Shown here piece after piece: positions 1 through 64,000 of a stretch of DNA of 64,000 nucleotides. This DNA is from Bacillota bacterium (lineage in GTDB: Bacteria > Bacillota_I > Bacilli_A > RF39 > UBA660). The notes under the pieces were generated by a model that had not been told where the DNA came from, searched no databases, and was given only the letters and a program-made list of their open reading frames with translations. The first letter of the stretch is position 1. Each line of letters starts with the position of its first letter. The stretch covers positions 158-64,157 of the forward strand of contig SVAP01000001.1 in NCBI GenBank assembly GCA_015059335.1, read 5' to 3'. Made by a program: the position numbers and the translations under genes.

Positions 1-1
1 T

Positions 2-205
2 CAAACAATGAAAATTATTACAAAAGAATATAATACAGGAAAGTATGATTCGTGGTGTGCTAATGGTGTTGGTGGTTCACTTGTAGCAGTAATACCTGAA
101 AAGAACATTGTAATATGCTGTGCTTGTTCATTAGTTTATAATCCTAAAATTAGAACAGAGTTAATAAATAATTATTTGATACCATATATAGATAGTTTAG
201 AGTAA
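2..205 (+). CDS. C-terminal fragment of a serine hydrolase / beta-lactamase-family protein (starts before the window)
   Basis: Frame is open to the window edge; 'ANGVGGSLVAVIPEKNIVI' resembles the AmpC-family C-terminal A-x-G-x-GG...V-x-P motif. Confidence 0.55.
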   Translation, partial: QTMKIITKEYNTGKYDSWCANGVGGSLVAVIPEKNIVICCACSLVYNPKIRTELINNYLIPYIDSLE

Positions 206-221
206 CAAATCACAATTTATA

Positions 222-247
222 AAGCAGATAGAAATATCTGTTTTTTC
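222..247 (+). terminator. Rho-independent terminator
   Basis: GCAGATA-gaaa-TATCTG hairpin followed by a T-run. Confidence 0.7.
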
Positions 248-366
248 TATGTCTATTTCCTATTTAGGAGTGGAAAAAAGGTTAAAGAATGTAATAGTTG
301 AATATGCCCTTATTAGCGATTTTAAAAGGGTTTAAGCAACGTTAACATAAAACACACAAATACACA

Positions 367-387
367 TTAGATCCACTTTTAGATCCA
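367..387 (+). repeat. Left copy of TTAGATCCACTTTTAGATCCA (tandem TTAGATCCA, 12-bp period); probable integrase arm-type sites
   Basis: Identical to 8141-8161; lies just downstream of the integrase stop. Confidence 0.8.
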
Positions 388-417
388 GTAGACACAAAAA
401 AAGAGCATTTCTGCCCA

Positions 418-1539
418 TTATTTACTTAAGTTATTTATTATATCCATAGTCTCATTTAACTTGCCTTTAAAAAGATGTGAATAAGTTTTAAGAGTTTCGG
501 TTGTATTGCTATGTCCCATAAATGAGGAAACAACTGTTATTGGAGCTTGATTATTAACAAGTAAAGAAGCACATGAGTGTCTGAAATCATGTAGTCGAAT
601 TTGTTTAACATTTGCTTTTTCTGCAATTTCTCCTTTTCTTCGTTGAGCTTGTTTATATGCTAAAGGTCTAATGCCATAGTCGTTACCAAATACAAAGAAC
701 TTCTTATCAAAGTTTTTAAATTTGGAAACTTCATCATAATATTTTTGTAAGTCAGATAATAGTTCATCAGCAATAGGAATCTCTCTAATACTTGAATCAG
801 TTTTCGGATTGCAGACATAGTAATTAGAAGAGTAGTTATCAATACTTAAAACTTGTTTATTTATATGAAGTCTTTTATTGCTAAAATCAATATCTTCCCA
901 AGTAAGTCCTCTAGCTTCACCAATTCTAAGTCCACAATAATATAAAGTTTGCCAAAGACATTTATATTTTAAATCATCTTCAGCAGATAAGAATTTTATA
1001 AAATCATCATACTCATATATTTGCCTTTCAGTTTTCTTCTCGTCTGGATTCTTAAACTTTTCCATTAACATTAGAAGTTGATTAAAATTAAAGTTATATC
1101 TTTTAATACCAAATCTAAGAACTGCTTTTAAAACTTTTAAAATATCATTTTTAGAGACATCTTTCATATTAGGTTGGCTATTAATGTATTTCTTCCAGTT
1201 CTCATAATAAACAATGTTAAAATCAACACACTTAATATTATATAGAGGAACTAAATACTTGCCACGATATTTATAACCAACTTTAGTACTGATTCTAACT
1301 TTATCATCCTGATATTCTAAAAAAGCATTCCATAAATCTTCAAAAGTCATTTTAGTAGGAACATTAACATTTTCTTTTAATTTATTTAAATATTCTAATT
1401 CTGCTTCTTTAGCTTCAGCTCTTGTAAAATACTTTTTACTATTATATCTTTTAGGAGTATTAAACTCATCTTTATAAACTACTCTAAAGAACCAATATTT
1501 ACCATCTTTAGTAGGTGTTTTTGCTTTATTGACAGACAT
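418..1539 (-). CDS. int: Tyrosine recombinase / phage integrase
   Basis: N-terminal arm-binding-like domain; GLRIGE, HDFRHS and LKTYSH catalytic motifs; RBS AAAGGAAGG before ATG 1539. Confidence 0.95.
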   Translation of the reverse strand: MSVNKAKTPTKDGKYWFFRVVYKDEFNTPKRYNSKKYFTRAEAKEAELEYLNKLKENVNVPTKMTFEDLWNAFLEYQDDKVRISTKVGYKYRGKYLVPLYNIKCVDFNIVYYENWKKYINSQPNMKDVSKNDILKVLKAVLRFGIKRYNFNFNQLLMLMEKFKNPDEKKTERQIYEYDDFIKFLSAEDDLKYKCLWQTLYYCGLRIGEARGLTWEDIDFSNKRLHINKQVLSIDNYSSNYYVCNPKTDSSIREIPIADELLSDLQKYYDEVSKFKNFDKKFFVFGNDYGIRPLAYKQAQRRKGEIAEKANVKQIRLHDFRHSCASLLVNNQAPITVVSSFMGHSNTTETLKTYSHLFKGKLNETMDIINNLSK

Positions 1540-1589
1540 TATAACCTTCCTTTCTTGTGTAAAATAGAAAAAACTGCTATAATGTAAAT

Positions 1590-1697
1590 GGAAATCCAAA
1601 AACATTATAGTTTCTATAATTAATATTTTTATTCTTGGTCGAATTTAAATATACGATTTCTATTTGATCTATTGTTCCAGCAATAGGTCTTTTTTTG
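1590..1697 (+). ncRNA. Putative ~105-nt small RNA antisense to the integrase upstream region
   Basis: TTGTGT-17bp-TATAAT promoter with extended -10 (1555-1583); terminator GATCTATTG/CAATAGGTC plus T-run at 1666-1697; no ORF. Confidence 0.4.
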
Positions 1698-1698
1698 T

Positions 1699-2358
1699 TT
1701 AATCAAAATCTCTAATATGTCTTTTTATTTTTCCGACTATTTCATATTTAGAATCAAATTCTTCTTTTGATATATATCTTGTAATATCATGTATTTTATT
1801 ATTTGGATTAAGAGGAAACATAGTTACTTTATCGTCATTAATGATTAATCTTCTTAAAGCTAATTTAGAGTTTTTAATATTTTTAAGCAAATAATCTCCC
1901 TCGTTAATATAATCTGAGTGAATAGCGATTACTGTATCATTCTTTTGGTAAATAGGTTCCATACAATCATCAGGAAGTATTAATCCGGTAAAATCATCAT
2001 CAGGATTAGTATCTAACCATTCTAATGGAACATTATCGATTGCTTTTAAAACTAATGCATTTTTTTCATTATATTTATAAATAGGTAATTCTTTTGGTGC
2101 ATTAAAATTTTCTTCGAAAGCTTCAGCATATGCTTTTTCATAATTAGGATTTTCATCAGTCAAGGCATATGTTTTAACATTGAAGTAATCTGCTATTTCA
2201 ATAATGTATTCCATCTTAGGATAAGTTCTACCTTTAGCCCAGTCACAAAAAGTTGTATATTTAACTCCTAGAAATTTAGCAACTTCTTCTCTAGTAGAAT
2301 TATGTATTTTTAATAGATTTTGTATATTCTTTGCAAAAACTTCTTTGCTATTTGCCAT
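1699..2358 (-). CDS. CI/Stl-like repressor: XRE HTH plus degenerate S24 peptidase domain
   Basis: HTH 'REEVAKFLGVKYTTFCDWAKGRTYP'; C-terminal S24-like 'DDCMEP...LRRL...PLNPN...VGKI'. Confidence 0.9.
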   Translation of the reverse strand: MANSKEVFAKNIQNLLKIHNSTREEVAKFLGVKYTTFCDWAKGRTYPKMEYIIEIADYFNVKTYALTDENPNYEKAYAEAFEENFNAPKELPIYKYNEKNALVLKAIDNVPLEWLDTNPDDDFTGLILPDDCMEPIYQKNDTVIAIHSDYINEGDYLLKNIKNSKLALRRLIINDDKVTMFPLNPNNKIHDITRYISKEEFDSKYEIVGKIKRHIRDFD

Positions 2359-2380
2359 TTTTACCACCTCTGATACTATC

Positions 2381-2430
2381 TTACATTATCTCGTAATTTA
2401 TGTCAAGTTAAAAATGCATAAAATTATGCA
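2381..2430. promoter_or_regulatory. Genetic switch region with palindromic operator candidates
   Basis: TGCATAA-AA-TTATGCA palindrome at 2415-2430; TTAC-N8-GTAA at 2381-2396 resembles TACGA-N5-TCGTA just after cro (2707-2721). Confidence 0.5.
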
Positions 2431-2504
2431 AAATGCATATTTAGGTATTTACAAAAGAAAAGAAATATTATATTATTGATTTATCATAGGAAGGAGGAAA
2501 AGGG

Positions 2505-2705
2505 ATGAAAATAACATTAAAAGCTTTACGAATCAATTCAAAGCTAACACTGGAAGAAGCTTCGAAAAAGATTGGAATTAGTAGAGAAACATTAAGAAGT
2601 TATGAAACATTTAAAACTGCACCAGACTTAAAATTATTACCTAAAATTTTAAAAGTTTATAATGCAGATATAAATGATGTGAAGTTTGAAGATGAAGAAA
2701 ACTAA
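2505..2705 (+). CDS. Cro-like XRE HTH regulator
   Basis: 'LKALRINSKLTLEEASKKIGISRETLRSYE'; divergent from the repressor; strong RBS. Confidence 0.9.
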   Translation: MKITLKALRINSKLTLEEASKKIGISRETLRSYETFKTAPDLKLLPKILKVYNADINDVKFEDEEN

Positions 2706-2772
2706 TTACGAAAAAATCGTATATTTAAATTTGACCAAGAAGTAAATAATTATAGAAAGGAAGGATTCCAAA

Positions 2773-3024
2773 ATGGGAAAAAGAAGAAAAGTATTAACAA
2801 AAAATGAAATACTCGATATAGCTCAATATCAATGGGCTAATATAAGAGATATTATGGATATAGGTGCAATTGGTAAAAACAATGCACGAATAATATTAAA
2901 TGAAATCATGGATACCTATTATGGTAATCGTGAAAAAATTAAAAATGGTTTAGTTCCTATGAGTATGGTACTTGAATATTTTGATATAAGTATTGATTCC
3001 TTACAGGTAACAACTAATGGCTAA
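2773..3024 (+). CDS. Small phage protein, possible excisionase / DNA-binding protein
   Basis: RBS; position between cro and rep; HTH-like 'ANIRDIMDIGAIGKNNAR'. Confidence 0.5.
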   Translation: MGKRRKVLTKNEILDIAQYQWANIRDIMDIGAIGKNNARIILNEIMDTYYGNREKIKNGLVPMSMVLEYFDISIDSLQVTTNG

Positions 3025-3922
3025 AAAAAGAATGTTCTCGTTGGATGTAGTAGATTTAGATTCTTTTATAGAAATGCCAGTAAGTGCTAAACTTTTATAT
3101 TATGATTTAGGAATGAGAGCAGATGATGATGGATTTGTTGGGAATCCTAAAAAAATAACGTTGTTAGCAGGATGTAATAAGGAAGATATTGAAACATTAA
3201 TAAAAAATAAATTTATTTATATGTTTTCATCAGGTGTTATAGCTATAAGACATTGGAATGTAAATAACCAGATACGAAAAGATAGATATAATGAAACATT
3301 TCGCATAGATGAAAAAAGATTATTAAAATTAGAAAATAATGTATATGAATTGAAAGATAATAGTGGTATACCAAATGACATACCAACGGTAAACACAGTT
3401 AAGTATAGTATAGGTAAGAATAGTATAGATAAGTTAAGTGTAGATAAGAAAAGTAAAGAGAAGAAAAGTTTAGAAGAGAAAAGAGAAGAAAAGATTATAG
3501 ATAACTTTTATGTTGATGTAGACGCAGGAGAAATTTTAGAATATGAAATTGTATCAGAAAAAGATAAAGTGTATAAAAACATAATTGATTATTTAAATAA
3601 TAAAATTAATGCTAACTATAGATGTAATAGTGCTAAAACGAAATCTTTAATTGATGCTAGATTAAATGAAGGGTATAAAGAAGAAGATTTTTTTCTCGTT
3701 ATAGATAAAAAATATAAAGAATGGAAAGATTCTGAAATGGAAAAGTTTTTAAGACCAGAAACTTTATTTAGTAATAAATTTGAAAGCTATTATAATCAAC
3801 CAGAAATAATGAAACAAAGAACACTAAAAGATATATCGATGGCAGAAATAGATGAAGCATTAAAAAGAGAAAAACAACAAATGGGAGATAAAACTAATAA
3901 TGACACAGTTGGAATTTATTAG
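3017..3922 (+). CDS. Phage replication initiator (replisome-organizer-like N-terminus, conserved phage C-terminal domain)
   Basis: 'MAKKRMFS...DSFIEMP...LGMRADDDGFV' N-terminus; 'IIDYLN...FLRPETLFSNKFESY' C-terminus. Confidence 0.85.
   Translation: MAKKRMFSLDVVDLDSFIEMPVSAKLLYYDLGMRADDDGFVGNPKKITLLAGCNKEDIETLIKNKFIYMFSSGVIAIRHWNVNNQIRKDRYNETFRIDEKRLLKLENNVYELKDNSGIPNDIPTVNTVKYSIGKNSIDKLSVDKKSKEKKSLEEKREEKIIDNFYVDVDAGEILEYEIVSEKDKVYKNIIDYLNNKINANYRCNSAKTKSLIDARLNEGYKEEDFFLVIDKKYKEWKDSEMEKFLRPETLFSNKFESYYNQPEIMKQRTLKDISMAEIDEALKREKQQMGDKTNNDTVGIY
3406..3450 (+). repeat. Three 15-bp tandem repeats inside rep; probable origin iterons
   Basis: TAGTATAGGTAAGAA / TAGTATAGATAAGTT / AAGTGTAGATAAGAA followed by an A-rich tract. 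Confidence 0.6.
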
Positions 3923-4334
3923 TGGAATGAAAAGATTAAGTAGCTATTATTTAAAAGAATTAACAAATGATCAATTAGAAGCATGGTATGAGATGTTTAA
4001 AGAAGTTAGAGTAGAAGATTTTAATAAAGCTATTAAACTTATATCTAAAGAAAATGAATATATGCCTACTGCACAAATGTTAAATAAAAAATGTTCACAA
4101 GCATATAAAGAGTTTTTAATTGAAATTGCTAATTACATGATGGAAGATGGTTATTTTTATTTAGGAGTTCAAAGATTAGATGAAACACAAGCTAAACTCA
4201 ATCTTTATAAAACAATTGGTTGGATAGAAGATTCAGGAATGCCAGGCTTCTTAAAAGATGATTTTGAATATTACATAAAAAAATATAAGAGGCATCAACT
4301 GGATAATAATGAAAGGTTAAAATTACAATGTTAA
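3900..4334 (+). CDS. Helicase loader/inhibitor-like (G39P-type) protein
   Basis: Overlaps the rep end; 'LEAWYEMF...FNKAI...EYMPTAQM' pattern. Confidence 0.55.
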   Translation: MTQLEFISGMKRLSSYYLKELTNDQLEAWYEMFKEVRVEDFNKAIKLISKENEYMPTAQMLNKKCSQAYKEFLIEIANYMMEDGYFYLGVQRLDETQAKLNLYKTIGWIEDSGMPGFLKDDFEYYIKKYKRHQLDNNERLKLQC

Positions 4335-4687
4335 GAACTTGTTCTGTATGTGGTGGAATCCATCACGAAGATAACATGTGTAAGAGAACATATAAAAAGA
4401 ACTCTTATGCTAGTAAATTCAGAAATAGTAATGCTTGGATAACTAAACGAGAACAGATAAAGAAAAGAGATAAGTATTTATGTCAGCTGTGTTTGAAAGA
4501 TAACATTTACACATATAACAATCTACAAGTGCATCATATAATTCCAATAGAAAAAGATAATGATAGAAGATTAGACGGTGATAATTTAATTACTTTATGT
4601 TCATATCATCATAAACAAGCAGAAATGAATAAAATATCGTCAGAAGAATTAAAGAATTTAATAGACATCCCCCCGGAGGGTAGATAG
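4328..4687 (+). CDS. HNH endonuclease (cos-packaging-associated type)
   Basis: 'CQLC...LQVHHIIP...NLITLCSYHH' HNH motif; N-terminal CxxC. Confidence 0.9.
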   Translation: MLRTCSVCGGIHHEDNMCKRTYKKNSYASKFRNSNAWITKREQIKKRDKYLCQLCLKDNIYTYNNLQVHHIIPIEKDNDRRLDGDNLITLCSYHHKQAEMNKISSEELKNLIDIPPEGR

Positions 4688-4770
4688 TTGAAAAATATAA
4701 TTTTTTCCACACCCACAACCCACCTACATTCACACAATTATTAGTTTTCCGTGAGTTTTTTGGAAAATAA
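4669..4770. other. Candidate cos/packaging site
   Basis: GC-rich CCCCCGGAGGG...CACACCCACAACCCACC patch at the HNH 3' end, the usual cos position in cos-type Firmicute phages. Confidence 0.4.
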
Positions 4771-4782
4771 AAGAGTATTTTA

Positions 4783-5106
4783 TCAATACTCAATTTGTTT
4801 TAAATCTAAAGGATCTTCATTAACTACAATTAAAGCATATTTAATTTTTAATAATTTAAATACTTCTGCTTTCATTTGTTCATAATCTTCCCCAAATAAG
4901 TTAATTAAATCTTTAGCTGAATTATAGTGTTGAAGAAAAGAACCTTCGTACATAGAACCCCTGTAATAAGAATTAGCAATATAGTATGCAATGACTTCAG
5001 GCATAATATAGCTTAATACAAAATTATCATAATCATCTAGAAAAGGTTTTAGTACTTGTTCAAATTCTTCATCACTAATGTCACCACTCGTATTTTTTCT
5101 AATCAT
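4783..5106 (-). CDS. Hypothetical protein (107 aa), element cargo
   Basis: AGGAGG RBS before ATG 5106. Confidence 0.75.
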   Translation of the reverse strand: MIRKNTSGDISDEEFEQVLKPFLDDYDNFVLSYIMPEVIAYYIANSYYRGSMYEGSFLQHYNSAKDLINLFGEDYEQMKAEVFKLLKIKYALIVVNEDPLDLKQIEY

Positions 5107-5110
5107 AGCC

Positions 5111-5161
5111 ACCTCCTAAACTGGTGTTCTATTAATCACTCTTATTTGAAAATAATGCAAG
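5111..5161 (-). repeat. 51-bp imperfect direct repeat, copy 1 (promoter/RBS leader)
   Basis: 39/51 ungapped identity to 8014-8064; shared core TATTAATCACTCTT. Confidence 0.75.
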
Positions 5162-5263
5162 TGATATAAAAAATAAATTTAAATGTGGCTACTTTTATAG
5201 GAAAAAAGGTATTTTGATGATATAATTATAAATGAGGGAAAATCAACATTTGGAGGTATCAAT

Positions 5264-6118
5264 ATGTTAAAAGGAAAACCATTTGTAAAATGGGCAGGTG
5301 GAAAAAGACAAATAATAGATAAACTTAAAATGTATGCTCCTGATGAGTTTAATACTTATTACGAACCATTCGTAGGTGGTGGAGCATTATTATTTGAATT
5401 ATCACCAAAAAAAGCAGTAATAAATGATTATAATGAAGAATTAATGAATGTATTTAGTTGCATTAAAGATGAAAACAAATTCAATAAAATGTGTAACGAA
5501 TTAAATCATCATGAAGCAAATCATTCAGAAGAATATTATTATGAAATAAGAAATAAAGATAGAGATAAAGCAAAATTTAAAAGAATGCCTGACTATAAAA
5601 GAAGTGCTAGAACAATTTATTTAAATAAAGCTTGTTTTAATGGGTTATATAGAGTTAATAGCAAAAATGAATTTAATGTACCGTTTAATAGAAAAGCAAA
5701 AGTAAATACATATGATGGACAAAATTTAGGCATTATTCATTCATATTTAAATTTTAGTGATGTAACACTTTTAAATACAGATTTTGAAGAAGCAGTAAAG
5801 GATGCAAAAAAAGGGGATTTTATTTATTTTGATCCTCCATATGATTCTGAAACATCAACATTCAATAGCTATACAGAAAATGGATTTGGTAAAGAAGAAC
5901 AAATAAGACTTTCAAAAGTTTATAAAGAATTAGCTGATAAAGGATGTTATGTGATGTTATCAAATCATAATACAACATTAGTAAAAGAATTATATAAAGA
6001 TTTTAATATTCATGTAATTGAAGCTAAAAGAAATATAAATGCAAATGGAAAGAAAAGGGGAAAAGTAGAAGAAGTAATTATTACAAATTACGAAAATAAA
6101 AGAGGATTTGAAGAATAA
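5264..6118 (+). CDS. dpnM: Dam-family GATC m6A methyltransferase (DpnM type)
   Basis: 'KPFVKWAGGK', 'YYEPFVGGG', 'FNGLYRVN' and DPPY motifs. Confidence 0.92.
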   Translation: MLKGKPFVKWAGGKRQIIDKLKMYAPDEFNTYYEPFVGGGALLFELSPKKAVINDYNEELMNVFSCIKDENKFNKMCNELNHHEANHSEEYYYEIRNKDRDKAKFKRMPDYKRSARTIYLNKACFNGLYRVNSKNEFNVPFNRKAKVNTYDGQNLGIIHSYLNFSDVTLLNTDFEEAVKDAKKGDFIYFDPPYDSETSTFNSYTENGFGKEEQIRLSKVYKELADKGCYVMLSNHNTTLVKELYKDFNIHVIEAKRNINANGKKRGKVEEVIITNYENKRGFEE

Positions 6119-6141
6119 AAAGCGAATAATATAATTAGGAG

Positions 6142-6918
6142 GTGTATCTCGTGGGGAAAAACATTTATTATGAACAAGAAGATTTTAAGTTGCTCCATGG
6201 AGATGCACTTTTATTGTTGAAAAAAATAGAGCCACAAAGTATAGATATGATATTTGCAGATCCACCATACTTTTTATCAGGAAATGGAATCACTTGTAGT
6301 GGTGGTAAAATGGTATCGGTAAATAAAGGTAAGTGGGATGAAAAAATATCTGTTAAAGAAAAACATAATTTCAATAAGAAATGGATAAGAGCTTGTAAGG
6401 AAGTTTTAAAAGATGATGGAACTATCTGGATAAGTGGAACAATGCACAATATTTATTCCATAGGAATGGCACTTGAAGAAGAAGGGTTTAAGATAATAAA
6501 TAACATCACCTGGAAGAAATTAAACCCACCACCTAACATTAGCTGTCGTGCTTTTGTTCACTCAACAGAAACCGTTTTATGGGCTAAAAAAGACATATCT
6601 AAAGCTAAGCATAAGTTTAATTATGATGTTATGAAAAAACTAAATAATAACAAGCAAATGAAAGATGTATGGGAAACATCATTAACTAAACCAAGTGAAA
6701 AGAAATGTGGTAAGCATCCTACACAAAAGCCAATAGAATTATTAGAAAAAATAATATTGGCATCTACAGATGAAAATGATTTAATACTAGATCCTTTTAA
6801 TGGTAGTGGAACAACTGGAATAGTGGCTAATAGATTGAAAAGAAAATATATTGGAATAGAAAAGGAAAAAGAATATTTAGATTTAACAATTAAAAGAAAG
6901 GAAAGTGATTCTAAATGA
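6142..6918 (+). CDS. dpnA: Beta-class DNA methyltransferase (DpnA type)
   Basis: 'IFADPPYFLS', 'HPTQKP', 'LDPFNGSGTTG'; between dpnM and dpnB. Confidence 0.9.
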   Translation: MYLVGKNIYYEQEDFKLLHGDALLLLKKIEPQSIDMIFADPPYFLSGNGITCSGGKMVSVNKGKWDEKISVKEKHNFNKKWIRACKEVLKDDGTIWISGTMHNIYSIGMALEEEGFKIINNITWKKLNPPPNISCRAFVHSTETVLWAKKDISKAKHKFNYDVMKKLNNNKQMKDVWETSLTKPSEKKCGKHPTQKPIELLEKIILASTDENDLILDPFNGSGTTGIVANRLKRKYIGIEKEKEYLDLTIKRKESDSK

Positions 6919-7772
6919 AAAGAGATTTTAATGAATGGTTAAGTAAATTTAAAACAAGTATATCAGATTATACTTATTATGTTGATTTTGAAAAAATATA
7001 TAAAAATGTTGATAAAGTAAAAGTGGAATTAAATATTTTAAATTCATTAATTGGTAGTCAAAACATTGAAGAAGAATTTCAAAATATATTAATTAAATAT
7101 CCAGAAACTTTGGAATGTATTCCATTATTATTAGCAGTTCGTTCTCGTGAGATATTTATTAAAGATCAAATGAATGAATATTTATTTAAATTTGATAAAA
7201 TGATTTATTCCATAGAAGATTACATAAGATTTATGAGAGAATCAGGATTATTTGATTTGTTACAAAATCATATTATAAATAACCTTTATGATTATGTTTT
7301 AGGAATAGAGGTTGGATTAGATTCTAATGGTAGAAAAAATCGTGGTGGACATCTAATGGAAAATCTTGTTGAAGAATATATCGAAAAAGCAGGATATAAA
7401 AAAGATATTAGCTACTTCAAAGAAATGTATTTATCTGATATTGAGAAAAAATGGAATTTAGATTTATCTGCTATGTCTGGCAATAATGTATCTACAAAAA
7501 GATTTGATTTTGTTATTAAAACAGATAATCAAGTATATGTAATAGAAACTAATTTTTATTCAAGTGGTGGTTCAAAGTTAAATGAAACTGCTAGAAGCTA
7601 TAAGATGTTAGCTGAAGAATCTAAAAAAGTAAATGGTGTAACATTTATATGGTTTACTGATGGAATAGGATGGTTAAGTGCCAGAAAAAATCTAGAAGAA
7701 ACATTCAATGAGATGGAAACTATTTATAACATAGTAGACTTAGAAAATGGAATTATTAATAATTTAAAATAA
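6915..7772 (+). CDS. dpnB: DpnII-family type II restriction endonuclease (GATC)
   Basis: 'GIEVGLDSNGRKNRGGHLME', 'KRFDF', 'IETNFY...GGSKLNETARSY', 'WFTDGIGW'. Confidence 0.92.
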   Translation: MKRDFNEWLSKFKTSISDYTYYVDFEKIYKNVDKVKVELNILNSLIGSQNIEEEFQNILIKYPETLECIPLLLAVRSREIFIKDQMNEYLFKFDKMIYSIEDYIRFMRESGLFDLLQNHIINNLYDYVLGIEVGLDSNGRKNRGGHLMENLVEEYIEKAGYKKDISYFKEMYLSDIEKKWNLDLSAMSGNNVSTKRFDFVIKTDNQVYVIETNFYSSGGSKLNETARSYKMLAEESKKVNGVTFIWFTDGIGWLSARKNLEETFNEMETIYNIVDLENGIINNLK

Positions 7773-7796
7773 AACAAACTACCTTAATTGGTAGTT

Positions 7797-8009
7797 TTAA
7801 TTTTCCGGATCTTTTTTATAACTTTTAGCGTTTAAATAATTAACAAATTCTTCTTCAATTCTATGTCTAAATTTCATTAACACTTGTAAGTGTCTTGGAT
7901 TTTTAGCAGATATAACAAGTTCAATATTTTTAATAACAAAGAACCCATGATAATCCCCGTGTCTACTAATACATTCAATTCTATTTTTAGGTTTAAAAAT
8001 ATACTTCAT
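7797..8009 (-). CDS. Hypothetical protein (70 aa), element cargo
   Basis: AGGAGG RBS; leader shared with the 4783-5106 gene. Confidence 0.65.
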   Translation of the reverse strand: MKYIFKPKNRIECISRHGDYHGFFVIKNIELVISAKNPRHLQVLMKFRHRIEEEFVNYLNAKSYKKDPEN

Positions 8010-8013
8010 AACA

Positions 8014-8064
8014 ACCTCCTAATAAGTTGTGTTATTAATCACTCTTTATTGGAAAAAAGTCAAG
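8014..8064 (-). repeat. 51-bp imperfect direct repeat, copy 2
   Basis: Matches 5111-5161. Confidence 0.75.
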
Positions 8065-8140
8065 TTTGCTAGATATTATCAATAAAAAATGGTATAATGA
8101 AATTGCAATAAAGGATAAAAGATGTGGAAAAAATGACGTT

Positions 8141-8161
8141 TTAGATCCACTTTTAGATCCA
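8141..8161 (+). repeat. Right copy of TTAGATCCACTTTTAGATCCA; probable arm-type sites
   Basis: Identical to 367-387. Confidence 0.8.
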
Positions 8162-8269
8162 CAAACAGAGGATTTAAGAGGTAAAATAAGAAAATATAAA
8201 GTGCCAAAGAGCCCATAAATAAAGGGTTTTAGGAAAATTAGGGTGTTAAAATAGGCACTCTTATGTGTT

Positions 8270-8314
8270 CCATGTGGCAGTGGTAAGAAATATAAACAAT
8301 GCTGTGTAAAATAA
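8270..8314 (+). pseudogene. secA: Orphan SEC-C motif fragment (PCGSGKKYKQCCVK*); displaced 3' end of secA-like target gene / attR
   Basis: Near-perfect SEC-C motif without an upstream gene, followed by a terminator; prfB (usual secA neighbour) lies 4 kb downstream. Confidence 0.7.
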
Positions 8315-8319
8315 CTTAT

Positions 8320-8356
8320 AAAAAGATACATTAATTTTACTGATGTATCTTTTTGC
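8320..8356 (+). terminator. Rho-independent terminator
   Basis: AAAAAGATACAT...ATGTATCTTTTT inverted repeat. Confidence 0.75.
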
Positions 8357-8396
8357 TTTTATATGTGTGATATAATTAATATATTGAGGTGATAAA

Positions 8397-8918
8397 ATGA
8401 TATATATTGTTAGACATGGTCAAACTGATTATAACAAAAATGGTAGATATGCGGGAAGAATTGATGTTCCGTTAAATGATATTGGAAGAGATCAAGCAAA
8501 AATAGTAAAAGAAAAATTAAAAGATATAAAATTTGATAAAATCTTTTGTTCTCCTCTTGTTAGAGCATATGAAACCGCTCAAATTATAAGTGATAATAAT
8601 ATTATTAAAGATGATAGAATAATCGAGAGAAGTAATGGAGATTTAGAGGGTAAATTAAAAACAGAAATAAATGAAAACATAGATTTTAATGATCCAGAGG
8701 AGCAAAGATTCAATATAGAATCTATTATTGATTTTAGAAAAAGAATAAAAGATTTTTTTGATGAAATTACAACTTTATATAAAGATAAGAATGTACTGGT
8801 CGTAACTCATGCGGGAGTGGGTATTTATTCAAGGTGTTATTTTGAAGGAGAACCACTTGATAAAGATTTCAGAAAATACAAAATAAAGAATTGTGAAATA
8901 ATAAAATATGATAATTAA
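8397..8918 (+). CDS. Histidine phosphatase (phosphoglycerate mutase family)
   Basis: RHGQT motif, 'SPLVRAYETA', 'VVTHAG'. Confidence 0.9.
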   Translation: MIYIVRHGQTDYNKNGRYAGRIDVPLNDIGRDQAKIVKEKLKDIKFDKIFCSPLVRAYETAQIISDNNIIKDDRIIERSNGDLEGKLKTEINENIDFNDPEEQRFNIESIIDFRKRIKDFFDEITTLYKDKNVLVVTHAGVGIYSRCYFEGEPLDKDFRKYKIKNCEIIKYDN

Positions 8919-9010
8919 AAATTATAACTATAATAAGTAGGTAGTTAAATATACAATTTATAAAACAAAGTCTATTACATTGTAATAGACTTTTAATTTT
9001 AAATAAACTT

Positions 9011-9087
9011 AAAATAACAAACGTTATTTTATTGTTGACATATATTATGTGTTGTGGTAATATATTAAATAACAAATGTTATTTAAT
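9011..9087 (+). promoter_or_regulatory. Sigma-A promoter flanked by two palindromic TetR-type operators
   Basis: AAAATAAC-AAAC-GTTATTTT (9011-9030), TTGACA (9035), TAATAT (9058), ATTAAATAACA-AA-TGTTATTTAAT (9064-9087). Confidence 0.75.
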
Positions 9088-9102
9088 GCTAAGGGAGGAA
9101 AT

Positions 9103-9648
9103 ATGCCTAGAAAAGAGAAGTTTTCAAAAGAAGATTTAATAAAAGGAGGAGTTGACTTTGTAAGAAAGAACGGAATTGAACAGTTAAATGCACGAAATTT
9201 AGCAGAATTTATTGGGTGTTCAACCCAACCAATATTTAGAAACTATACAAATATTGAAGAATATAAAAATGATTTAAAAAAAGCACTGCACGAAAATTAC
9301 AAACAATTTATACATGAAAATACTGATAAAAATAATTATTGTATATCTGTTTGTTATGCATATGCACTATATGCTAAAACTGAACCCAACATATTTAAAG
9401 CATTATTTATAACATCATTAGCTGGTTCTAGAACAATTAATGAGGTTATTAATAGTCCATGGAATATAGAAACTATAAGTCATGTAATAAACAGTTATAA
9501 CACAAGTAAGGAAAAAGCCGAAAAAATATATAGAGATATACGTTTTTATACTCATGGTATCGCAACACAAATATCATGTAATAGTATTATATTGAACGAA
9601 GAAGAATTATATAGTTTAATAGAAGATATGTTAAAAAAATTATTATAG
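9103..9648 (+). CDS. TetR/AcrR-family regulator
   Basis: 'NARNLAEFIGCSTQPIFRNY' HTH; RBS GGGAGG. Confidence 0.9.
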   Translation: MPRKEKFSKEDLIKGGVDFVRKNGIEQLNARNLAEFIGCSTQPIFRNYTNIEEYKNDLKKALHENYKQFIHENTDKNNYCISVCYAYALYAKTEPNIFKALFITSLAGSRTINEVINSPWNIETISHVINSYNTSKEKAEKIYRDIRFYTHGIATQISCNSIILNEEELYSLIEDMLKKLL

Positions 9649-9663
9649 AAATGGAGTGTTATT

Positions 9664-10170
9664 ATGACTTTAAAAGATTTAGAAAAGAAAAATGAAAATA
9701 TTAATCTTGATAATTATATTGAATTTAGGGAATATGTTAAATTACATATGGAACATCCAGAATGGCTTGGTGATTTTACTAAAGAAGATTTAGAAACAAT
9801 GATTAAAACTAATTCTAAGATTTGGATATATTATTTAAATCAAGAAGAAGTATGTTCTATGATGTTAATACCTGCTACTAAAGAAGCATTAGAAAAATTT
9901 GACATAAATTTGGATTATAATGATGTAGTAGATTATGGACCTATGATGGTGAACCCAAAGTTTGTTGGACATGGGCTACAATATCAAATGTTACAAGAAA
10001 TAGATAAGTATAGTATAAAACATAATTATAAATATGCAGTAGGAACAATTCATCCGGATAATATATATTCAATAAGAAATCTATTAAAAGATGAATTTGA
10101 ATTAGTAAATTATAAAGAATTTAAACGAGGACCAAGAAATATATATATGAAAAAACTAACTAGAAATTAG
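9664..10170 (+). CDS. GNAT-family acetyltransferase
   Basis: 'VNPKFVGHGLQ' acetyl-CoA motif; 'HPDNIYSIRNLLK'. Confidence 0.85.
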   Translation: MTLKDLEKKNENINLDNYIEFREYVKLHMEHPEWLGDFTKEDLETMIKTNSKIWIYYLNQEEVCSMMLIPATKEALEKFDINLDYNDVVDYGPMMVNPKFVGHGLQYQMLQEIDKYSIKHNYKYAVGTIHPDNIYSIRNLLKDEFELVNYKEFKRGPRNIYMKKLTRN

Positions 10171-10297
10171 ATTTTATAATACCTAAAATCTAATTTCTTT
10201 ATTTTATCATTAAAACCAATTGTTACCGTCAAAAATAAAATGTTTGATAAAAAAACAGTTTCGTGATAGAATACTCTCAAACAAAAAGAGGGATATT

Positions 10298-12157
10298 ATG
10301 TCAAAAGTAGATTTTAGTAAGAAAATGTCAACTATTATAGAGAATAAAATTGATGCATTAGAAAACTTAAATTATAATGAGTTTTTGAAAAAAGATGATT
10401 ATTTTGAATTAGCGCTATGTCTAGCTTATTTAACTTTATCAAAAGAAAAAATAATTGATAAAGAACTTAAAAATCCTAGAAGATTAGATAGATTAAAAAA
10501 ACATGTTCCTACAATAGATATTGATGCACTATTTAGTCAAGGATTTTCTGATAAAATGCCTATAATTTCCAACTCAAAAGAGGATAATAATTTATGGATT
10601 TTAGATAATATAAGAGACTCAATTATGCATGAAATGCTTGAAATTGATGAAATTAAAAAATGTTTAGTTATTAAGAATGACTATTATGATAGAGATTTGG
10701 AATGTGAAATACCTTTTTCATGGATTGTTGATTATGCAAAATATGATATATTGGGCAAAAAAATATCTAACAAATACACATTTAAAGGTTTTTATTACAA
10801 TAAAAACAAGAAAAACTATTCATATTTAAATACAAAAAAAGAAATATTAAACACTATTTTATATAGTGTGAATATTACTGGAAACAAATTCAATATAAAA
10901 AAAATTGAAAAAAGAATAGCAGAAATATTTAAAGAATGTAGTTTAAATAATATAGATGAAAAAATCATAAAAAAATATAAAAATCAAATCAATATTAATA
11001 AAAAACATTATAATGAAAAATATTTAATATCGTTTTATTATGCGGCTGATACAGTTAAAAATAAAATAAGTCAAGAATTTCCAGATATAACATTAGATAT
11101 TTATATTAACGAAAGAAAAAATAATTTAATAAATCAAGCATCTAGAAAATTAGCTAATTATTATACAAGTTATGATTTACTATGTAGCGGATTAAATGAA
11201 TTAATAAAACCAAAGGGAATTATACTTTTAAATTATTTAACTTCTATTATAGAAAATTTAGGTAGTGGTGTAAAAGATATAAATACTACTACTAAAGAGA
11301 AAATGTGTTTAATTAATTCAATTTTAACTAATGAAAAAAAACAATATAGTTCTTTAAATGATATTTATAATGAATTTTATAGGACATTAAATATATTAAG
11401 AATGATATGTATAAATACTTATGGCATATGTACGTTAGTAATTAATAATAGTCATTTATATAAAAAATATTATGAAAAAAGTAATAATGATATATTAGAA
11501 TCATGCACAATTGCATATACAAATCAAGATTATTTAGAAAACGCAAAAAAACGAAAAAAAATAATTTTAGATATATTGGAACAAGAAATAAAATTATTTG
11601 AAAAACAAACACAATTAAATAAATGTACTAATATAAAAGGCGCAGTTAGTTTAAAAATATGTATCAATTCAATTTTAAATAATAAAAATCTATTAGAACA
11701 ACAATTGTGTGATTTAGAAAAAAATATAAATTTTGTGCCATATATTAATTATAACAATTACAATTCAGAAAGAATTAATGAAATATCTTCTACAATAAAC
11801 AATTACTTCAATCATTTTTTTAAATGTCAAACAGTAAAAGGAAAGAAAAAAGTAAAAAAAGTAATTAGCAAAATACTGGATATAAAAATAGAAGAAGAAA
11901 CAAAATATATATATAGATATTGTAATAATTCAAATGAAGTTATTGAAATTATAAGAAACTGTTTATCACATATAGGGAGAATAAATATTATACAAGATGA
12001 TTACAACGAAGCAAAAGTAATATTTAATGATTATGATAATAATCATATTCATTCAGGAACTGTTGTTATGCCGTATAAACAATTTATAAAAGTATTAAAT
12101 TATCCATTATCAAAAACTGATGAAAACAAAAATTTAAAAACATTAACAATTAAATAA
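10298..12157 (+). CDS. 619-aa protein with two HEPN-like RxxxxH motifs (putative dual-HEPN RNase)
   Basis: 'NIRDSIMH' (R106/H111) and 'IIRNCLSH' (R553/H558); own promoter TTGATA-17-TAGAAT, RBS and terminator. Confidence 0.6.
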   Translation: MSKVDFSKKMSTIIENKIDALENLNYNEFLKKDDYFELALCLAYLTLSKEKIIDKELKNPRRLDRLKKHVPTIDIDALFSQGFSDKMPIISNSKEDNNLWILDNIRDSIMHEMLEIDEIKKCLVIKNDYYDRDLECEIPFSWIVDYAKYDILGKKISNKYTFKGFYYNKNKKNYSYLNTKKEILNTILYSVNITGNKFNIKKIEKRIAEIFKECSLNNIDEKIIKKYKNQININKKHYNEKYLISFYYAADTVKNKISQEFPDITLDIYINERKNNLINQASRKLANYYTSYDLLCSGLNELIKPKGIILLNYLTSIIENLGSGVKDINTTTKEKMCLINSILTNEKKQYSSLNDIYNEFYRTLNILRMICINTYGICTLVINNSHLYKKYYEKSNNDILESCTIAYTNQDYLENAKKRKKIILDILEQEIKLFEKQTQLNKCTNIKGAVSLKICINSILNNKNLLEQQLCDLEKNINFVPYINYNNYNSERINEISSTINNYFNHFFKCQTVKGKKKVKKVISKILDIKIEEETKYIYRYCNNSNEVIEIIRNCLSHIGRINIIQDDYNEAKVIFNDYDNNHIHSGTVVMPYKQFIKVLNYPLSKTDENKNLKTLTIK

Positions 12158-12265
12158 TTATAAACGTAAACAAAGAAATAGTTGTGTTATATTTCTTTGT
12201 TTTGTTGTTTTTAAAAAAGTAATAATATGGTATAATTTATATAGAAAAAATTAAGGAGAATCGTT

Positions 12266-13358
12266 ATGGATACAAAAGAACAAAAAAATATTTTGAATTT
12301 TTACAAGGAAAAAGTTTTAGAACTTTGGAGGTCGCTTTGAAGCAGATAAAAAACTAAAGGAAATTGAAGAGTTAGAGAAAGAAACTTTAAAGCCAAATTT
12401 TTGGAATGATACAAAGTATAGCGAAGAAGTAATATCAAAAATTAATCAAGTGAAATCAAAAGTAAATAATATTAAAGAATTAAAAGAAAAAATCGATAAT
12501 AATTTGGATATAATTGATTTAGTTGATGATAATGAAATGTTGGAATTAATTGATAATGATATTTTAGAAATTAAAAAATTATATGAAACTGTAGAACTAG
12601 AATTATTACTAAACGGACCATATGATTCAAACAATTGCATATTGGAAATTCATTCAGGAGCTGGGGGTACAGAAAGTTGTGATTGGGCTAATATGCTTTA
12701 TAGAATGTATCAAAGATATGCAGAGCAAAATAATTATAAAACTGAAGTTATTGATTTAGTTGATGGTGATGAAGCAGGAATTAAAAGTGTATATTTTTTA
12801 ATCAAAGGTGAAAATGCATATGGATATCTAAAAAGTGAGAAAGGCGTTCATAGATTAGTTAGAATATCTCCGTTTGACTCTAACAGTAGAAGACATACAT
12901 CATTTGCATCTGTAGAAGTAACTCCGGAAATAAATAATGATATTGAAATTGAAATTAAAGAAAGTGATTTAAAAGTTGATGTGTATAGAAGTAGTGGTGC
13001 TGGTGGACAACATGTTAATACAACAGATTCTGCAGTTCGTATAACACATATTCCTACTAAAATAGTAGTAACATGTCAAAATGAAAGAAGTCAAATTAAA
13101 AATAGAGAAACAGCTATGAAAGTTCTAAAAAGTAAATTAGCATTGTTAGAATTAGAAAAACAAGAATCTGAACTTAGTAAAATTAAAGGAGTTCAAATGG
13201 CCAATGAATTTGGTTCACAAATAAGAAGTTATGTAATGCATCCATATTCAATGGTTAAAGATCATAGAACAAATACAGAAACTAGTAATGTTAGTAAAGT
13301 ACTAGATGGTGATTTAGAAATGTTTATTAATTCATATTTAAAAATGGAGGTAAAATAA
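12266..13358 (+). CDS. prfB: Peptide chain release factor 2 with programmed +1 frameshift
   Basis: SPF and GGQ motifs; short ORF from ATG 12266 ends GGAGG-TCG-CTT-TGA (CTT 12335, TGA 12338); +1 frame stays open to 13358. Confidence 0.97.
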
Positions 13359-14245
13359 TGTTTTTATTTAAAAAGAAAAACACTGAAAATATATTAAAAT
13401 TAATTTATCAAAAATCTAAATTCAAAAGATATTCACAATTTTTAATTGGTGTATTAATTGTTGCAGCAGCTTTTAACATTTTAATATTACCGTTAAATAT
13501 AATATATGGAATAAGTGGTGTAGGTGTAATATTTAAATATATTTTCGGTACAGATCCATCATTAGTTATCTTTATAGGATCTGTTCTATTATTAATTCTT
13601 AGTTTTATATTACTTGGAGTTGAAGATACTAAACATACTATATTAGGTTCGTTGTTGTACCCAATATTTGTAAAGTTAACTGAACCCCTAATTCAGTTTG
13701 TTGAATTAGGTAATCCAGACCCATTAATTTTAACAATATTTGGGGCGTTAATAACAGGATTTGGATTAGGACTTATTTTTAAAGCAGGATTTACTACTGG
13801 TGGTACTGACATATTAAATGCAATCGTTTCTAAATATTTTAAAATGTCATTAGGAAATGCAATGTTTCTAACAGATGGAGCAATTATTTTATGTGGTGGA
13901 TTTGTTTTTGGATGGGAAACAGTAATGTACTCATTAATCGCATTATATATAATTAGTATTTTGACAGATAAAGTAGTACTTGGTATCTCACAAAGCAAAG
14001 CATTTTATATAGTAACATCAGAACCAGAAAACGTTAAAGACTTTATATTAACAAATATTAGTCATGGTGTTACAGTAATAGATGCTAGAGGAGGATACAC
14101 AAATGACAAACAAAAGATGTTACTTTGTGTTGTACCAACTAATGCATACTTTAAACTAAAAGAAGGAATTCATTATATTGATGAAAGTGCATTCTTTGTT
14201 GTTACAGATGCATATGAAACATCAGGTGGAAGTGTAAATGATTAG
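13358..14245 (+). CDS. YitT-family membrane protein
   Basis: Multiple TM segments; 'TTGGTDIL'; C-terminal DUF2179-like 'GVTVIDARGGYT...IDESAFFVV'. Confidence 0.9.
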   Translation: MFLFKKKNTENILKLIYQKSKFKRYSQFLIGVLIVAAAFNILILPLNIIYGISGVGVIFKYIFGTDPSLVIFIGSVLLLILSFILLGVEDTKHTILGSLLYPIFVKLTEPLIQFVELGNPDPLILTIFGALITGFGLGLIFKAGFTTGGTDILNAIVSKYFKMSLGNAMFLTDGAIILCGGFVFGWETVMYSLIALYIISILTDKVVLGISQSKAFYIVTSEPENVKDFILTNISHGVTVIDARGGYTNDKQKMLLCVVPTNAYFKLKEGIHYIDESAFFVVTDAYETSGGSVND

Positions 14246-14316
14246 AAATAGACAATTTTTGTCTATTTTTTTTATATATAATCGTGATATAATAATGAGT
14301 AGTTGGTGATGTAGTA

Positions 14317-15633
14317 ATGAAAAATTGTATTATAGTAATTATAGCGAAGTTTATAACATTTATTTTAAAATTACTTGGAAAAAATGCAGGTACAGTACCT
14401 GGTAGAATTGCTTTAAAATTAAATAAAAATATTAGAGACTATATTAAGATTGATGGGAAGTTAATAGTTATAACAGGAACAAATGGTAAAACAACAACAA
14501 CAAACATGATTTACGAAATCTTGAGAAAATCAAATAAAAAAGTAGTATGTAATATTGGTGGCAATAATATTGGTTGGGGAATAACTACTACATTATTAAA
14601 ATCATGTAATATATTTGGTAAAATAAAAGCGGATTATATAGTATTAGAAACTGACGAACATTGGATACCAGTATTATATACAAATGCAAATCTAAAAATT
14701 GATACATTAATTATTTTAAATCTTTTTAATGATCAATTAGATAGAACTGGTGAAGTTGATACAATAATATCAAAGATTGGAAAAATCCTTAAAAATTATA
14801 AAGGAAATTTAATTTTAAATGGTAATGATCCAAATGTTGTTAGATTAGGTTTAATGAACACTAAAGGTAAAAATTATTATTATGGTTCTAAAAAATTAAA
14901 AACGTCATATACAGATTCAACAGAAAGTATTATATGTCCTATATGTAAGGAAACATTAGAGTATGAATTTTATCAATATTCTCATATAGGAAAATTTATA
15001 TGTCCAAAGTGTGAATTTGGCAAAATAAATTATTATAACGAACTATCAAAAATAGATGTTAATGATTTTTATATTGGAAAAGATAAATATACAACTAACA
15101 ATCCTAATTTATATAATATTTATAATCTTTTAGCTATTATCACTTTATCTAACATATATAATTTAGATAAAGATATAGTAAATGATATTTTTACTAATTA
15201 CGCTTCAAAAGATGGCAGATATCAAAAATTTAATATTAATAATAAAGAATGTATTTTAAATCTTGGTAAAAATCCTACGGGGTTTAATGTTATATTAAAT
15301 AATATAAAAAAAGATAAAGATAATAAAGAGTTATTAATTTTAATTAATGATAAAATAAATGATGGTAAAGATGTATCATGGATTTGGGGAATAGATTTTA
15401 ATAATATGAATTCATTTAATAGAATAATATGTTCAGGTACAAGAGCATACGATATTGCTATAACTCTAAAATGTAATAATTATGATAAAAATAAAATTAT
15501 TGTAGAACATGATATTGATAAATCTATTAATAAACTATTAGAAACTGATAGTAAAAAATATATAATTTCTAATTATTCTCCTCTAACTAAAACTAAAGAA
15601 ATATTAGAACAACTTGAAAAAGGTGATAAATAA
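14317..15633 (+). CDS. murT: Lipid II isoglutaminyl synthase subunit MurT
   Basis: Mur ligase 'GTNGKTTT', 'DQLDR', zinc-ribbon CPxC pairs, DUF1727 'KNPTG...DGKDVSWIW'. Confidence 0.9.
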   Translation: MKNCIIVIIAKFITFILKLLGKNAGTVPGRIALKLNKNIRDYIKIDGKLIVITGTNGKTTTTNMIYEILRKSNKKVVCNIGGNNIGWGITTTLLKSCNIFGKIKADYIVLETDEHWIPVLYTNANLKIDTLIILNLFNDQLDRTGEVDTIISKIGKILKNYKGNLILNGNDPNVVRLGLMNTKGKNYYYGSKKLKTSYTDSTESIICPICKETLEYEFYQYSHIGKFICPKCEFGKINYYNELSKIDVNDFYIGKDKYTTNNPNLYNIYNLLAIITLSNIYNLDKDIVNDIFTNYASKDGRYQKFNINNKECILNLGKNPTGFNVILNNIKKDKDNKELLILINDKINDGKDVSWIWGIDFNNMNSFNRIICSGTRAYDIAITLKCNNYDKNKIIVEHDIDKSINKLLETDSKKYIISNYSPLTKTKEILEQLEKGDK

Positions 15634-16379
15634 TGAATTTAAATGTTTTATGTTTATATCCTAATGTAATGGATTTATATGGTGATAATGCTAATATTGA
15701 TATATTAAAATATAGAGCAAAACAAAGAAATATAGACATCAATATAGATACATATACTATTGGTGATGAAGAGCCTAATTTTTATGAATATGATTTAGTA
15801 TTTTTAGGTGGTGGATCAGATACTGAACAAAAAGTTGTCGCAAAAGATATTATCAAATATCAAAAACAAATTGAAAGATCTATTAATAAAGGAATATTTT
15901 ATTTATTGGTTTGTGGTGGCTTTCAATTGTTTGGAAAATATTACAAAGACTCTGAAAATAAAGTGATAAAAGGACTAAATATATTTAATTATTATACAGA
16001 AACCTCTTCTACAAAAAACGAAAAGTGTATAGGTGATATAGTTATAGAAAGTGTGGTTGATAATCACAAAATAGAATTAGTCGGTTTTGAAAATCACGGT
16101 GGACAAACCTTTGGAATAGATACACCACTAGGAAAAGTAAGATATGGTAATGGGAATTCCTTTAAAAATGAATATGAAGGTTTTATGAAAGAAAATGTAA
16201 TTGGTACATATCTTCATGGACCTTTACTATCAAAAAACCCTGAACTTGCAGACTATATATTAAAATATTGTTTAGAAAGAAAATACAACAAAAAAGTTAA
16301 TTTGAAAAAAATTGATGATGAATTTGAAAATATTGCTAAAAAAGAAATGTTAGATAAATTACTTGTTCGTAATATCTAA
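15633..16379 (+). CDS. gatD: Glutamine amidotransferase subunit GatD
   Basis: 'LYGDNAN', 'CGGFQL', 'FENHGG', 'YLHGPLLSKNP'; coupled to murT. Confidence 0.92.
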   Translation: MNLNVLCLYPNVMDLYGDNANIDILKYRAKQRNIDINIDTYTIGDEEPNFYEYDLVFLGGGSDTEQKVVAKDIIKYQKQIERSINKGIFYLLVCGGFQLFGKYYKDSENKVIKGLNIFNYYTETSSTKNEKCIGDIVIESVVDNHKIELVGFENHGGQTFGIDTPLGKVRYGNGNSFKNEYEGFMKENVIGTYLHGPLLSKNPELADYILKYCLERKYNKKVNLKKIDDEFENIAKKEMLDKLLVRNI

Positions 16380-17024
16380 CATTCTTTTTTCTACTATATC
16401 TTTATATAATGTTTCTAATGAAAATATATAATTATCAAATATCATTTTCTTTTCAATAATTTCTTCTATTCTATTTTCATACCAAATAATTTTTTCTTCC
16501 ATATTTATGTTATTAGGAATAACATCAGTTTTATTATCAAATTTCTCACTATTTATAAAAATAATAATTTTACTATATTTGCTTTTTATTTTATTATATT
16601 GCATAGTTATTTTTCTATCTTTAAGTTCTTTCCTTAGTAATTCAACTTTTTTATCTATTTCCTTAATTCTACTCATTAATGTTTTAGTATTAGTTTGTTC
16701 AAGTAAAAAATTATATTCCTTAGTAAGATAAAGAAGTTTTCTCTTTTCTTCGCTTTTATCATATTCTTCTTTTTGACTATTAATTTTAATAAGTAACTTT
16801 TTCTCGCTAATTATTTTTTCTTTTAATGAGTTTTTAAGATCTTGATATTTTAAATATATAATATCTAAGTCTTTGTTTTTGTTTTCTAATTTGCAAATAT
16901 TTTTAATTATATTTTCCTCAAGTTTAAATAATGACCCAATATCCAAATGTTCTAAATTGTTATTGTTGATTTCGTCAAATCTAGAAAAATCTGAAGAATT
17001 TTTTAATAAATAATTTATATCCAT
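16359..17024 (-). CDS. Hypothetical coiled-coil protein
   Basis: 221-aa ORF rich in K/E/L heptads; upstream GGTGA. Confidence 0.6.
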   Translation of the reverse strand: MDINYLLKNSSDFSRFDEINNNNLEHLDIGSLFKLEENIIKNICKLENKNKDLDIIYLKYQDLKNSLKEKIISEKKLLIKINSQKEEYDKSEEKRKLLYLTKEYNFLLEQTNTKTLMSRIKEIDKKVELLRKELKDRKITMQYNKIKSKYSKIIIFINSEKFDNKTDVIPNNINMEEKIIWYENRIEEIIEKKMIFDNYIFSLETLYKDIVEKRMLDITNK

Positions 17025-17187
17025 AAGTTATCACCAAGTATATATTACATGAGGAATGTGTTGTAAAATGTAGAATTTGGATAACAAAGATAATGTTTTT
17101 AAAATAAAATTACAGAAATTTATAAACTGATGCAGAATATTATTTAAAAATAACTTTAACTGTGATAAAATATAGGGGATAAAGGAC

Positions 17188-18621
17188 GTGAAAAAAATGA
17201 ATAAAGTAAGAACAAGATTTGCACCATCACCAACTGGATATATGCATGTTGGTAATTTAAGAACAGCAATATTTGAATATTTACTTGCAAAACATGATGG
17301 TGGTAGTTTCATATTAAGGATAGAAGATACAGATCAAACTAGAAAAGTAGATGGAGCAATAGATTTTATCTACAATACATTAGAACTATGTAATATTAAA
17401 ATTGATGAGGGACCAAACAATAAAGGAGAATATGGACCTTATACTCAAAGTGAAAGATTACCATTGTATAAAGAGTATGCTGAAAAACTAGTAGAAATTG
17501 GTAAGGCATATTATTGTTTTTGTAGTGAAGAAAGATTAGAAAATTTAAGAAAAGAAGCAGATGAAAAAAAGATTGCTTTTCTTTATGATGGACATTGTAA
17601 AAATTTAACAAAAGAAGAAATAGAAGAAAAAATAAATAATGGAGAAAAATATGTAATTAGACAATTAATGCCAAAAGAAGGTATTAGTGTTTATAATGAT
17701 TTAGTTTATGGTGAAATAAAAGTAGAAAATAAATTATTAGAAGATCAAATATTATTAAAATCAGATGGTTATCCAACATATAACTTTGCAAATGTAATTG
17801 ATGATCATTTAATGAATATTACACATGTAATAAGAGGTAACGAATATGTAATGTCTACACCAAAATATAACTTATTATACGAAGCATTTGGATGGGACAA
17901 ACCAACATATATTCATGTTTCAATGGTGTTAGGTGAAGATGGACAAAAATTAAGTAAACGTAATGGTGATGCATCATTTATGGACTTATATAATGATGGA
18001 TATTTACCAGAAGCAGTTGTTAACTATTTAGCGCTTCTAGGATGGAGTCCAGAAACTAATGATGAAATATTTGATATGGACACATTAATAAAAATATTCG
18101 ATCCAAAAAGAATTAGTAAATCACCATCGATATTTGATATTAAAAAACTTAATTGGATTAACTCACATTACATTAAAAATTTAGATATTGATGAACTACT
18201 AAAAATAACAGTTCCACATTTAAAAGAAGCATATGATTTAAATAATAAAACAGAAGAATGGATTAAAGAATTAGTATCGATTTATCAAAACCATATTAGT
18301 TATGGTAAAGAAATAGTAGAAGTTACTGATTTATTCTTCCAAGATACTAAAGAATTAGATGAAGAATGTAAAGAATTTATGACATCTGAAGGAATTGATA
18401 ATACAATTAAAGTTTTTGCAGAAGAAATAGAAAGTATTGAAGATTGGACTATAGAAAACATTAACAATGCAATAATGAACACAAAAGATAAAAGTGGCGC
18501 AAAAGGTAAAATGCTTTATATGCCAATAAGAATTAAAGTTTCTTATCAAATGCATGGTCCAGAACTACCTAATACAATTCACTTATTAGGAAAAGAAACT
18601 GTATTAAATAGATTAAAATAA
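17188..18621 (+). CDS. gltX: Glutamate-tRNA ligase
   Basis: 'RFAPSPTG.MHVGN' and KLSKR. Confidence 0.97.
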   Translation: MKKMNKVRTRFAPSPTGYMHVGNLRTAIFEYLLAKHDGGSFILRIEDTDQTRKVDGAIDFIYNTLELCNIKIDEGPNNKGEYGPYTQSERLPLYKEYAEKLVEIGKAYYCFCSEERLENLRKEADEKKIAFLYDGHCKNLTKEEIEEKINNGEKYVIRQLMPKEGISVYNDLVYGEIKVENKLLEDQILLKSDGYPTYNFANVIDDHLMNITHVIRGNEYVMSTPKYNLLYEAFGWDKPTYIHVSMVLGEDGQKLSKRNGDASFMDLYNDGYLPEAVVNYLALLGWSPETNDEIFDMDTLIKIFDPKRISKSPSIFDIKKLNWINSHYIKNLDIDELLKITVPHLKEAYDLNNKTEEWIKELVSIYQNHISYGKEIVEVTDLFFQDTKELDEECKEFMTSEGIDNTIKVFAEEIESIEDWTIENINNAIMNTKDKSGAKGKMLYMPIRIKVSYQMHGPELPNTIHLLGKETVLNRLK

Positions 18622-18668
18622 CATATTTTAAACACAATTTAGTAATATACTTTAAGAGAGGTGAAATA

Positions 18669-20075
18669 ATGAAGATATATAATACCTTATCAAAAAAAGT
18701 TGAAGAATTTATACCTATAGACAAAAATGAAGTAAAAATGTATACTTGTGGTCCAACTGTTTATAGTTATGCCCACATTGGAAATTTAAGAACATATATA
18801 TTTGAAGATATGTTAGAAAAAACATTAAATTTGCTTGGGTATAAAGTAAAAAGAGTGATGAATATTACTGACGTAGGACATATTGTTAGTGATGCAGATG
18901 ATGGTGAAGATAAAATGATGCTTGCCAGCAAAAGAGAAGGTAAAACAGCAAATGAAATCGCAGAATTTTATACTGAAGCATTTATGAAGGATTTAGATGA
19001 ACTGAATATTAAAAAGCCAGAAATCATTGAAAAAGCAACAAATCATATTGATGATTACATTGAGATGATTCAAGAGCTGTTAAGAAAAGAATATGCATAT
19101 ATTTCAAATGGTAATGTATATTTCGATATCAGCAAAGCTCCAAATTATTATGAGTTGTCAGGTAGAACAGAAGATAATAATATAATTGGCGCAAGAGAAG
19201 ATGTTGAAGAAGATATATATAAAAGAAATCCAGCAGATTTCGCTTTATGGATGACAAATTCAAAATTCTCTAATCAAGAACAAAAATGGAATTCACCATT
19301 TGGTGTAGGTTATCCTGGATGGCATATTGAATGTTCTTGTATGGCAATGAAATATCTTGGAGAAAAAATTGATATACATTGTGGTGGAGTAGATAATATA
19401 TTCCCTCATCATACAAATGAAATTGCTCAATCAGAAGCATACACTGGAAGTAAATGGTGTAATTACTGGATACATGGTGAATATTTAAATGATAAAACTG
19501 GAAAGATGAGTAAATCAAAAGGCGATTTTTTAACGATTGAATTATTAAAAAGTAAAGGATATAATCCGCTAGCTTACAGATTTATGTGCTTACAATCACA
19601 TTATAGAAATCAATTAGTATTTAGTTATGAATCATTAGATATCGCACAAAATGCATATGTCAAATTAAAAAATAGGATCATTAAAATTAAAAATAATGTA
19701 TCTAATACACAAAATATAGAATTAAACAAGCGATATATAGATGAATTTAAAAATGCATTATCAGATGATTTAAATACATCAAATGCTTTAACTGTTCTTT
19801 ATAATTGTATTAAGGATGAAGAAATTAGTGATCTAGAAAAATTAGTATTAATTAAAGAATTTGATAAAGTATTATCTCTATCTCTATTAGAGGAAAAAAA
19901 TATTGAGTTAACAGATGATGAAAAAATAAAAATTGAACAACTACTAGAAGAAAGAAATAATGCAAAAAAAGAAAAAAATTATGAATTAGCAGATAAAATA
20001 AGAAATGATTTAAATGAAATGGGTATAATAATAAAAGATACCAGAGAAGGAACAATATATGAGGTGAAACAATGA
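18669..20075 (+). CDS. cysS: Cysteine-tRNA ligase
   Basis: 'CGPTVY..AHIGN', 'PGWHIECS', KMSKS. Confidence 0.97.
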   Translation: MKIYNTLSKKVEEFIPIDKNEVKMYTCGPTVYSYAHIGNLRTYIFEDMLEKTLNLLGYKVKRVMNITDVGHIVSDADDGEDKMMLASKREGKTANEIAEFYTEAFMKDLDELNIKKPEIIEKATNHIDDYIEMIQELLRKEYAYISNGNVYFDISKAPNYYELSGRTEDNNIIGAREDVEEDIYKRNPADFALWMTNSKFSNQEQKWNSPFGVGYPGWHIECSCMAMKYLGEKIDIHCGGVDNIFPHHTNEIAQSEAYTGSKWCNYWIHGEYLNDKTGKMSKSKGDFLTIELLKSKGYNPLAYRFMCLQSHYRNQLVFSYESLDIAQNAYVKLKNRIIKIKNNVSNTQNIELNKRYIDEFKNALSDDLNTSNALTVLYNCIKDEEISDLEKLVLIKEFDKVLSLSLLEEKNIELTDDEKIKIEQLLEERNNAKKEKNYELADKIRNDLNEMGIIIKDTREGTIYEVKQ

Positions 20076-20752
20076 TTGGTTATTATGGTTCATGGACATT
20101 AATTGGAATTTCGTTATTAATTACTTTAGGTGCACAATTTTTTGTAACAACAACATACGGTAAATACAAAAAAGTAGAAAATAAAACTAAAAAAACAGGT
20201 TTTGAAACTGCTCGTGAAATATTAGATAAAAATGGATTAAATGATATTTATGTTGTGGAAACACAAGGTAATTTAACTGATCATTATGATCCAAAAAGAA
20301 ACACAATAAGATTATCAAGTGACATATTTCATGGAACAAGTATAGCAGCTTGTGCAGTGGCAGCTCACGAAGTAGGGCATGCGTTACAATATAAAGACGG
20401 ATATACTCCAATCAAAATAAGAAATTCAATTATCCCACTTGTTAATTTTAGTTCTAGTGCAGGTTATTTTGCAATCCTTATATCATTTATTACTGGATTA
20501 ACAGATTTATTGTGGATTGGTATCGCATTGGAAGTAATTATATTATTATTTCAGTTATTAACATTACCTGTGGAATTCAATGCTTCTAAAAGAGCAAAAG
20601 AACAATTAGGAAAAGAACAAATACTTGACAACAATGAAATAAATGGCGCAAATACAATGCTTAATGCAGCAGCAATGACTTATGTTGCTAGTGTTGTAAC
20701 TGCAATATTACAAATCATAAGATTAGTATTAATCGCAAGAGATAATGATTAA
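20072..20752 (+). CDS. Membrane zinc metallopeptidase (YugP family)
   Basis: 'LTDHYDP', 'AAHEVGHALQ', 'TLPVEFNAS'. Confidence 0.9.
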   Translation: MIGYYGSWTLIGISLLITLGAQFFVTTTYGKYKKVENKTKKTGFETAREILDKNGLNDIYVVETQGNLTDHYDPKRNTIRLSSDIFHGTSIAACAVAAHEVGHALQYKDGYTPIKIRNSIIPLVNFSSSAGYFAILISFITGLTDLLWIGIALEVIILLFQLLTLPVEFNASKRAKEQLGKEQILDNNEINGANTMLNAAAMTYVASVVTAILQIIRLVLIARDND

Positions 20753-20787
20753 AATAAAACGCAGATAAAATTTATCCGCGTTTTTTG

Positions 20788-20809
20788 TTATCCACAGAAT
20801 TGTGGATAG
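20788..20809. promoter_or_regulatory. Inverted pair of DnaA-box-like sites
   Basis: TTATCCACA (20788-20796, consensus) and TGTGGATAG (20801-20809). Confidence 0.45.
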
Positions 20810-20813
20810 ACAG

Positions 20814-21698
20814 TTAATAACATTTAAAATTATTAAGTGATTTTTCTAATTTTTTTATTCCCTTATCTGTCATTTTTATTAATGGTAATCTTGGAATTCC
20901 ATAATTATAACCAAGAATATTTAATGCTTCTTTAATTGGAATAGGATTAACTTCACAAAATAATGAATCAACTAAATCAATACAATTAAGTTGCATATTT
21001 GTTGCTTCATCATTATTACCATTAAAATAATGTTCAATCATATCATGAGTGTATTTAGGTGCGATATTTGATAATACAGAAATTACACCAATACCACCTA
21101 AAGATAAAATAGGTAATATTTGGTCATCGTTTCCAGAATAAATTTCTAAATTATCGCCACATAAAGCTTTGATTTTTGCTACTTGGCTTAAATTACCGCT
21201 AGCTTCTTTAATAGCAACAATATTTTCTACTTTAGATAATTCTAAACAAGTATTAGGTTCAATATTTAAACCAGTTCTACTTGGCACACTATATAAAATT
21301 ATTGGTAGTTTAGTGTTATTTGCAATAATTTTATAGTGTTCAATCAAACCTTGTTGAGTGGTTTTGTTGTAATATGGTGTAACAATAAGTAATCCATCTA
21401 CACCAACACTTTCTGCATACTTACTCATTTCTATAACTTCTTTAGTATTATTACCACCGGTTCCTGCTATAACTGGGATTCTCTTGTTAACTTTATCAAC
21501 AGCAAATTTAATAATATTTTTCTTTTCCTCTTTAGTCATAGTCGATCCTTCGCCAGTGGTCCCACAAACTATTAGGGCATCACAACTATTAGTAATTTGA
21601 TATTCTATTAGTTTTTCGAATTCGTCATAATTAATTTCCTCATTAATAAAAGGTGTTGCGATAGCTGTTCCACAACCTTTAAATATTATTTTTTTCAT
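20814..21698 (-). CDS. dapA: 4-hydroxy-tetrahydrodipicolinate synthase
   Basis: 'GTTGEG', 'TPYYNK', 'YSVPSRTG', 'IKEASG', 'SGNDD'. Confidence 0.95.
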   Translation of the reverse strand: MKKIIFKGCGTAIATPFINEEINYDEFEKLIEYQITNSCDALIVCGTTGEGSTMTKEEKKNIIKFAVDKVNKRIPVIAGTGGNNTKEVIEMSKYAESVGVDGLLIVTPYYNKTTQQGLIEHYKIIANNTKLPIILYSVPSRTGLNIEPNTCLELSKVENIVAIKEASGNLSQVAKIKALCGDNLEIYSGNDDQILPILSLGGIGVISVLSNIAPKYTHDMIEHYFNGNNDEATNMQLNCIDLVDSLFCEVNPIPIKEALNILGYNYGIPRLPLIKMTDKGIKKLEKSLNNFKCY

Positions 21699-21789
21699 TG
21701 ATACCACTTCCTTATATAATATTATATATTAAAAATAGAAAAAACTGTATAAATTGTGTTAAAATAATTATTAGTTAGTGGGTGATTTT

Positions 21790-22164
21790 ATGGATATAAA
21801 TAATTTAAATGCCTTAGAACTTGCATATATTGGTGATGCAGTATATGAAGTTTCTATTAGAGAACACCTTTTAAAGAAAGGTATTAGAAAAGTTAATAAT
21901 TTACAAAAAGAAGCGAAGAAATTTGTGAGCGCTAAAGGGCAATTTGAAACATTAAATAAGCTTTTTGAAACACAATTCTTAACACAAGAGGAATTAGAAG
22001 TAGTAAAACACGCAAGAAATTATAAAAGTGTTTCGAAACCAAAGAACACAGATATTATTACTTATAAATACGCCACTGGTTTTGAGGCTTTAATTGGATA
22101 TCTATATATAACAAATATTTCAAGATTAGAAGAATTAATTAATAAAATATTGGAGGATAAATAA
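21790..22164 (+). CDS. mrnC: Mini-ribonuclease III
   Basis: 'LAYIGDAVYE', 'ATGFEALIGYLY'; synteny with cysS/rlmB. Confidence 0.95.
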   Translation: MDINNLNALELAYIGDAVYEVSIREHLLKKGIRKVNNLQKEAKKFVSAKGQFETLNKLFETQFLTQEELEVVKHARNYKSVSKPKNTDIITYKYATGFEALIGYLYITNISRLEELINKILEDK

Positions 22165-22165
22165 A

Positions 22166-22867
22166 ATGTATGTATATGGAAAAAATGTAGCAACCGATTT
22201 AATAAAAAATAATAAAAAAATATATAAAGCAATAATTTGGGAAAACTTTAAAGACGAATTTATAATTTCTGAATTACAAAAATTAAATATTCCAATAAAG
22301 TATTGCACAAAAAGACAAATTGATGACATTGCAAAAGGAAATCATCAAGGTATAATACTAAATATACCTGATTATAAATTTGTTGATTTAGATGATTTAC
22401 AACCTAAGAATGATGATTATCCTTTTATAGTTATGCTGGATCATTTAGAAGATCCACATAACTTTGGAGCTATAATAAGAACTTGTGAATCAGCAGGAGT
22501 TGATGGAATTATAATTCCTAAAGACAGAAGTGTAGATATAAATTCTACAGTAATGAAAACAAGTGCTGGAACACTTGATAGAGTCAAAATCTGTATGGTT
22601 ACAAATTTATCCAACACTATTGAAATACTAAAAAAACGTGGATATTGGATTATAGGAACAGATTTAGAAGGAACAGATTATAGTACAATTGATTATAAAA
22701 TGCCAGTATGTCTTATTGTAGGTAACGAAGGAAAAGGTATGAGTAGAATAGTAAAAGAAAAATGTGATTTTATCGCAACCATACCAATGAAAGGAGAAGT
22801 AAATAGTCTAAATGCATCAGTTGCAACAGGTATCATGATTTATGAAATATTAGAAAAAAGAAAGTAG
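22166..22867 (+). CDS. rlmB: 23S rRNA Gm2251 methyltransferase
   Basis: 'NHQGI', 'EDPHNFGAIIRT', 'GNEGKG', 'SLNASVA'. Confidence 0.95.
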   Translation: MYVYGKNVATDLIKNNKKIYKAIIWENFKDEFIISELQKLNIPIKYCTKRQIDDIAKGNHQGIILNIPDYKFVDLDDLQPKNDDYPFIVMLDHLEDPHNFGAIIRTCESAGVDGIIIPKDRSVDINSTVMKTSAGTLDRVKICMVTNLSNTIEILKKRGYWIIGTDLEGTDYSTIDYKMPVCLIVGNEGKGMSRIVKEKCDFIATIPMKGEVNSLNASVATGIMIYEILEKRK

Positions 22868-23484
22868 TGGTAACTGTGCAATATAAAGAATATAACGATT
22901 ATGAGTTAATATATATGGTTAAAGAAAATGATGAAACAGCATATAATCTTTTATATAATAAATATAAACCGTTAGTGATAAGCCTTGCTAAAAAATATGC
23001 TGATATTTATTTTAATTTTGGAATCGATATTAATGATTTCATTATAGCAGGATATATTGGTTTGGATAATTCAATAAAAAAATTCAGAGATTATGATAAA
23101 TATCAGTTTAAATGTTTGTTATATACATGTATAAATAGGCAAATGCAATCTTTAGTAAAACAAGAAAAGATAAAGAAAAACCAAATATTAAATAATTCTT
23201 TATATTATGAAGCATTACAAACAAATTCTGAATTAGACTTTCTAGAAATCAAAGAAGATGAAAAAGGTGTTAATCCAGAAAAGATACTTATTGAACAGGA
23301 AAATTTAAAAAATATATATGACAAATATATTACAAAATTAAAAGGTCTTGAATTAGAAGTGTTTAAATTAAAAGCAAGAGGATATACAAATGTAGAAATT
23401 TCTAAAATATTAAATACAACAGTAAAGGCAATTAATAATGCAATTACTAGAATTAAGAAAAAATATAATATATATCAAAATTGA
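22867..23484 (+). CDS. sigH: Sigma-H-like RNA polymerase sigma factor
   Basis: Sigma70 region 2 and 4 pattern; canonical position between rlmB and secE. Confidence 0.8.
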   Translation: MVTVQYKEYNDYELIYMVKENDETAYNLLYNKYKPLVISLAKKYADIYFNFGIDINDFIIAGYIGLDNSIKKFRDYDKYQFKCLLYTCINRQMQSLVKQEKIKKNQILNNSLYYEALQTNSELDFLEIKEDEKGVNPEKILIEQENLKNIYDKYITKLKGLELEVFKLKARGYTNVEISKILNTTVKAINNAITRIKKKYNIYQN

Positions 23485-23565
23485 TTGACTTTTATTGATA
23501 GTTGTGTTAATTTATAACTGTAAACACAACGAAGTGTTTTTTATTTTGATTAAATGAGGTGTGAA

Positions 23566-23742
23566 ATGAAAAAAATTATTAAATTTTTCAAAGGTGTAAA
23601 AAAAGAAATCTCACGTGTTCGTTGGCCTAATAAAAAGGAAATGGTTAAATATTCAATCGCAACAATCGTATTTATTTTATTCTTTTGCGCATTCTTTTAT
23701 TCATTTGATGCAATAACTGCCTGGTTAATAGAATTATTCTAA
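23566..23742 (+). CDS. secE: Preprotein translocase subunit SecE
   Basis: 'KKEISRVRWP' plus TM helix; upstream of nusG. Confidence 0.93.
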   Translation: MKKIIKFFKGVKKEISRVRWPNKKEMVKYSIATIVFILFFCAFFYSFDAITAWLIELF

Positions 23743-23756
23743 TAGGAGGAATTTTA

Positions 23757-24290
23757 ATGGATAAACAATGGTATGTAGTTAATACTTACTCTGGACATGA
23801 AAGTAAAGTAAAAGAAAAACTAGATATGCGTATTAATTCAATGGATATGCAACAACACATATTTAGAGTTGTTGTACCTGAACAAAAAGAGATTGAAATA
23901 AAAGATGGGGTAAAAAAAGAAAAAGTCAAAAAAATGTTTCCTGGATATATATTAGTTGAAATGGATATGTCTGATGAAGCATGGTATATTGTTAGAAACA
24001 CACCTGGAGTTACAGGGTTTATTGGTTCATCTGGTAAAGGTGCAAAACCGACGCCACTTATGCCACATGAAGTTGATAAAGTACTAAATAGTATGGGACT
24101 TAGTAGACTTGAAATTGGTAATGAATTAAATGTTGATGACAAAGTTAAAATTATTGAAGGACCATTTAAAGGGATGTTTGGTAAAGTTGAATCTTTGGAT
24201 TTAGAAAATCAAAAATTAACTGTACTAATTGATTTATTTGGTCAAGAAACGCCAGTAGATGTAGAATTGGTACAAATAGAAAAAGCGTAA
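23757..24290 (+). CDS. nusG: Transcription factor NusG
   Basis: 'WYVVNTYSGHE', 'FPGYILVEM', KOW 'GPFKG'. Confidence 0.97.
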   Translation: MDKQWYVVNTYSGHESKVKEKLDMRINSMDMQQHIFRVVVPEQKEIEIKDGVKKEKVKKMFPGYILVEMDMSDEAWYIVRNTPGVTGFIGSSGKGAKPTPLMPHEVDKVLNSMGLSRLEIGNELNVDDKVKIIEGPFKGMFGKVESLDLENQKLTVLIDLFGQETPVDVELVQIEKA

Positions 24291-24363
24291 AAAGTTATTG
24301 AAATATTAAAAAAATTGTGTTATTATTTTAAACGCAGCTATATATTATTTATATAGATTACAA

Positions 24364-24396
24364 GTGGGAGGCGCGGATTTAAGCTATTAGAACCAC
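24364..24396 (+). promoter_or_regulatory. L1-binding ribosomal leader upstream of rplK
   Basis: GTGGGAGG...ACCAC L1-site signature. Confidence 0.7.
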
Positions 24397-24424
24397 AACG
24401 AAAAAAGGAAGGAGAGTGTTTTTC

Positions 24425-24865
24425 GTGGCAAAACAAATCGCAAAGAAAATTAAATTACAAATTCCAGCAGGTAAAGCAACACCAGCTCCACCAGTAGGAA
24501 CAGTGTTAGGACCAGCAGGAATTAACTTACAAGAATTTTGTACTAAATTCAATGATGCAAGTAGAGATAAAATGGGAGATGTGCTTCCAGTAGAAATTAC
24601 AATTTACGATGATCGTACATTTGATTTCGTATTAAAAACTCCACCTGCTGCATTCTTAATTAAAAAAGTTGCAGGAATTCAAAAAGGTTCTGCTAAAGGG
24701 TCTAGCGAAACTGTTGCAACAATTACAAAAGAACAATTAAGACAAATTGCTGAAACAAAGTTACCAGATTTAAATGCGTACACTGTAGAAGAAGCAATGA
24801 AAATAGTTGAAGGTACAGCACGTAACATGGGTGTTGCTGTTGAAGGATTCAACGAAGAAAACTAA
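24425..24865 (+). CDS. rplK: 50S ribosomal protein L11
   Basis: '[15 protein letters not shown]'. Confidence 0.98.
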
Positions 24866-24916
24866 TAAAAAACAACAATACAGAAATAATAAAATTAATC
24901 ATATAGGTATTTACCT

Positions 24917-24948
24917 ATGTGGGAGGAAAAGTCCGCTTATTACCACAT
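24917..24948 (+). promoter_or_regulatory. Second L1-binding site upstream of rplA
   Basis: ATGTGGGAGG...ACCACAT directly before the rplA RBS. Confidence 0.7.
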
Positions 24949-24962
24949 AAGGAGGTATAGAA

Positions 24963-25661
24963 ATGAAAAAACTAAGCAAAAAATATAAAGACGCTGTTAG
25001 TAAAATTGAAAAAAGTAAACTATATTCAGCAGAAGAAGCAATAAAATTAGCTAAAGAAACTAGCACATCTAAATTTGATGCTTCTGTTGAAGTAGCAATG
25101 AGATTAAACCTAGATACTAAAAAATCTGATCAACAATTACGTGGTGCAGTAGTACTACCTAATGGAACAGGTAAAAGTAAAAAAGTATTAGTTATCACTA
25201 AAGGAGAACAAGCAAAAGCTGCAGTTGAAGCTGGTGCTGATTATGTTGGTGATACTGATATGTTAGAAAAAATTGAAAAAGAAAACTGGTTTGATTTCGA
25301 TGTTATTATCGCAACTCCTGATATGATGGCTCACCTTGGTAAATTAGGTAAAGTATTAGGGCCTAAAGGATTAATGCCTAACCCTAAAACTGGTACAGTT
25401 ACAATTGATGTTAAAAAAGCAATTGAAGATGTTAAAAAAGGTAGAGTTGAATATCGTACAGATAGTTATGGTAATGTACATGGTATCATTGGTAAAGTTT
25501 CATTTGATGATAACAAATTACTAGAAAACTTAAAAGCTTTTGTTGATGTAATTGTTAAATCAAAACCATCAGTAGTTAAAGGAACATATGTAAAAAATAT
25601 TTCAGTTTCTACAACAATGGGTCCTGGAATTAAAGTTGATTCAAATTCCTTTGACAAATAA
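24963..25661 (+). CDS. rplA: 50S ribosomal protein L1
   Basis: '[15 protein letters not shown]', 'STTMGPG'. Confidence 0.98.
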
Positions 25662-25692
25662 TTAAAAATATATTATAATAAACAACGTGAAC

Positions 25693-25800
25693 GAAGTACC
25701 GTAGACAGTAGGGGCATATGCTTAATAATCCTACCGAGGAACTTTTAAAGATAAAGTCTTTAAAACCTTTGTATGTCTGCGCATATAAAGGTTTTTATAT
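25693..25800 (+). promoter_or_regulatory. L10 leader (attenuator)
   Basis: CCGTAGACAGTAGG...CCTACCGAGG core plus terminator AAAACCTTT...AAAGGTTTTT before rplJ. Confidence 0.85.
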
Positions 25801-25831
25801 TACGGTATTTTAATAATAGAGGAGGTGTAGT

Positions 25832-26332
25832 ATGGCAAGTGCTAAAATACTTGAACAAAAACAACAAACTATTAATGAAATAGAAGAAAGTATTAAAAAC
25901 TCAAGTGCAGTAGTATTCTTTGATTACAGAGGATTAAGTGTTGAAGCAATGACTTCTCTAAGAAGAAGTTTAAAAGAAGCTGGTTCTGAGTTAAAAGTAT
26001 ATAAAAACACTTTAACAAAAAGAGCATTAAACACACTTAATATTTCACTTGATGAACATTTAACTGGACCTAAAGCAATGGCTTATGGTACTGATGCAGT
26101 AGCACCAGTTAAAGTATTAGCAAACTTTGCTAAAGAAAACGAAGCATTACAACTTAAAGTTGGAATTATTGACGGTGAAATAGCTGATATTGATATGCTT
26201 AATAAACTTGCAACAATTCCATCAAGAGAAGGATTACTTACAATGCTTGCTGGCGGTTTAATTGGAATCGCAAAAGATTTATCAATTTGTTTAGACTTAT
26301 ATAGTCAACAACTAGAAGGTAATGAACAATAA
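25832..26332 (+). CDS. rplJ: 50S ribosomal protein L10
   Basis: 'DYRGLSV', 'KVYKNTL', 'IPSREGLLTML'. Confidence 0.97.
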   Translation: MASAKILEQKQQTINEIEESIKNSSAVVFFDYRGLSVEAMTSLRRSLKEAGSELKVYKNTLTKRALNTLNISLDEHLTGPKAMAYGTDAVAPVKVLANFAKENEALQLKVGIIDGEIADIDMLNKLATIPSREGLLTMLAGGLIGIAKDLSICLDLYSQQLEGNEQ

Positions 26333-26367
26333 TTAATAATTAAAAAAAATAAGGGAGGAAAATAAAA

Positions 26368-26736
26368 ATGGCAAAATTAACAAGAGACGAATTTATCGCT
26401 TCATTAAAAGAAATGACATTATTAGAAATTAAAGAATTAGTAGATGCAATGAAAGAAGAATTTGGTGTAGATCCATCTGCAGTAGCAGTAGCAGCACCAG
26501 TAGCAGCTGGAGCAGCTGAAGAAGGTCCATCATCAGCTACAGTAGTATTAACTAGCTGTGGAGCTAACAAAATCGCTGTTATTAAAGTAATTAGAGATAT
26601 CACTGGTTTAGGATTAAAGGAAGCTAAAGATATCGCTGACAACGGTGGTAATGTTAAAGAAAACGCATCTATGGATGAAGCTAATGAAATCAAAGCTAAA
26701 TTAGAAGAAGCTGGCGCAACAGTAGAATTTAAATAA
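26368..26736 (+). CDS. rplL: 50S ribosomal protein L7/L12
   Basis: 'KIAVIKVIR..TGLGLKEAK', 'LEEAGATVE'. Confidence 0.98.
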   Translation: MAKLTRDEFIASLKEMTLLEIKELVDAMKEEFGVDPSAVAVAAPVAAGAAEEGPSSATVVLTSCGANKIAVIKVIRDITGLGLKEAKDIADNGGNVKENASMDEANEIKAKLEEAGATVEFK

Positions 26737-26798
26737 TTAAAAAACTTAAGCTCGTGTTTTTAACACGGGCTTATAGTCGTTTTATAAAGGGGATTTAA

Positions 26799-27389
26799 AT
26801 GAATCATTATTTTACAAAAAACAGTACAATAAAAAGCAATGAAAAATTAATAGAATTTGAATTCAAAAATAAAAAATATAAATTTTATACAGACAATGGA
26901 GTTTTTTCTAAAGATGAATTTGATATAGGTACAAAAGTTTTGTTAGAATCTTTAGATTTTGATTTAATAAAAGGGGACATTTTAGATTTCGGTTGTGGAT
27001 ATGGTCCAATAGGTATAATATTATCTAAAAATACTAATGTAAATATTGATATGATAGATATCAATGATAGGGCAGTTGCTTTAACAAAGAAAAATGTTGA
27101 ATTAAATAAAGTATCAAATATCAATGTTTTTGAAAGTGATTGTTATGAAAATGTAAAAAAAGAATATGACTATATAATTACTAATCCGCCTATAAGGGTT
27201 GGTAAGGAAATACTTTATAAAATATTAAGAAATGCTAAAAACTATTTAAAACCAACTGGTGAATTGATATTTGTTATAAACAAACATCAAGGAGCTAAAA
27301 CGACAGCAAAAGACATTAGTGACATATATAATGTTGAAGTAATAAACAAAAGTAAAAACTTTTTTGTAATTAGAGCTAAAAACAATTGA
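26799..27389 (+). CDS. rsmC: Small class I SAM methyltransferase (RsmC/YbxB family)
   Basis: 'LDFGCGYGPIG', 'TNPPIRVGK'; between rplL and rpoB. Confidence 0.88.
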   Translation: MNHYFTKNSTIKSNEKLIEFEFKNKKYKFYTDNGVFSKDEFDIGTKVLLESLDFDLIKGDILDFGCGYGPIGIILSKNTNVNIDMIDINDRAVALTKKNVELNKVSNINVFESDCYENVKKEYDYIITNPPIRVGKEILYKILRNAKNYLKPTGELIFVINKHQGAKTTAKDISDIYNVEVINKSKNFFVIRAKNN

Positions 27390-27498
27390 CAATTTGATAT
27401 TTGTCTGATAACATTATAAATTGGCGGCATATTCTTTTTTAACAAGTTTATGTTCTTTGAATAATTTAATAATATGTTTAGTTATAGGGGTGAAATAA

Positions 27499-30400
27499 GT
27501 GGCATATAATATTAAAAAGATCAACAGTAAAAGAGAAAGAAGAAATTTTTCGAGAATTAAAAGCACCTATGAGCTTCAGGATTTATTAGAAATCCAAAAA
27601 AAATCCTATCAATGGTTTATAACTGATGGGATTTCTGAAGTTTTCAACGATTTATTTCCAGTTGAAAGCTTTTCAGGTGACTTATCATTAGAATTTACAG
27701 ATTATTCTTTTGATGAACCAAGATACTCTATAAAAGAAGCAAAATATAGAGAAACTACATATGCAGCACCTTTAAAGGTACAAGCACGCCTTTTCAACCA
27801 TGAAACAGGAGAAGTTAAGGAACAAGAAATCTTCCTTGGGGACATGCCTGTTATGACTGATAGTGGAACATTCATTATCAATGGTGCGGAAAGAGTTATC
27901 GTATCACAATTGGTACGTTCTCCAAGTGTTTATTTTTCAAAAACAATAGACAAAAATGGTAGAAGCGTATTTGCATCTCAAATTATACCAACACGTGGTA
28001 CATGGTTAGAATTTGAATTAGATGCAAGAGATGTAATATATGTAAGAATTGATAGAACTAGAAAAGTTCCATTAACAACATTATTACGTGCATTCGGATT
28101 ATCTACATCAGAAGAAATTACAAAAGTATTTGGTGAAAATCCATATATTTTAAATACATTGGCTAAAGATTCGACTAAGAATACAGATGAAGCATTAATT
28201 GAAATTTATGAAAAATTAAGACCAGGTGAACCTGCTACATTAGATAGTTCTAAAAACCAATTAATCACTAGATTCTTTGATGAATTTCGTTATGATTTAG
28301 CAAAAGTTGGGCGTTACAAATTTAATCGTAAACTAGATGTTTGTGATAGATTAATTAACAATATTATTGCTGAAGACATAATAGTTGATGGTGAAGTAAA
28401 AGTAGAAAAAGGAACTTTAATTACAAAAGAATTATTAGAAGAAATTAAACCAATATTCCAAGCTGGATATAATACTCGTGAAGTGTTAATTAACGAAGAA
28501 TTAGACCAACATGGAACAATTCAAGAAGTTAAAATTTATTCTCCAATTGATAAAGAAAAGATCGTTTCAATTTTAGGTAATGACCAAACTTTAACAATTA
28601 AGAGATTAACTATTTCAGATTTTTATGCAGCAACATCTTACTATCTAAATCTTTTAGATGGTGTAGGATTTACTGATGAAATTGACCATTTAGGAAACCG
28701 TCGTGTAAGACAAGTTGGTGAACTATTACAAAACCAATTTAGAATTGGTGTTGCACGTATGGAAAGAGTTATCAGAGAAAGAATGACAACTCAAGAAATG
28801 GATACAGTTACACCTAAAACATTAATCAATATTAGACCTGTAACTGCAGCTATTAAAGAATTCTTTGGTAGTAGCCAATTATCTCAATTCATGGATCAAC
28901 AAAATCCAATTGCAGAATTAACTAATAAAAGACGTTTATCTGCATTGGGACCAGGTGGTTTATCAAGGGATAGAGCCGGTATGGAAGTACGTGACGTTAA
29001 CGAAAGTCACTACGGTAGAATTTGTCCAATTGAATCACCAGAAGGACAAAACATTGGACTTATAACTTCACTTGCAAGTTATGCAAAAATAAATGATTAT
29101 GGATTTATTATGACTCCATATAGAAAAGTTGAAAATGCTAAATTAGTAGACCAAGTAGACTACTTAACTGCAGATGAAGAAAAAGATTTCTATATATCTC
29201 AAGCAACAATCAATATTGATGAAGATGGAAATCTTGTTGATAAAACACTAACTGCTCGTTATAGAGGTGAAAACGTTTTAGTTAACAAAGAACAAATAGA
29301 CTATATCGACGTATCACCACAACAAGTTGTGTCAGTTACAACAAGTTGTATCCCATTCCTAGAACACGATGACGCTACTCGTGCGTTAATGGGTGCAAAC
29401 ATGCAACGTCAAGCTGTGCCTCTAATCAAAACAGAAGCACCAAGAGTAGGTACTGGTGTTGAATATATTGCAGCTAGAGACTCTGGAGCAGTTGTAGTGG
29501 CAAAAGCAGATGGTATTGTTGAATATGTAGATGCTAATAAAATTGTTGTTAAAAATAAAGGTGGAAAAGACACTTATTACTTATCAACATTTGAAGGTTC
29601 TAACCAAGGTACATGTTACCATCAAAGACCATTTGTAAGTGTAGGTGAAAAAGTTACACGTGGAATGACTATAGCAGATGGACCAAGTACAAACTGTGGT
29701 GAATTAGCGCTTGGTAAAAACGTAGTAGTTGCATTCATGACATTCAATGGATATAACTATGAAGATGCTGTAATCATGAATGAAAGATTAGTTAAAGATG
29801 ATGTTTATACATCAATTCATATTGAAGATTATGAAATTCAATGTAGAGAAACCAAATTAGGACCTGAAGAAATCACTAGAGATATTCCTAATGTTGGTGA
29901 AGATGCTAGAAAAAATCTAGATTCAGATGGTATTGTTAAAATAGGTACAGAGGTTAAAGAAGGAGATATCCTAGTTGGTAAAGTTACTCCAAAAGGTATG
30001 GCTGAACTTACTTCTGAAGAAAAACTATTACATGCAATATTCGGAGAAAAAACAAGAGAAGTTAGAGATACATCTTTACGTGTACCACACGGTGGGGATG
30101 GTATCGTTCACGATATTAAAGTTTATACAAGAAAAGACAACGATGAATTACCAGCTGGTGTAAGTAAAGTAGTTAGAGTTTATATTGCTCAAAAACGTAA
30201 AATCCAAGTTGGGGATAAAATGGCTGGACGTCATGGTAACAAAGGGGTTATATCTCTAATATTACCTTCAGAAGACATGCCATACTTACCAGATGGTACA
30301 CCAGTAGATATCATGCTTAATCCACAAGGGGTTCCATCACGTATGAACATTGGACAAATCCTAGAATTACACTTAGGAATGGCTGCTAAAAAACTTGATT

Positions 30401-31143
30401 GTTATGTAGCAACTCCAGTATTCGATGGTGCAAAAACTTCTGACATCGATGAAATGATGAAAGAAGCAGGAATTGATGATGACTATAAAACAGTATTGTA
30501 TGATGGTAGAACAGGTGAACCATTCGATAACAGAATTAGTGTTGGTGTTATGTACATGATTAAACTTGCTCACATGGTTGATGATAAGTTACATGGACGT
30601 TCTACAGGACCATACTCATTAGTTACTCAACAACCACTTGGTGGTAAAGCACAATTTGGTGGACAAAGATTTGGGGAAATGGAAGTTTGGGCACTTTATG
30701 CTTATGGTGCAGCACATACATTACAAGAACTTATTACAGTTAAATCAGACGACGTAGTAGGACGTGTTAAAGTATATGAAGCAATCGTAAAAGGTAAACC
30801 AGTTGACCAAGCAGGAGTACCAGAATCATTCAGAGTATTAATTAAAGAATTCCAAGCACTAGGACTTGATATTTCAATTATCAATAAAGATAATCAAGAA
30901 TTAGAATTAAAAGACTTAGAAGAAATGGAAGAAAAAGAAGATGCTATGTCTATTGATGAACTTGAAGATAGTGACTTAAGAGAAAAATTAGCACTAATCG
31001 ATCAATTAGCAATAGAAAATAAAAAGGATAAAGATAATAGTGTTGACGATTTAGAAGACACTTTAGAAGATGATTATGATGATGGTGATATCGATGACGA
31101 AGAATTCGATGAATCCATGTTAGAAGAAGGGAGTGATTTTTAA
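27499..31143 (+). CDS. rpoB: RNA polymerase beta subunit
   Basis: '[12 protein letters not shown]', '[13 protein letters not shown]'. Confidence 0.99.
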
Positions 31144-34100
31144 TGTTAGAAGTTAATAATTTTGAAGCATTAAAAATTTCCCTAGCATCTCCTGAAAAAA
31201 TAAGATCATGGTCTTATGGGGAAGTTAAAAAACCAGAAACAATTAACTATAGAACTTTAAAACCAGAACGCGACGGTTTATTTTGTGAAAAAATCTTTGG
31301 ACCAACAAGAGATTTTGAATGTTCTTGTGGAAAATATAAAAGATTACGTTATAAAAACATAGTTTGTGATCGTTGTGGTGTAGAAGTTACACGTTCTAAA
31401 GTTAGACGTGAAAGAATGGGACATATTGAACTAGCTACTCCAGTATCACACATTTGGTACTTTAAAGGAGTTCCATCTCGTATGGGATTAGTTCTAGATA
31501 TGTCACCAAGAGATCTAGAAGAAGTATTATATTTCGTTTCTTATGTAGTAATTAATCCTGGTATTGCGCCATTAGAAAAGAAACAAACACTTTCTGATAA
31601 AGAATACAGAGCATATTATGAAAAATATGGAGATGGATTCGAAGTTGGAATGGGTGCCGAAGCAATTAAAAAATTATTACAAGAAGTTGATGTAGATAAA
31701 GAACTAGAAGAATTAAGAAAAGAATTACAAGATGCTCAAGGACAAAAACGAACTCGTTTAATCAAAAGATTGGATGTATTAGATGCGTTCAGTCAATCTG
31801 GAAACAGACCAGAATGGATGATAATTGAAGCATTACCAGTAATCCCACCAGAACTTAGACCAATGATCCAATTAGATGGTGGAAGATTCGCAACTAGTGA
31901 CTTAAATGACTTATATAGACGTATTATTAACAGAAATAACCGTTTAAAGAAATTAATTGAACTAGGCGCACCAACAATCATTATTCAAAATGAAAAACGT
32001 ATGCTTCAAGAAGCGGTAGACGCATTATTTGATAATGGTAGACGTGGAAGAAATGTTACAGGTGCAGGAAATAGACCACTTAAATCATTAAGTAGTATGC
32101 TTAAAGGTAAACAAGGTAGATTTAGACAAAACCTACTTGGTAAGCGTGTTGACTATTCAGGACGTAGCGTTATCGTTGTAGGACCAAGTTTAAAAATGTA
32201 CCAATGTGGTATTCCTAAAGACATGGCTCTTGAACTATTTAAACCACATGTTATTCATGGTTTAGTAGAAAAAGAAATCGCAAGTAATATCAAAGCTGCT
32301 AAAAAATTAATTGAAAATAAAGACGAAAGAGTGTGGGACATTGTAGAAGAAGTAATCAAAGAACATCCAGTATTACTTAACCGTGCACCAACTCTACATA
32401 GACTTGGTATTCAAGCATTTGAACCAGTTTTAATAGGTGGAAAAGCAATAAGACTTCATCCACTTGTTACTCCAGCATTTAACGCTGACTTCGATGGTGA
32501 CCAAATGGCTGTCCATGTTCCACTATCAGAAGAAGCAAAAGCTGAAGCAAGATTATTAATGCTTGGTGCTAATAACATTCTTAACCCTAAAGATGGAAAA
32601 CCTATTGTTACACCATCACAAGATATGATCCTAGGTAACTACTACTTAAGTATTGAAAAACCTGGATTAGAAGGTGAAGGAAGAGTATTTAGAAATACTA
32701 ATGAAGCATTAATGGCTTATGAAAGAAGAGAATTAACTCTACATGCACGTATAGCTATTCCTGTTGATTCTTTTAAACACAAAGTGTTTACTGAATCACA
32801 AAAAGGAAAATACTTAGTAACAACTGTAGGTAAATTAATTTTCAATGAAATTTTACCTGATTCATTTGCGTTCATAAATGAACCAAGTGATAAAAATATT
32901 GAAACATTCACTCCAAACAAATTTTTTATAGAAAAAGGTAAAAATATCAAAGAAGAAATTAAAAATATGCCTATTACAAAACCATTTGTTAAAGGTACTT
33001 TGGAAAGTATAATCGCTCAAGTTTATAAAAGATATAAAACTACTGAAACATCAGTAATGCTTGATAAACTTAAAGATTTAGGGTTTAAATACTCTACTAA
33101 AGCTGGTATATCTATCGCTGTAACAGATATTGTTACTAGTAGTAAAAAAGAAGATGTATTAAAATCAAGTAATGATTTAGTTAAGAAAATCAATAAACAA
33201 TTCCAAAGAGGTTTAATTACTGAATCAGAAAGATTTAATAAAGTAATTCAAACATGGAACGATGCTAAAAAAGTGGTTTCTGATGAACTTGAAGAAATCG
33301 CAAAAGACCCTAAAAACGTTGATAATTCAATCTTCATGATGATGAACTCTAAAGCGAGAGGTAATATTTCAAACTTTACCCAACTTGCTGGTATGCGTGG
33401 GTTGATGCAAAAACCAAATGGTGAACCTGTTGAAATTCCAGTTACATCTTCATTTAGAGAAGGATTATCAGTATCAGAATTCTTCTTATCTACACATGGT
33501 GCGAGAAAAGGTAGTGCCGATACTGCACTTAAAACTGCAGACTCTGGTTACTTAACTCGTCGTCTAGTAGATGTTGCACAAGATGTAATTGTTAAAGAAG
33601 ATGACTGTGGAACTATCCAAGGTCAAACTGTTAAAGAATTCGTTGATGAAAAATCTAATACAGTAATTGAAACATTATATGATAGAATTTTAGGAAGATA
33701 TACAAACAAAAAAGTGTTACATCCTGAAACTAAAGAAATGATTATTGATAAAAATGAACTTATTACTGAAAATATAGCTGACAAAATTATTAAAGCTGGT
33801 ATTACTTCAGTAGAAATAAGAACACTATTAACATGTAAAACAAAACATGGTGTTTGTAGAAAATGTTATGGTAAAAACCTTGCAACTGGTAATATAGTTG
33901 AAACTGGTGAAGCAGTAGGTATTATGGCTGCTCAATCAATTGGTGAACCTGGTACACAGTTAACCATGAGAACATTCCACACTGGTGGTGTTGCAGGAGA
34001 CGATATTACACAAGGGTTACCTCGTGTTCAAGAATTATTTGAAGCAAGAAATCCAAAAGGTAAAGCTACTATTGCTGAAATTAATGGTAAAATTACTAAA

Positions 34101-34826
34101 ATTGATGAAGCAAATGGTAAATGGAAAGTATATATTAAAAATGATGTTGAAACTAGAGAACATGTTACACTATATGGTGCTAAACTACGTGTAGCAAAAG
34201 GTGATGTTGTATCAGCAGGTGATAGATTAACTGAAGGTGCAATTAGTCCTAAAGAATTACTTGCAGTAACAGACCCTATAACTGTTCAAGAATATATACT
34301 TAAAGAAATCCAAAAAGTATACCGTTCTCAAGGTGTTGATATCAGTGATAAACACATCGAAATTATCGCTAAGAGAATGATTTCTAAAATAAGAATTTCA
34401 GAAGGTGGAGATACAGAAATCCTACCTGGATCATTAATTTCAATTAATGAATTTACTGAAGCTAATAAAGATGTAATCTTACAAGGTAAGAAACCAGCTA
34501 CTGGTAGACCTATCTTACTTGGTATTACAAAAGCTTCACTAGAAACTGATTCATTCTTATCAGCAGCTTCATTCCAAGAAACAACAAGAATTCTTACTGA
34601 TGCATCTATTAGAGGAAAAATAGATCCATTACAAGGTCTAAAAGAAAACGTAATTATTGGTAAATTAATTCCAGCAGGTACTGGAGCAAGACAATATTCA
34701 GATGTTGATTTTGATTTAACTACTAATTATAACGATGATGAACCAATAGAAGCATTAGAAGATCAATTACTTGCAGATACTGTTGAAGATGAAATTCAAA
34801 TAGAAACAGAAGAAAATGCAGAATAA
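31143..34826 (+). CDS. rpoC: RNA polymerase beta' subunit
   Basis: NADFDGD motif. Confidence 0.99.
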
Positions 34827-34900
34827 TGCATTTTCTTTTTTATGCTTGTAAAAAATTACAAAATATATTATAATATGACACATGAAAAGAGGGGATTATT

Positions 34901-35383
34901 TTGAATTTTAAACTTAATAATAGAGGTTGGGGATTATCTGATTTCTTACTTATAGGATCAATAATTATAATATGTCTTTTATTTTCATCAGTAATGATAA
35001 TAAGATTAACAAACGGATTAAAAGAAAATTTAAGAGTTAATGATAATAAAACAGAAGAAAAAGTAGAAATAGATAATAATGATGAAGAAACAATTAACTT
35101 AGACAATCAAACTATCGATTACATAAAATTAGAATCAACTTTAACTAAAGATGCTATAAAATATGTAGAAGAGGTTTATAAAAACAATATTGGTGAAAAT
35201 CTATTTATTGTTGATTATCCACATCTTTTAGAAGTAGATAGTAATTTAAAAACAGAAATGTCAAAGGATAATTGTAATGGATATGTAGAATCTAAAAAGA
35301 ATGGTGAGAATATAGAATTTACTCCATATTTAAAATGTGATAATTATTCTACAAATGGAGTAAAGGATTATTATTTAAATTAG
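34901..35383 (+). CDS. Pilin-like protein (class III signal peptide-like N-terminus)
   Basis: 'NNRG|WGLSDFLLIG' plus TM helix; C-terminal 'CNGYV...FTPYLKCDNY'. Confidence 0.6.
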   Translation: MNFKLNNRGWGLSDFLLIGSIIIICLLFSSVMIIRLTNGLKENLRVNDNKTEEKVEIDNNDEETINLDNQTIDYIKLESTLTKDAIKYVEEVYKNNIGENLFIVDYPHLLEVDSNLKTEMSKDNCNGYVESKKNGENIEFTPYLKCDNYSTNGVKDYYLN

Positions 35384-35435
35384 TATACTTAACAATTAAA
35401 ACGTTAAATGAATTTATATATAGGGGGATTATAAT

Positions 35436-36206
35436 ATGGACGATATACACAATAGTGTTGATAAAAGAAATATAGAAATTCAAAATGTGGGAATAAATAA
35501 TTTTAAATTGCCATTTTGTTTTTAATCTAAAAACAATTATAATACGGTAGCATTAATTTCGAGCGGAGTTAAACTTGAAAAAGAACAAAAAGGTGCTCAC
35601 CTCAGTAGGATAGTAGAGGTTTTAAATGAAAATTTAGCAAACAAACAGATTTCGTTAGACAAATTTACCGAAATAATAATTAAACTTTCAAAACGCATAG
35701 AATCAAGAAATGCTAATTTATCTTTAACTTTTCCTGCTCTAATACCTACAACTTCACCAGTAACAAATAAAGAATCATTTATTGATTCAATTGTAAAATT
35801 ATATATAGAAATTTACAAAGATCAAATAACAAAAAATATATCTCTTAAAATGGATGGTGCAATGTGTTGTCCTAGTTCTAAAAAAATTTCAAAGTATGGG
35901 GCTCATAGTCAAAGATGCTCATTAATAACTACGATATTAAATTGTGAAAATAAGGTTAAAATAGAAGATATGTCTAACATAATGCAAGAATGTTTTAGTT
36001 CACCAGTATTTTCGGTAATAAAAAGGGAAGATGAAAAATATTTAACGGAAAAGGCGTATGAAAATCCAAAATTTTCAGAAGATTTAATAAGAGATGTATT
36101 AATAAAAATGAAAGAAAAATATTCTGGTTATGAAATAATTGCTGAAATGGAAAATTATGAATCAATACATTCTCACAATGTATATGCTAAAGGGAGAATA
36201 AAATGA
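35436..36206 (+). pseudogene. folE2: GTP cyclohydrolase FolE2 with one in-frame TAA at codon 30 (35523-35525)
   Basis: 'IQNVGI', 'KGAHLSR', 'CPSSK...GAHSQR', 'KREDEK..TE.AYENPKF.ED', 'ESIHSHN' all in one frame. Confidence 0.85.
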
Positions 36207-36568
36207 TTAAAGTATATTTAAATGAATTACTAGAATTTTTTGATGTTGTACCAAATCAATTAACTGTTACAGCAATAAAAGCATTGATTTCAGCAATGGA
36301 AGATGAAAAATTAATATGCAGAGAAAAGCAAAAAATAGTAATGGATGAAAAGCAATTTTATATGATATGGAATATATATTATGGCAGTTTAAACTATTTT
36401 GATCCTAATTATAATAGAAAAACAGATTTCAAATTATTTTTTAAATATATAATTCAAGCGCATATACGTAATGATAAAATAAATTTTTTGGCATTATTCT
36501 GTCCTGGTTATACAAGACACGGATATAAAAATATATTGGGATCAACCACAAAATGGAAATTGAAATAA
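36203..36568 (+). pseudogene. Hypothetical protein, probably truncated by a deletion
   Basis: Coupled to folE2; ends abruptly where the queuosine-salvage fragment begins. Confidence 0.5.
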
Positions 36569-36728
36569 GGGCAAATATGTTATGGGCAATTGAACAAATA
36601 AAAAAAGAACTTACAAAAAAAATATATATATCGATTCTGCTACTCTAGATAGTATATTATGGAATTATGGTGAAATTAATAACAAAACTAATAGTCATCA
36701 CCATAGAACTCTTACAATTTTCTATTAA
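36553..36728 (+). pseudogene. C-terminal remnant of a queuosine salvage hydrolase (DUF2419/Qng1-like), frameshifted
   Basis: 'EIEIRANMLWAIEQI' then, after a frameshift near 36615-36630, 'LDSILWNYG...HHHRTLTIFY*', matching the family C-terminus. Confidence 0.7.
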
Positions 36729-37110
36729 TTTGTCAAGTAATATACTGAATACGTAGGTGTTACTTGAATAAAATAAAAAGGGTACATTTGATTGTCCGAA
36801 TCAAATGAATTCCCTCATTTTGGATGCATCTGAAATCAACAGTTGTTGAAATCAGATGTTTTTATTATTTATATAATAATGTTATTACTATAAAAAACAA
36901 TAGTAGAATTATAATAAATAAAGATTATCTATATTATCTTTACTAATTAATATATTACACAAAAATGACTAAAATTAATTGACATGCATACAATAAAGTG
37001 TTATAGTAATTATGCATAAATTTTATAGGTTTTATCCAACTGGGTAGAACTTATATTTATAGGGTGTTTGATACACCAGGATGTGTGCAAAGAAAGGAGG
37101 AAGAAATACA

Positions 37111-37524
37111 ATGCCTACAATTAATCAATTAGTAAGAAAAAACAGAAGTAAAAAAACTAGAAAAAGTAAATCTCCAGTACTTGGAATTCGTCTAGATACT
37201 ATAAAAAGAAAAACAACAAAAACTAATTCACCACAAAAACGTGGAGTATGTACTCGTGTTGGAACAATGACACCTAAGAAACCAAACTCAGCATTACGTA
37301 AATATGCTCGTGTTCGTTTAAGTAATGGATATGAAGTTACAGCTTACATTCCAGGAATAGGACATAACTTACAAGAACACAGTGCTGTATTAATTCGTGG
37401 TGGACGTGTTAAAGACTTAATCGGGGTTCGTTATCACATTATCCGTGGAACAATGGATACTCAAGGAGTTCAAAACCGTGCACAAGGTCGTAGTAAATAC
37501 GGTGCAAAAAAACCTAAAAATTAA
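37111..37524 (+). CDS. rpsL: 30S ribosomal protein S12
   Basis: 'MPTINQLVR', '[11 protein letters not shown]'. Confidence 0.99.
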
Positions 37525-37567
37525 TATTCAAAAATAAATAATATTCGAATTCGAGAGGAGGATAAAT

Positions 37568-38035
37568 ATGCGTAAAAGAGCCGCAGTTAAAAGAGATGTA
37601 TTACCAGATTCAATATATAACTCTAAAATAGTTACTAAGTTAATTAACCAAGTAATGAATGATGGTAAAAAAGGTACTGCTCAAAGAATTGTTTACGATG
37701 CATTTGAAATGATTAAAGAAAAAACAAATGAAGATGCTATGACAGTTTTTGAACGTGCTATGGAAAACATCAAACCACAACTTGAAGTTAAATCAAGACG
37801 TGTTGGTGGTTCAAACTATCAAGTACCAATTGAAGTTAAACCTGACAGAAGTCAAGCTTTAGCATTCAGATGGTTAACACAATATGCTAGATTAAGACAT
37901 GGTAAAGGTATGGCTGAAAATCTAGCAAACGAAATAATTGATGCATCAAATGGAATAGGTGCAGCAGTTAAAAAACGTGAAGATACTCACAAAATGGCAG
38001 AAGCAAATAAAGCGTTTGCTCACTACCGTTGGTAA
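37568..38035 (+). CDS. rpsG: 30S ribosomal protein S7
   Basis: '[11 protein letters not shown]', '[12 protein letters not shown]'. Confidence 0.99.
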
Positions 38036-38064
38036 TAAAATATTAAGAAAGGAAAACAAGAATT

Positions 38065-40137
38065 ATGGCTCGTACAAGTTCATTAGAAAAAACTCGTAAT
38101 CTAGGAATTATGGCCCATATAGATGCTGGTAAAACTACTACTACTGAACGTGTATTATACCACACTGGTAAAATCCATAAAATTGGTGAAACACATGATG
38201 GTGCTGCACAAATGGACTGGATGGAACAAGAACAAGAACGTGGTATTACAATCACTTCAGCAGCAACTACTGCTTTCTGGAAAGATCATAGATTTAATAT
38301 CATCGATACTCCAGGACACGTAGACTTCACTATTGAAGTTTCTCGTAGTTTACGTGTACTAGATGGTGCAGTAGCGCTTCTTGATGCACAAGCAGGTGTT
38401 GAACCTCAAACTGAAACAGTATGGCGTCAAGCAACTGAATTTAAAGTTCCTAGAATTATATTCATTAACAAAATGGATAAAATGGGGGCAAATTTTGAAT
38501 ACAGTTTAGGAACTATCGAAAGTAGACTTGGAGTTAATGCTAAACCAATCGAATGGCCAATCGGAGCAGAAAGTGAATTCCGTGGTGTTATCGATTTAGT
38601 AACAATGAAAGCTTACGAATTCGATGGTAAACCTGAAGAAATTGCAAAAGAAATAGAAATACCTGAAGACTTAAAAGCAACAGCTGAAGAAAAAAGAGCA
38701 GAGTTATTAGAAGCAATTGCTGAATATGATGATGAATTAATGGAAAAATATCTAGAAGGTGAAGAAATACCTGTTGATATGATTAAAAAAGCTATCAGAA
38801 AAGGTGTTCTTGCTGTAGAATTCTTCCCAGTAATGTGTGGTACTGCATTAGGTAATAAAGGTGTTAAGCCAATGTTAGATGCAGTAGTTGACTACATGCC
38901 ATCACCATTAGATATTCCAGCAATTAAATGTACAGATATGAATGGTAATGAAGCTGAAAGACATCCATCTGACAACGAACCATTTAGTGCATTAGCGTTC
39001 AAAGTTATGACTGACCCTTATGTTGGTAGATTAACATTCTTTAGAGTTTATTCAGGAAAAATGACAAGTGGTTCATATATCCTAAATTCAACTAAAAACA
39101 CTAAAGAAAGAATCGGGCGTATCTTACAAATGCATGCTAACAACAGAACTGAAATCTCTGAAGTATATACTGGAGATATAGCTGCAGCAGTAGGTCTTAA
39201 AAATACTACAACAGGTGATACACTTTGTGATGAAAAGAAACCTGTTATTCTAGAATCAATGGTATTCCCTGAACCAGTTATTCAATTAGCTGTTGAACCT
39301 AAATCAAAAGCTGATCAAGAAAAAATGGGAACTGCATTACAAAAATTAGCAGAAGAAGATCCAACATTCAAAGTTCATACTGATCATGAAACAGGTCAAA
39401 CTGTTATCGCTGGTATGGGTGAACTTCACCTTGATGTACTAGTAGACAGAATGAAAAGAGAATTTGATGTAGAAGCTAATATTGGTCAACCACAAGTTGC
39501 TTACCGTGAAACTTTAACTCAAACTGCTGAGTGTGAAGGTAAATATATTAAACAATCTGGTGGTAGAGGTCAATATGGACACGTATGGATTAAATTCGAA
39601 CCTAACACAGATAAAGGTTATGAATTTGTTGACGCAATCGTTGGTGGAGTTGTTCCTCGTGAATATATTCCAGTAACAGATAAAGGATTACAAGAAGCAT
39701 TAGAAACTGGTGTATTAGCTGGTTATCCAATGATAGATGTTAAAGCAACTTTATTTGATGGTTCATATCATGATGTTGACTCATCAGAAATGGCATTCAA
39801 AATTGCTGCATCTATGGCTTTAAAAGAAGCTAAAAATAAATGTAAACCTGTATTATTAGAACCAATAATGAAAGTTGAAGTAGTAACACCAGATGAATAC
39901 TTCGGTAACGTTATGGGAGATATTACTTCAAGACGTGGTAAACCATTAGGACAAGAAACAAGAGGAAACGCTATTATGTTATCAGCAATGGTACCACTAT
40001 CAGAAATGTTCGGTTACGCTACTAGCTTACGTTCTAATACACAAGGTAGAGGTAACTTTGTAATGACATTTGATCATTATGAACAAGTTCCTAAAAATAT
40101 TAGTGAAGAAATCATCAAGAAAAATGGTGGAAACTAA
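38065..40137 (+). CDS. fusA: Elongation factor G
   Basis: '[13 protein letters not shown]', 'DTPGHVDF'. Confidence 0.99.
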
Positions 40138-40229
40138 TTAAAAAGCAATTAAACTATGTAAAAACACTTGAATTATTTTCAAGGTTTGATAAAATATTAG
40201 TGTAAATATGAAAAAGGAGGAAATTTAAA

Positions 40230-41414
40230 ATGGCAAAACAAAAATTTGATCGTTCAAAAACACATGTTAACATTGGTACAATCGGACACGTTGACCATGG
40301 TAAAACAACTTTAACAGCTGCTATTACTAAAGTGTTAGCATCTAAAGGTAATGCCGAATTTACAGATTATGCAAATATCGACAAAGCACCTGAAGAAAGA
40401 GAAAGAGGTATTACAATTAATACTTCTCATGTTGAGTATCAAACTGACGCTCGTCACTATGCTCATGTTGACTGTCCAGGACATGCTGACTACGTTAAAA
40501 ACATGATTACTGGTGCAGCACAAATGGATGGAGCTATCTTAGTTATCGCTGCAAGTGATGGACCTATGGCTCAAACTCGTGAACACATCTTATTATCAAG
40601 ACAAGTTGGTGTTCCAAGAATGGTTGTATTTATGAATAAATGTGACCAAGTTGATGATCCAGAATTACTAGACTTAGTAGAAATGGAAATTCGTGAATTA
40701 TTAAGCGAATATGGATTTGATGGAGACAACACTCCAATTATTCGTGGTTCAGCTTTAAAAGCTCTTGAAGGAGATGCTAACTACGAAAAAGCAATTGAAG
40801 AATTAATGGCTGCAGTTGATGAATGGATTCCAACTCCAGAAAGAGATACTGACAAACCATTCTTAATGTCAATTGAAGACGTATTCACAATTACAGGTCG
40901 TGGAACAGTTGTTACAGGACGTGTAGAACGTGGACAATTAAAATTAAATGACGAAGTTGAAATCGTTGGTCTTAAAGATACTAAAAAAACAGTTGTTACT
41001 GGTATCGAAATGTTTAGAAAACAATTAGACTATGCTGAAGCAGGAGACAATGCTGGTGTATTATTACGTGGTATTTCTCGTGAAGAAGTTGAACGTGGGC
41101 AAGTACTTGCTAAACCAGGAAGTGTTCATCCACATAAAAAATTCAAAGCTGAAGTTTATGTACTTTCTAAAGAAGAAGGTGGAAGACATACTCCATTCTT
41201 CTCAAACTACAGACCACAATTCTATTTCAGAACTACAGACGTTACTGGTGTAATTACATTACCAGAAGGTGTAGAAATGGTTATGCCTGGTGATAACATC
41301 AGCATGACAGTTGAACTTATCGCTCCAATCGCTGTTGAAAACGGTACTGAATTCTCAATCCGTGAAGGTGGTAGAACAGTTGGTGCTGGTAAAGTTTCTG
41401 AAATTATTGAATAA
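40230..41414 (+). CDS. tuf: Elongation factor Tu
   Basis: '[11 protein letters not shown]', 'DCPGHADY'. Confidence 0.99.
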
Positions 41415-41422
41415 TAAATTAT

Positions 41423-41456
41423 AAAAATATCAAAGCAATGACTTTGATATTTTTTT
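41423..41456 (+). terminator. Terminator after tuf
   Basis: AAAAATATCAAAG...CTTTGATATTTTTTT. Confidence 0.8.
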
Positions 41457-41555
41457 GTTTTACATACTAAAAAATTATTTTTAATATTTTTAAAAATTAT
41501 GGTTGTATTCAAAAAGAAAATATGATATTATCTAATAGTAGAGGAGGTAAGGAAA

Positions 41556-42197
41556 ATGGAAAGGAACACAAACAAAATATTATTAACAGTTATTGGTATT
41601 TCTGTACTAATTGTAGCTACAGTAGGTGCTACATTTGCATATTTCAGTGCAACAGGAGGTACTCAAGAAGAACAAATTACAACTGGTGAATTAAAAGTTG
41701 CAGCAACTTCTTCATTAGAAGATGGTGCAAAAATTAAACCAACAAAATGGACAAATGCTACAGATGCTAACGGTGATGCAGATATCGCTAAAGTTGGATT
41801 ATCAGTTGCTACTAATGGTACTACAATTGAAAATGCAAAATATGATATTTTATTAAGTACTGAAGGTGTCCAATTAAATGCAACAAGAACAAATGCTGAC
41901 GATGAAGTTGTTACTTTAGAGGGCGGAGAATTATCTGATGTTAAATGGGCTCTTTATGATAACACTGATCTTACTACAGCTCTTGCAACTGGTGACTTTG
42001 GTGTAGATGAAGAAGGTGTAACTGACGGTGATGTTACAAACTTAGCTATCAAAACAGGTGTAGTTATTACTCCAAACAACACTGTTGCTGATGCATATAC
42101 ACTTTATATTTGGATAGAAAATACTGAAAACGCTAAACAAGACCAATTACAAGGTTTAACAATTGGTGCTACATTAGACGTTAACGCAAGACAATAG
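41556..42197 (+). CDS. SipW-dependent secreted protein, TasA/CalY-like fibre subunit
   Basis: SipW-class signal 'VGATFAYFSA'; C-terminal 'YTLYIWIEN...QDQLQG...LDVNARQ'; codon usage resembles the highly expressed genes. Confidence 0.75.
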   Translation: MERNTNKILLTVIGISVLIVATVGATFAYFSATGGTQEEQITTGELKVAATSSLEDGAKIKPTKWTNATDANGDADIAKVGLSVATNGTTIENAKYDILLSTEGVQLNATRTNADDEVVTLEGGELSDVKWALYDNTDLTTALATGDFGVDEEGVTDGDVTNLAIKTGVVITPNNTVADAYTLYIWIENTENAKQDQLQGLTIGATLDVNARQ

Positions 42198-42296
42198 TCT
42201 TTACATCATTAAATTAAAATATTAAAAAATAATAAACTTGCATTGAATAATGCAAGTTTTTATTATATAATTAATTTATCATAGAGGAGGAGTATT

Positions 42297-42983
42297 ATGA
42301 AAGTTTTTGAATGTTTAAAATGTGAAAAACAAATAAAATTAAAAAAACTTCCAGAAGAATATAGTTGTCCTAATTGTGGATCATGTAAAGATAATTTGGT
42401 TGAAGTAGAAAAAAGAAGGAAACCAATTATTTTATTGCTTTTATATTCAATAACTTTAATAATGTTAATAATATCAGCTTCTTTTACTATATCTACTATA
42501 TATAATCAAAGTAGTATACCTAATGATAATATTGAAGTTGGTGAAATGTCTTTAGAATTAGTTGATGAAAATGATACAACTATAAGATTATATAATACTT
42601 ATCCAATGAGTGATGAAAAAGCAAAGAATTTAAAACCGTTTTTATTTAATTTAAATAATAATGGTACCTATTCTTTAAATTACACTTTATTGTTAGAAGA
42701 TGTACCGGATAATGAATTAAATAATATAACTGAAATTAAAGGAAAAACAAGAATATTAAACAGTAAGGTTAAATTCTCTTTAATAAATACAGATACAAAC
42801 TCAGTTATTAATGAAGGATTTGTTTCTGATCTGGAAGATGGTGTTTTGAGTAGCGGAAAATTACAAGCAGATAATGATATACCATGTGCGCTTAGATTAT
42901 GGATTGATAAAAATGTTGGTAATGAAGATCAAAATAAATTTTATGTTGGTAGAATTGTTTTAAAAGTACAAGAGGATATCTAA
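42297..42983 (+). CDS. Rubredoxin-like zinc/iron ribbon fused to a TM segment and a TasA/CalY-like domain
   Basis: 'CLKC...LPEEYSCPNCG' N-terminus; TM; 'YPMSDE...NNGT...LRLWID...QNK' domain. Confidence 0.65.
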   Translation: MKVFECLKCEKQIKLKKLPEEYSCPNCGSCKDNLVEVEKRRKPIILLLLYSITLIMLIISASFTISTIYNQSSIPNDNIEVGEMSLELVDENDTTIRLYNTYPMSDEKAKNLKPFLFNLNNNGTYSLNYTLLLEDVPDNELNNITEIKGKTRILNSKVKFSLINTDTNSVINEGFVSDLEDGVLSSGKLQADNDIPCALRLWIDKNVGNEDQNKFYVGRIVLKVQEDI

Positions 42984-43010
42984 TAATAAAGAATAGAAAG
43001 GGATTAAAAT

Positions 43011-43622
43011 ATGAAAGCTTTTAAAAATATTAGTAAGATAATTTCAACAATTATTTCTTATTCATGCCTTATTATTTTAATTATAATTGGACTTATTTTT
43101 ACAGTATATATTGTTGATGTTAAAATTCAACAATCTAAAGGTGGAATTCCTAAACCATTATTTGGTGCGTATGTAATAATAAGTGGTAGTATGGAACCTA
43201 ATATTCATGTATATGATGTAATTGTTTCAAAAAGAACAGATACTACTGAATTAAAAGAAGGAGATGTTATAACCTTCTATTCAAATGACAGTAGATTTTA
43301 TGGAGTTACTGTTACACACAGAATTGTGGAAGTAATTGACGCAGAAAAAGGTATATTTAGAACACGAGGGGATGCAAATAATGTTGAAGATGATGCATTA
43401 ACTATCGGTGAAAATATAATAGGTAAAGTTGTTATGAGAATTCCACAGTTAGGTAGATTGCAATTTTTCCTTGCTTCAAAAGGTGGATGGCTAATTGTTG
43501 TTCTAATTCCATGTTTGGCAATTATCTCATATGATATAGTTAAAATTGCTAAACTTACTTCTAAAAAAGCTTCAACAAAAAAACAATTAAAAACTAATTC
43601 AAATAAAACAAAAAATAAATAG
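43011..43622 (+). CDS. sipW: Signal peptidase I, SipW (S26B) type
   Basis: 'SGSMEP', 'VTHRIV', 'TRGDANNVED'. Confidence 0.9.
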   Translation: MKAFKNISKIISTIISYSCLIILIIIGLIFTVYIVDVKIQQSKGGIPKPLFGAYVIISGSMEPNIHVYDVIVSKRTDTTELKEGDVITFYSNDSRFYGVTVTHRIVEVIDAEKGIFRTRGDANNVEDDALTIGENIIGKVVMRIPQLGRLQFFLASKGGWLIVVLIPCLAIISYDIVKIAKLTSKKASTKKQLKTNSNKTKNK

Positions 43623-43632
43623 AATTTTCTAT

Positions 43633-44901
43633 TTATTTTTTATTTGTACCAATATTATTTGTAAGACCAAACAGTCTTGATTGTTGGACAATATGATATA
43701 TAGTGTTGTTTATTGGTAAATTAAATTCACCAATATATTCAATAACATCACTATTAAATCCTAATTTAAATCTATTAAGACCATAATACTTATTATTTTC
43801 TTTTTCAAAATTACCAACAATACCATTTAAATCAATATAATAAAAATTTGAATTTAAATACTCTTTGATAACAGTCCATTTTAATAAGTGATTTGGGTTA
43901 AATGATTTGAATGTTTCATCAATACCATCTATTAAAAATTGTAATTGCTTGTTATATTTTATAATCATTGAACCACCTATGATTATTCCGTCTGGATATT
44001 TAGCTGCCAATTCTGTAGCTTTAATTACATCTTTTTTATAAACATTTAATAATTTATCGGATTCAATCTTTTTATTAGTTAAATTTTTCTTTTTAACTTT
44101 TCTCATCATTTCTTTTAAAATCATATTGTTGTTTTCTAACTCATTTTCATATAAATATTTAGAAGTTTCCAAATATTTAATTGGATCAAGTTTTACTAGA
44201 TATAAATCAATCATATCTCTTTTTTTAAATATTTCATAATAATCATAATAATAACTTATAGGTCTATCATAGTTTTTCTTAATGAAATCATAAAATATAG
44301 GTATATCATGTTCAGTTCCTTTATATACTAGAAGACCTTTTCTCATAGAATTATTGATTTTATTTCTAATATCTTTAGAAAATGAGTTAAACATTTCATT
44401 TTCTTTCTTATCAAGTTTGATAACAGCATTCCATCTAGGTTTTAGTGCTTCAAAGTTGGTATTAAAACCTAAATGAATATATCCTAAATCTTTTAATTTA
44501 TTTATTAATGGAGTATTATCTTTACCACCTTGTATTATTTCGCCTTTTCTGTTTCTTGAACGATATATAAGAGGTGGGTCTATTTTTAAATAAGCGAAAT
44601 TTTTAGCTTTTAGAAACATTTTAATATGTCTAGTAAATTCTTTAAACAATTCATCATCATTATAATTTATCAAAAATCCTCTAGGTGCATACCCATATCT
44701 ATAATCGCCAAAAACATTTTTATAAATAATCAAAGTTGCTGCATGAACAGTACGTGCTTCATCCATAAATGCTAAATACATACATTTATATCCACGCTTT
44801 TCCATCCAGTCACCATATTCACTAGTTTGATAAAAATTTCTTATTTTATTTTTTTCAGAAAATTCATCAAAAACAGTTTTAGGAACTTCGTATAATCTCA
44901 T
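43633..44901 (-). CDS. FemABX/MurM-family peptidoglycan bridge peptidyltransferase
   Basis: 'FYQTSEYG', 'YAPRG', 'LKIDP', 'GLNRFKLGFN..VIEYIGEF'. Confidence 0.9.
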   Translation of the reverse strand: MRLYEVPKTVFDEFSEKNKIRNFYQTSEYGDWMEKRGYKCMYLAFMDEARTVHAATLIIYKNVFGDYRYGYAPRGFLINYNDDELFKEFTRHIKMFLKAKNFAYLKIDPPLIYRSRNRKGEIIQGGKDNTPLINKLKDLGYIHLGFNTNFEALKPRWNAVIKLDKKENEMFNSFSKDIRNKINNSMRKGLLVYKGTEHDIPIFYDFIKKNYDRPISYYYDYYEIFKKRDMIDLYLVKLDPIKYLETSKYLYENELENNNMILKEMMRKVKKKNLTNKKIESDKLLNVYKKDVIKATELAAKYPDGIIIGGSMIIKYNKQLQFLIDGIDETFKSFNPNHLLKWTVIKEYLNSNFYYIDLNGIVGNFEKENNKYYGLNRFKLGFNSDVIEYIGEFNLPINNTIYHIVQQSRLFGLTNNIGTNKK

Positions 44902-44999
44902 TAAAATACCTCCTTTTTCAAGAAATTAATCTATTATAGCACAAAAAGTTAACAATTGAAAGTTTTCGTAGTATAATTATATCAATAGGAGATGATAAA

Positions 45000-47583
<2,584 letters not shown>

Positions 47584-47596
47584 AGAGGTGGTTTAT

Positions 47597-49324
47597 ATGA
47601 AGAATAAAGGGTTTACTCTTGTAGAAGTTTTAGCTGCAGTTACAATAATATTAATGATTACTATTATTGCAGTGCCAACTAGCATGAAGTTTATAGAAAA
47701 AGGAAAAAATCAACAATATGAAATGTTAGAAAAACAAATACTAAGTGAGGCTAGTAAATACTATATAAAGAATAAAGATAATAAATGTATTGAATTAAGT
47801 AATTTAATAAATGGTATTGATGACAAATTTTTAAATGGAACCAAAATAATTGATCCAAGAAACAATAAAGAATTAAAAGGTATTGTTGAAGTAAGAATTA
47901 ATGAAAATAAAGTGAAATATAACTTGATTAGTGAAACATCAGATATTTGTACAGTTGATGGTAGTCAAGAACCGGCAGAAGTTCCAGATAATGTAGAGAT
48001 TTTTTATACTTACAGTCTTGTTGACGATAACACCGGCTATAAAGTAGGATTAGTCGATGGATTTAAAACAGCACTGAATAATAACGAAAATTATGTTGTA
48101 GATGGTGAGACTTTATGGACTGTTGGAAGCGCACTTCCTAATCCAGGTTCGACTTACGATGGTTTGCCGGTAACGGATATGAGCAATATGTTCTACAAGT
48201 GTGATAGATTAAAAGAGCTTGACTTATCTAATTTTGACACATCAAATGTAACAGATATGAGCTATATGTTCGATGGTTGTAGTTCATTAACGTCCCTTGA
48301 CTTATCTAATTTTGACACATCAAATGTAACAGATATGAGCTATATGTTTTTTAAGTGTAAAACTTTAACAGAACTAGATTTGTCCAATTTTGACACATCA
48401 AATGTAACTACTATGTGGTGGATGTTCAGTGGTTGTAGTTCATTAACGTCCCTTGATGTAACTAATTTTGATACATCAAATGTAAGTAATATGAGACGTA
48501 TGTTCAGTGGTTGTAGTTCATTAACGTCCCTTGACTTGAGTAGTTTTGACACATCAAATGTAACTATTATTGATGGTATGTTTAGTGGTTGTAGTTCATT
48601 AACATCCCTTGATGTAACTAATTTTGACACATCAAATGTAACATATATGAATGGTATGTTCGATGGTTGTAGTTCATTAACGTCCCTTGATGTAACTAAT
48701 TTTGACACATCAAATGTAACTACTATGAGTGGTATGTTCGATGATTGTAGTTCATTAACATCCCTTGATGTAACTAATTTTGACACATCAAATGTTACAG
48801 GCATGGGTAGTATGTTCAGTGGTTGTAGTTCATTAACGTCCCTTGACTTGAGTAATTTTGATACATCAAATGTAACTACTATGAGTAGTATGTTCAGTGG
48901 TTGTAGTTCATTAACGTCCCTTGACTTGAGTAATTTTGACACATCAAATGTAACTATTATTGATGGTATGTTTAGTGGTTGTAGTTCATTAACGTCCCTT
49001 GACTTGAGTAATTTTGACACATCAAATGTAACTACTATGAGTAGTATGTTCGATGGTTGTAGTTCATTAACGTCCCTTGACTTATCTGATTGGGATACCT
49101 CTAAAGTAACGGATATGTATATGATGTTTTGGGGATGTATGGACTTAACATCCCTTGACTTGAGTAGTTTTGACACATCAAATGTAACTACTATGGGCAG
49201 TATGTTTGGAGCGTGTCACTCATTAAAGTCTGTTGTTGCAAGAACGAGTGAAGAAAAAACGAAGTTTGAATCTGCCAGAGTTTTTTTAAATTATTATATA
49301 GTAACGGTTAAGTCCGCTGAATAA
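47597..49324 (+). CDS. Type IV prepilin-like protein fused to DUF285/BspA-type leucine-rich repeats
   Basis: 'KG|FTLVEVL' N-methylation motif; 13 full 26-aa repeats 'VTxMxxMFxGCSSLTSLDLSNFDTSN'. Confidence 0.88.
   Translation: MKNKGFTLVEVLAAVTIILMITIIAVPTSMKFIEKGKNQQYEMLEKQILSEASKYYIKNKDNKCIELSNLINGIDDKFLNGTKIIDPRNNKELKGIVEVRINENKVKYNLISETSDICTVDGSQEPAEVPDNVEIFYTYSLVDDNTGYKVGLVDGFKTALNNNENYVVDGETLWTVGSALPNPGSTYDGLPVTDMSNMFYKCDRLKELDLSNFDTSNVTDMSYMFDGCSSLTSLDLSNFDTSNVTDMSYMFFKCKTLTELDLSNFDTSNVTTMWWMFSGCSSLTSLDVTNFDTSNVSNMRRMFSGCSSLTSLDLSSFDTSNVTIIDGMFSGCSSLTSLDVTNFDTSNVTYMNGMFDGCSSLTSLDVTNFDTSNVTTMSGMFDDCSSLTSLDVTNFDTSNVTGMGSMFSGCSSLTSLDLSNFDTSNVTTMSSMFSGCSSLTSLDLSNFDTSNVTIIDGMFSGCSSLTSLDLSNFDTSNVTTMSSMFDGCSSLTSLDLSDWDTSKVTDMYMMFWGCMDLTSLDLSSFDTSNVTTMGSMFGACHSLKSVVARTSEEKTKFESARVFLNYYIVTVKSAE
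48170..49228 (+). repeat. 78-bp coding tandem repeat, 13 full copies plus 1 partial
   Basis: Unit starts GTAA at 48170 and recurs every 78 bp to 49184. Confidence 0.95.
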
Positions 49325-49559
49325 TGATATATAGAAGGTTCTCATATATAAAGAATCTTCTATTTTGTTTTTTTAGATATTATAGAAAATAAAAGTATGA
49401 AAACGGATAAGATAAAGATTAATACAATAATTTAGGTAGTTATCAACAAAAATTGTTGATAGAATATTTTATGAAATTTATAAATATAAATATAATATTA
49501 ATATTTGATTTTTTCTAATAAATATGATAAAGTATATTTACATGAAATGAGGGATTTTG

Positions 49560-49784
49560 ATGGACATATTATTAATGGTTATATCTATATTATTAATCGC
49601 ATTAGGTTTATTACAAAGTGGTAAGGCCGAAAGCGCATCTGGTGTTATATCAGGTGGAGGTAGTGACCTATTTTCTAATAGAAAAGAACGTGGTGGAGAA
49701 TTATTAATAAGTAGAATTACATTCACATTAGGTGCATTATTTTTAATAATATCATTTATTATATCTAGTGGAATAATAAAATAA
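49560..49784 (+). CDS. secG: Preprotein translocase subunit SecG
   Basis: 'LLQSGK...ISGGGSDLF..RKERG'; eno-secG-rnr-smpB synteny. Confidence 0.93.
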   Translation: MDILLMVISILLIALGLLQSGKAESASGVISGGGSDLFSNRKERGGELLISRITFTLGALFLIISFIISSGIIK

Positions 49785-49857
49785 TAAAGAAAACATTAAA
49801 AAAGACTATATATTTAGTCTTTTTTATTTTATAATAAATATAGGACGAGGGTGGATT

Positions 49858-51984
49858 ATGAAAGAACAATTATTAGAAATATTAAAAGCAAATGAAACAG
49901 CATACGAATTATCAGATTTAATAGATAAACTTAATGTAAAATCTAGTGAAGATATACAAGAAGTAATTAAATCATTAAATGAATTAGAAAATGAAGGAAC
50001 AGTATATAGGACTAAAAGGGATAAGTTTATGTATTTTCCATATTGCCATTTATTACAAGGAAAATTAGAAGTTAATAAAAAAGGATTTGGTTTTGTTAGA
50101 ACAAATGATGGTGATATTTATATTGGCGAAAGAAATATTAATGGTGCATTAAATGGTGATACTGTTATTATTGAATTAGTAGATAAAAATGCTATTAAAA
50201 AGGAAGGAAAAATTTTAAAAATTGTTAGTAGAGATTTAAAACAATTAGTTGGAGAATTTTATTATCAAAATAATAAAGCATATGTAAAATTAGATGATAA
50301 TAAATTAAATATTATAGTAGAATTACCAAAAGAAGAATGCCATGAGGCAGTTAATGGTCATAAAGTTGCGATTAGTTTAGGTAAAAAAATAAAGAATAAT
50401 ATATATAAGGGGAATTTAATAGAAATTTTAGGTCATAAAGATGATCCGAGAATAGATATTAAATCAATAGCTTATAAATATGGTATTGTTATGGATTTTC
50501 CAAAAGAAGCAATAGAAGAATTAAAAAACATACCTAGTGAAATATCTCAAAAAGATATAATAGATAGAAAAAATCATGATTTAAGAGATCAAATAATATT
50601 TACAATAGATGGTGATGATACTAAAGATATAGATGACGCTATTAGTATTGAAAAATTGGAAAATGGTAATTATAAATTAGGTGTACATATTGCAGATGTT
50701 AGTAATTATGTAACACATAATAGTGAATTAGACAAATCAGCTAGAGACAGAGGTACAAGTTCATATTTAGCTGACACAGTTATTCCGATGTTACCGCATT
50801 ATCTATCAAATGGTATATGTTCATTAAACCCTAATGTTGATAGACTTGCTATGACTGTTTATATGGAAATTGACAATCAAGGACAAGTCGTAAGTTATGA
50901 TATATTTGAAAGTGTTATTAGTTCAAGAAAACAAATGACATACAAAAACGTTAATAAAATTTTAGAAGAAAATATTATTCCAGAAGGATATGAAGAATAT
51001 GTTGACACATTAAATATGATGAGAGAATGTTCAGATATTCTTAGAAAAAGAATGAATGATAGAGGTTATTTGAATTTTGAACAAGAGGAAGCAAAAATTA
51101 TAACAGATGAAAATGGAAAATGTATTGATGTTAAGTTAAGAGAACGTGGTATTGGAGAAAATATGATTGAGAACTTCATGATTGTTACAAATGAAACTGT
51201 AGCGTCACATGTTTTCTATATGGATTTACCAACTATATACCGTATTCATGAATATCCAGAAGAAGAAAAAATAAGTGAGTTTTTAAAATATGTTAGTTTA
51301 TTAGGATATAAACTAACAGGTAAAAGAACTGATTTACATCCTAAACATATACAAAAAATATTAGAAGAATTAAGTGATAAAAAAGAATATAAAATATTAT
51401 CAAGTAAATTACTTCGTTGTATGAGAAAAGCTATTTATTCAAAACAAAATGTTGGTCACTATGGACTTGCAAGTAAGATTTATACACATTTTACTTCACC
51501 AATTAGAAGATACCCAGATTTAACATTCCATACTATATTAAAAGAAATTCTACATGGTAACATGGATAATAGAGAAATTGCATATTGGAATCAAGCACTT
51601 ATGTATATTGCTGAACATAGTTCTGAAAGAGAAAGAGCAAGTATTGAGTGTGAACGTGAAGTAGATGATTTAAAAATGGCTGAATACATGCAAGACCATA
51701 TTGGAGAGGAATATACAGGTATGGTTGCTTCAATCATGAATTTCGGTATGTTTGTTCAATTAAACAACATGATAGAAGGATTAGTACACATTAAAGATAT
51801 GAAAGATGATTTTTATAATTATGATGAAGTATCAGAAACATTAAGAGGAGAAAGAACTGGAAAAATATATAAACTAGGCGATGAAGTTGATGTAAAAGTT
51901 ATTGCAGCATCAACAGAAGAAAGAACAATAGATTTTGAAATAGTTAAAAAAAAGGTGTTGACTAGAAATGAGAAGAATAATTAA
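49858..51984 (+). CDS. rnr: Ribonuclease R
   Basis: 'TIDGDDTKDIDDAI', 'HFTSPIRRYPDL', S1 domain. Confidence 0.96.
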   Translation: MKEQLLEILKANETAYELSDLIDKLNVKSSEDIQEVIKSLNELENEGTVYRTKRDKFMYFPYCHLLQGKLEVNKKGFGFVRTNDGDIYIGERNINGALNGDTVIIELVDKNAIKKEGKILKIVSRDLKQLVGEFYYQNNKAYVKLDDNKLNIIVELPKEECHEAVNGHKVAISLGKKIKNNIYKGNLIEILGHKDDPRIDIKSIAYKYGIVMDFPKEAIEELKNIPSEISQKDIIDRKNHDLRDQIIFTIDGDDTKDIDDAISIEKLENGNYKLGVHIADVSNYVTHNSELDKSARDRGTSSYLADTVIPMLPHYLSNGICSLNPNVDRLAMTVYMEIDNQGQVVSYDIFESVISSRKQMTYKNVNKILEENIIPEGYEEYVDTLNMMRECSDILRKRMNDRGYLNFEQEEAKIITDENGKCIDVKLRERGIGENMIENFMIVTNETVASHVFYMDLPTIYRIHEYPEEEKISEFLKYVSLLGYKLTGKRTDLHPKHIQKILEELSDKKEYKILSSKLLRCMRKAIYSKQNVGHYGLASKIYTHFTSPIRRYPDLTFHTILKEILHGNMDNREIAYWNQALMYIAEHSSERERASIECEREVDDLKMAEYMQDHIGEEYTGMVASIMNFGMFVQLNNMIEGLVHIKDMKDDFYNYDEVSETLRGERTGKIYKLGDEVDVKVIAASTEERTIDFEIVKKKVLTRNEKNN

Positions 51985-53122
51985 AAATATTCTACTTATA
52001 TTTCTTGCGATAGATACTGTTACAACAAATGTATATATCGCTAAAATTAAAACTAGTGTTAAAGAAGATGTAGCTGAAATAAAAATTGAGACTCCAAAAG
52101 AAATATATCCAAAAAATTATAAGTTAAGTCTTATTATGACTGGTGATGCTTTGATACACACAACTGTTTATGGAGATGCACACCTTGGTAATAATAATTA
52201 TGATTTTACTAAACAAATGACATATATATCACCAATTATACAAAATTATGATTTAGCGTTTTATAATCAAGAAACAATAATTGGTGGTAAAGATTTAGGC
52301 ATGTCGTCTTATCCATTATTTAATTCGCCGGATGAAATAGGGGATTGTATGGTTAATATGGGATTTAACCTAGTAAACTTAACTAGTAACCACACACTTG
52401 ATAAAGGTGAAAGGGGTATACTACATTCATTAAATTATTGGAAACAAAAAGAAGGGGTATTAACAGCTGGTTCATATGAAAGTGAAGAAGACAGAATTAC
52501 TCCTAGAATCATGGAAAAAAACAATATAAAATACACGTTACTTGCTTATACAACCAGTACAAATGGATTATATCATCCTGATGGTAAAAATTATTATGCG
52601 GTTACATATTCTGATCAAAAAGTAAAAGAGGATATTGAAAGAGTAAAAGACCAAGTTGACGTAATACTTGTATCTATGCACTGGGGAAATGAATATTGGC
52701 ATAGTGCAAGTGACGAACAAAAAAGAGTTGCAAGATACTTATCTGACTTAGGTGTTGATATCGTAATAGGTACACATCCACATGTATTACAACCAATAGA
52801 ATATATTGGTAATACATTGGTTATTTATTCACTCGGAAATTTTATTTCTGCACAAATAGGTGTTGAAAGACTTACTGGAGCATTAGTTTCAGTAGATATC
52901 AACAAAACTGTGGAAGAAGATCAAACATCAAATATTACACTTAATAATTTAAATACAGAATTAATTTATACATATTATAGAAATTGGTCTAATTATAAAG
53001 TTATTCCATATAGAATGTTAACAGATAATGAGTTATATAATTATAAAACATATTATGATAAATTTTCTAATATTATAAGAAAATATGATAATACAATTCC
53101 AATTGTAAGCTTGGAGGGATAA
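51968..53122 (+). CDS. CapA/PgsA-family metallophosphoesterase-like protein
   Basis: 'TGDALIH', 'NQET', 'SNHTLDKG', 'MHWGNEY', 'GTHPHV', 'YSLGNF'. Confidence 0.9.
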   Translation: MRRIIKNILLIFLAIDTVTTNVYIAKIKTSVKEDVAEIKIETPKEIYPKNYKLSLIMTGDALIHTTVYGDAHLGNNNYDFTKQMTYISPIIQNYDLAFYNQETIIGGKDLGMSSYPLFNSPDEIGDCMVNMGFNLVNLTSNHTLDKGERGILHSLNYWKQKEGVLTAGSYESEEDRITPRIMEKNNIKYTLLAYTTSTNGLYHPDGKNYYAVTYSDQKVKEDIERVKDQVDVILVSMHWGNEYWHSASDEQKRVARYLSDLGVDIVIGTHPHVLQPIEYIGNTLVIYSLGNFISAQIGVERLTGALVSVDINKTVEEDQTSNITLNNLNTELIYTYYRNWSNYKVIPYRMLTDNELYNYKTYYDKFSNIIRKYDNTIPIVSLEG

Positions 53123-53124
53123 AC

Positions 53125-53559
53125 ATGGAGATATTAAATAAAAAAGCTAGATTTGATTATTTTATAGACGAAGAATATGAAGCGGGCATTGTTTTAAAAG
53201 GTACTGAAATCAAATCAATAAGGAATGGAAGTGCGAATTTAAAGGATAGTTATGCCATTATTAAAAATGGTGAAGCTTTTCTTTTAAACATGTATATCGC
53301 ACCATATAAAGAAGGTAATAGATTTAATCACGAAGAAACAAGAACAAGAAAGTTATTACTTCATAAAAAAGAAATATTAAAAATTAAAAATAAATTAGAT
53401 ATTGAAGGATATGCACTTTTTCCAATTAAAGTATATATTAGTAGGGGTAAAGCAAAAGTATTGCTAGGTATTGGAAAAGGTAAAAAACTATATGATAAAA
53501 GAGAAACAATAAAAAAACGAGATCAAGATAGGGAAATTAAAAAGATAGTTAGATATTAA
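53125..53559 (+). CDS. smpB: SsrA-binding protein
   Basis: 'EAGIVLKGTEIKSIR', 'RKLLLHKKEI'. Confidence 0.97.
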   Translation: MEILNKKARFDYFIDEEYEAGIVLKGTEIKSIRNGSANLKDSYAIIKNGEAFLLNMYIAPYKEGNRFNHEETRTRKLLLHKKEILKIKNKLDIEGYALFPIKVYISRGKAKVLLGIGKGKKLYDKRETIKKRDQDREIKKIVRY

Positions 53560-53596
53560 TGTTTTAATAATTTAACCTAATAAAGTAGGGATTTAT

Positions 53597-55477
53597 ATGA
53601 GAAGGAAAAAAAAGGGGTTTTCGCTTATAGAATTACTAATGGTAATAGTATTAACCGCACTAATAGCTACTATATGTTATATAGTAACATTCAATATAGT
53701 TAAAAATACAAAAAAAGAAATAGCTGTTGGTAATGTAAAAACTTTATCAAAAATTGTTAAAGATGCGATAAAGATAGATAAAGTAAGTGATAAAAAATTA
53801 GTTGATGATGCATTTTTTATAATTAAGAATAACAAGGAATATTATATAAATAAAAATGGAACAACTATTCCAACTAATTATTTTCAATATGAGGGTAAGC
53901 CTTGTAAAAACTGTATAATTAAAATTAAATCTGGTAAAAATATATCAATAATTTCAGAAGATGAAGATTACGATATTAAAAAGGATTATGATTCTAATGA
54001 AGTACATATTAATTCTTTAATAATATCTAGGGAAATTACATCTTTATATAATGAATTAGATTTGTTTAAAGAAATTTATTTATCACACAATAGTGTTAAT
54101 GAATTAAAAAGGTTTATTTTTGAAAATGGTTATATATATGAAATACATAATGATGGATCAAAAGAACAAGTTTTTAAAATAAATAATTATCATATAAAAG
54201 GTAAGATAGTAATATATAAATCTTTAAAATTTGAATATACAATAGAACCATCAAACAATGAAATAATAACCATAAATGATAAAGGTGGATTTAATAGAGT
54301 AAAGAATGTTAACAATAAATATTCAGATAGTGTTCTATCTCTTTATGAGGAAATAAAATTTTCAGCCTTAAGATATATAGAAAATAATACTATATCTTCT
54401 GAAGCTTATTTTGAATTTGATAATGGTTCAATACATAAAGTAGATGAATATGGAAATAAAATAATAGATAATACAATATCAATGAATTCTAATATAACTG
54501 GTAGTGGTGAATTAAGAATTAATTCATCTAATCAATATCAAATAATAATATATGATGGTATTTATAATATTCAAAACAAATATGGAAATGATTTATTAAA
54601 TAAAGAAAAGCAAACATTTACAAGTGATGTTAGAACACTATTTAAAAATTTAGGAAGACTAGAATTATTAGCAGAAAAGTACTCAAATAATGTAACATCG
54701 TCTGACTATTTACCTTCTAAAAGTGATTGGTTAGTATTTTATTATATTAGACAATTAAAATATAAAAGTTCAAATTGGGATACAGTTTCAAGTAGTGATA
54801 ATGCATTTGTTACATATGTAAATAATAATGGTTCTTATTTAAAAGACTATTTCACAAAGAAAAATACATTTAGTATTAATGGGAATAATATAGATTTAAA
54901 ACATATGGCAGCAGTTATGGCAAGTCGTATGTATCAAACAGCAAGTGGATCATATGGTTTACTTAATCAAATAACAGTTGACTCAATTGCTAGTTGGGCA
55001 GGAGATCTTCAAACATTTATGGTTGACAATTTATTGCCTACTGTAACTGATAAAACTATAAATGGGTATAAAAAGGCTACATTGGAAATGTTAGGTAATA
55101 GTAATACAAATTTTAGCATGGATGATATATATGCAGATACTGATGCTTGGATTATATATTATAACTTGTCAAAAAATACTAATCTTACAATTAAACAAGC
55201 CTTTGAAGCTTTTTACTCAGGAGAATCTGCACGTTCTTATAAAAATAGATTTACATCATTTAAGAACACAGTGTTAAATAATAGTAACGGAACAAAATCT
55301 GCTTTTTCTAATTTAGTTTATAAATTTACTAAACAAAATTATGAAGTTGATCTTATCCTATTTACATATACTGAAAAATGGCCTTTGTATGGTTCAAGCA
55401 CTATTACATCTGCAATGTCACAAGGTGTTAGAAATGGATTTACAGAATGGATATATAACCAAATCGAAAAAGAATAA
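53597..55477 (+). CDS. Large type IV prepilin-like protein with a C-terminal YbfG/BacA-like domain
   Basis: 'KG|FSLIELL' motif; C-terminal 'DLKHMAA...SWAGDLQT...FSMDDIYADTDA'. Confidence 0.7.
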   Translation: MRRKKKGFSLIELLMVIVLTALIATICYIVTFNIVKNTKKEIAVGNVKTLSKIVKDAIKIDKVSDKKLVDDAFFIIKNNKEYYINKNGTTIPTNYFQYEGKPCKNCIIKIKSGKNISIISEDEDYDIKKDYDSNEVHINSLIISREITSLYNELDLFKEIYLSHNSVNELKRFIFENGYIYEIHNDGSKEQVFKINNYHIKGKIVIYKSLKFEYTIEPSNNEIITINDKGGFNRVKNVNNKYSDSVLSLYEEIKFSALRYIENNTISSEAYFEFDNGSIHKVDEYGNKIIDNTISMNSNITGSGELRINSSNQYQIIIYDGIYNIQNKYGNDLLNKEKQTFTSDVRTLFKNLGRLELLAEKYSNNVTSSDYLPSKSDWLVFYYIRQLKYKSSNWDTVSSSDNAFVTYVNNNGSYLKDYFTKKNTFSINGNNIDLKHMAAVMASRMYQTASGSYGLLNQITVDSIASWAGDLQTFMVDNLLPTVTDKTINGYKKATLEMLGNSNTNFSMDDIYADTDAWIIYYNLSKNTNLTIKQAFEAFYSGESARSYKNRFTSFKNTVLNNSNGTKSAFSNLVYKFTKQNYEVDLILFTYTEKWPLYGSSTITSAMSQGVRNGFTEWIYNQIEKE

Positions 55478-55551
55478 TTTATAAAGCAGTATTGAACTAA
55501 TACTGTTTTTTTTTACATTTTTAATTATTTGTGGTATAATACTGTGCACAT

Positions 55552-55912
55552 GGGGATGAATTGATTCGACAGAAATAATGAGTTAACTATTGCAAGTCGT
55601 AGGTATGCGTTAATTCCACAAAACCGAAATAAACGGAAAAAATAATTATAACTTTGCACCTTCTTTTGCCTAATTAATTTAGGGTTGGTGTAAGCTTCTT
55701 TTATTTCCTTGTTCACGGGAAATATTAGGGGCTCATATTTAGTGAACTATATTATTCTATTGTCTTGCTAGAATAACGAACAATTAAAGACTTACTAATA
55801 GATAGGTTTGTCAATTTGTTTTATCTATTAGGACATTCAAAAATTGACTAAACTTGTAGATATACTAATGATTTATTTTTGGACAGGGGTTCGCTACCCC
55901 TCATCTCCACCA
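55552..55912 (+). ncRNA. ssrA: tmRNA; tag peptide (A)GKNNYNFAPSFA*
   Basis: 5' GGGGATG..GATTCGAC; 3' GGGGTTCG...CCCC-TCATCTCCACCA; resume context AAATAAAC|GGA at 55635; near smpB. Confidence 0.93.
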
Positions 55913-56003
55913 ATTATGTTGTAGTCTCTCAAATGAGAGTTTTTTTATGCATTTTTTATTATATATATACATATATTTAAAAGTGAATGCAAGGAGGAAA
56001 TAT

Positions 56004-56456
56004 ATGACAAATAAATATGGAGACTTAGAAAAAAGAATATGCATAAAAAAAATATTACAGTTTTTAGAACAAAATAAAGAGTTAATCAAAGTTTATCAAA
56101 ATCAAGAAAACTTTAAAAAAAATATAAATAATTTATATAATAATCTTAAAAGAGATGTTTATGACTGTATTGAATTTGATATACCAGAAAATATAGAAGC
56201 ATTAGAAAATGCACATTATTATTATTATTCTAAATCTAATGTAAATGGTACTCAGGATATATCAATTATAAACAAAAATTTAGATGAATATTATTTTTTT
56301 AAAGTAAATTCATATGTTAATTATGAAATTATAAATTATTATCAAATATGTGATAGCGAAATAATAGTTATTAAAAATAATAGAGATTTTAATTCTATTA
56401 GAGAAGCTAATGATTTTAAATCACTAATATTAAGACCAATTAAAACGACTAACTAG
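56004..56456 (+). CDS. Hypothetical protein
   Basis: AGGAGG RBS before ATG 56004. Confidence 0.7.
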   Translation: MTNKYGDLEKRICIKKILQFLEQNKELIKVYQNQENFKKNINNLYNNLKRDVYDCIEFDIPENIEALENAHYYYYSKSNVNGTQDISIINKNLDEYYFFKVNSYVNYEIINYYQICDSEIIVIKNNRDFNSIREANDFKSLILRPIKTTN

Positions 56457-56526
56457 TTGTTTTTTTGTTGAAAATTGACTTTTTAATAAAAAAATAGTAA
56501 TATATACGAACTAAGAAGGGGATTTT

Positions 56527-57270
56527 ATGAGTATAGGATATAATAGATTAATTGAAACAGAAGAAAACAAGAACTATTGTATTAATCAAAATCATTTAAA
56601 CGAAATGTTTAGAATAGTAGCAGAAAATATAAATAATCAAGATTCAATTGATTGTTTTATAAGTAAAATTGATTTTAATCATTCTATTAGAATTTTGATT
56701 AATAACATTTTTGATCCAAATATGCCTGATAAAATGAAAAAACAATTTATAAATCAGCTTGAAAATAATGATGTAAAAATAATAGATTATAGTAGAGAAA
56801 AATTAATAATAGAATATACTGACAAGAAAATTGTTATAGGTAATTTATGTTTGCTACATAAAAATTTTAATAAAAAAGACTATAAGAATAACTTATATTA
56901 TAGAAAAGATGTATATATACCTATATTATTAGATAAATTAAGAAAATTAAATCATAAATCACAAATAGTAACTGGATATATTGATACAGAATTATTAGAT
57001 AATAAAAAATTATATTCTTGGTTAGAAATAGTAAACAATAAAAAAGATTATGTAATAGATTTTATCAATAACATTATTATAGATAAAGATTCTTATTATA
57101 TGTTATATAATCCAAAAGTATTAAATTCAATAAAAAAAGATGACGTTTTAAATAATGAAACATTATCGATTCTCATAAATGATTTATCAATTGAATATGA
57201 TGAATATTTAATATTTGATAAAGAATTTAAAGAAGAAATTAAAAAGAAAAAGAGTTATTTTACTAAATAA
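56527..57270 (+). CDS. Hypothetical protein with degenerate transglutaminase/papain-like motif
   Basis: 'IVTGY...LYSWLE...YVID' resembles V.G...H.W.E...VD with the His replaced. Confidence 0.5.
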   Translation: MSIGYNRLIETEENKNYCINQNHLNEMFRIVAENINNQDSIDCFISKIDFNHSIRILINNIFDPNMPDKMKKQFINQLENNDVKIIDYSREKLIIEYTDKKIVIGNLCLLHKNFNKKDYKNNLYYRKDVYIPILLDKLRKLNHKSQIVTGYIDTELLDNKKLYSWLEIVNNKKDYVIDFINNIIIDKDSYYMLYNPKVLNSIKKDDVLNNETLSILINDLSIEYDEYLIFDKEFKEEIKKKKSYFTK

Positions 57271-57275
57271 CTCTT

Positions 57276-57875
57276 TTATTTACATGTTTTGCAAACATTA
57301 CTATATATATCGTTTATCATTTTTTTAAATGTTTGTTTTATTTCAATTTTTTTACTATCTGTCCAATATTGAGTAGGAGTTATATCACTTTCAATCACTG
57401 ATGTTTCATTGTTATGTGATAATATTTTCCCATCTTTAACTGCATATATATCAGGAACAAATATTCTTTCATTACCTTCATCGTCTTTCATAAGATGATT
57501 TTTTACTAATTTAACAATTTTTTGATATTTTTTTGTATTTTCTTGTCTATCATTTTTTATGTTAAAATAATATATTTTTTCTATACCTTCTTCTTTAGCA
57601 ACTTCGTTAAGCATAGGTACATAAGCTTGACACCATGGACATTCAGGAAATCCTAAATAAACAATTCCAGTTCCTCCTTCAAGAATTTTTATTATTTCAT
57701 CAGCATTTCTGTATACAAATACATTATTTTTTCCAACCTCTGTATATTCATTAGCGAATTTTTCGTTATCAGGTATATTATTTTTAACATTGTTAATAAT
57801 TAAAAATACAATTAATATCAATAAAACTATACCAATACCACCATATATAATATGCTTTTTATTTTTTAAATCCAT
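57276..57875 (-). CDS. Membrane-anchored thioredoxin-fold protein (CPWC)
   Basis: N-terminal TM; 'YLGFPECPWC'; 'VPDIYAVKDGK'. Confidence 0.8.
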   Translation of the reverse strand: MDLKNKKHIIYGGIGIVLLILIVFLIINNVKNNIPDNEKFANEYTEVGKNNVFVYRNADEIIKILEGGTGIVYLGFPECPWCQAYVPMLNEVAKEEGIEKIYYFNIKNDRQENTKKYQKIVKLVKNHLMKDDEGNERIFVPDIYAVKDGKILSHNNETSVIESDITPTQYWTDSKKIEIKQTFKKMINDIYSNVCKTCK

Positions 57876-58002
57876 AAAACACAACTCCGTATCTACATAT
57901 AAGATAATTATATCATGTTTTTAGTAAATTCCAATATATTTTGACAAATAAACAATTAAAACATTATAAATATCATGATATAATGATAATGAGGTGAATA
58001 AC

Positions 58003-59190
58003 ATGAAAGATAGACTAATTTTTCATATTGATGTTAATAATGCATATCTTTCATGGACAGCATGTGAGTTATTAAAAACTAGTAATGTCGATATAAGAAA
58101 ACAAGTTTCTGTTATTGCTGGAGACGAAAGCAAAAGACATGGGGTAGTTTTAGCTAAATCACCACTTGCAAAAAAATATGGTATAGTTACAGGAGAAAGT
58201 ATATTTAGCGCAAGAAAAAAATATAAAAATTTATGTATATATTCCCCAAGTCATGACATTTATAAAGAATATTCAAATAAATTAATAAATTACTTATCTA
58301 TATATACACCACATTTAGAACAATATTCTATAGATGAATGTTTTCTTGATATGAGTGGAATGGGTCATTTTTTTAAAGATCCCATAGAATTTGCAACAAA
58401 AATAAAAAATGAAATAAAAGATAAATTTGGATTTACAGTTAATATTGGAATAGGTAATAATAAATTATGTGCTAAAATTGCATCAGATTTTGAAAAGCCT
58501 GATAAAGTACATACACTATTTAAAAACGAAATAGAAAGTAAATTATGGGTATTGCCAGTTGAAGATCTGTTTATGGTAGGTAAGAAAACCAAAATAAAGT
58601 TAAAAGAAATGAAAATAAATACGATCTATGATTTAGCGCATACTAATAAGGAAAAATTAATATTGAATTTTAAATCTTTCGGGAACACATTATACGAGTA
58701 CGCAAATGGAATAGATGATACTCCTGTGGAAAGTGAAAAACCTGATTTAAAGGGAATAGGGAATTCTTTAACATTACCCAAGGATTTAGAAGAAATAGAT
58801 GATATAAAGTTAAAGTTATTAGAGTTATCAGAACAAGTGGGATCTAGACTAAGAAAAGATAAAAAATATGCGTGTGTCATAACTTTATATGTAAAATACA
58901 GTGATTTTAAAACACTAACTCATCAAAAGAGGTTAAAAAATCCTATCAATACCGATGAAGAAATTTATCAAAATGTTATAATTTTATTAAAAGAAATAGA
59001 AATTAAACCTATTAGGAGTCTAGGAATAAGATTGTCTATGTTAGTTGAAGAAAAATTTGAACAAATATCATTATTTAATAGTAATAGTGGTGTAAATGAT
59101 AATTTTGAAAATTTACAATATACAATTGATGACTTGAAATCTAAGTATGGAAAAGATATAATTAAAAAGGCAATAAGAAAAGATCGATAG
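58003..59190 (+). CDS. dinB: DNA polymerase IV (Y family)
   Basis: 'HIDVNNAY', 'SIDECFLD', 'AKIASDFEKP'. Confidence 0.93.
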   Translation: MKDRLIFHIDVNNAYLSWTACELLKTSNVDIRKQVSVIAGDESKRHGVVLAKSPLAKKYGIVTGESIFSARKKYKNLCIYSPSHDIYKEYSNKLINYLSIYTPHLEQYSIDECFLDMSGMGHFFKDPIEFATKIKNEIKDKFGFTVNIGIGNNKLCAKIASDFEKPDKVHTLFKNEIESKLWVLPVEDLFMVGKKTKIKLKEMKINTIYDLAHTNKEKLILNFKSFGNTLYEYANGIDDTPVESEKPDLKGIGNSLTLPKDLEEIDDIKLKLLELSEQVGSRLRKDKKYACVITLYVKYSDFKTLTHQKRLKNPINTDEEIYQNVIILLKEIEIKPIRSLGIRLSMLVEEKFEQISLFNSNSGVNDNFENLQYTIDDLKSKYGKDIIKKAIRKDR

Positions 59191-59201
59191 GAGAATGTGA
59201 A

Positions 59202-60101
59202 ATGGAGATATTGAGTTTTTTTAAAAATACAAGTCAAATAGATATGAAAGAAATTATAAAAAAAATCGACAGTAAACATCTAATAAGAAGATATGTTATA
59301 TTAATTTTAGCACTTCTTTTATCAGCAACTTCTTATAATTTGTTTTTTGTATCAGGTAAGATAGTAACTGGTGGTGTAAGTGGTACAGCTATTATAACCG
59401 AAGCATTATTTAATATAAACCCATCAACATTTATATTTATTGTAAATATTATATTAATGTTTTTTAGTTATTTTTTATTAGGAAAAAGTCAAACTATTAA
59501 AAATTTAGTAGGTTCACTTTTATATCCAATATTTGTATCGTTAACAAGTAATATAACTAGTTATATAGATATTAATTCTGCAGATTTATTAATAAAAACA
59601 TTATTTGGTGCGGTTATTTCTGGAATTGCTGGCGGTATGATTTTTAAAGTTGGTTTTTCTAGCGGTGGAAGTGATATAATTACTCAAATACTATCTAAAT
59701 ATTCTAAAATTTCAATTGGTAAAGCATCATTAATAGTTAATACTATAATTATTGGATTTAGTGGATTAATATTTGGATGGATAAACGCTATGTATGGTGT
59801 TATAGCTATATATATAATTACAACTATGACAGATAAAGTGTTGCTTGGAATATCAGACAATAAAGCATTTTTCATAATTACTTCTAAAGAAGACGAAATA
59901 AAAGATTTTATTATTGATAATTTAAAACATAGTGTTACTATATTAAAAAGTCACGGTGGTTTCACAAATAAAAACAGAAATGTTTTGATGGTAACTATCC
60001 CAACTAAAGAATATTTTATATTTAAAGAAAGTATACATGAAATAGATCCAGATGCATTCTTTGTTGTTACTGATTCTTATCAAGTTTCTGGCGGTGAATA
60101 A
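59202..60101 (+). CDS. YitT-family membrane protein (second paralog)
   Basis: 'SSGGSDII'; DUF2179-like C-terminus. Confidence 0.88.
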   Translation: MEILSFFKNTSQIDMKEIIKKIDSKHLIRRYVILILALLLSATSYNLFFVSGKIVTGGVSGTAIITEALFNINPSTFIFIVNIILMFFSYFLLGKSQTIKNLVGSLLYPIFVSLTSNITSYIDINSADLLIKTLFGAVISGIAGGMIFKVGFSSGGSDIITQILSKYSKISIGKASLIVNTIIIGFSGLIFGWINAMYGVIAIYIITTMTDKVLLGISDNKAFFIITSKEDEIKDFIIDNLKHSVTILKSHGGFTNKNRNVLMVTIPTKEYFIFKESIHEIDPDAFFVVTDSYQVSGGE

Positions 60102-60234
60102 CCGCTTTTTTTATGTAAAACCCAAATTATTATTTTGAATATAAATATAAGTGTTAAACATATGTATAATTAAGATGTTTTACGATTGACAACCGTTAGT
60201 TTTTATTATATTCTTAACCTGGGAGGTAATATAA

Positions 60235-61023
60235 ATGATAAAAAGTGAATATAATTATAATAGAGCTATTTTAGGACTTCGTTGTTCAGAAGCATTAGAT
60301 TTACAACCAATACCACCAATATTGTATGAATATGCTGTTAAAGCTTCTGATATACCTGTATTCTATGAAGATGGATATGGAAAGAGTTTTCCTGAAAGTT
60401 CCTTGCTTAGTATGGGAGTAGTATACTCGTATGGTACAACAATGACATTTATTGATGCTTCTGGTCATACATATTTTATACCATGTAATGATATATTTAA
60501 AAGTGAGTTGGAAAAATGTGGTTATGTTATTTGTAAGTACGGTAAATCTTCACCTGATTTTTCATATCCAATGAAACGTGAAGGAATGACTGGTTATACT
60601 GTTGATATTATTTCGCCAGATTACCCTGCAGCATGTAAAAAGGAAGAAGCTGCAAGAAATAAAGTAACATTACCGTCAGAACTTGCAAATAAAGTTGCGG
60701 AATTTGAGTTTTCTCAAATTGAGATGTATGATAATTATCCATATGATGTTTTTAATCCTGAATTATATAGAGGACATCAATTTTCACATGTTGAAGGTGA
60801 AGTCATACTTGAAGCATTAGGCTTTGATAATCCTGTTTCAAGAAAATTTATGGCATTATCAGGTTATGCATGTCAAAGTTTATCACATTTACCAGTAGAA
60901 GTAGATAACCTTGAGAAGTTTATTTTATATGCTTCTAAACATCCTGTATTAAATGATTCTTATTTTAAATCAGATGGTATATACGAACAATTAACTGGTC
61001 AGAATTCAAAAAAAGTTAAATAA
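60235..61023 (+). CDS. Hypothetical protein (orphan)
   Basis: Own TTGACA promoter and GGAGG RBS; 262-aa ORF. Confidence 0.75.
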   Translation: MIKSEYNYNRAILGLRCSEALDLQPIPPILYEYAVKASDIPVFYEDGYGKSFPESSLLSMGVVYSYGTTMTFIDASGHTYFIPCNDIFKSELEKCGYVICKYGKSSPDFSYPMKREGMTGYTVDIISPDYPAACKKEEAARNKVTLPSELANKVAEFEFSQIEMYDNYPYDVFNPELYRGHQFSHVEGEVILEALGFDNPVSRKFMALSGYACQSLSHLPVEVDNLEKFILYASKHPVLNDSYFKSDGIYEQLTGQNSKKVK

Positions 61024-61123
61024 ACATTTAACTTTTTTTATATAACAAATTATTACATTATTTAAAGGGTATTTGATACCTTTTTTTACTGTTTGAATAT
61101 AAATATAATAAGGAGTGATATTA

Positions 61124-62506
61124 ATGTGGAATAATATTTATAGACAAGATTATAAAGTGGTTATTGATCCAAGTCATGGTGGGTCTGATTCTGGACAAAC
61201 TGGTAATGGAATCATTGAAAAGGACTTGGTATTAGATATTTCCAATTATATATATAATAGACTAAATTCACTTGGTGTTCCTGTAACAATAATAAGAAGT
61301 GGTGATGAAACAATAAGTGATGAAGAACGTGTAAGAAGAATCCTTGAAGCATATGGTAATAATGAAGATGTAATAGTATTATCTAATCACACAAATGTAG
61401 GAGGTGGTACCGGTGCTGAAGTAATTTATGCCCTACGAAACAATGATGTTTTAGCGAGAACAATTTTAGATGAAATGAAAAAAGTAAACAACATAAACAC
61501 AAAATATTTTCAAAGGAGACTACCAGGTGATACCTCAAAAGATTATTATTATATATTAAGGGATACCGGAAATACTCAAGCTGTATTAATAGAATATGGT
61601 TATGTTGATAATTCGATAGATGCAGAACGTTTAAAAAACAATTATGAGGAATATGCTGAAGCAGTGGTTAGAGCATTATCAGATTATCTAGGTTTCAATT
61701 ATACACCACCAGCTGGTCAAACAATATATGTAGTTCAAGCAGGAGATAGCTTGTGGTCAATTTCACAAAAATTAGGTATTACAGTATCTGAATTACGTGC
61801 CTACAACAATTTAACTAGTGATACCTTACAAATTGGTCAAATATTACTTGTTCCAACTAAACAAGAAGAAACAAATACATATACAGTAAAAAGTGGAGAT
61901 AGTCTATGGTCAATCGCAAAAAAATTTAATATAACTGTTAACGATTTAAAAACTGAAAATAATTTGACAAGTAATTTGATAAATGTTGGTCAAATACTAA
62001 AGATACCAAGTTCAGAACCATCAAATCCTAATCCTAATTATATAATCTATGTTGTAAAAAGTGGAGATTCGTTATATAGAATAGCACAACAATATAATAC
62101 AACTGTTGATACAATAAAAAGTTTTAACAATTTAACAAGTAATATATTAAACATTGGTCAACAATTATTAATACCTATTAATGAAATAGAAAACGAAACA
62201 CCAGGAATAACTTACACAGTAAAAAGTGGAGATAGTTTATGGTCTATTGCTAAAAGATATAATACAACAGTTGATGAAATTAAAAATCTAAATAATCTTA
62301 CTAGTAATATACTAAGTATTGGTCAACAGCTTTTAATTCCCAATAATTCTTCAGAAAATACAACAATATATACAGTAAAAAGTGGAGATAATTTATATTC
62401 GATTGCTAATAGATACAATACAACTGTAAATGAACTTAAACAATTGAATAATTTAACAAGTAATACGCTAAGTATTGGACAACAATTATTGATACCAACA
62501 AGATAA
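61124..62506 (+). CDS. N-acetylmuramoyl-L-alanine amidase (Amidase_3) with five LysM domains
   Basis: 'IDPSHGG', 'EKDL', 'SNHTN', 'LIEYGY'; five 'Y.V..GD.L..I' LysM repeats. Confidence 0.92.
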   Translation: MWNNIYRQDYKVVIDPSHGGSDSGQTGNGIIEKDLVLDISNYIYNRLNSLGVPVTIIRSGDETISDEERVRRILEAYGNNEDVIVLSNHTNVGGGTGAEVIYALRNNDVLARTILDEMKKVNNINTKYFQRRLPGDTSKDYYYILRDTGNTQAVLIEYGYVDNSIDAERLKNNYEEYAEAVVRALSDYLGFNYTPPAGQTIYVVQAGDSLWSISQKLGITVSELRAYNNLTSDTLQIGQILLVPTKQEETNTYTVKSGDSLWSIAKKFNITVNDLKTENNLTSNLINVGQILKIPSSEPSNPNPNYIIYVVKSGDSLYRIAQQYNTTVDTIKSFNNLTSNILNIGQQLLIPINEIENETPGITYTVKSGDSLWSIAKRYNTTVDEIKNLNNLTSNILSIGQQLLIPNNSSENTTIYTVKSGDNLYSIANRYNTTVNELKQLNNLTSNTLSIGQQLLIPTR

Positions 62507-62538
62507 AAGAAGATTAGTATTTAATCTTCTTTTATCTT
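62500..62538. terminator. Bidirectional terminator overlapping both convergent stop codons
   Basis: AAGATAAAAGAAGATTA-gtatt-TAATCTTCTTTTATCTT. Confidence 0.8.
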
Positions 62539-62780
62539 AATTCTGGACATACACCAGGATATGGTTCATAAAAACAATGATTTTTATATCTACCAGCGAG
62601 CTTTTGATTGTACCATAATGCAACACAGTTTTGACCACTACTAGGAGCATAAAACCATAAGGCATTAGTTGCAGGATAATAATATTCACCTTTTAACACA
62701 CGTCTTGCTAGTTCTTTTTCCTTCGCTGTTGCAGCACCTTGAAATAATGAACTATATATACCAGAAAATCCACCAGGATT
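62532..62780 (-). pseudogene. cwlJ: 3' half of spore cortex-lytic enzyme CwlJ (Hydrolase_2), split by the recombinase element
   Basis: Reads NPGGFSGIYSSLFQGAATAKEKELARRVLKGEYYYPATNALWFYAP...WYNQKLAGRYKNHCFYEP...*, matching the CwlJ C-terminus; no start codon; in-frame TAA at 62784-62786. Confidence 0.8.
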
Positions 62781-64000
62781 ATATTAGTTAGTACCACCTT
62801 GTATTATTAAAAATTCAGAAGTTTAACTTCAATATTCTGTTTGTCTTTTATTATAACACAATCTATAATACTTAACCATAGTTTTCTTTTATCTTCGTTA
62901 GAAAGACTATAATAATTAGATAAAATATCATCACTAATAAGATTTTCTATTTCTTTAACATTAATTTCTTTCTTTGGTGCAGTTTGTTTTAATTCATAGT
63001 TAAGTTTCTCATTTAGTGTTTTATATTGTTCTTTGTACACATCCATATCAATCATATCATTTATGTATAAATCAGATAATTTTTTTAATTTCTTTTTTAA
63101 AGACTGGATAGTATTATCATTATTAGTTTTAATTTTCTTTTCTTGTAGATTTTTTATGATCAATATTTTTTCGTTCATAATTCTGTAAATATTATCTACT
63201 AAATATTTTTCCATCCATAATTCAGAAATGAATATTTTGTTATTACATGTAATGTTTAATGTTGCCTTTTTGCAAACATAATAGTGATGATTATGATTGG
63301 TCTTACCGGATAAATTATTATGGCAGTTACTACATTTTAATAATCCTGAAAATATATACGGTTGAGTATTAGAGTTCTTTTTATTTTGTTTTAGATTTTT
63401 TTTCAATAATCTTTGAACTTCATAAAATGTTTCATCATCTAATATTCTAGGATAATAGTTTTCAATTATTTCACCAGTACGTTTTCTAACAAACTTTCCA
63501 ATGTATGCGGAATTTTTTAAATATAGTTTTATTGAATCATAACTTCTAATTTCAATATTACTTTGAAACCATTTTACAGTTTCTGATAAATTGTTACTAT
63601 TAATGTAGTGTTCATACAATAATTTTATGTTATTTGCCTTTTCTTCGTCTATTTCAATGGTTTTATCTTTACCTATTTTATATCCATAAGCAAGATTACC
63701 CGTACAAACAGTTTTTTGAACACTATATTTATGGTCGAATATAGCATCTATTCTTTCTCCTGTACGTTTAGCTTCCATTCTTGCCATAGATAAACTCATA
63801 TTTAACCAAAATTCGCCACTTGCTGTTGTTGTATCATAATCTTCCCAAATTGTTTTCCAATTTACTTTATTTTTCTTTAATATTTCAGCTGTTTTATAAA
63901 AGTCAGCAGGATTTCTAAACCATCTATCTAATTTTGTCATTAGGATCATATCTATTCTATGATTTCTAACATCATCAAGCATTCTTTGGAAATTAGTTCT
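62781..64000 (-). mobile_element. End of a serine-integrase element inserted in cwlJ (continues beyond the window)
   Basis: Recombinase stop lies 26 bp from the cwlJ breakpoint. Confidence 0.75.
62807..64000 (-). CDS. Large serine recombinase (5' end outside the window)
   Basis: 'KLDRWFRN', 'EAKRTGERI', recombinase domain 'YGY...LKNSAYIG', zinc ribbon 'LKCSNC...YYVC', coiled coil. Confidence 0.95.
   Translation of the reverse strand, partial: RTNFQRMLDDVRNHRIDMILMTKLDRWFRNPADFYKTAEILKKNKVNWKTIWEDYDTTTASGEFWLNMSLSMARMEAKRTGERIDAIFDHKYSVQKTVCTGNLAYGYKIGKDKTIEIDEEKANNIKLLYEHYINSNNLSETVKWFQSNIEIRSYDSIKLYLKNSAYIGKFVRKRTGEIIENYYPRILDDETFYEVQRLLKKNLKQNKKNSNTQPYIFSGLLKCSNCHNNLSGKTNHNHHYYVCKKATLNITCNNKIFISELWMEKYLVDNIYRIMNEKILIIKNLQEKKIKTNNDNTIQSLKKKLKKLSDLYINDMIDMDVYKEQYKTLNEKLNYELKQTAPKKEINVKEIENLISDDILSNYYSLSNEDKRKLWLSIIDCVIIKDKQNIEVKLLNF

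Follow-up and report, generated by a model that had tools for sequence, protein, structure and literature searches.

A rare protein of small-genome gut bacteria with two conserved HEPN-type motifs in one chain: a candidate ribonuclease resembling Cas13 in layout

The window, that is, the whole stretch of 64,000 nucleotides that was analysed, carries on its forward strand a gene whose translation gives a protein of 619 amino acids followed by a stop codon. This protein is called P0001, and the coordinates of its gene, domains and flanking signals are collected in Table 1. A longer open reading frame beginning with the TTG at 10220 was tried and rejected, and the ATG at 10298 was preferred because the homologues start at MSK (31 of the 32 aligned ones begin at the MSK or MAK of the ATG). 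The G+C content of the gene is 19–21%, compared with about 25% in its flanks.

Table 1. Features of the P0001 gene, its product and its flanks, given in positions of the window
Feature	Position	Strand	Evidence or remark
Hairpin and U-rich tail	10165..10206	+	12-bp stem; closes off the GNAT-like gene upstream, insulating the P0001 gene
Candidate promoter, TTGATA-17 nt-TAGAAT, with TG before the -10 hexamer	10244..10272	+	Consensus match
RBS, AAGAGGG	10286..10292	+	5 nt before the ATG, read from the sequence; conserved in homologue locus L001
CDS with two HEPN motifs (P0001)	10298..12157	+	ORF translation and homologues
N-terminal HEPN-like domain, residues 1–155	10298..10762	+	AlphaFold models, pLDDT 89.1 and 90.9
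HEPN motif 1, RDSIMH, R106–H111	10613..10630	+	Invariant in 32 sequences; R and H invariant in 26 divergent ones
Central, mostly helical region, residues 200–535	10895..11902	+	Most variable part of P0001
Conserved middle motif, residues 372–385, consensus LGINTxVxNKE	11411..11452	+	Alignments
Antiparallel coiled-coil hairpin ("tower"), residues 409–476	11522..11725	+	Predicted model
C-terminal HEPN domain of pEK499_p136 type, residues 490–615	11765..12142	+	hhalign and predicted secondary structure
HEPN motif 2, RNCLSH, R553–H558	11954..11971	+	R and H invariant in 26 divergent sequences
AT-rich terminator-like hairpin and U-rich tail after the stop codon	12168..12214	+	13-bp stem

The intergenic gaps beside the gene measure 127 and 109 nt, a space taken up by a hairpin, the putative promoter and the RBS. 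The original prediction, which was made from the letters of the window, gave the gene a promoter, an RBS and a terminator of its own, and the last two were borne out, as the RBS stands 5 nt before the ATG and hairpins with U-runs lie on both flanks. The folding energy of 10165–10215 is −7.7 kcal/mol (z = −3.84) and that of 12158–12216 is −14.1 kcal/mol (z = −3.97), and in both cases 0 of 200 shuffles folded as well. The downstream hairpin was missed by the consensus terminator scan, because that scan demands G+C pairs. As for the promoter, the claim stands in part: the site in Table 1 is the sole promoter evidence for this gene from the consensus scan, and the scan as a whole shows no enrichment over shuffled sequences (24 sites against 26.6). 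What speaks for it, besides the consensus match, is that about 55 nt before the ATG, covering the putative promoter and the RBS, are nearly identical in L001, the locus of the 76%-identical homologue, and that the DNA farther 5′ is unrelated between the two loci.

Downstream of the gene lies prfB, which has the CTTTGA frameshift site. In four relatives the place upstream of prfB is taken by different genes, which agrees with the variable segment that had been proposed there, and the defence-carrying element said to lie beside the gene was also recognised, with an integrase, a repressor and a DpnII restriction-modification system, 2.5 kb upstream. The gene directly upstream varies over six distinct loci, being GNAT-like, NUDIX (twice), RecG, DUF6512 or a UvrD-like helicase; NUDIX as an obligatory partner was rejected, since it stands in this place in just two of the six, and no conserved partner gene was found across the annotated loci of the family. 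Moreover, no NTP-transferase domain occurs among the neighbours in the annotated loci, so an MNT antitoxin of the HepT/MntA type was not found there, and no antitoxin or immunity partner is evident beside the P0001 gene itself. Within a context sample of six loci, some of them from related organisms, defence-type neighbours occur in three of the five scanned loci with readable flanks: the DpnII system in the window, a type II restriction-modification system with PDC-S72 and, directly upstream, PDC-S07 in L002, and PDC-S05 in L004. The neighbours in L006 and L008 give weak partial PADLOC matches, mostly to generic helicase or ATPase domains, with no clear defence system. It had also been stated that no CRISPR array is visible, and this was extended by inspecting homologue neighbourhoods for arrays and small RNAs, as had been proposed: no CRISPR-like array was found in the window, in the 1.3-Mb assembly (18 contigs, 89.7% complete) or in 13 homologue loci. 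Likewise, no Rfam family matched at gathering score in the window, and none at E ≤ 5 in 9600–12500, that is, around the gene.

HEPN RNases need two motifs to form one active site. P0001, which has 15 arginines and 8 histidines, contains exactly two Rx4H motifs, and they are the RDSIMH and RNCLSH that the original prediction had named, at the residues where it had placed them. The spacer between them, predicted as some 440 residues rich in lysine and asparagine, measures 441 residues, and these two amino acids make up 156 of the 619 residues of the whole protein. When P0001 was shuffled 20,000 times, the probability of at least two Rx4H motifs was 0.014 and that of at least two R[ND]xxxH motifs was 0.00025. 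Conservation, which had been named in advance as a check, is a stronger argument for the motifs than these statistics. In 32 homologues of 31–76% identity, R106, D107, S108, I109, M110 and H111 are all invariant in the first motif, as are R553, N554, S557, H558 and R561 in and after the second; in a set of 26 sequences that extends to 17% identity, no column is invariant except R106, H111, R553 and H558. When one R[DN]xxxH motif was required within the first 35% of the chain and another within its last 25%, 118 of the 123 family proteins of at least 450 aa kept both. Of the five exceptions, two are N-truncated pieces, two have a C-terminus that is aberrant or truncated, and in one R106 is replaced by K. 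The residue after the motif arginine is D or N in every tabulated instance. Active HEPN sites are described as Rx4-6H with a polar residue (N, D or H) right after the arginine (PMC3710099, in excerpt), and both motifs of P0001 have this form. Judged from the alignments, two catalytic-type HEPN motifs in one chain are supported as the defining conserved feature of the whole family.

The order of elements in the AlphaFold models is similar at the two ends. In the N-terminal domain, helices 3–22 and 34–47 are followed by an insert, the motif helix (98–110), three strands (114–139) and a last helix (140–154), and in the C-terminal domain, helices 490–509 and 513–534 are followed by the motif helix (545–556), three strands (562–592) and a last helix (593–615). 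That is to say, the motif sits at the end of a helix in both domains and a connection then leads to the last helix, the N-terminal domain having an insert between its helices 2 and 3; the helix before and the beta-rich stretch after each motif, which had been read from the letters, were thus seen in models with pLDDT of 89–91. In the excerpt of PMC3710099, Rx4-6H lies at the end of helix 3 of HEPN domains, and a beta-hairpin follows the motif directly in the Csx1 family; as modelled, the motif topology in both domains of P0001 matches this description. The HEPN-like domains are separated by a helical region of about 330 aa. In distant members the central region carries insertions that reach about 130 aa, and within its middle motif G376 and N383 are nearly invariant, distant members included. 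The full-length model has a pTM of 0.84, so the two HEPN-like domains are predicted to stand in a fixed mutual arrangement.

Comparison of these models with known structures gave little. Foldseek against the PDB at E ≤ 1e-3 returned no match for the whole model or for the N-domain model, a search of the full model against the BFVD viral library returned none at the same threshold, and VIA-align of the whole model matched the coiled coil only; no HEPN structure was retrieved for the full-length or the N-domain model. Sequence comparison of P0001 and of its family alignment with solved chains revealed no relative. The PF18736 family alignment, too, has no relative of solved structure by sequence, so the negative structure search is weakened, yet it still stands. 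Modelled alone, the N-terminal domain has no close counterpart among the solved HEPN structures.

The closest catalogued relative was reached through profile comparison. First of all, P0001 itself has no match in Pfam, NCBIfam, PADLOC or PDB sequence profiles; against Pfam PF18736 (pEK499_p136) there was none even at E ≤ 10, the curated cut-off of 26.6 bits thus not being reached, and a PF18736 scan of the window's own genome at E ≤ 10 returned nothing. Among the homologues, P0032 matches PF18736 with E 2.5e-4 and 21.2 bits, under the cut-off, a match at E ≤ 1 occurs in two of 32 members, and a precomputed PF18736 label is attached to 7 of the 90 homologues listed. When the C-terminal domain was compared by hhalign with 30 bona fide PF18736 proteins, the probability was 87.7% (E 3.4e-6, 63 columns) in one comparison and 91.3% (E 9.4e-7, 54 columns) in the other; the aligned stretch covers the motif, the beta region and the first part of the last helix, and the middle region of P0001, used as a control, gave 0.3%. 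The N-terminal domain aligned with single-domain PF18736 proteins at 66% and 29% (E 5.5e-5 and 5.8e-4) over 21–22 columns around the motif, and the two domains of P0001 align with each other at the motif with E 0.0018. In addition, the language-model neighbours of the N-terminal domain are PF18736 clusters in 26 of the 30 nearest named clusters (score 0.91), and those of the whole protein are also PF18736 clusters, both being taken as leads only. Relationship of the C-terminal domain to the catalogued HEPN family pEK499_p136 is therefore supported at the level of sequence profiles, and the N-terminal domain looks like a diverged copy.

The likeness of the C-terminal domain to pEK499_p136 includes IRN[SC]x[SA]H, the following strands with F/L-x-D-Y-[DN] and the start of the last helix. 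However, the bona fide members found are single-domain proteins of about 150–200 aa, whereas P0001 has two domains in 619 aa with the helical spacer between them, and its N-terminal copy has diverged to RDSIMH. The pEK499_p136 family is named in Anantharaman et al. 2013 (PMC3710099, in excerpt), and it is described as associated with conflict or defence, at times in operons with restriction-modification, ART/Macro or Pgl genes.

The two strictly conserved HEPN motifs in one chain and the lack of CRISPR nearby suggest that P0001 is probably a self-contained RNA-cutting defence enzyme. The preferred reading, which is given a probability of about one half, is that P0001 is a single-chain RNase candidate with a pEK499_p136-type HEPN domain at each end of the chain, each with one R-[D/N]-x3-H motif, and probably a defence effector gated by a trigger. 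The N- and C-terminal HEPN domains would pack together within one molecule, and their motifs would jointly make up a single composite site that cleaves RNA independently of metal, in the manner of Cas13 and of HEPN homodimers. The central region may hold this site closed, or may recognise the trigger, which could be a phage protein or a nucleic acid; after the trigger, cellular or phage RNA would be cut and phage growth stopped, so that the gene would act as a stand-alone defence gene of the abortive-infection type. A role in defence is probable, and it rests on the context in a handful of loci.

The gated-sensor working model was adopted because of the analogy with ApeA, which is a single-protein anti-phage system where a non-catalytic sensor is joined to a HEPN RNase (R-N-x3-H) gated by a phage cue (bioRxiv 10.64898/2026.03.20.713152, in excerpt). 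Like ApeA, the P0001 gene stands alone, with no partner; unlike ApeA, which has one HEPN domain and is a predicted homodimer in the same excerpt, the P0001 family has a pair of them in each chain. At E ≤ 10, P0001 matched no PADLOC model, and so none for ApeA, if PADLOC-DB 2.0 holds one. Four isolated weak PADLOC matches in 26 relatives (Cas6, mad3, PDC-M09A and an RT, in one member each) were treated as noise, and none of them is a HEPN or ApeA model. Compared with AbiD/AbiF (Abi_2), the defence-associated HEPN RNases of Bacillota that are proposed as ancestors of the Cas13 HEPN domains (PMC12165695, in excerpt), P0001 differs in that no Abi_2 Pfam match occurs in it, in 32 homologues or in 19 distant relatives, and no RF03085 RNA or other Rfam match lies beside its gene. 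Swt1-like proteins also have a HEPN dyad in one chain outside CRISPR, but unlike P0001, Swt1 is a eukaryotic protein, is joined to a PIN domain and has a partly conserved motif (PMC3710099, in excerpt), and no sequence relation between Swt1 and P0001 was detected.

The original prediction had gone further and allowed a compact relative of Cas13. P0001 is indeed like Cas13, especially Cas13b and the compact Cas13an, in being a single protein with two Rx4H motifs near its ends and a non-HEPN region between them, and its size falls between Cas13an and Cas13bt, as these are given in the excerpt of PMC12165695. Unlike Cas13, it is found without a CRISPR array, cas genes or a detectable guide RNA. 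No PADLOC model for Cas13 matched P0001 or 26 relatives, nor did any profile for AbiD/F or another defence system, and no Cas13 chain is among the structure matches listed, these lists being filled by the long coiled coil. Moreover, the HEPN domains of Cas13an group with AbiD/F (PMC12165695, in excerpt), whereas those of P0001 group with pEK499_p136. Kinship with Cas13 is thus not supported, in view of the missing profile and structure matches and the different HEPN branch. The other part of the claim, a dual-HEPN protein in a single chain, gains from the two motifs kept in one chain and from the PF18736 match of the C-terminal domain. P0001 appears to resemble Cas13 in layout only, and this would be at most a convergent architecture. 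A more specific form of the preferred reading, put forward tentatively, is that P0001 represents an independent, CRISPR-free invention of the Cas13-type architecture, in which two HEPN domains of the pEK499_p136 branch were fused around a helical sensor, with one intramolecular RNase site that is normally closed and is opened by a phage protein or nucleic acid. In the boldest version, target specificity may come from an RNA ligand bound by the central module.

Bacterial defence HEPN proteins other than Cas13 are, as a rule, described as homodimers. Activity requires a pair of HEPN domains, which come from a single chain in Cas13 and from different chains in HepT and ApeA, and most HEPN RNases pair between chains (bioRxiv 10.64898/2026.03.20.713152, in excerpt). 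It is somewhat unlikely, but the first alternative to be weighed, that P0001 has the same chemistry with pairing between chains (N-N′, C-C′ or N-C′) in a dimer or oligomer held by the coiled-coil hairpin, which would give at least two active sites and activation via oligomerisation. Besides this arrangement being the commonest among HEPN RNases in that excerpt, the coiled-coil hairpin is long and exposed, its tip carries Cys443, which is kept in most close homologues, and the N-terminal domain folds confidently alone (pLDDT 90.9); the data are equally compatible with pairing between chains and within one chain. On the other hand, the pTM of the monomer suggests a defined intramolecular arrangement, the joint retention of the motifs, strict in 118 of 123 proteins, agrees with N and C pairing 1:1, and distant members that hold both motifs have lost the coiled coil or have something else in its place.

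The distribution of the family bears on a further alternative, namely that P0001 is a cellular RNase or toxin with no part in defence, acting in accessory RNA decay or processing, as a stress nuclease, or as a selfish toxin of the addiction type. Several loci lie among housekeeping genes (prfB, RecG, a His phosphatase, ABC transporters), PADLOC has no model for P0001, and relatives were found neither in plasmid or phage records nor in viral contigs, where none of 21 candidate stretches was confirmed; all of this would suit such a role. However, the gene is present in 2 of 61 related genomes, in 3 of 399 belonging to the class and, in a phylum sample of 399, in the window's own genome alone, and this patchy spread argues against housekeeping; P0001 also diverges faster than its neighbour prfB, the two being 76% and 91% identical, respectively, between two congeners. 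Restriction-modification or defence-candidate genes near three of the five loci with readable flanks, and the lack of an adjacent antitoxin-sized ORF in the gaps of 127 and 109 nt, also speak against this alternative, which is judged unlikely. The P0001 gene is supported as a patchy accessory gene in the variable site upstream of prfB. A match in the class-wide search (G069; E 8.6e-4, 103 columns in the coiled-coil region) was regarded as spurious, and a profile search with a family alignment added no members beyond the set that the single-sequence search had returned.

It is very doubtful that P0001 is no nuclease at all, its conserved R and H having a binding or structural part in a protein that regulates or acts as a scaffold, and its likeness to HEPN being superficial. 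Inactive HEPN domains are known as binding modules (PMC3710099, in excerpt), no solved HEPN fold was retrieved and P0001 reaches no family threshold; but the inactive domains in that source are those that lost Rx4-6H, whereas the motif R and H are the sole invariant positions in the 26 divergent family sequences, the polar residue after R is kept, and the C-terminal domain aligns with a HEPN family over 54–63 columns. Least probable of all, and scarcely credible, is an RNA-guided Cas13-like effector whose guide RNA is encoded elsewhere or is unlike a CRISPR array, since its Cas13b-like layout and its size between Cas13an and Cas13bt (PMC12165695, in excerpt) are set against the absence of CRISPR-like repeats from the window, the assembly and the 13 homologue loci, of an Rfam match at E ≤ 5 around the gene, and of Cas13 among the profile matches of P0001 and 26 relatives and the structure matches listed, against a conserved upstream block of just about 55 nt that is the putative promoter and RBS, and against HEPN domains that are of the pEK499_p136 branch and not of the AbiD/F branch traced for Cas13an in that excerpt.

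If the CRISPR-free Cas13-type reading is true, single-chain HEPN pseudo-dimers arose at least twice, and the sister families with the same layout (457–750 aa) would together be a broader, so far unrecognised class of collateral RNases, each encoded by one gene and gated by a trigger, in low-G+C Bacillota. Cas13 has been proposed to have arisen by fusion of two defence HEPN domains (PMC12165695, in excerpt), and the P0001 family would be a comparison case for this origin of Cas13-like effectors from two fused defence HEPN genes. The family would likewise serve for comparison on the question of how gating of an intramolecular HEPN site can be achieved without a guide RNA. Reduced-genome gut Bacilli carry few known defence systems, and a trigger-activated RNase would be a one-gene addition to their defence catalogue, the family being compact (about 460–750 aa) and single-gene. 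If P0001 is merely another HEPN toxin, the result would still be a correct annotation of an unnamed family. Since the family is absent from PADLOC and lies below Pfam thresholds, it is currently unannotated, and a literature search, whose coverage left subscription journals outside, found no description of this architecture. P0001 is a rare, unnamed protein of small-genome gut bacteria: 90 homologues were found at E ≤ 1e-3, its relatives come to 91 representatives among 1.84 billion proteins, and the named records among the homologues read "hypothetical protein".

The 619-aa protein P0001 contains the strings RDSIMH (residues 106-111) and RNCLSH (residues 553-558), and no other Rx4H string is formed by its 15 Arg and 8 His. 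In 20,000 shuffles of its sequence, the probability of at least two Rx4H strings was 0.014, and that of at least two R[ND]xxxH strings was 0.00025. P0001 has no match in Pfam, PADLOC or PDB sequences, and its sole NCBIfam match (RutC, E 0.16, 12 bits against a cut-off of 169.1) is at chance level. At E <= 1e-3, 90 homologues were found in a collection of 5.8 billion proteins, nearly all of about 600-680 aa and unnamed, and a set of 1.84 billion proteins clustered at 50% identity yielded 91 representatives. Among 32 homologues of 31-76% identity, both motifs are letter-for-letter invariant except at positions 555-556. When relatives of 570-750 aa at 17-30% identity are taken in (26 sequences), R106, H111, R553 and H558 are the sole invariant columns of the whole alignment, and N554, R561, D578, N127, G376 and N383 are nearly invariant. 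Moreover, of the 123 family proteins with 450 aa or more, 118 bear R[DN]xxxH within the first 35% of the chain and again within the last 25%; of the other five, two are pieces truncated at the N-terminus, two have an aberrant C-terminus, and one is full-length with K in place of R106. That is to say, the two HEPN-type motifs of the original prediction are present and kept in homologues, and this is very likely a dual catalytic-type motif family.

The type of domain was indicated by profile comparison. A precomputed sub-threshold label for PF18736 ("HEPN pEK499 p136") is found in 7 of the 90 homologues, and our own Pfam scan gave PF18736 at E <= 1 in 2 of 32, the best match being residues 530-589 of the homologue P0032 (21.2 bits, cut-off 26.6). 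A bona fide single-domain member of 151 aa (76.9 bits) is encoded at locus L016 in a genome of the same bacterial family; 33 relatives of it were collected, all PF18736-labelled, and 29 of them together with a second above-threshold protein made up an alignment that was compared by hhalign with cut-outs of the P0001 family alignments. The C-terminal domain matched it with probabilities of 87.7% and 91.3% (E 3.4e-6 and 9.4e-7; 63 and 54 columns), spanning the motif, the strands and the start of the last helix, and the N-terminal domain with 66% and 29% (E 5.5e-5 and 5.8e-4; 22 and 21 columns around the motif), against 0.3% for the middle region as control (E 0.23; 19 columns). The two terminal domains can likewise be aligned with one another around the motif (E 0.0018). 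As leads only, protein-language-model neighbours were PF18736 clusters both for whole P0001 and for residues 1-215 alone, with PF18736 accounting for 26 of 30 named neighbours (score 0.91). Our reading, in agreement with the HEPN assignment proposed earlier, is that the C-terminal domain is a pEK499_p136-type HEPN domain and the N-terminal domain a diverged copy of the same kind. This domain type is already known and stands as conflict-associated in Table 1 of PMC3710099; a mycobacteriophage preprint reports a weak HHpred match to it for a single-domain protein. In the literature searched, subscription journals aside, no other paper names the family, and no description of a dual pEK499_p136 protein was found.

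The predicted order of helices and strands is consistent with this reading. The AlphaFold2 model of whole P0001 (32-sequence alignment) has a pLDDT of 89.1 and a pTM of 0.84, and the N-domain modelled alone (51 sequences) has a pLDDT of 90.9. Each motif is predicted to close a helix (98-110; 545-556), after which come a sheet of three beta strands (114-139; 562-592) and another helix (140-154; 593-615); in the N-domain, helices 3-22 and 34-47 and an insert of about 50 residues precede the motif helix. This order fits the HEPN description in PMC3710099, in which Rx4-6H ends helix 3, helices 2 and 3 can be separated by inserts, the R is followed by a polar residue, and in Csx1 a beta-hairpin comes right after the motif. 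No structure search with the P0001 models retrieved a solved HEPN structure, and the best VIA-align Z of the N-domain model was 3.6 (48,161 chains), which would be low for a confident model of a canonical HEPN bundle; this may be partly because PF18736 has no solved relative by sequence.

HEPN RNases are described as cleaving RNA in a metal-independent way by means of the R and H in Rx4-6H, at a site that needs two paired domains, which belong to the same chain in Cas13 and to different chains in HepT and ApeA (PMC3710099; bioRxiv 10.64898/2026.03.20.713152). P0001 is predicted to be an RNase, with a probability of roughly 0.65. Since exactly two motifs lie at opposite ends and hold the sole invariant residues, an intramolecular pseudo-dimer of the N- and C-terminal HEPN domains is the most economical arrangement, and, if P0001 is an RNase, its motifs would probably pair in this way; the rival is an intermolecular arrangement. 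In the intramolecular pseudo-dimer the central module would gate the site, and P0001 would act stand-alone as a trigger-activated RNase, its most likely role being abortive-infection-type defence, to which we give even odds.

A non-defence cellular role is a less likely rival, and the neighbourhoods bear on both readings. When 53 neighbour proteins from six loci were scanned against PADLOC, type II restriction-modification systems were found in the window and at L002, the latter also with PDC-S72 (Fic) and PDC-S07, and L004 has PDC-S05 three genes downstream. L006 and L008 gave no clear defence system, only weak partial matches to mostly generic helicase/ATPase domains (PbeA, Cas3, DpdF, SIR2-associated pAgo partner, ThsA), and none matched at L001, the congener locus, where one neighbour was scanned. 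Searches of viral contigs, plasmid records and phage records turned up no relative. The upstream neighbour varies over the six loci (GNAT-like in the window, NUDIX at L002 and L004, RecG at L006, DUF6512 at L008/L009, UvrD-like helicase at L003), and therefore there is no conserved partner. An RNA-guided mode, which the Cas13-like layout might suggest, is unlikely: neither the window nor the 18-contig assembly (89.7% complete) nor any of 13 homologue loci gave a CRISPR-like array, as the stand-alone proposal had anticipated, and no Rfam family matched near the gene. A non-catalytic role agrees poorly with the invariance of the four R and H columns.

Cas13 is the closest architectural analogue, and its origin was proposed in a 2024 study (PMC12165695) to be a fusion of two AbiD/F-like defence HEPN genes. 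Nothing points to a relationship of the P0001 family to Cas13 or AbiD/F, and its domains come from another HEPN branch, therefore the likeness is a convergent fusion at most; the single-chain dual-HEPN part of the original prediction is supported, and kinship with Cas13 is not. The closest functional analogue is ApeA, described as a one-gene, sensor-plus-HEPN defence protein, which differs in having one HEPN domain and dimerising (bioRxiv 10.64898/2026.03.20.713152).

The middle varies more than any other part of the family: in distant members it carries up to about 130 inserted residues and the hairpin region is missing, and residues 372-385 (consensus LGINTxVxNKE) are kept throughout. A regulatory or sensor role can be assigned to it by inference only. 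Most close homologues, though not all, keep C443 at the hairpin tip, and the distant ones do not; it recalls the apex residues through which other coiled-coil proteins pair, and a further Cys or His that could partner it was not seen.

Three sister proteins from genomes of the same bacterial family also have one R[DN]xxxH near each end, and two of them have sub-threshold PF18736 matches at the C-terminus; therefore the dual-HEPN layout is wider than the P0001 family. Against the family profile, the L018 protein aligned over about 100 N-domain columns (probability 65%, E 6e-5), and the L021 protein more weakly (18%).

The P0001 gene itself is rare. With three candidates scored per genome, so that the tallies are lower bounds, it was found in 2 of 61 related genomes, namely that of the window and that of a congener (1 of 36 over the bacterial family without the window's genome), and in 1 of 399 phylum-sampled genomes (the window's own); 3 of 399 class-sampled genomes gave a match, one being the distant 457-aa relative listed below and one probably spurious. 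Between the two congeners the protein is 76% identical, against 91% for prfB.

Coordinates of the features (window positions unless a locus is named)
Feature	Position	Strand	Remark
P0001 CDS	10298-12157	+	translation of 619 aa
AAGAGGG	5 nt upstream of ATG (10298)	+	read from sequence
Promoter-like TTGATA-17-TG-n-TAGAAT	10244-10272		consensus scan
Small integrative element	418-7772		upstream of P0001 gene; also holds phage-type genes, a Phg_2220_C protein and an HNH nuclease
Tyrosine integrase	418-1605	-	
S24/HTH repressor	1699-2367	-	
DpnII-type restriction-modification	5264-6918		two methyltransferases
DpnII endonuclease	6915-7772		completes the DpnII-type system
prfB (release factor 2)	12267-13358		Pfam PCRF + RF-1, 12450-13358
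C443	11622-11630		residues 442-444; very tip of predicted coiled-coil hairpin
Sister protein, L014	745-2118	-	457 aa, RDSLVH + RNSVEH
Sister protein, L018	1396-3228	-	610 aa, RNKLAH + RNAIAH
Sister protein, L021	145-1857	+	570 aa, RNKLAH + RNSISH
tmRNA	55552-55912		Rfam, 136 bits
Ribosomal protein L10 leader	25681-25806		Rfam, 84 bits

An in-frame TTG at 10220, which would extend P0001 by 26 residues, was rejected because the MSK/MAK of the ATG is the start in 31 of 32 aligned homologues and AAGAGGG stands just before it. The G+C content of the gene is 0.19-0.21 against about 0.25 in the flanks, and a hairpin followed by a U-run lies on both sides (z = -3.8 upstream, -4.0 downstream). The promoter-like sequence is a consensus match from a scan that overall gave no enrichment over shuffles. 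However, about 55 nt before the ATG are nearly identical at L001, the locus of the 76%-identical homologue, and the sequence farther upstream is unrelated, therefore the gene seems to be conserved as a unit together with its short promoter region.

The gene sits between the GNAT-like gene and prfB, with TetR-like and His-phosphatase genes farther upstream; the GNAT and TetR labels are readings of the sequences, neither of which has a Pfam match. prfB has a programmed +1 frameshift, with a Shine-Dalgarno-like GGAGG (12327-12331) followed by CTTTGA (12335-12340), past which the long ORF resumes in another frame. In related genomes different genes occupy the place in front of prfB: hpf, secA and a split AAA ATPase in G001, a PfkB fusion together with a KilA-N gene in G002, and others again in G004 and G005. 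This agrees with the description of the segment as variable; the defence-carrying element beside it is the one with the DpnII system. At L001 the dual-HEPN gene and prfB are separated by an extra 369-aa ORF (2128-3237) that matches nothing in Pfam or PADLOC, a further sign that this site is a hotspot of gene gain and loss. A small NUDIX hydrolase is directly upstream at the distant loci L002 (9538-9936; PDC-S07, E 3e-45) and L004 (9548-9964; weak PDC-S07 match), and the window and L002 share a His_Phos_1 phosphatase gene at a distance of one to three genes upstream; these recurrences might reflect chance, synteny or a loose functional connection.

Apart from the tmRNA and the L10 leader, the window has no Rfam match at gathering score. 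A 78-bp tandem repeat (48218-49206; 12.7 copies, 81% matches) lies inside a coding region, where its product is probably a surface protein with a 26-residue repeat. Outside the window, an intergenic stretch of contig C12 of the same genome (about 39900-40030) has three copies, about 60 bp apart, of the 18-bp palindrome ATGTTTCACGTGAAACAT, which resembles the parS consensus of Bacillota.
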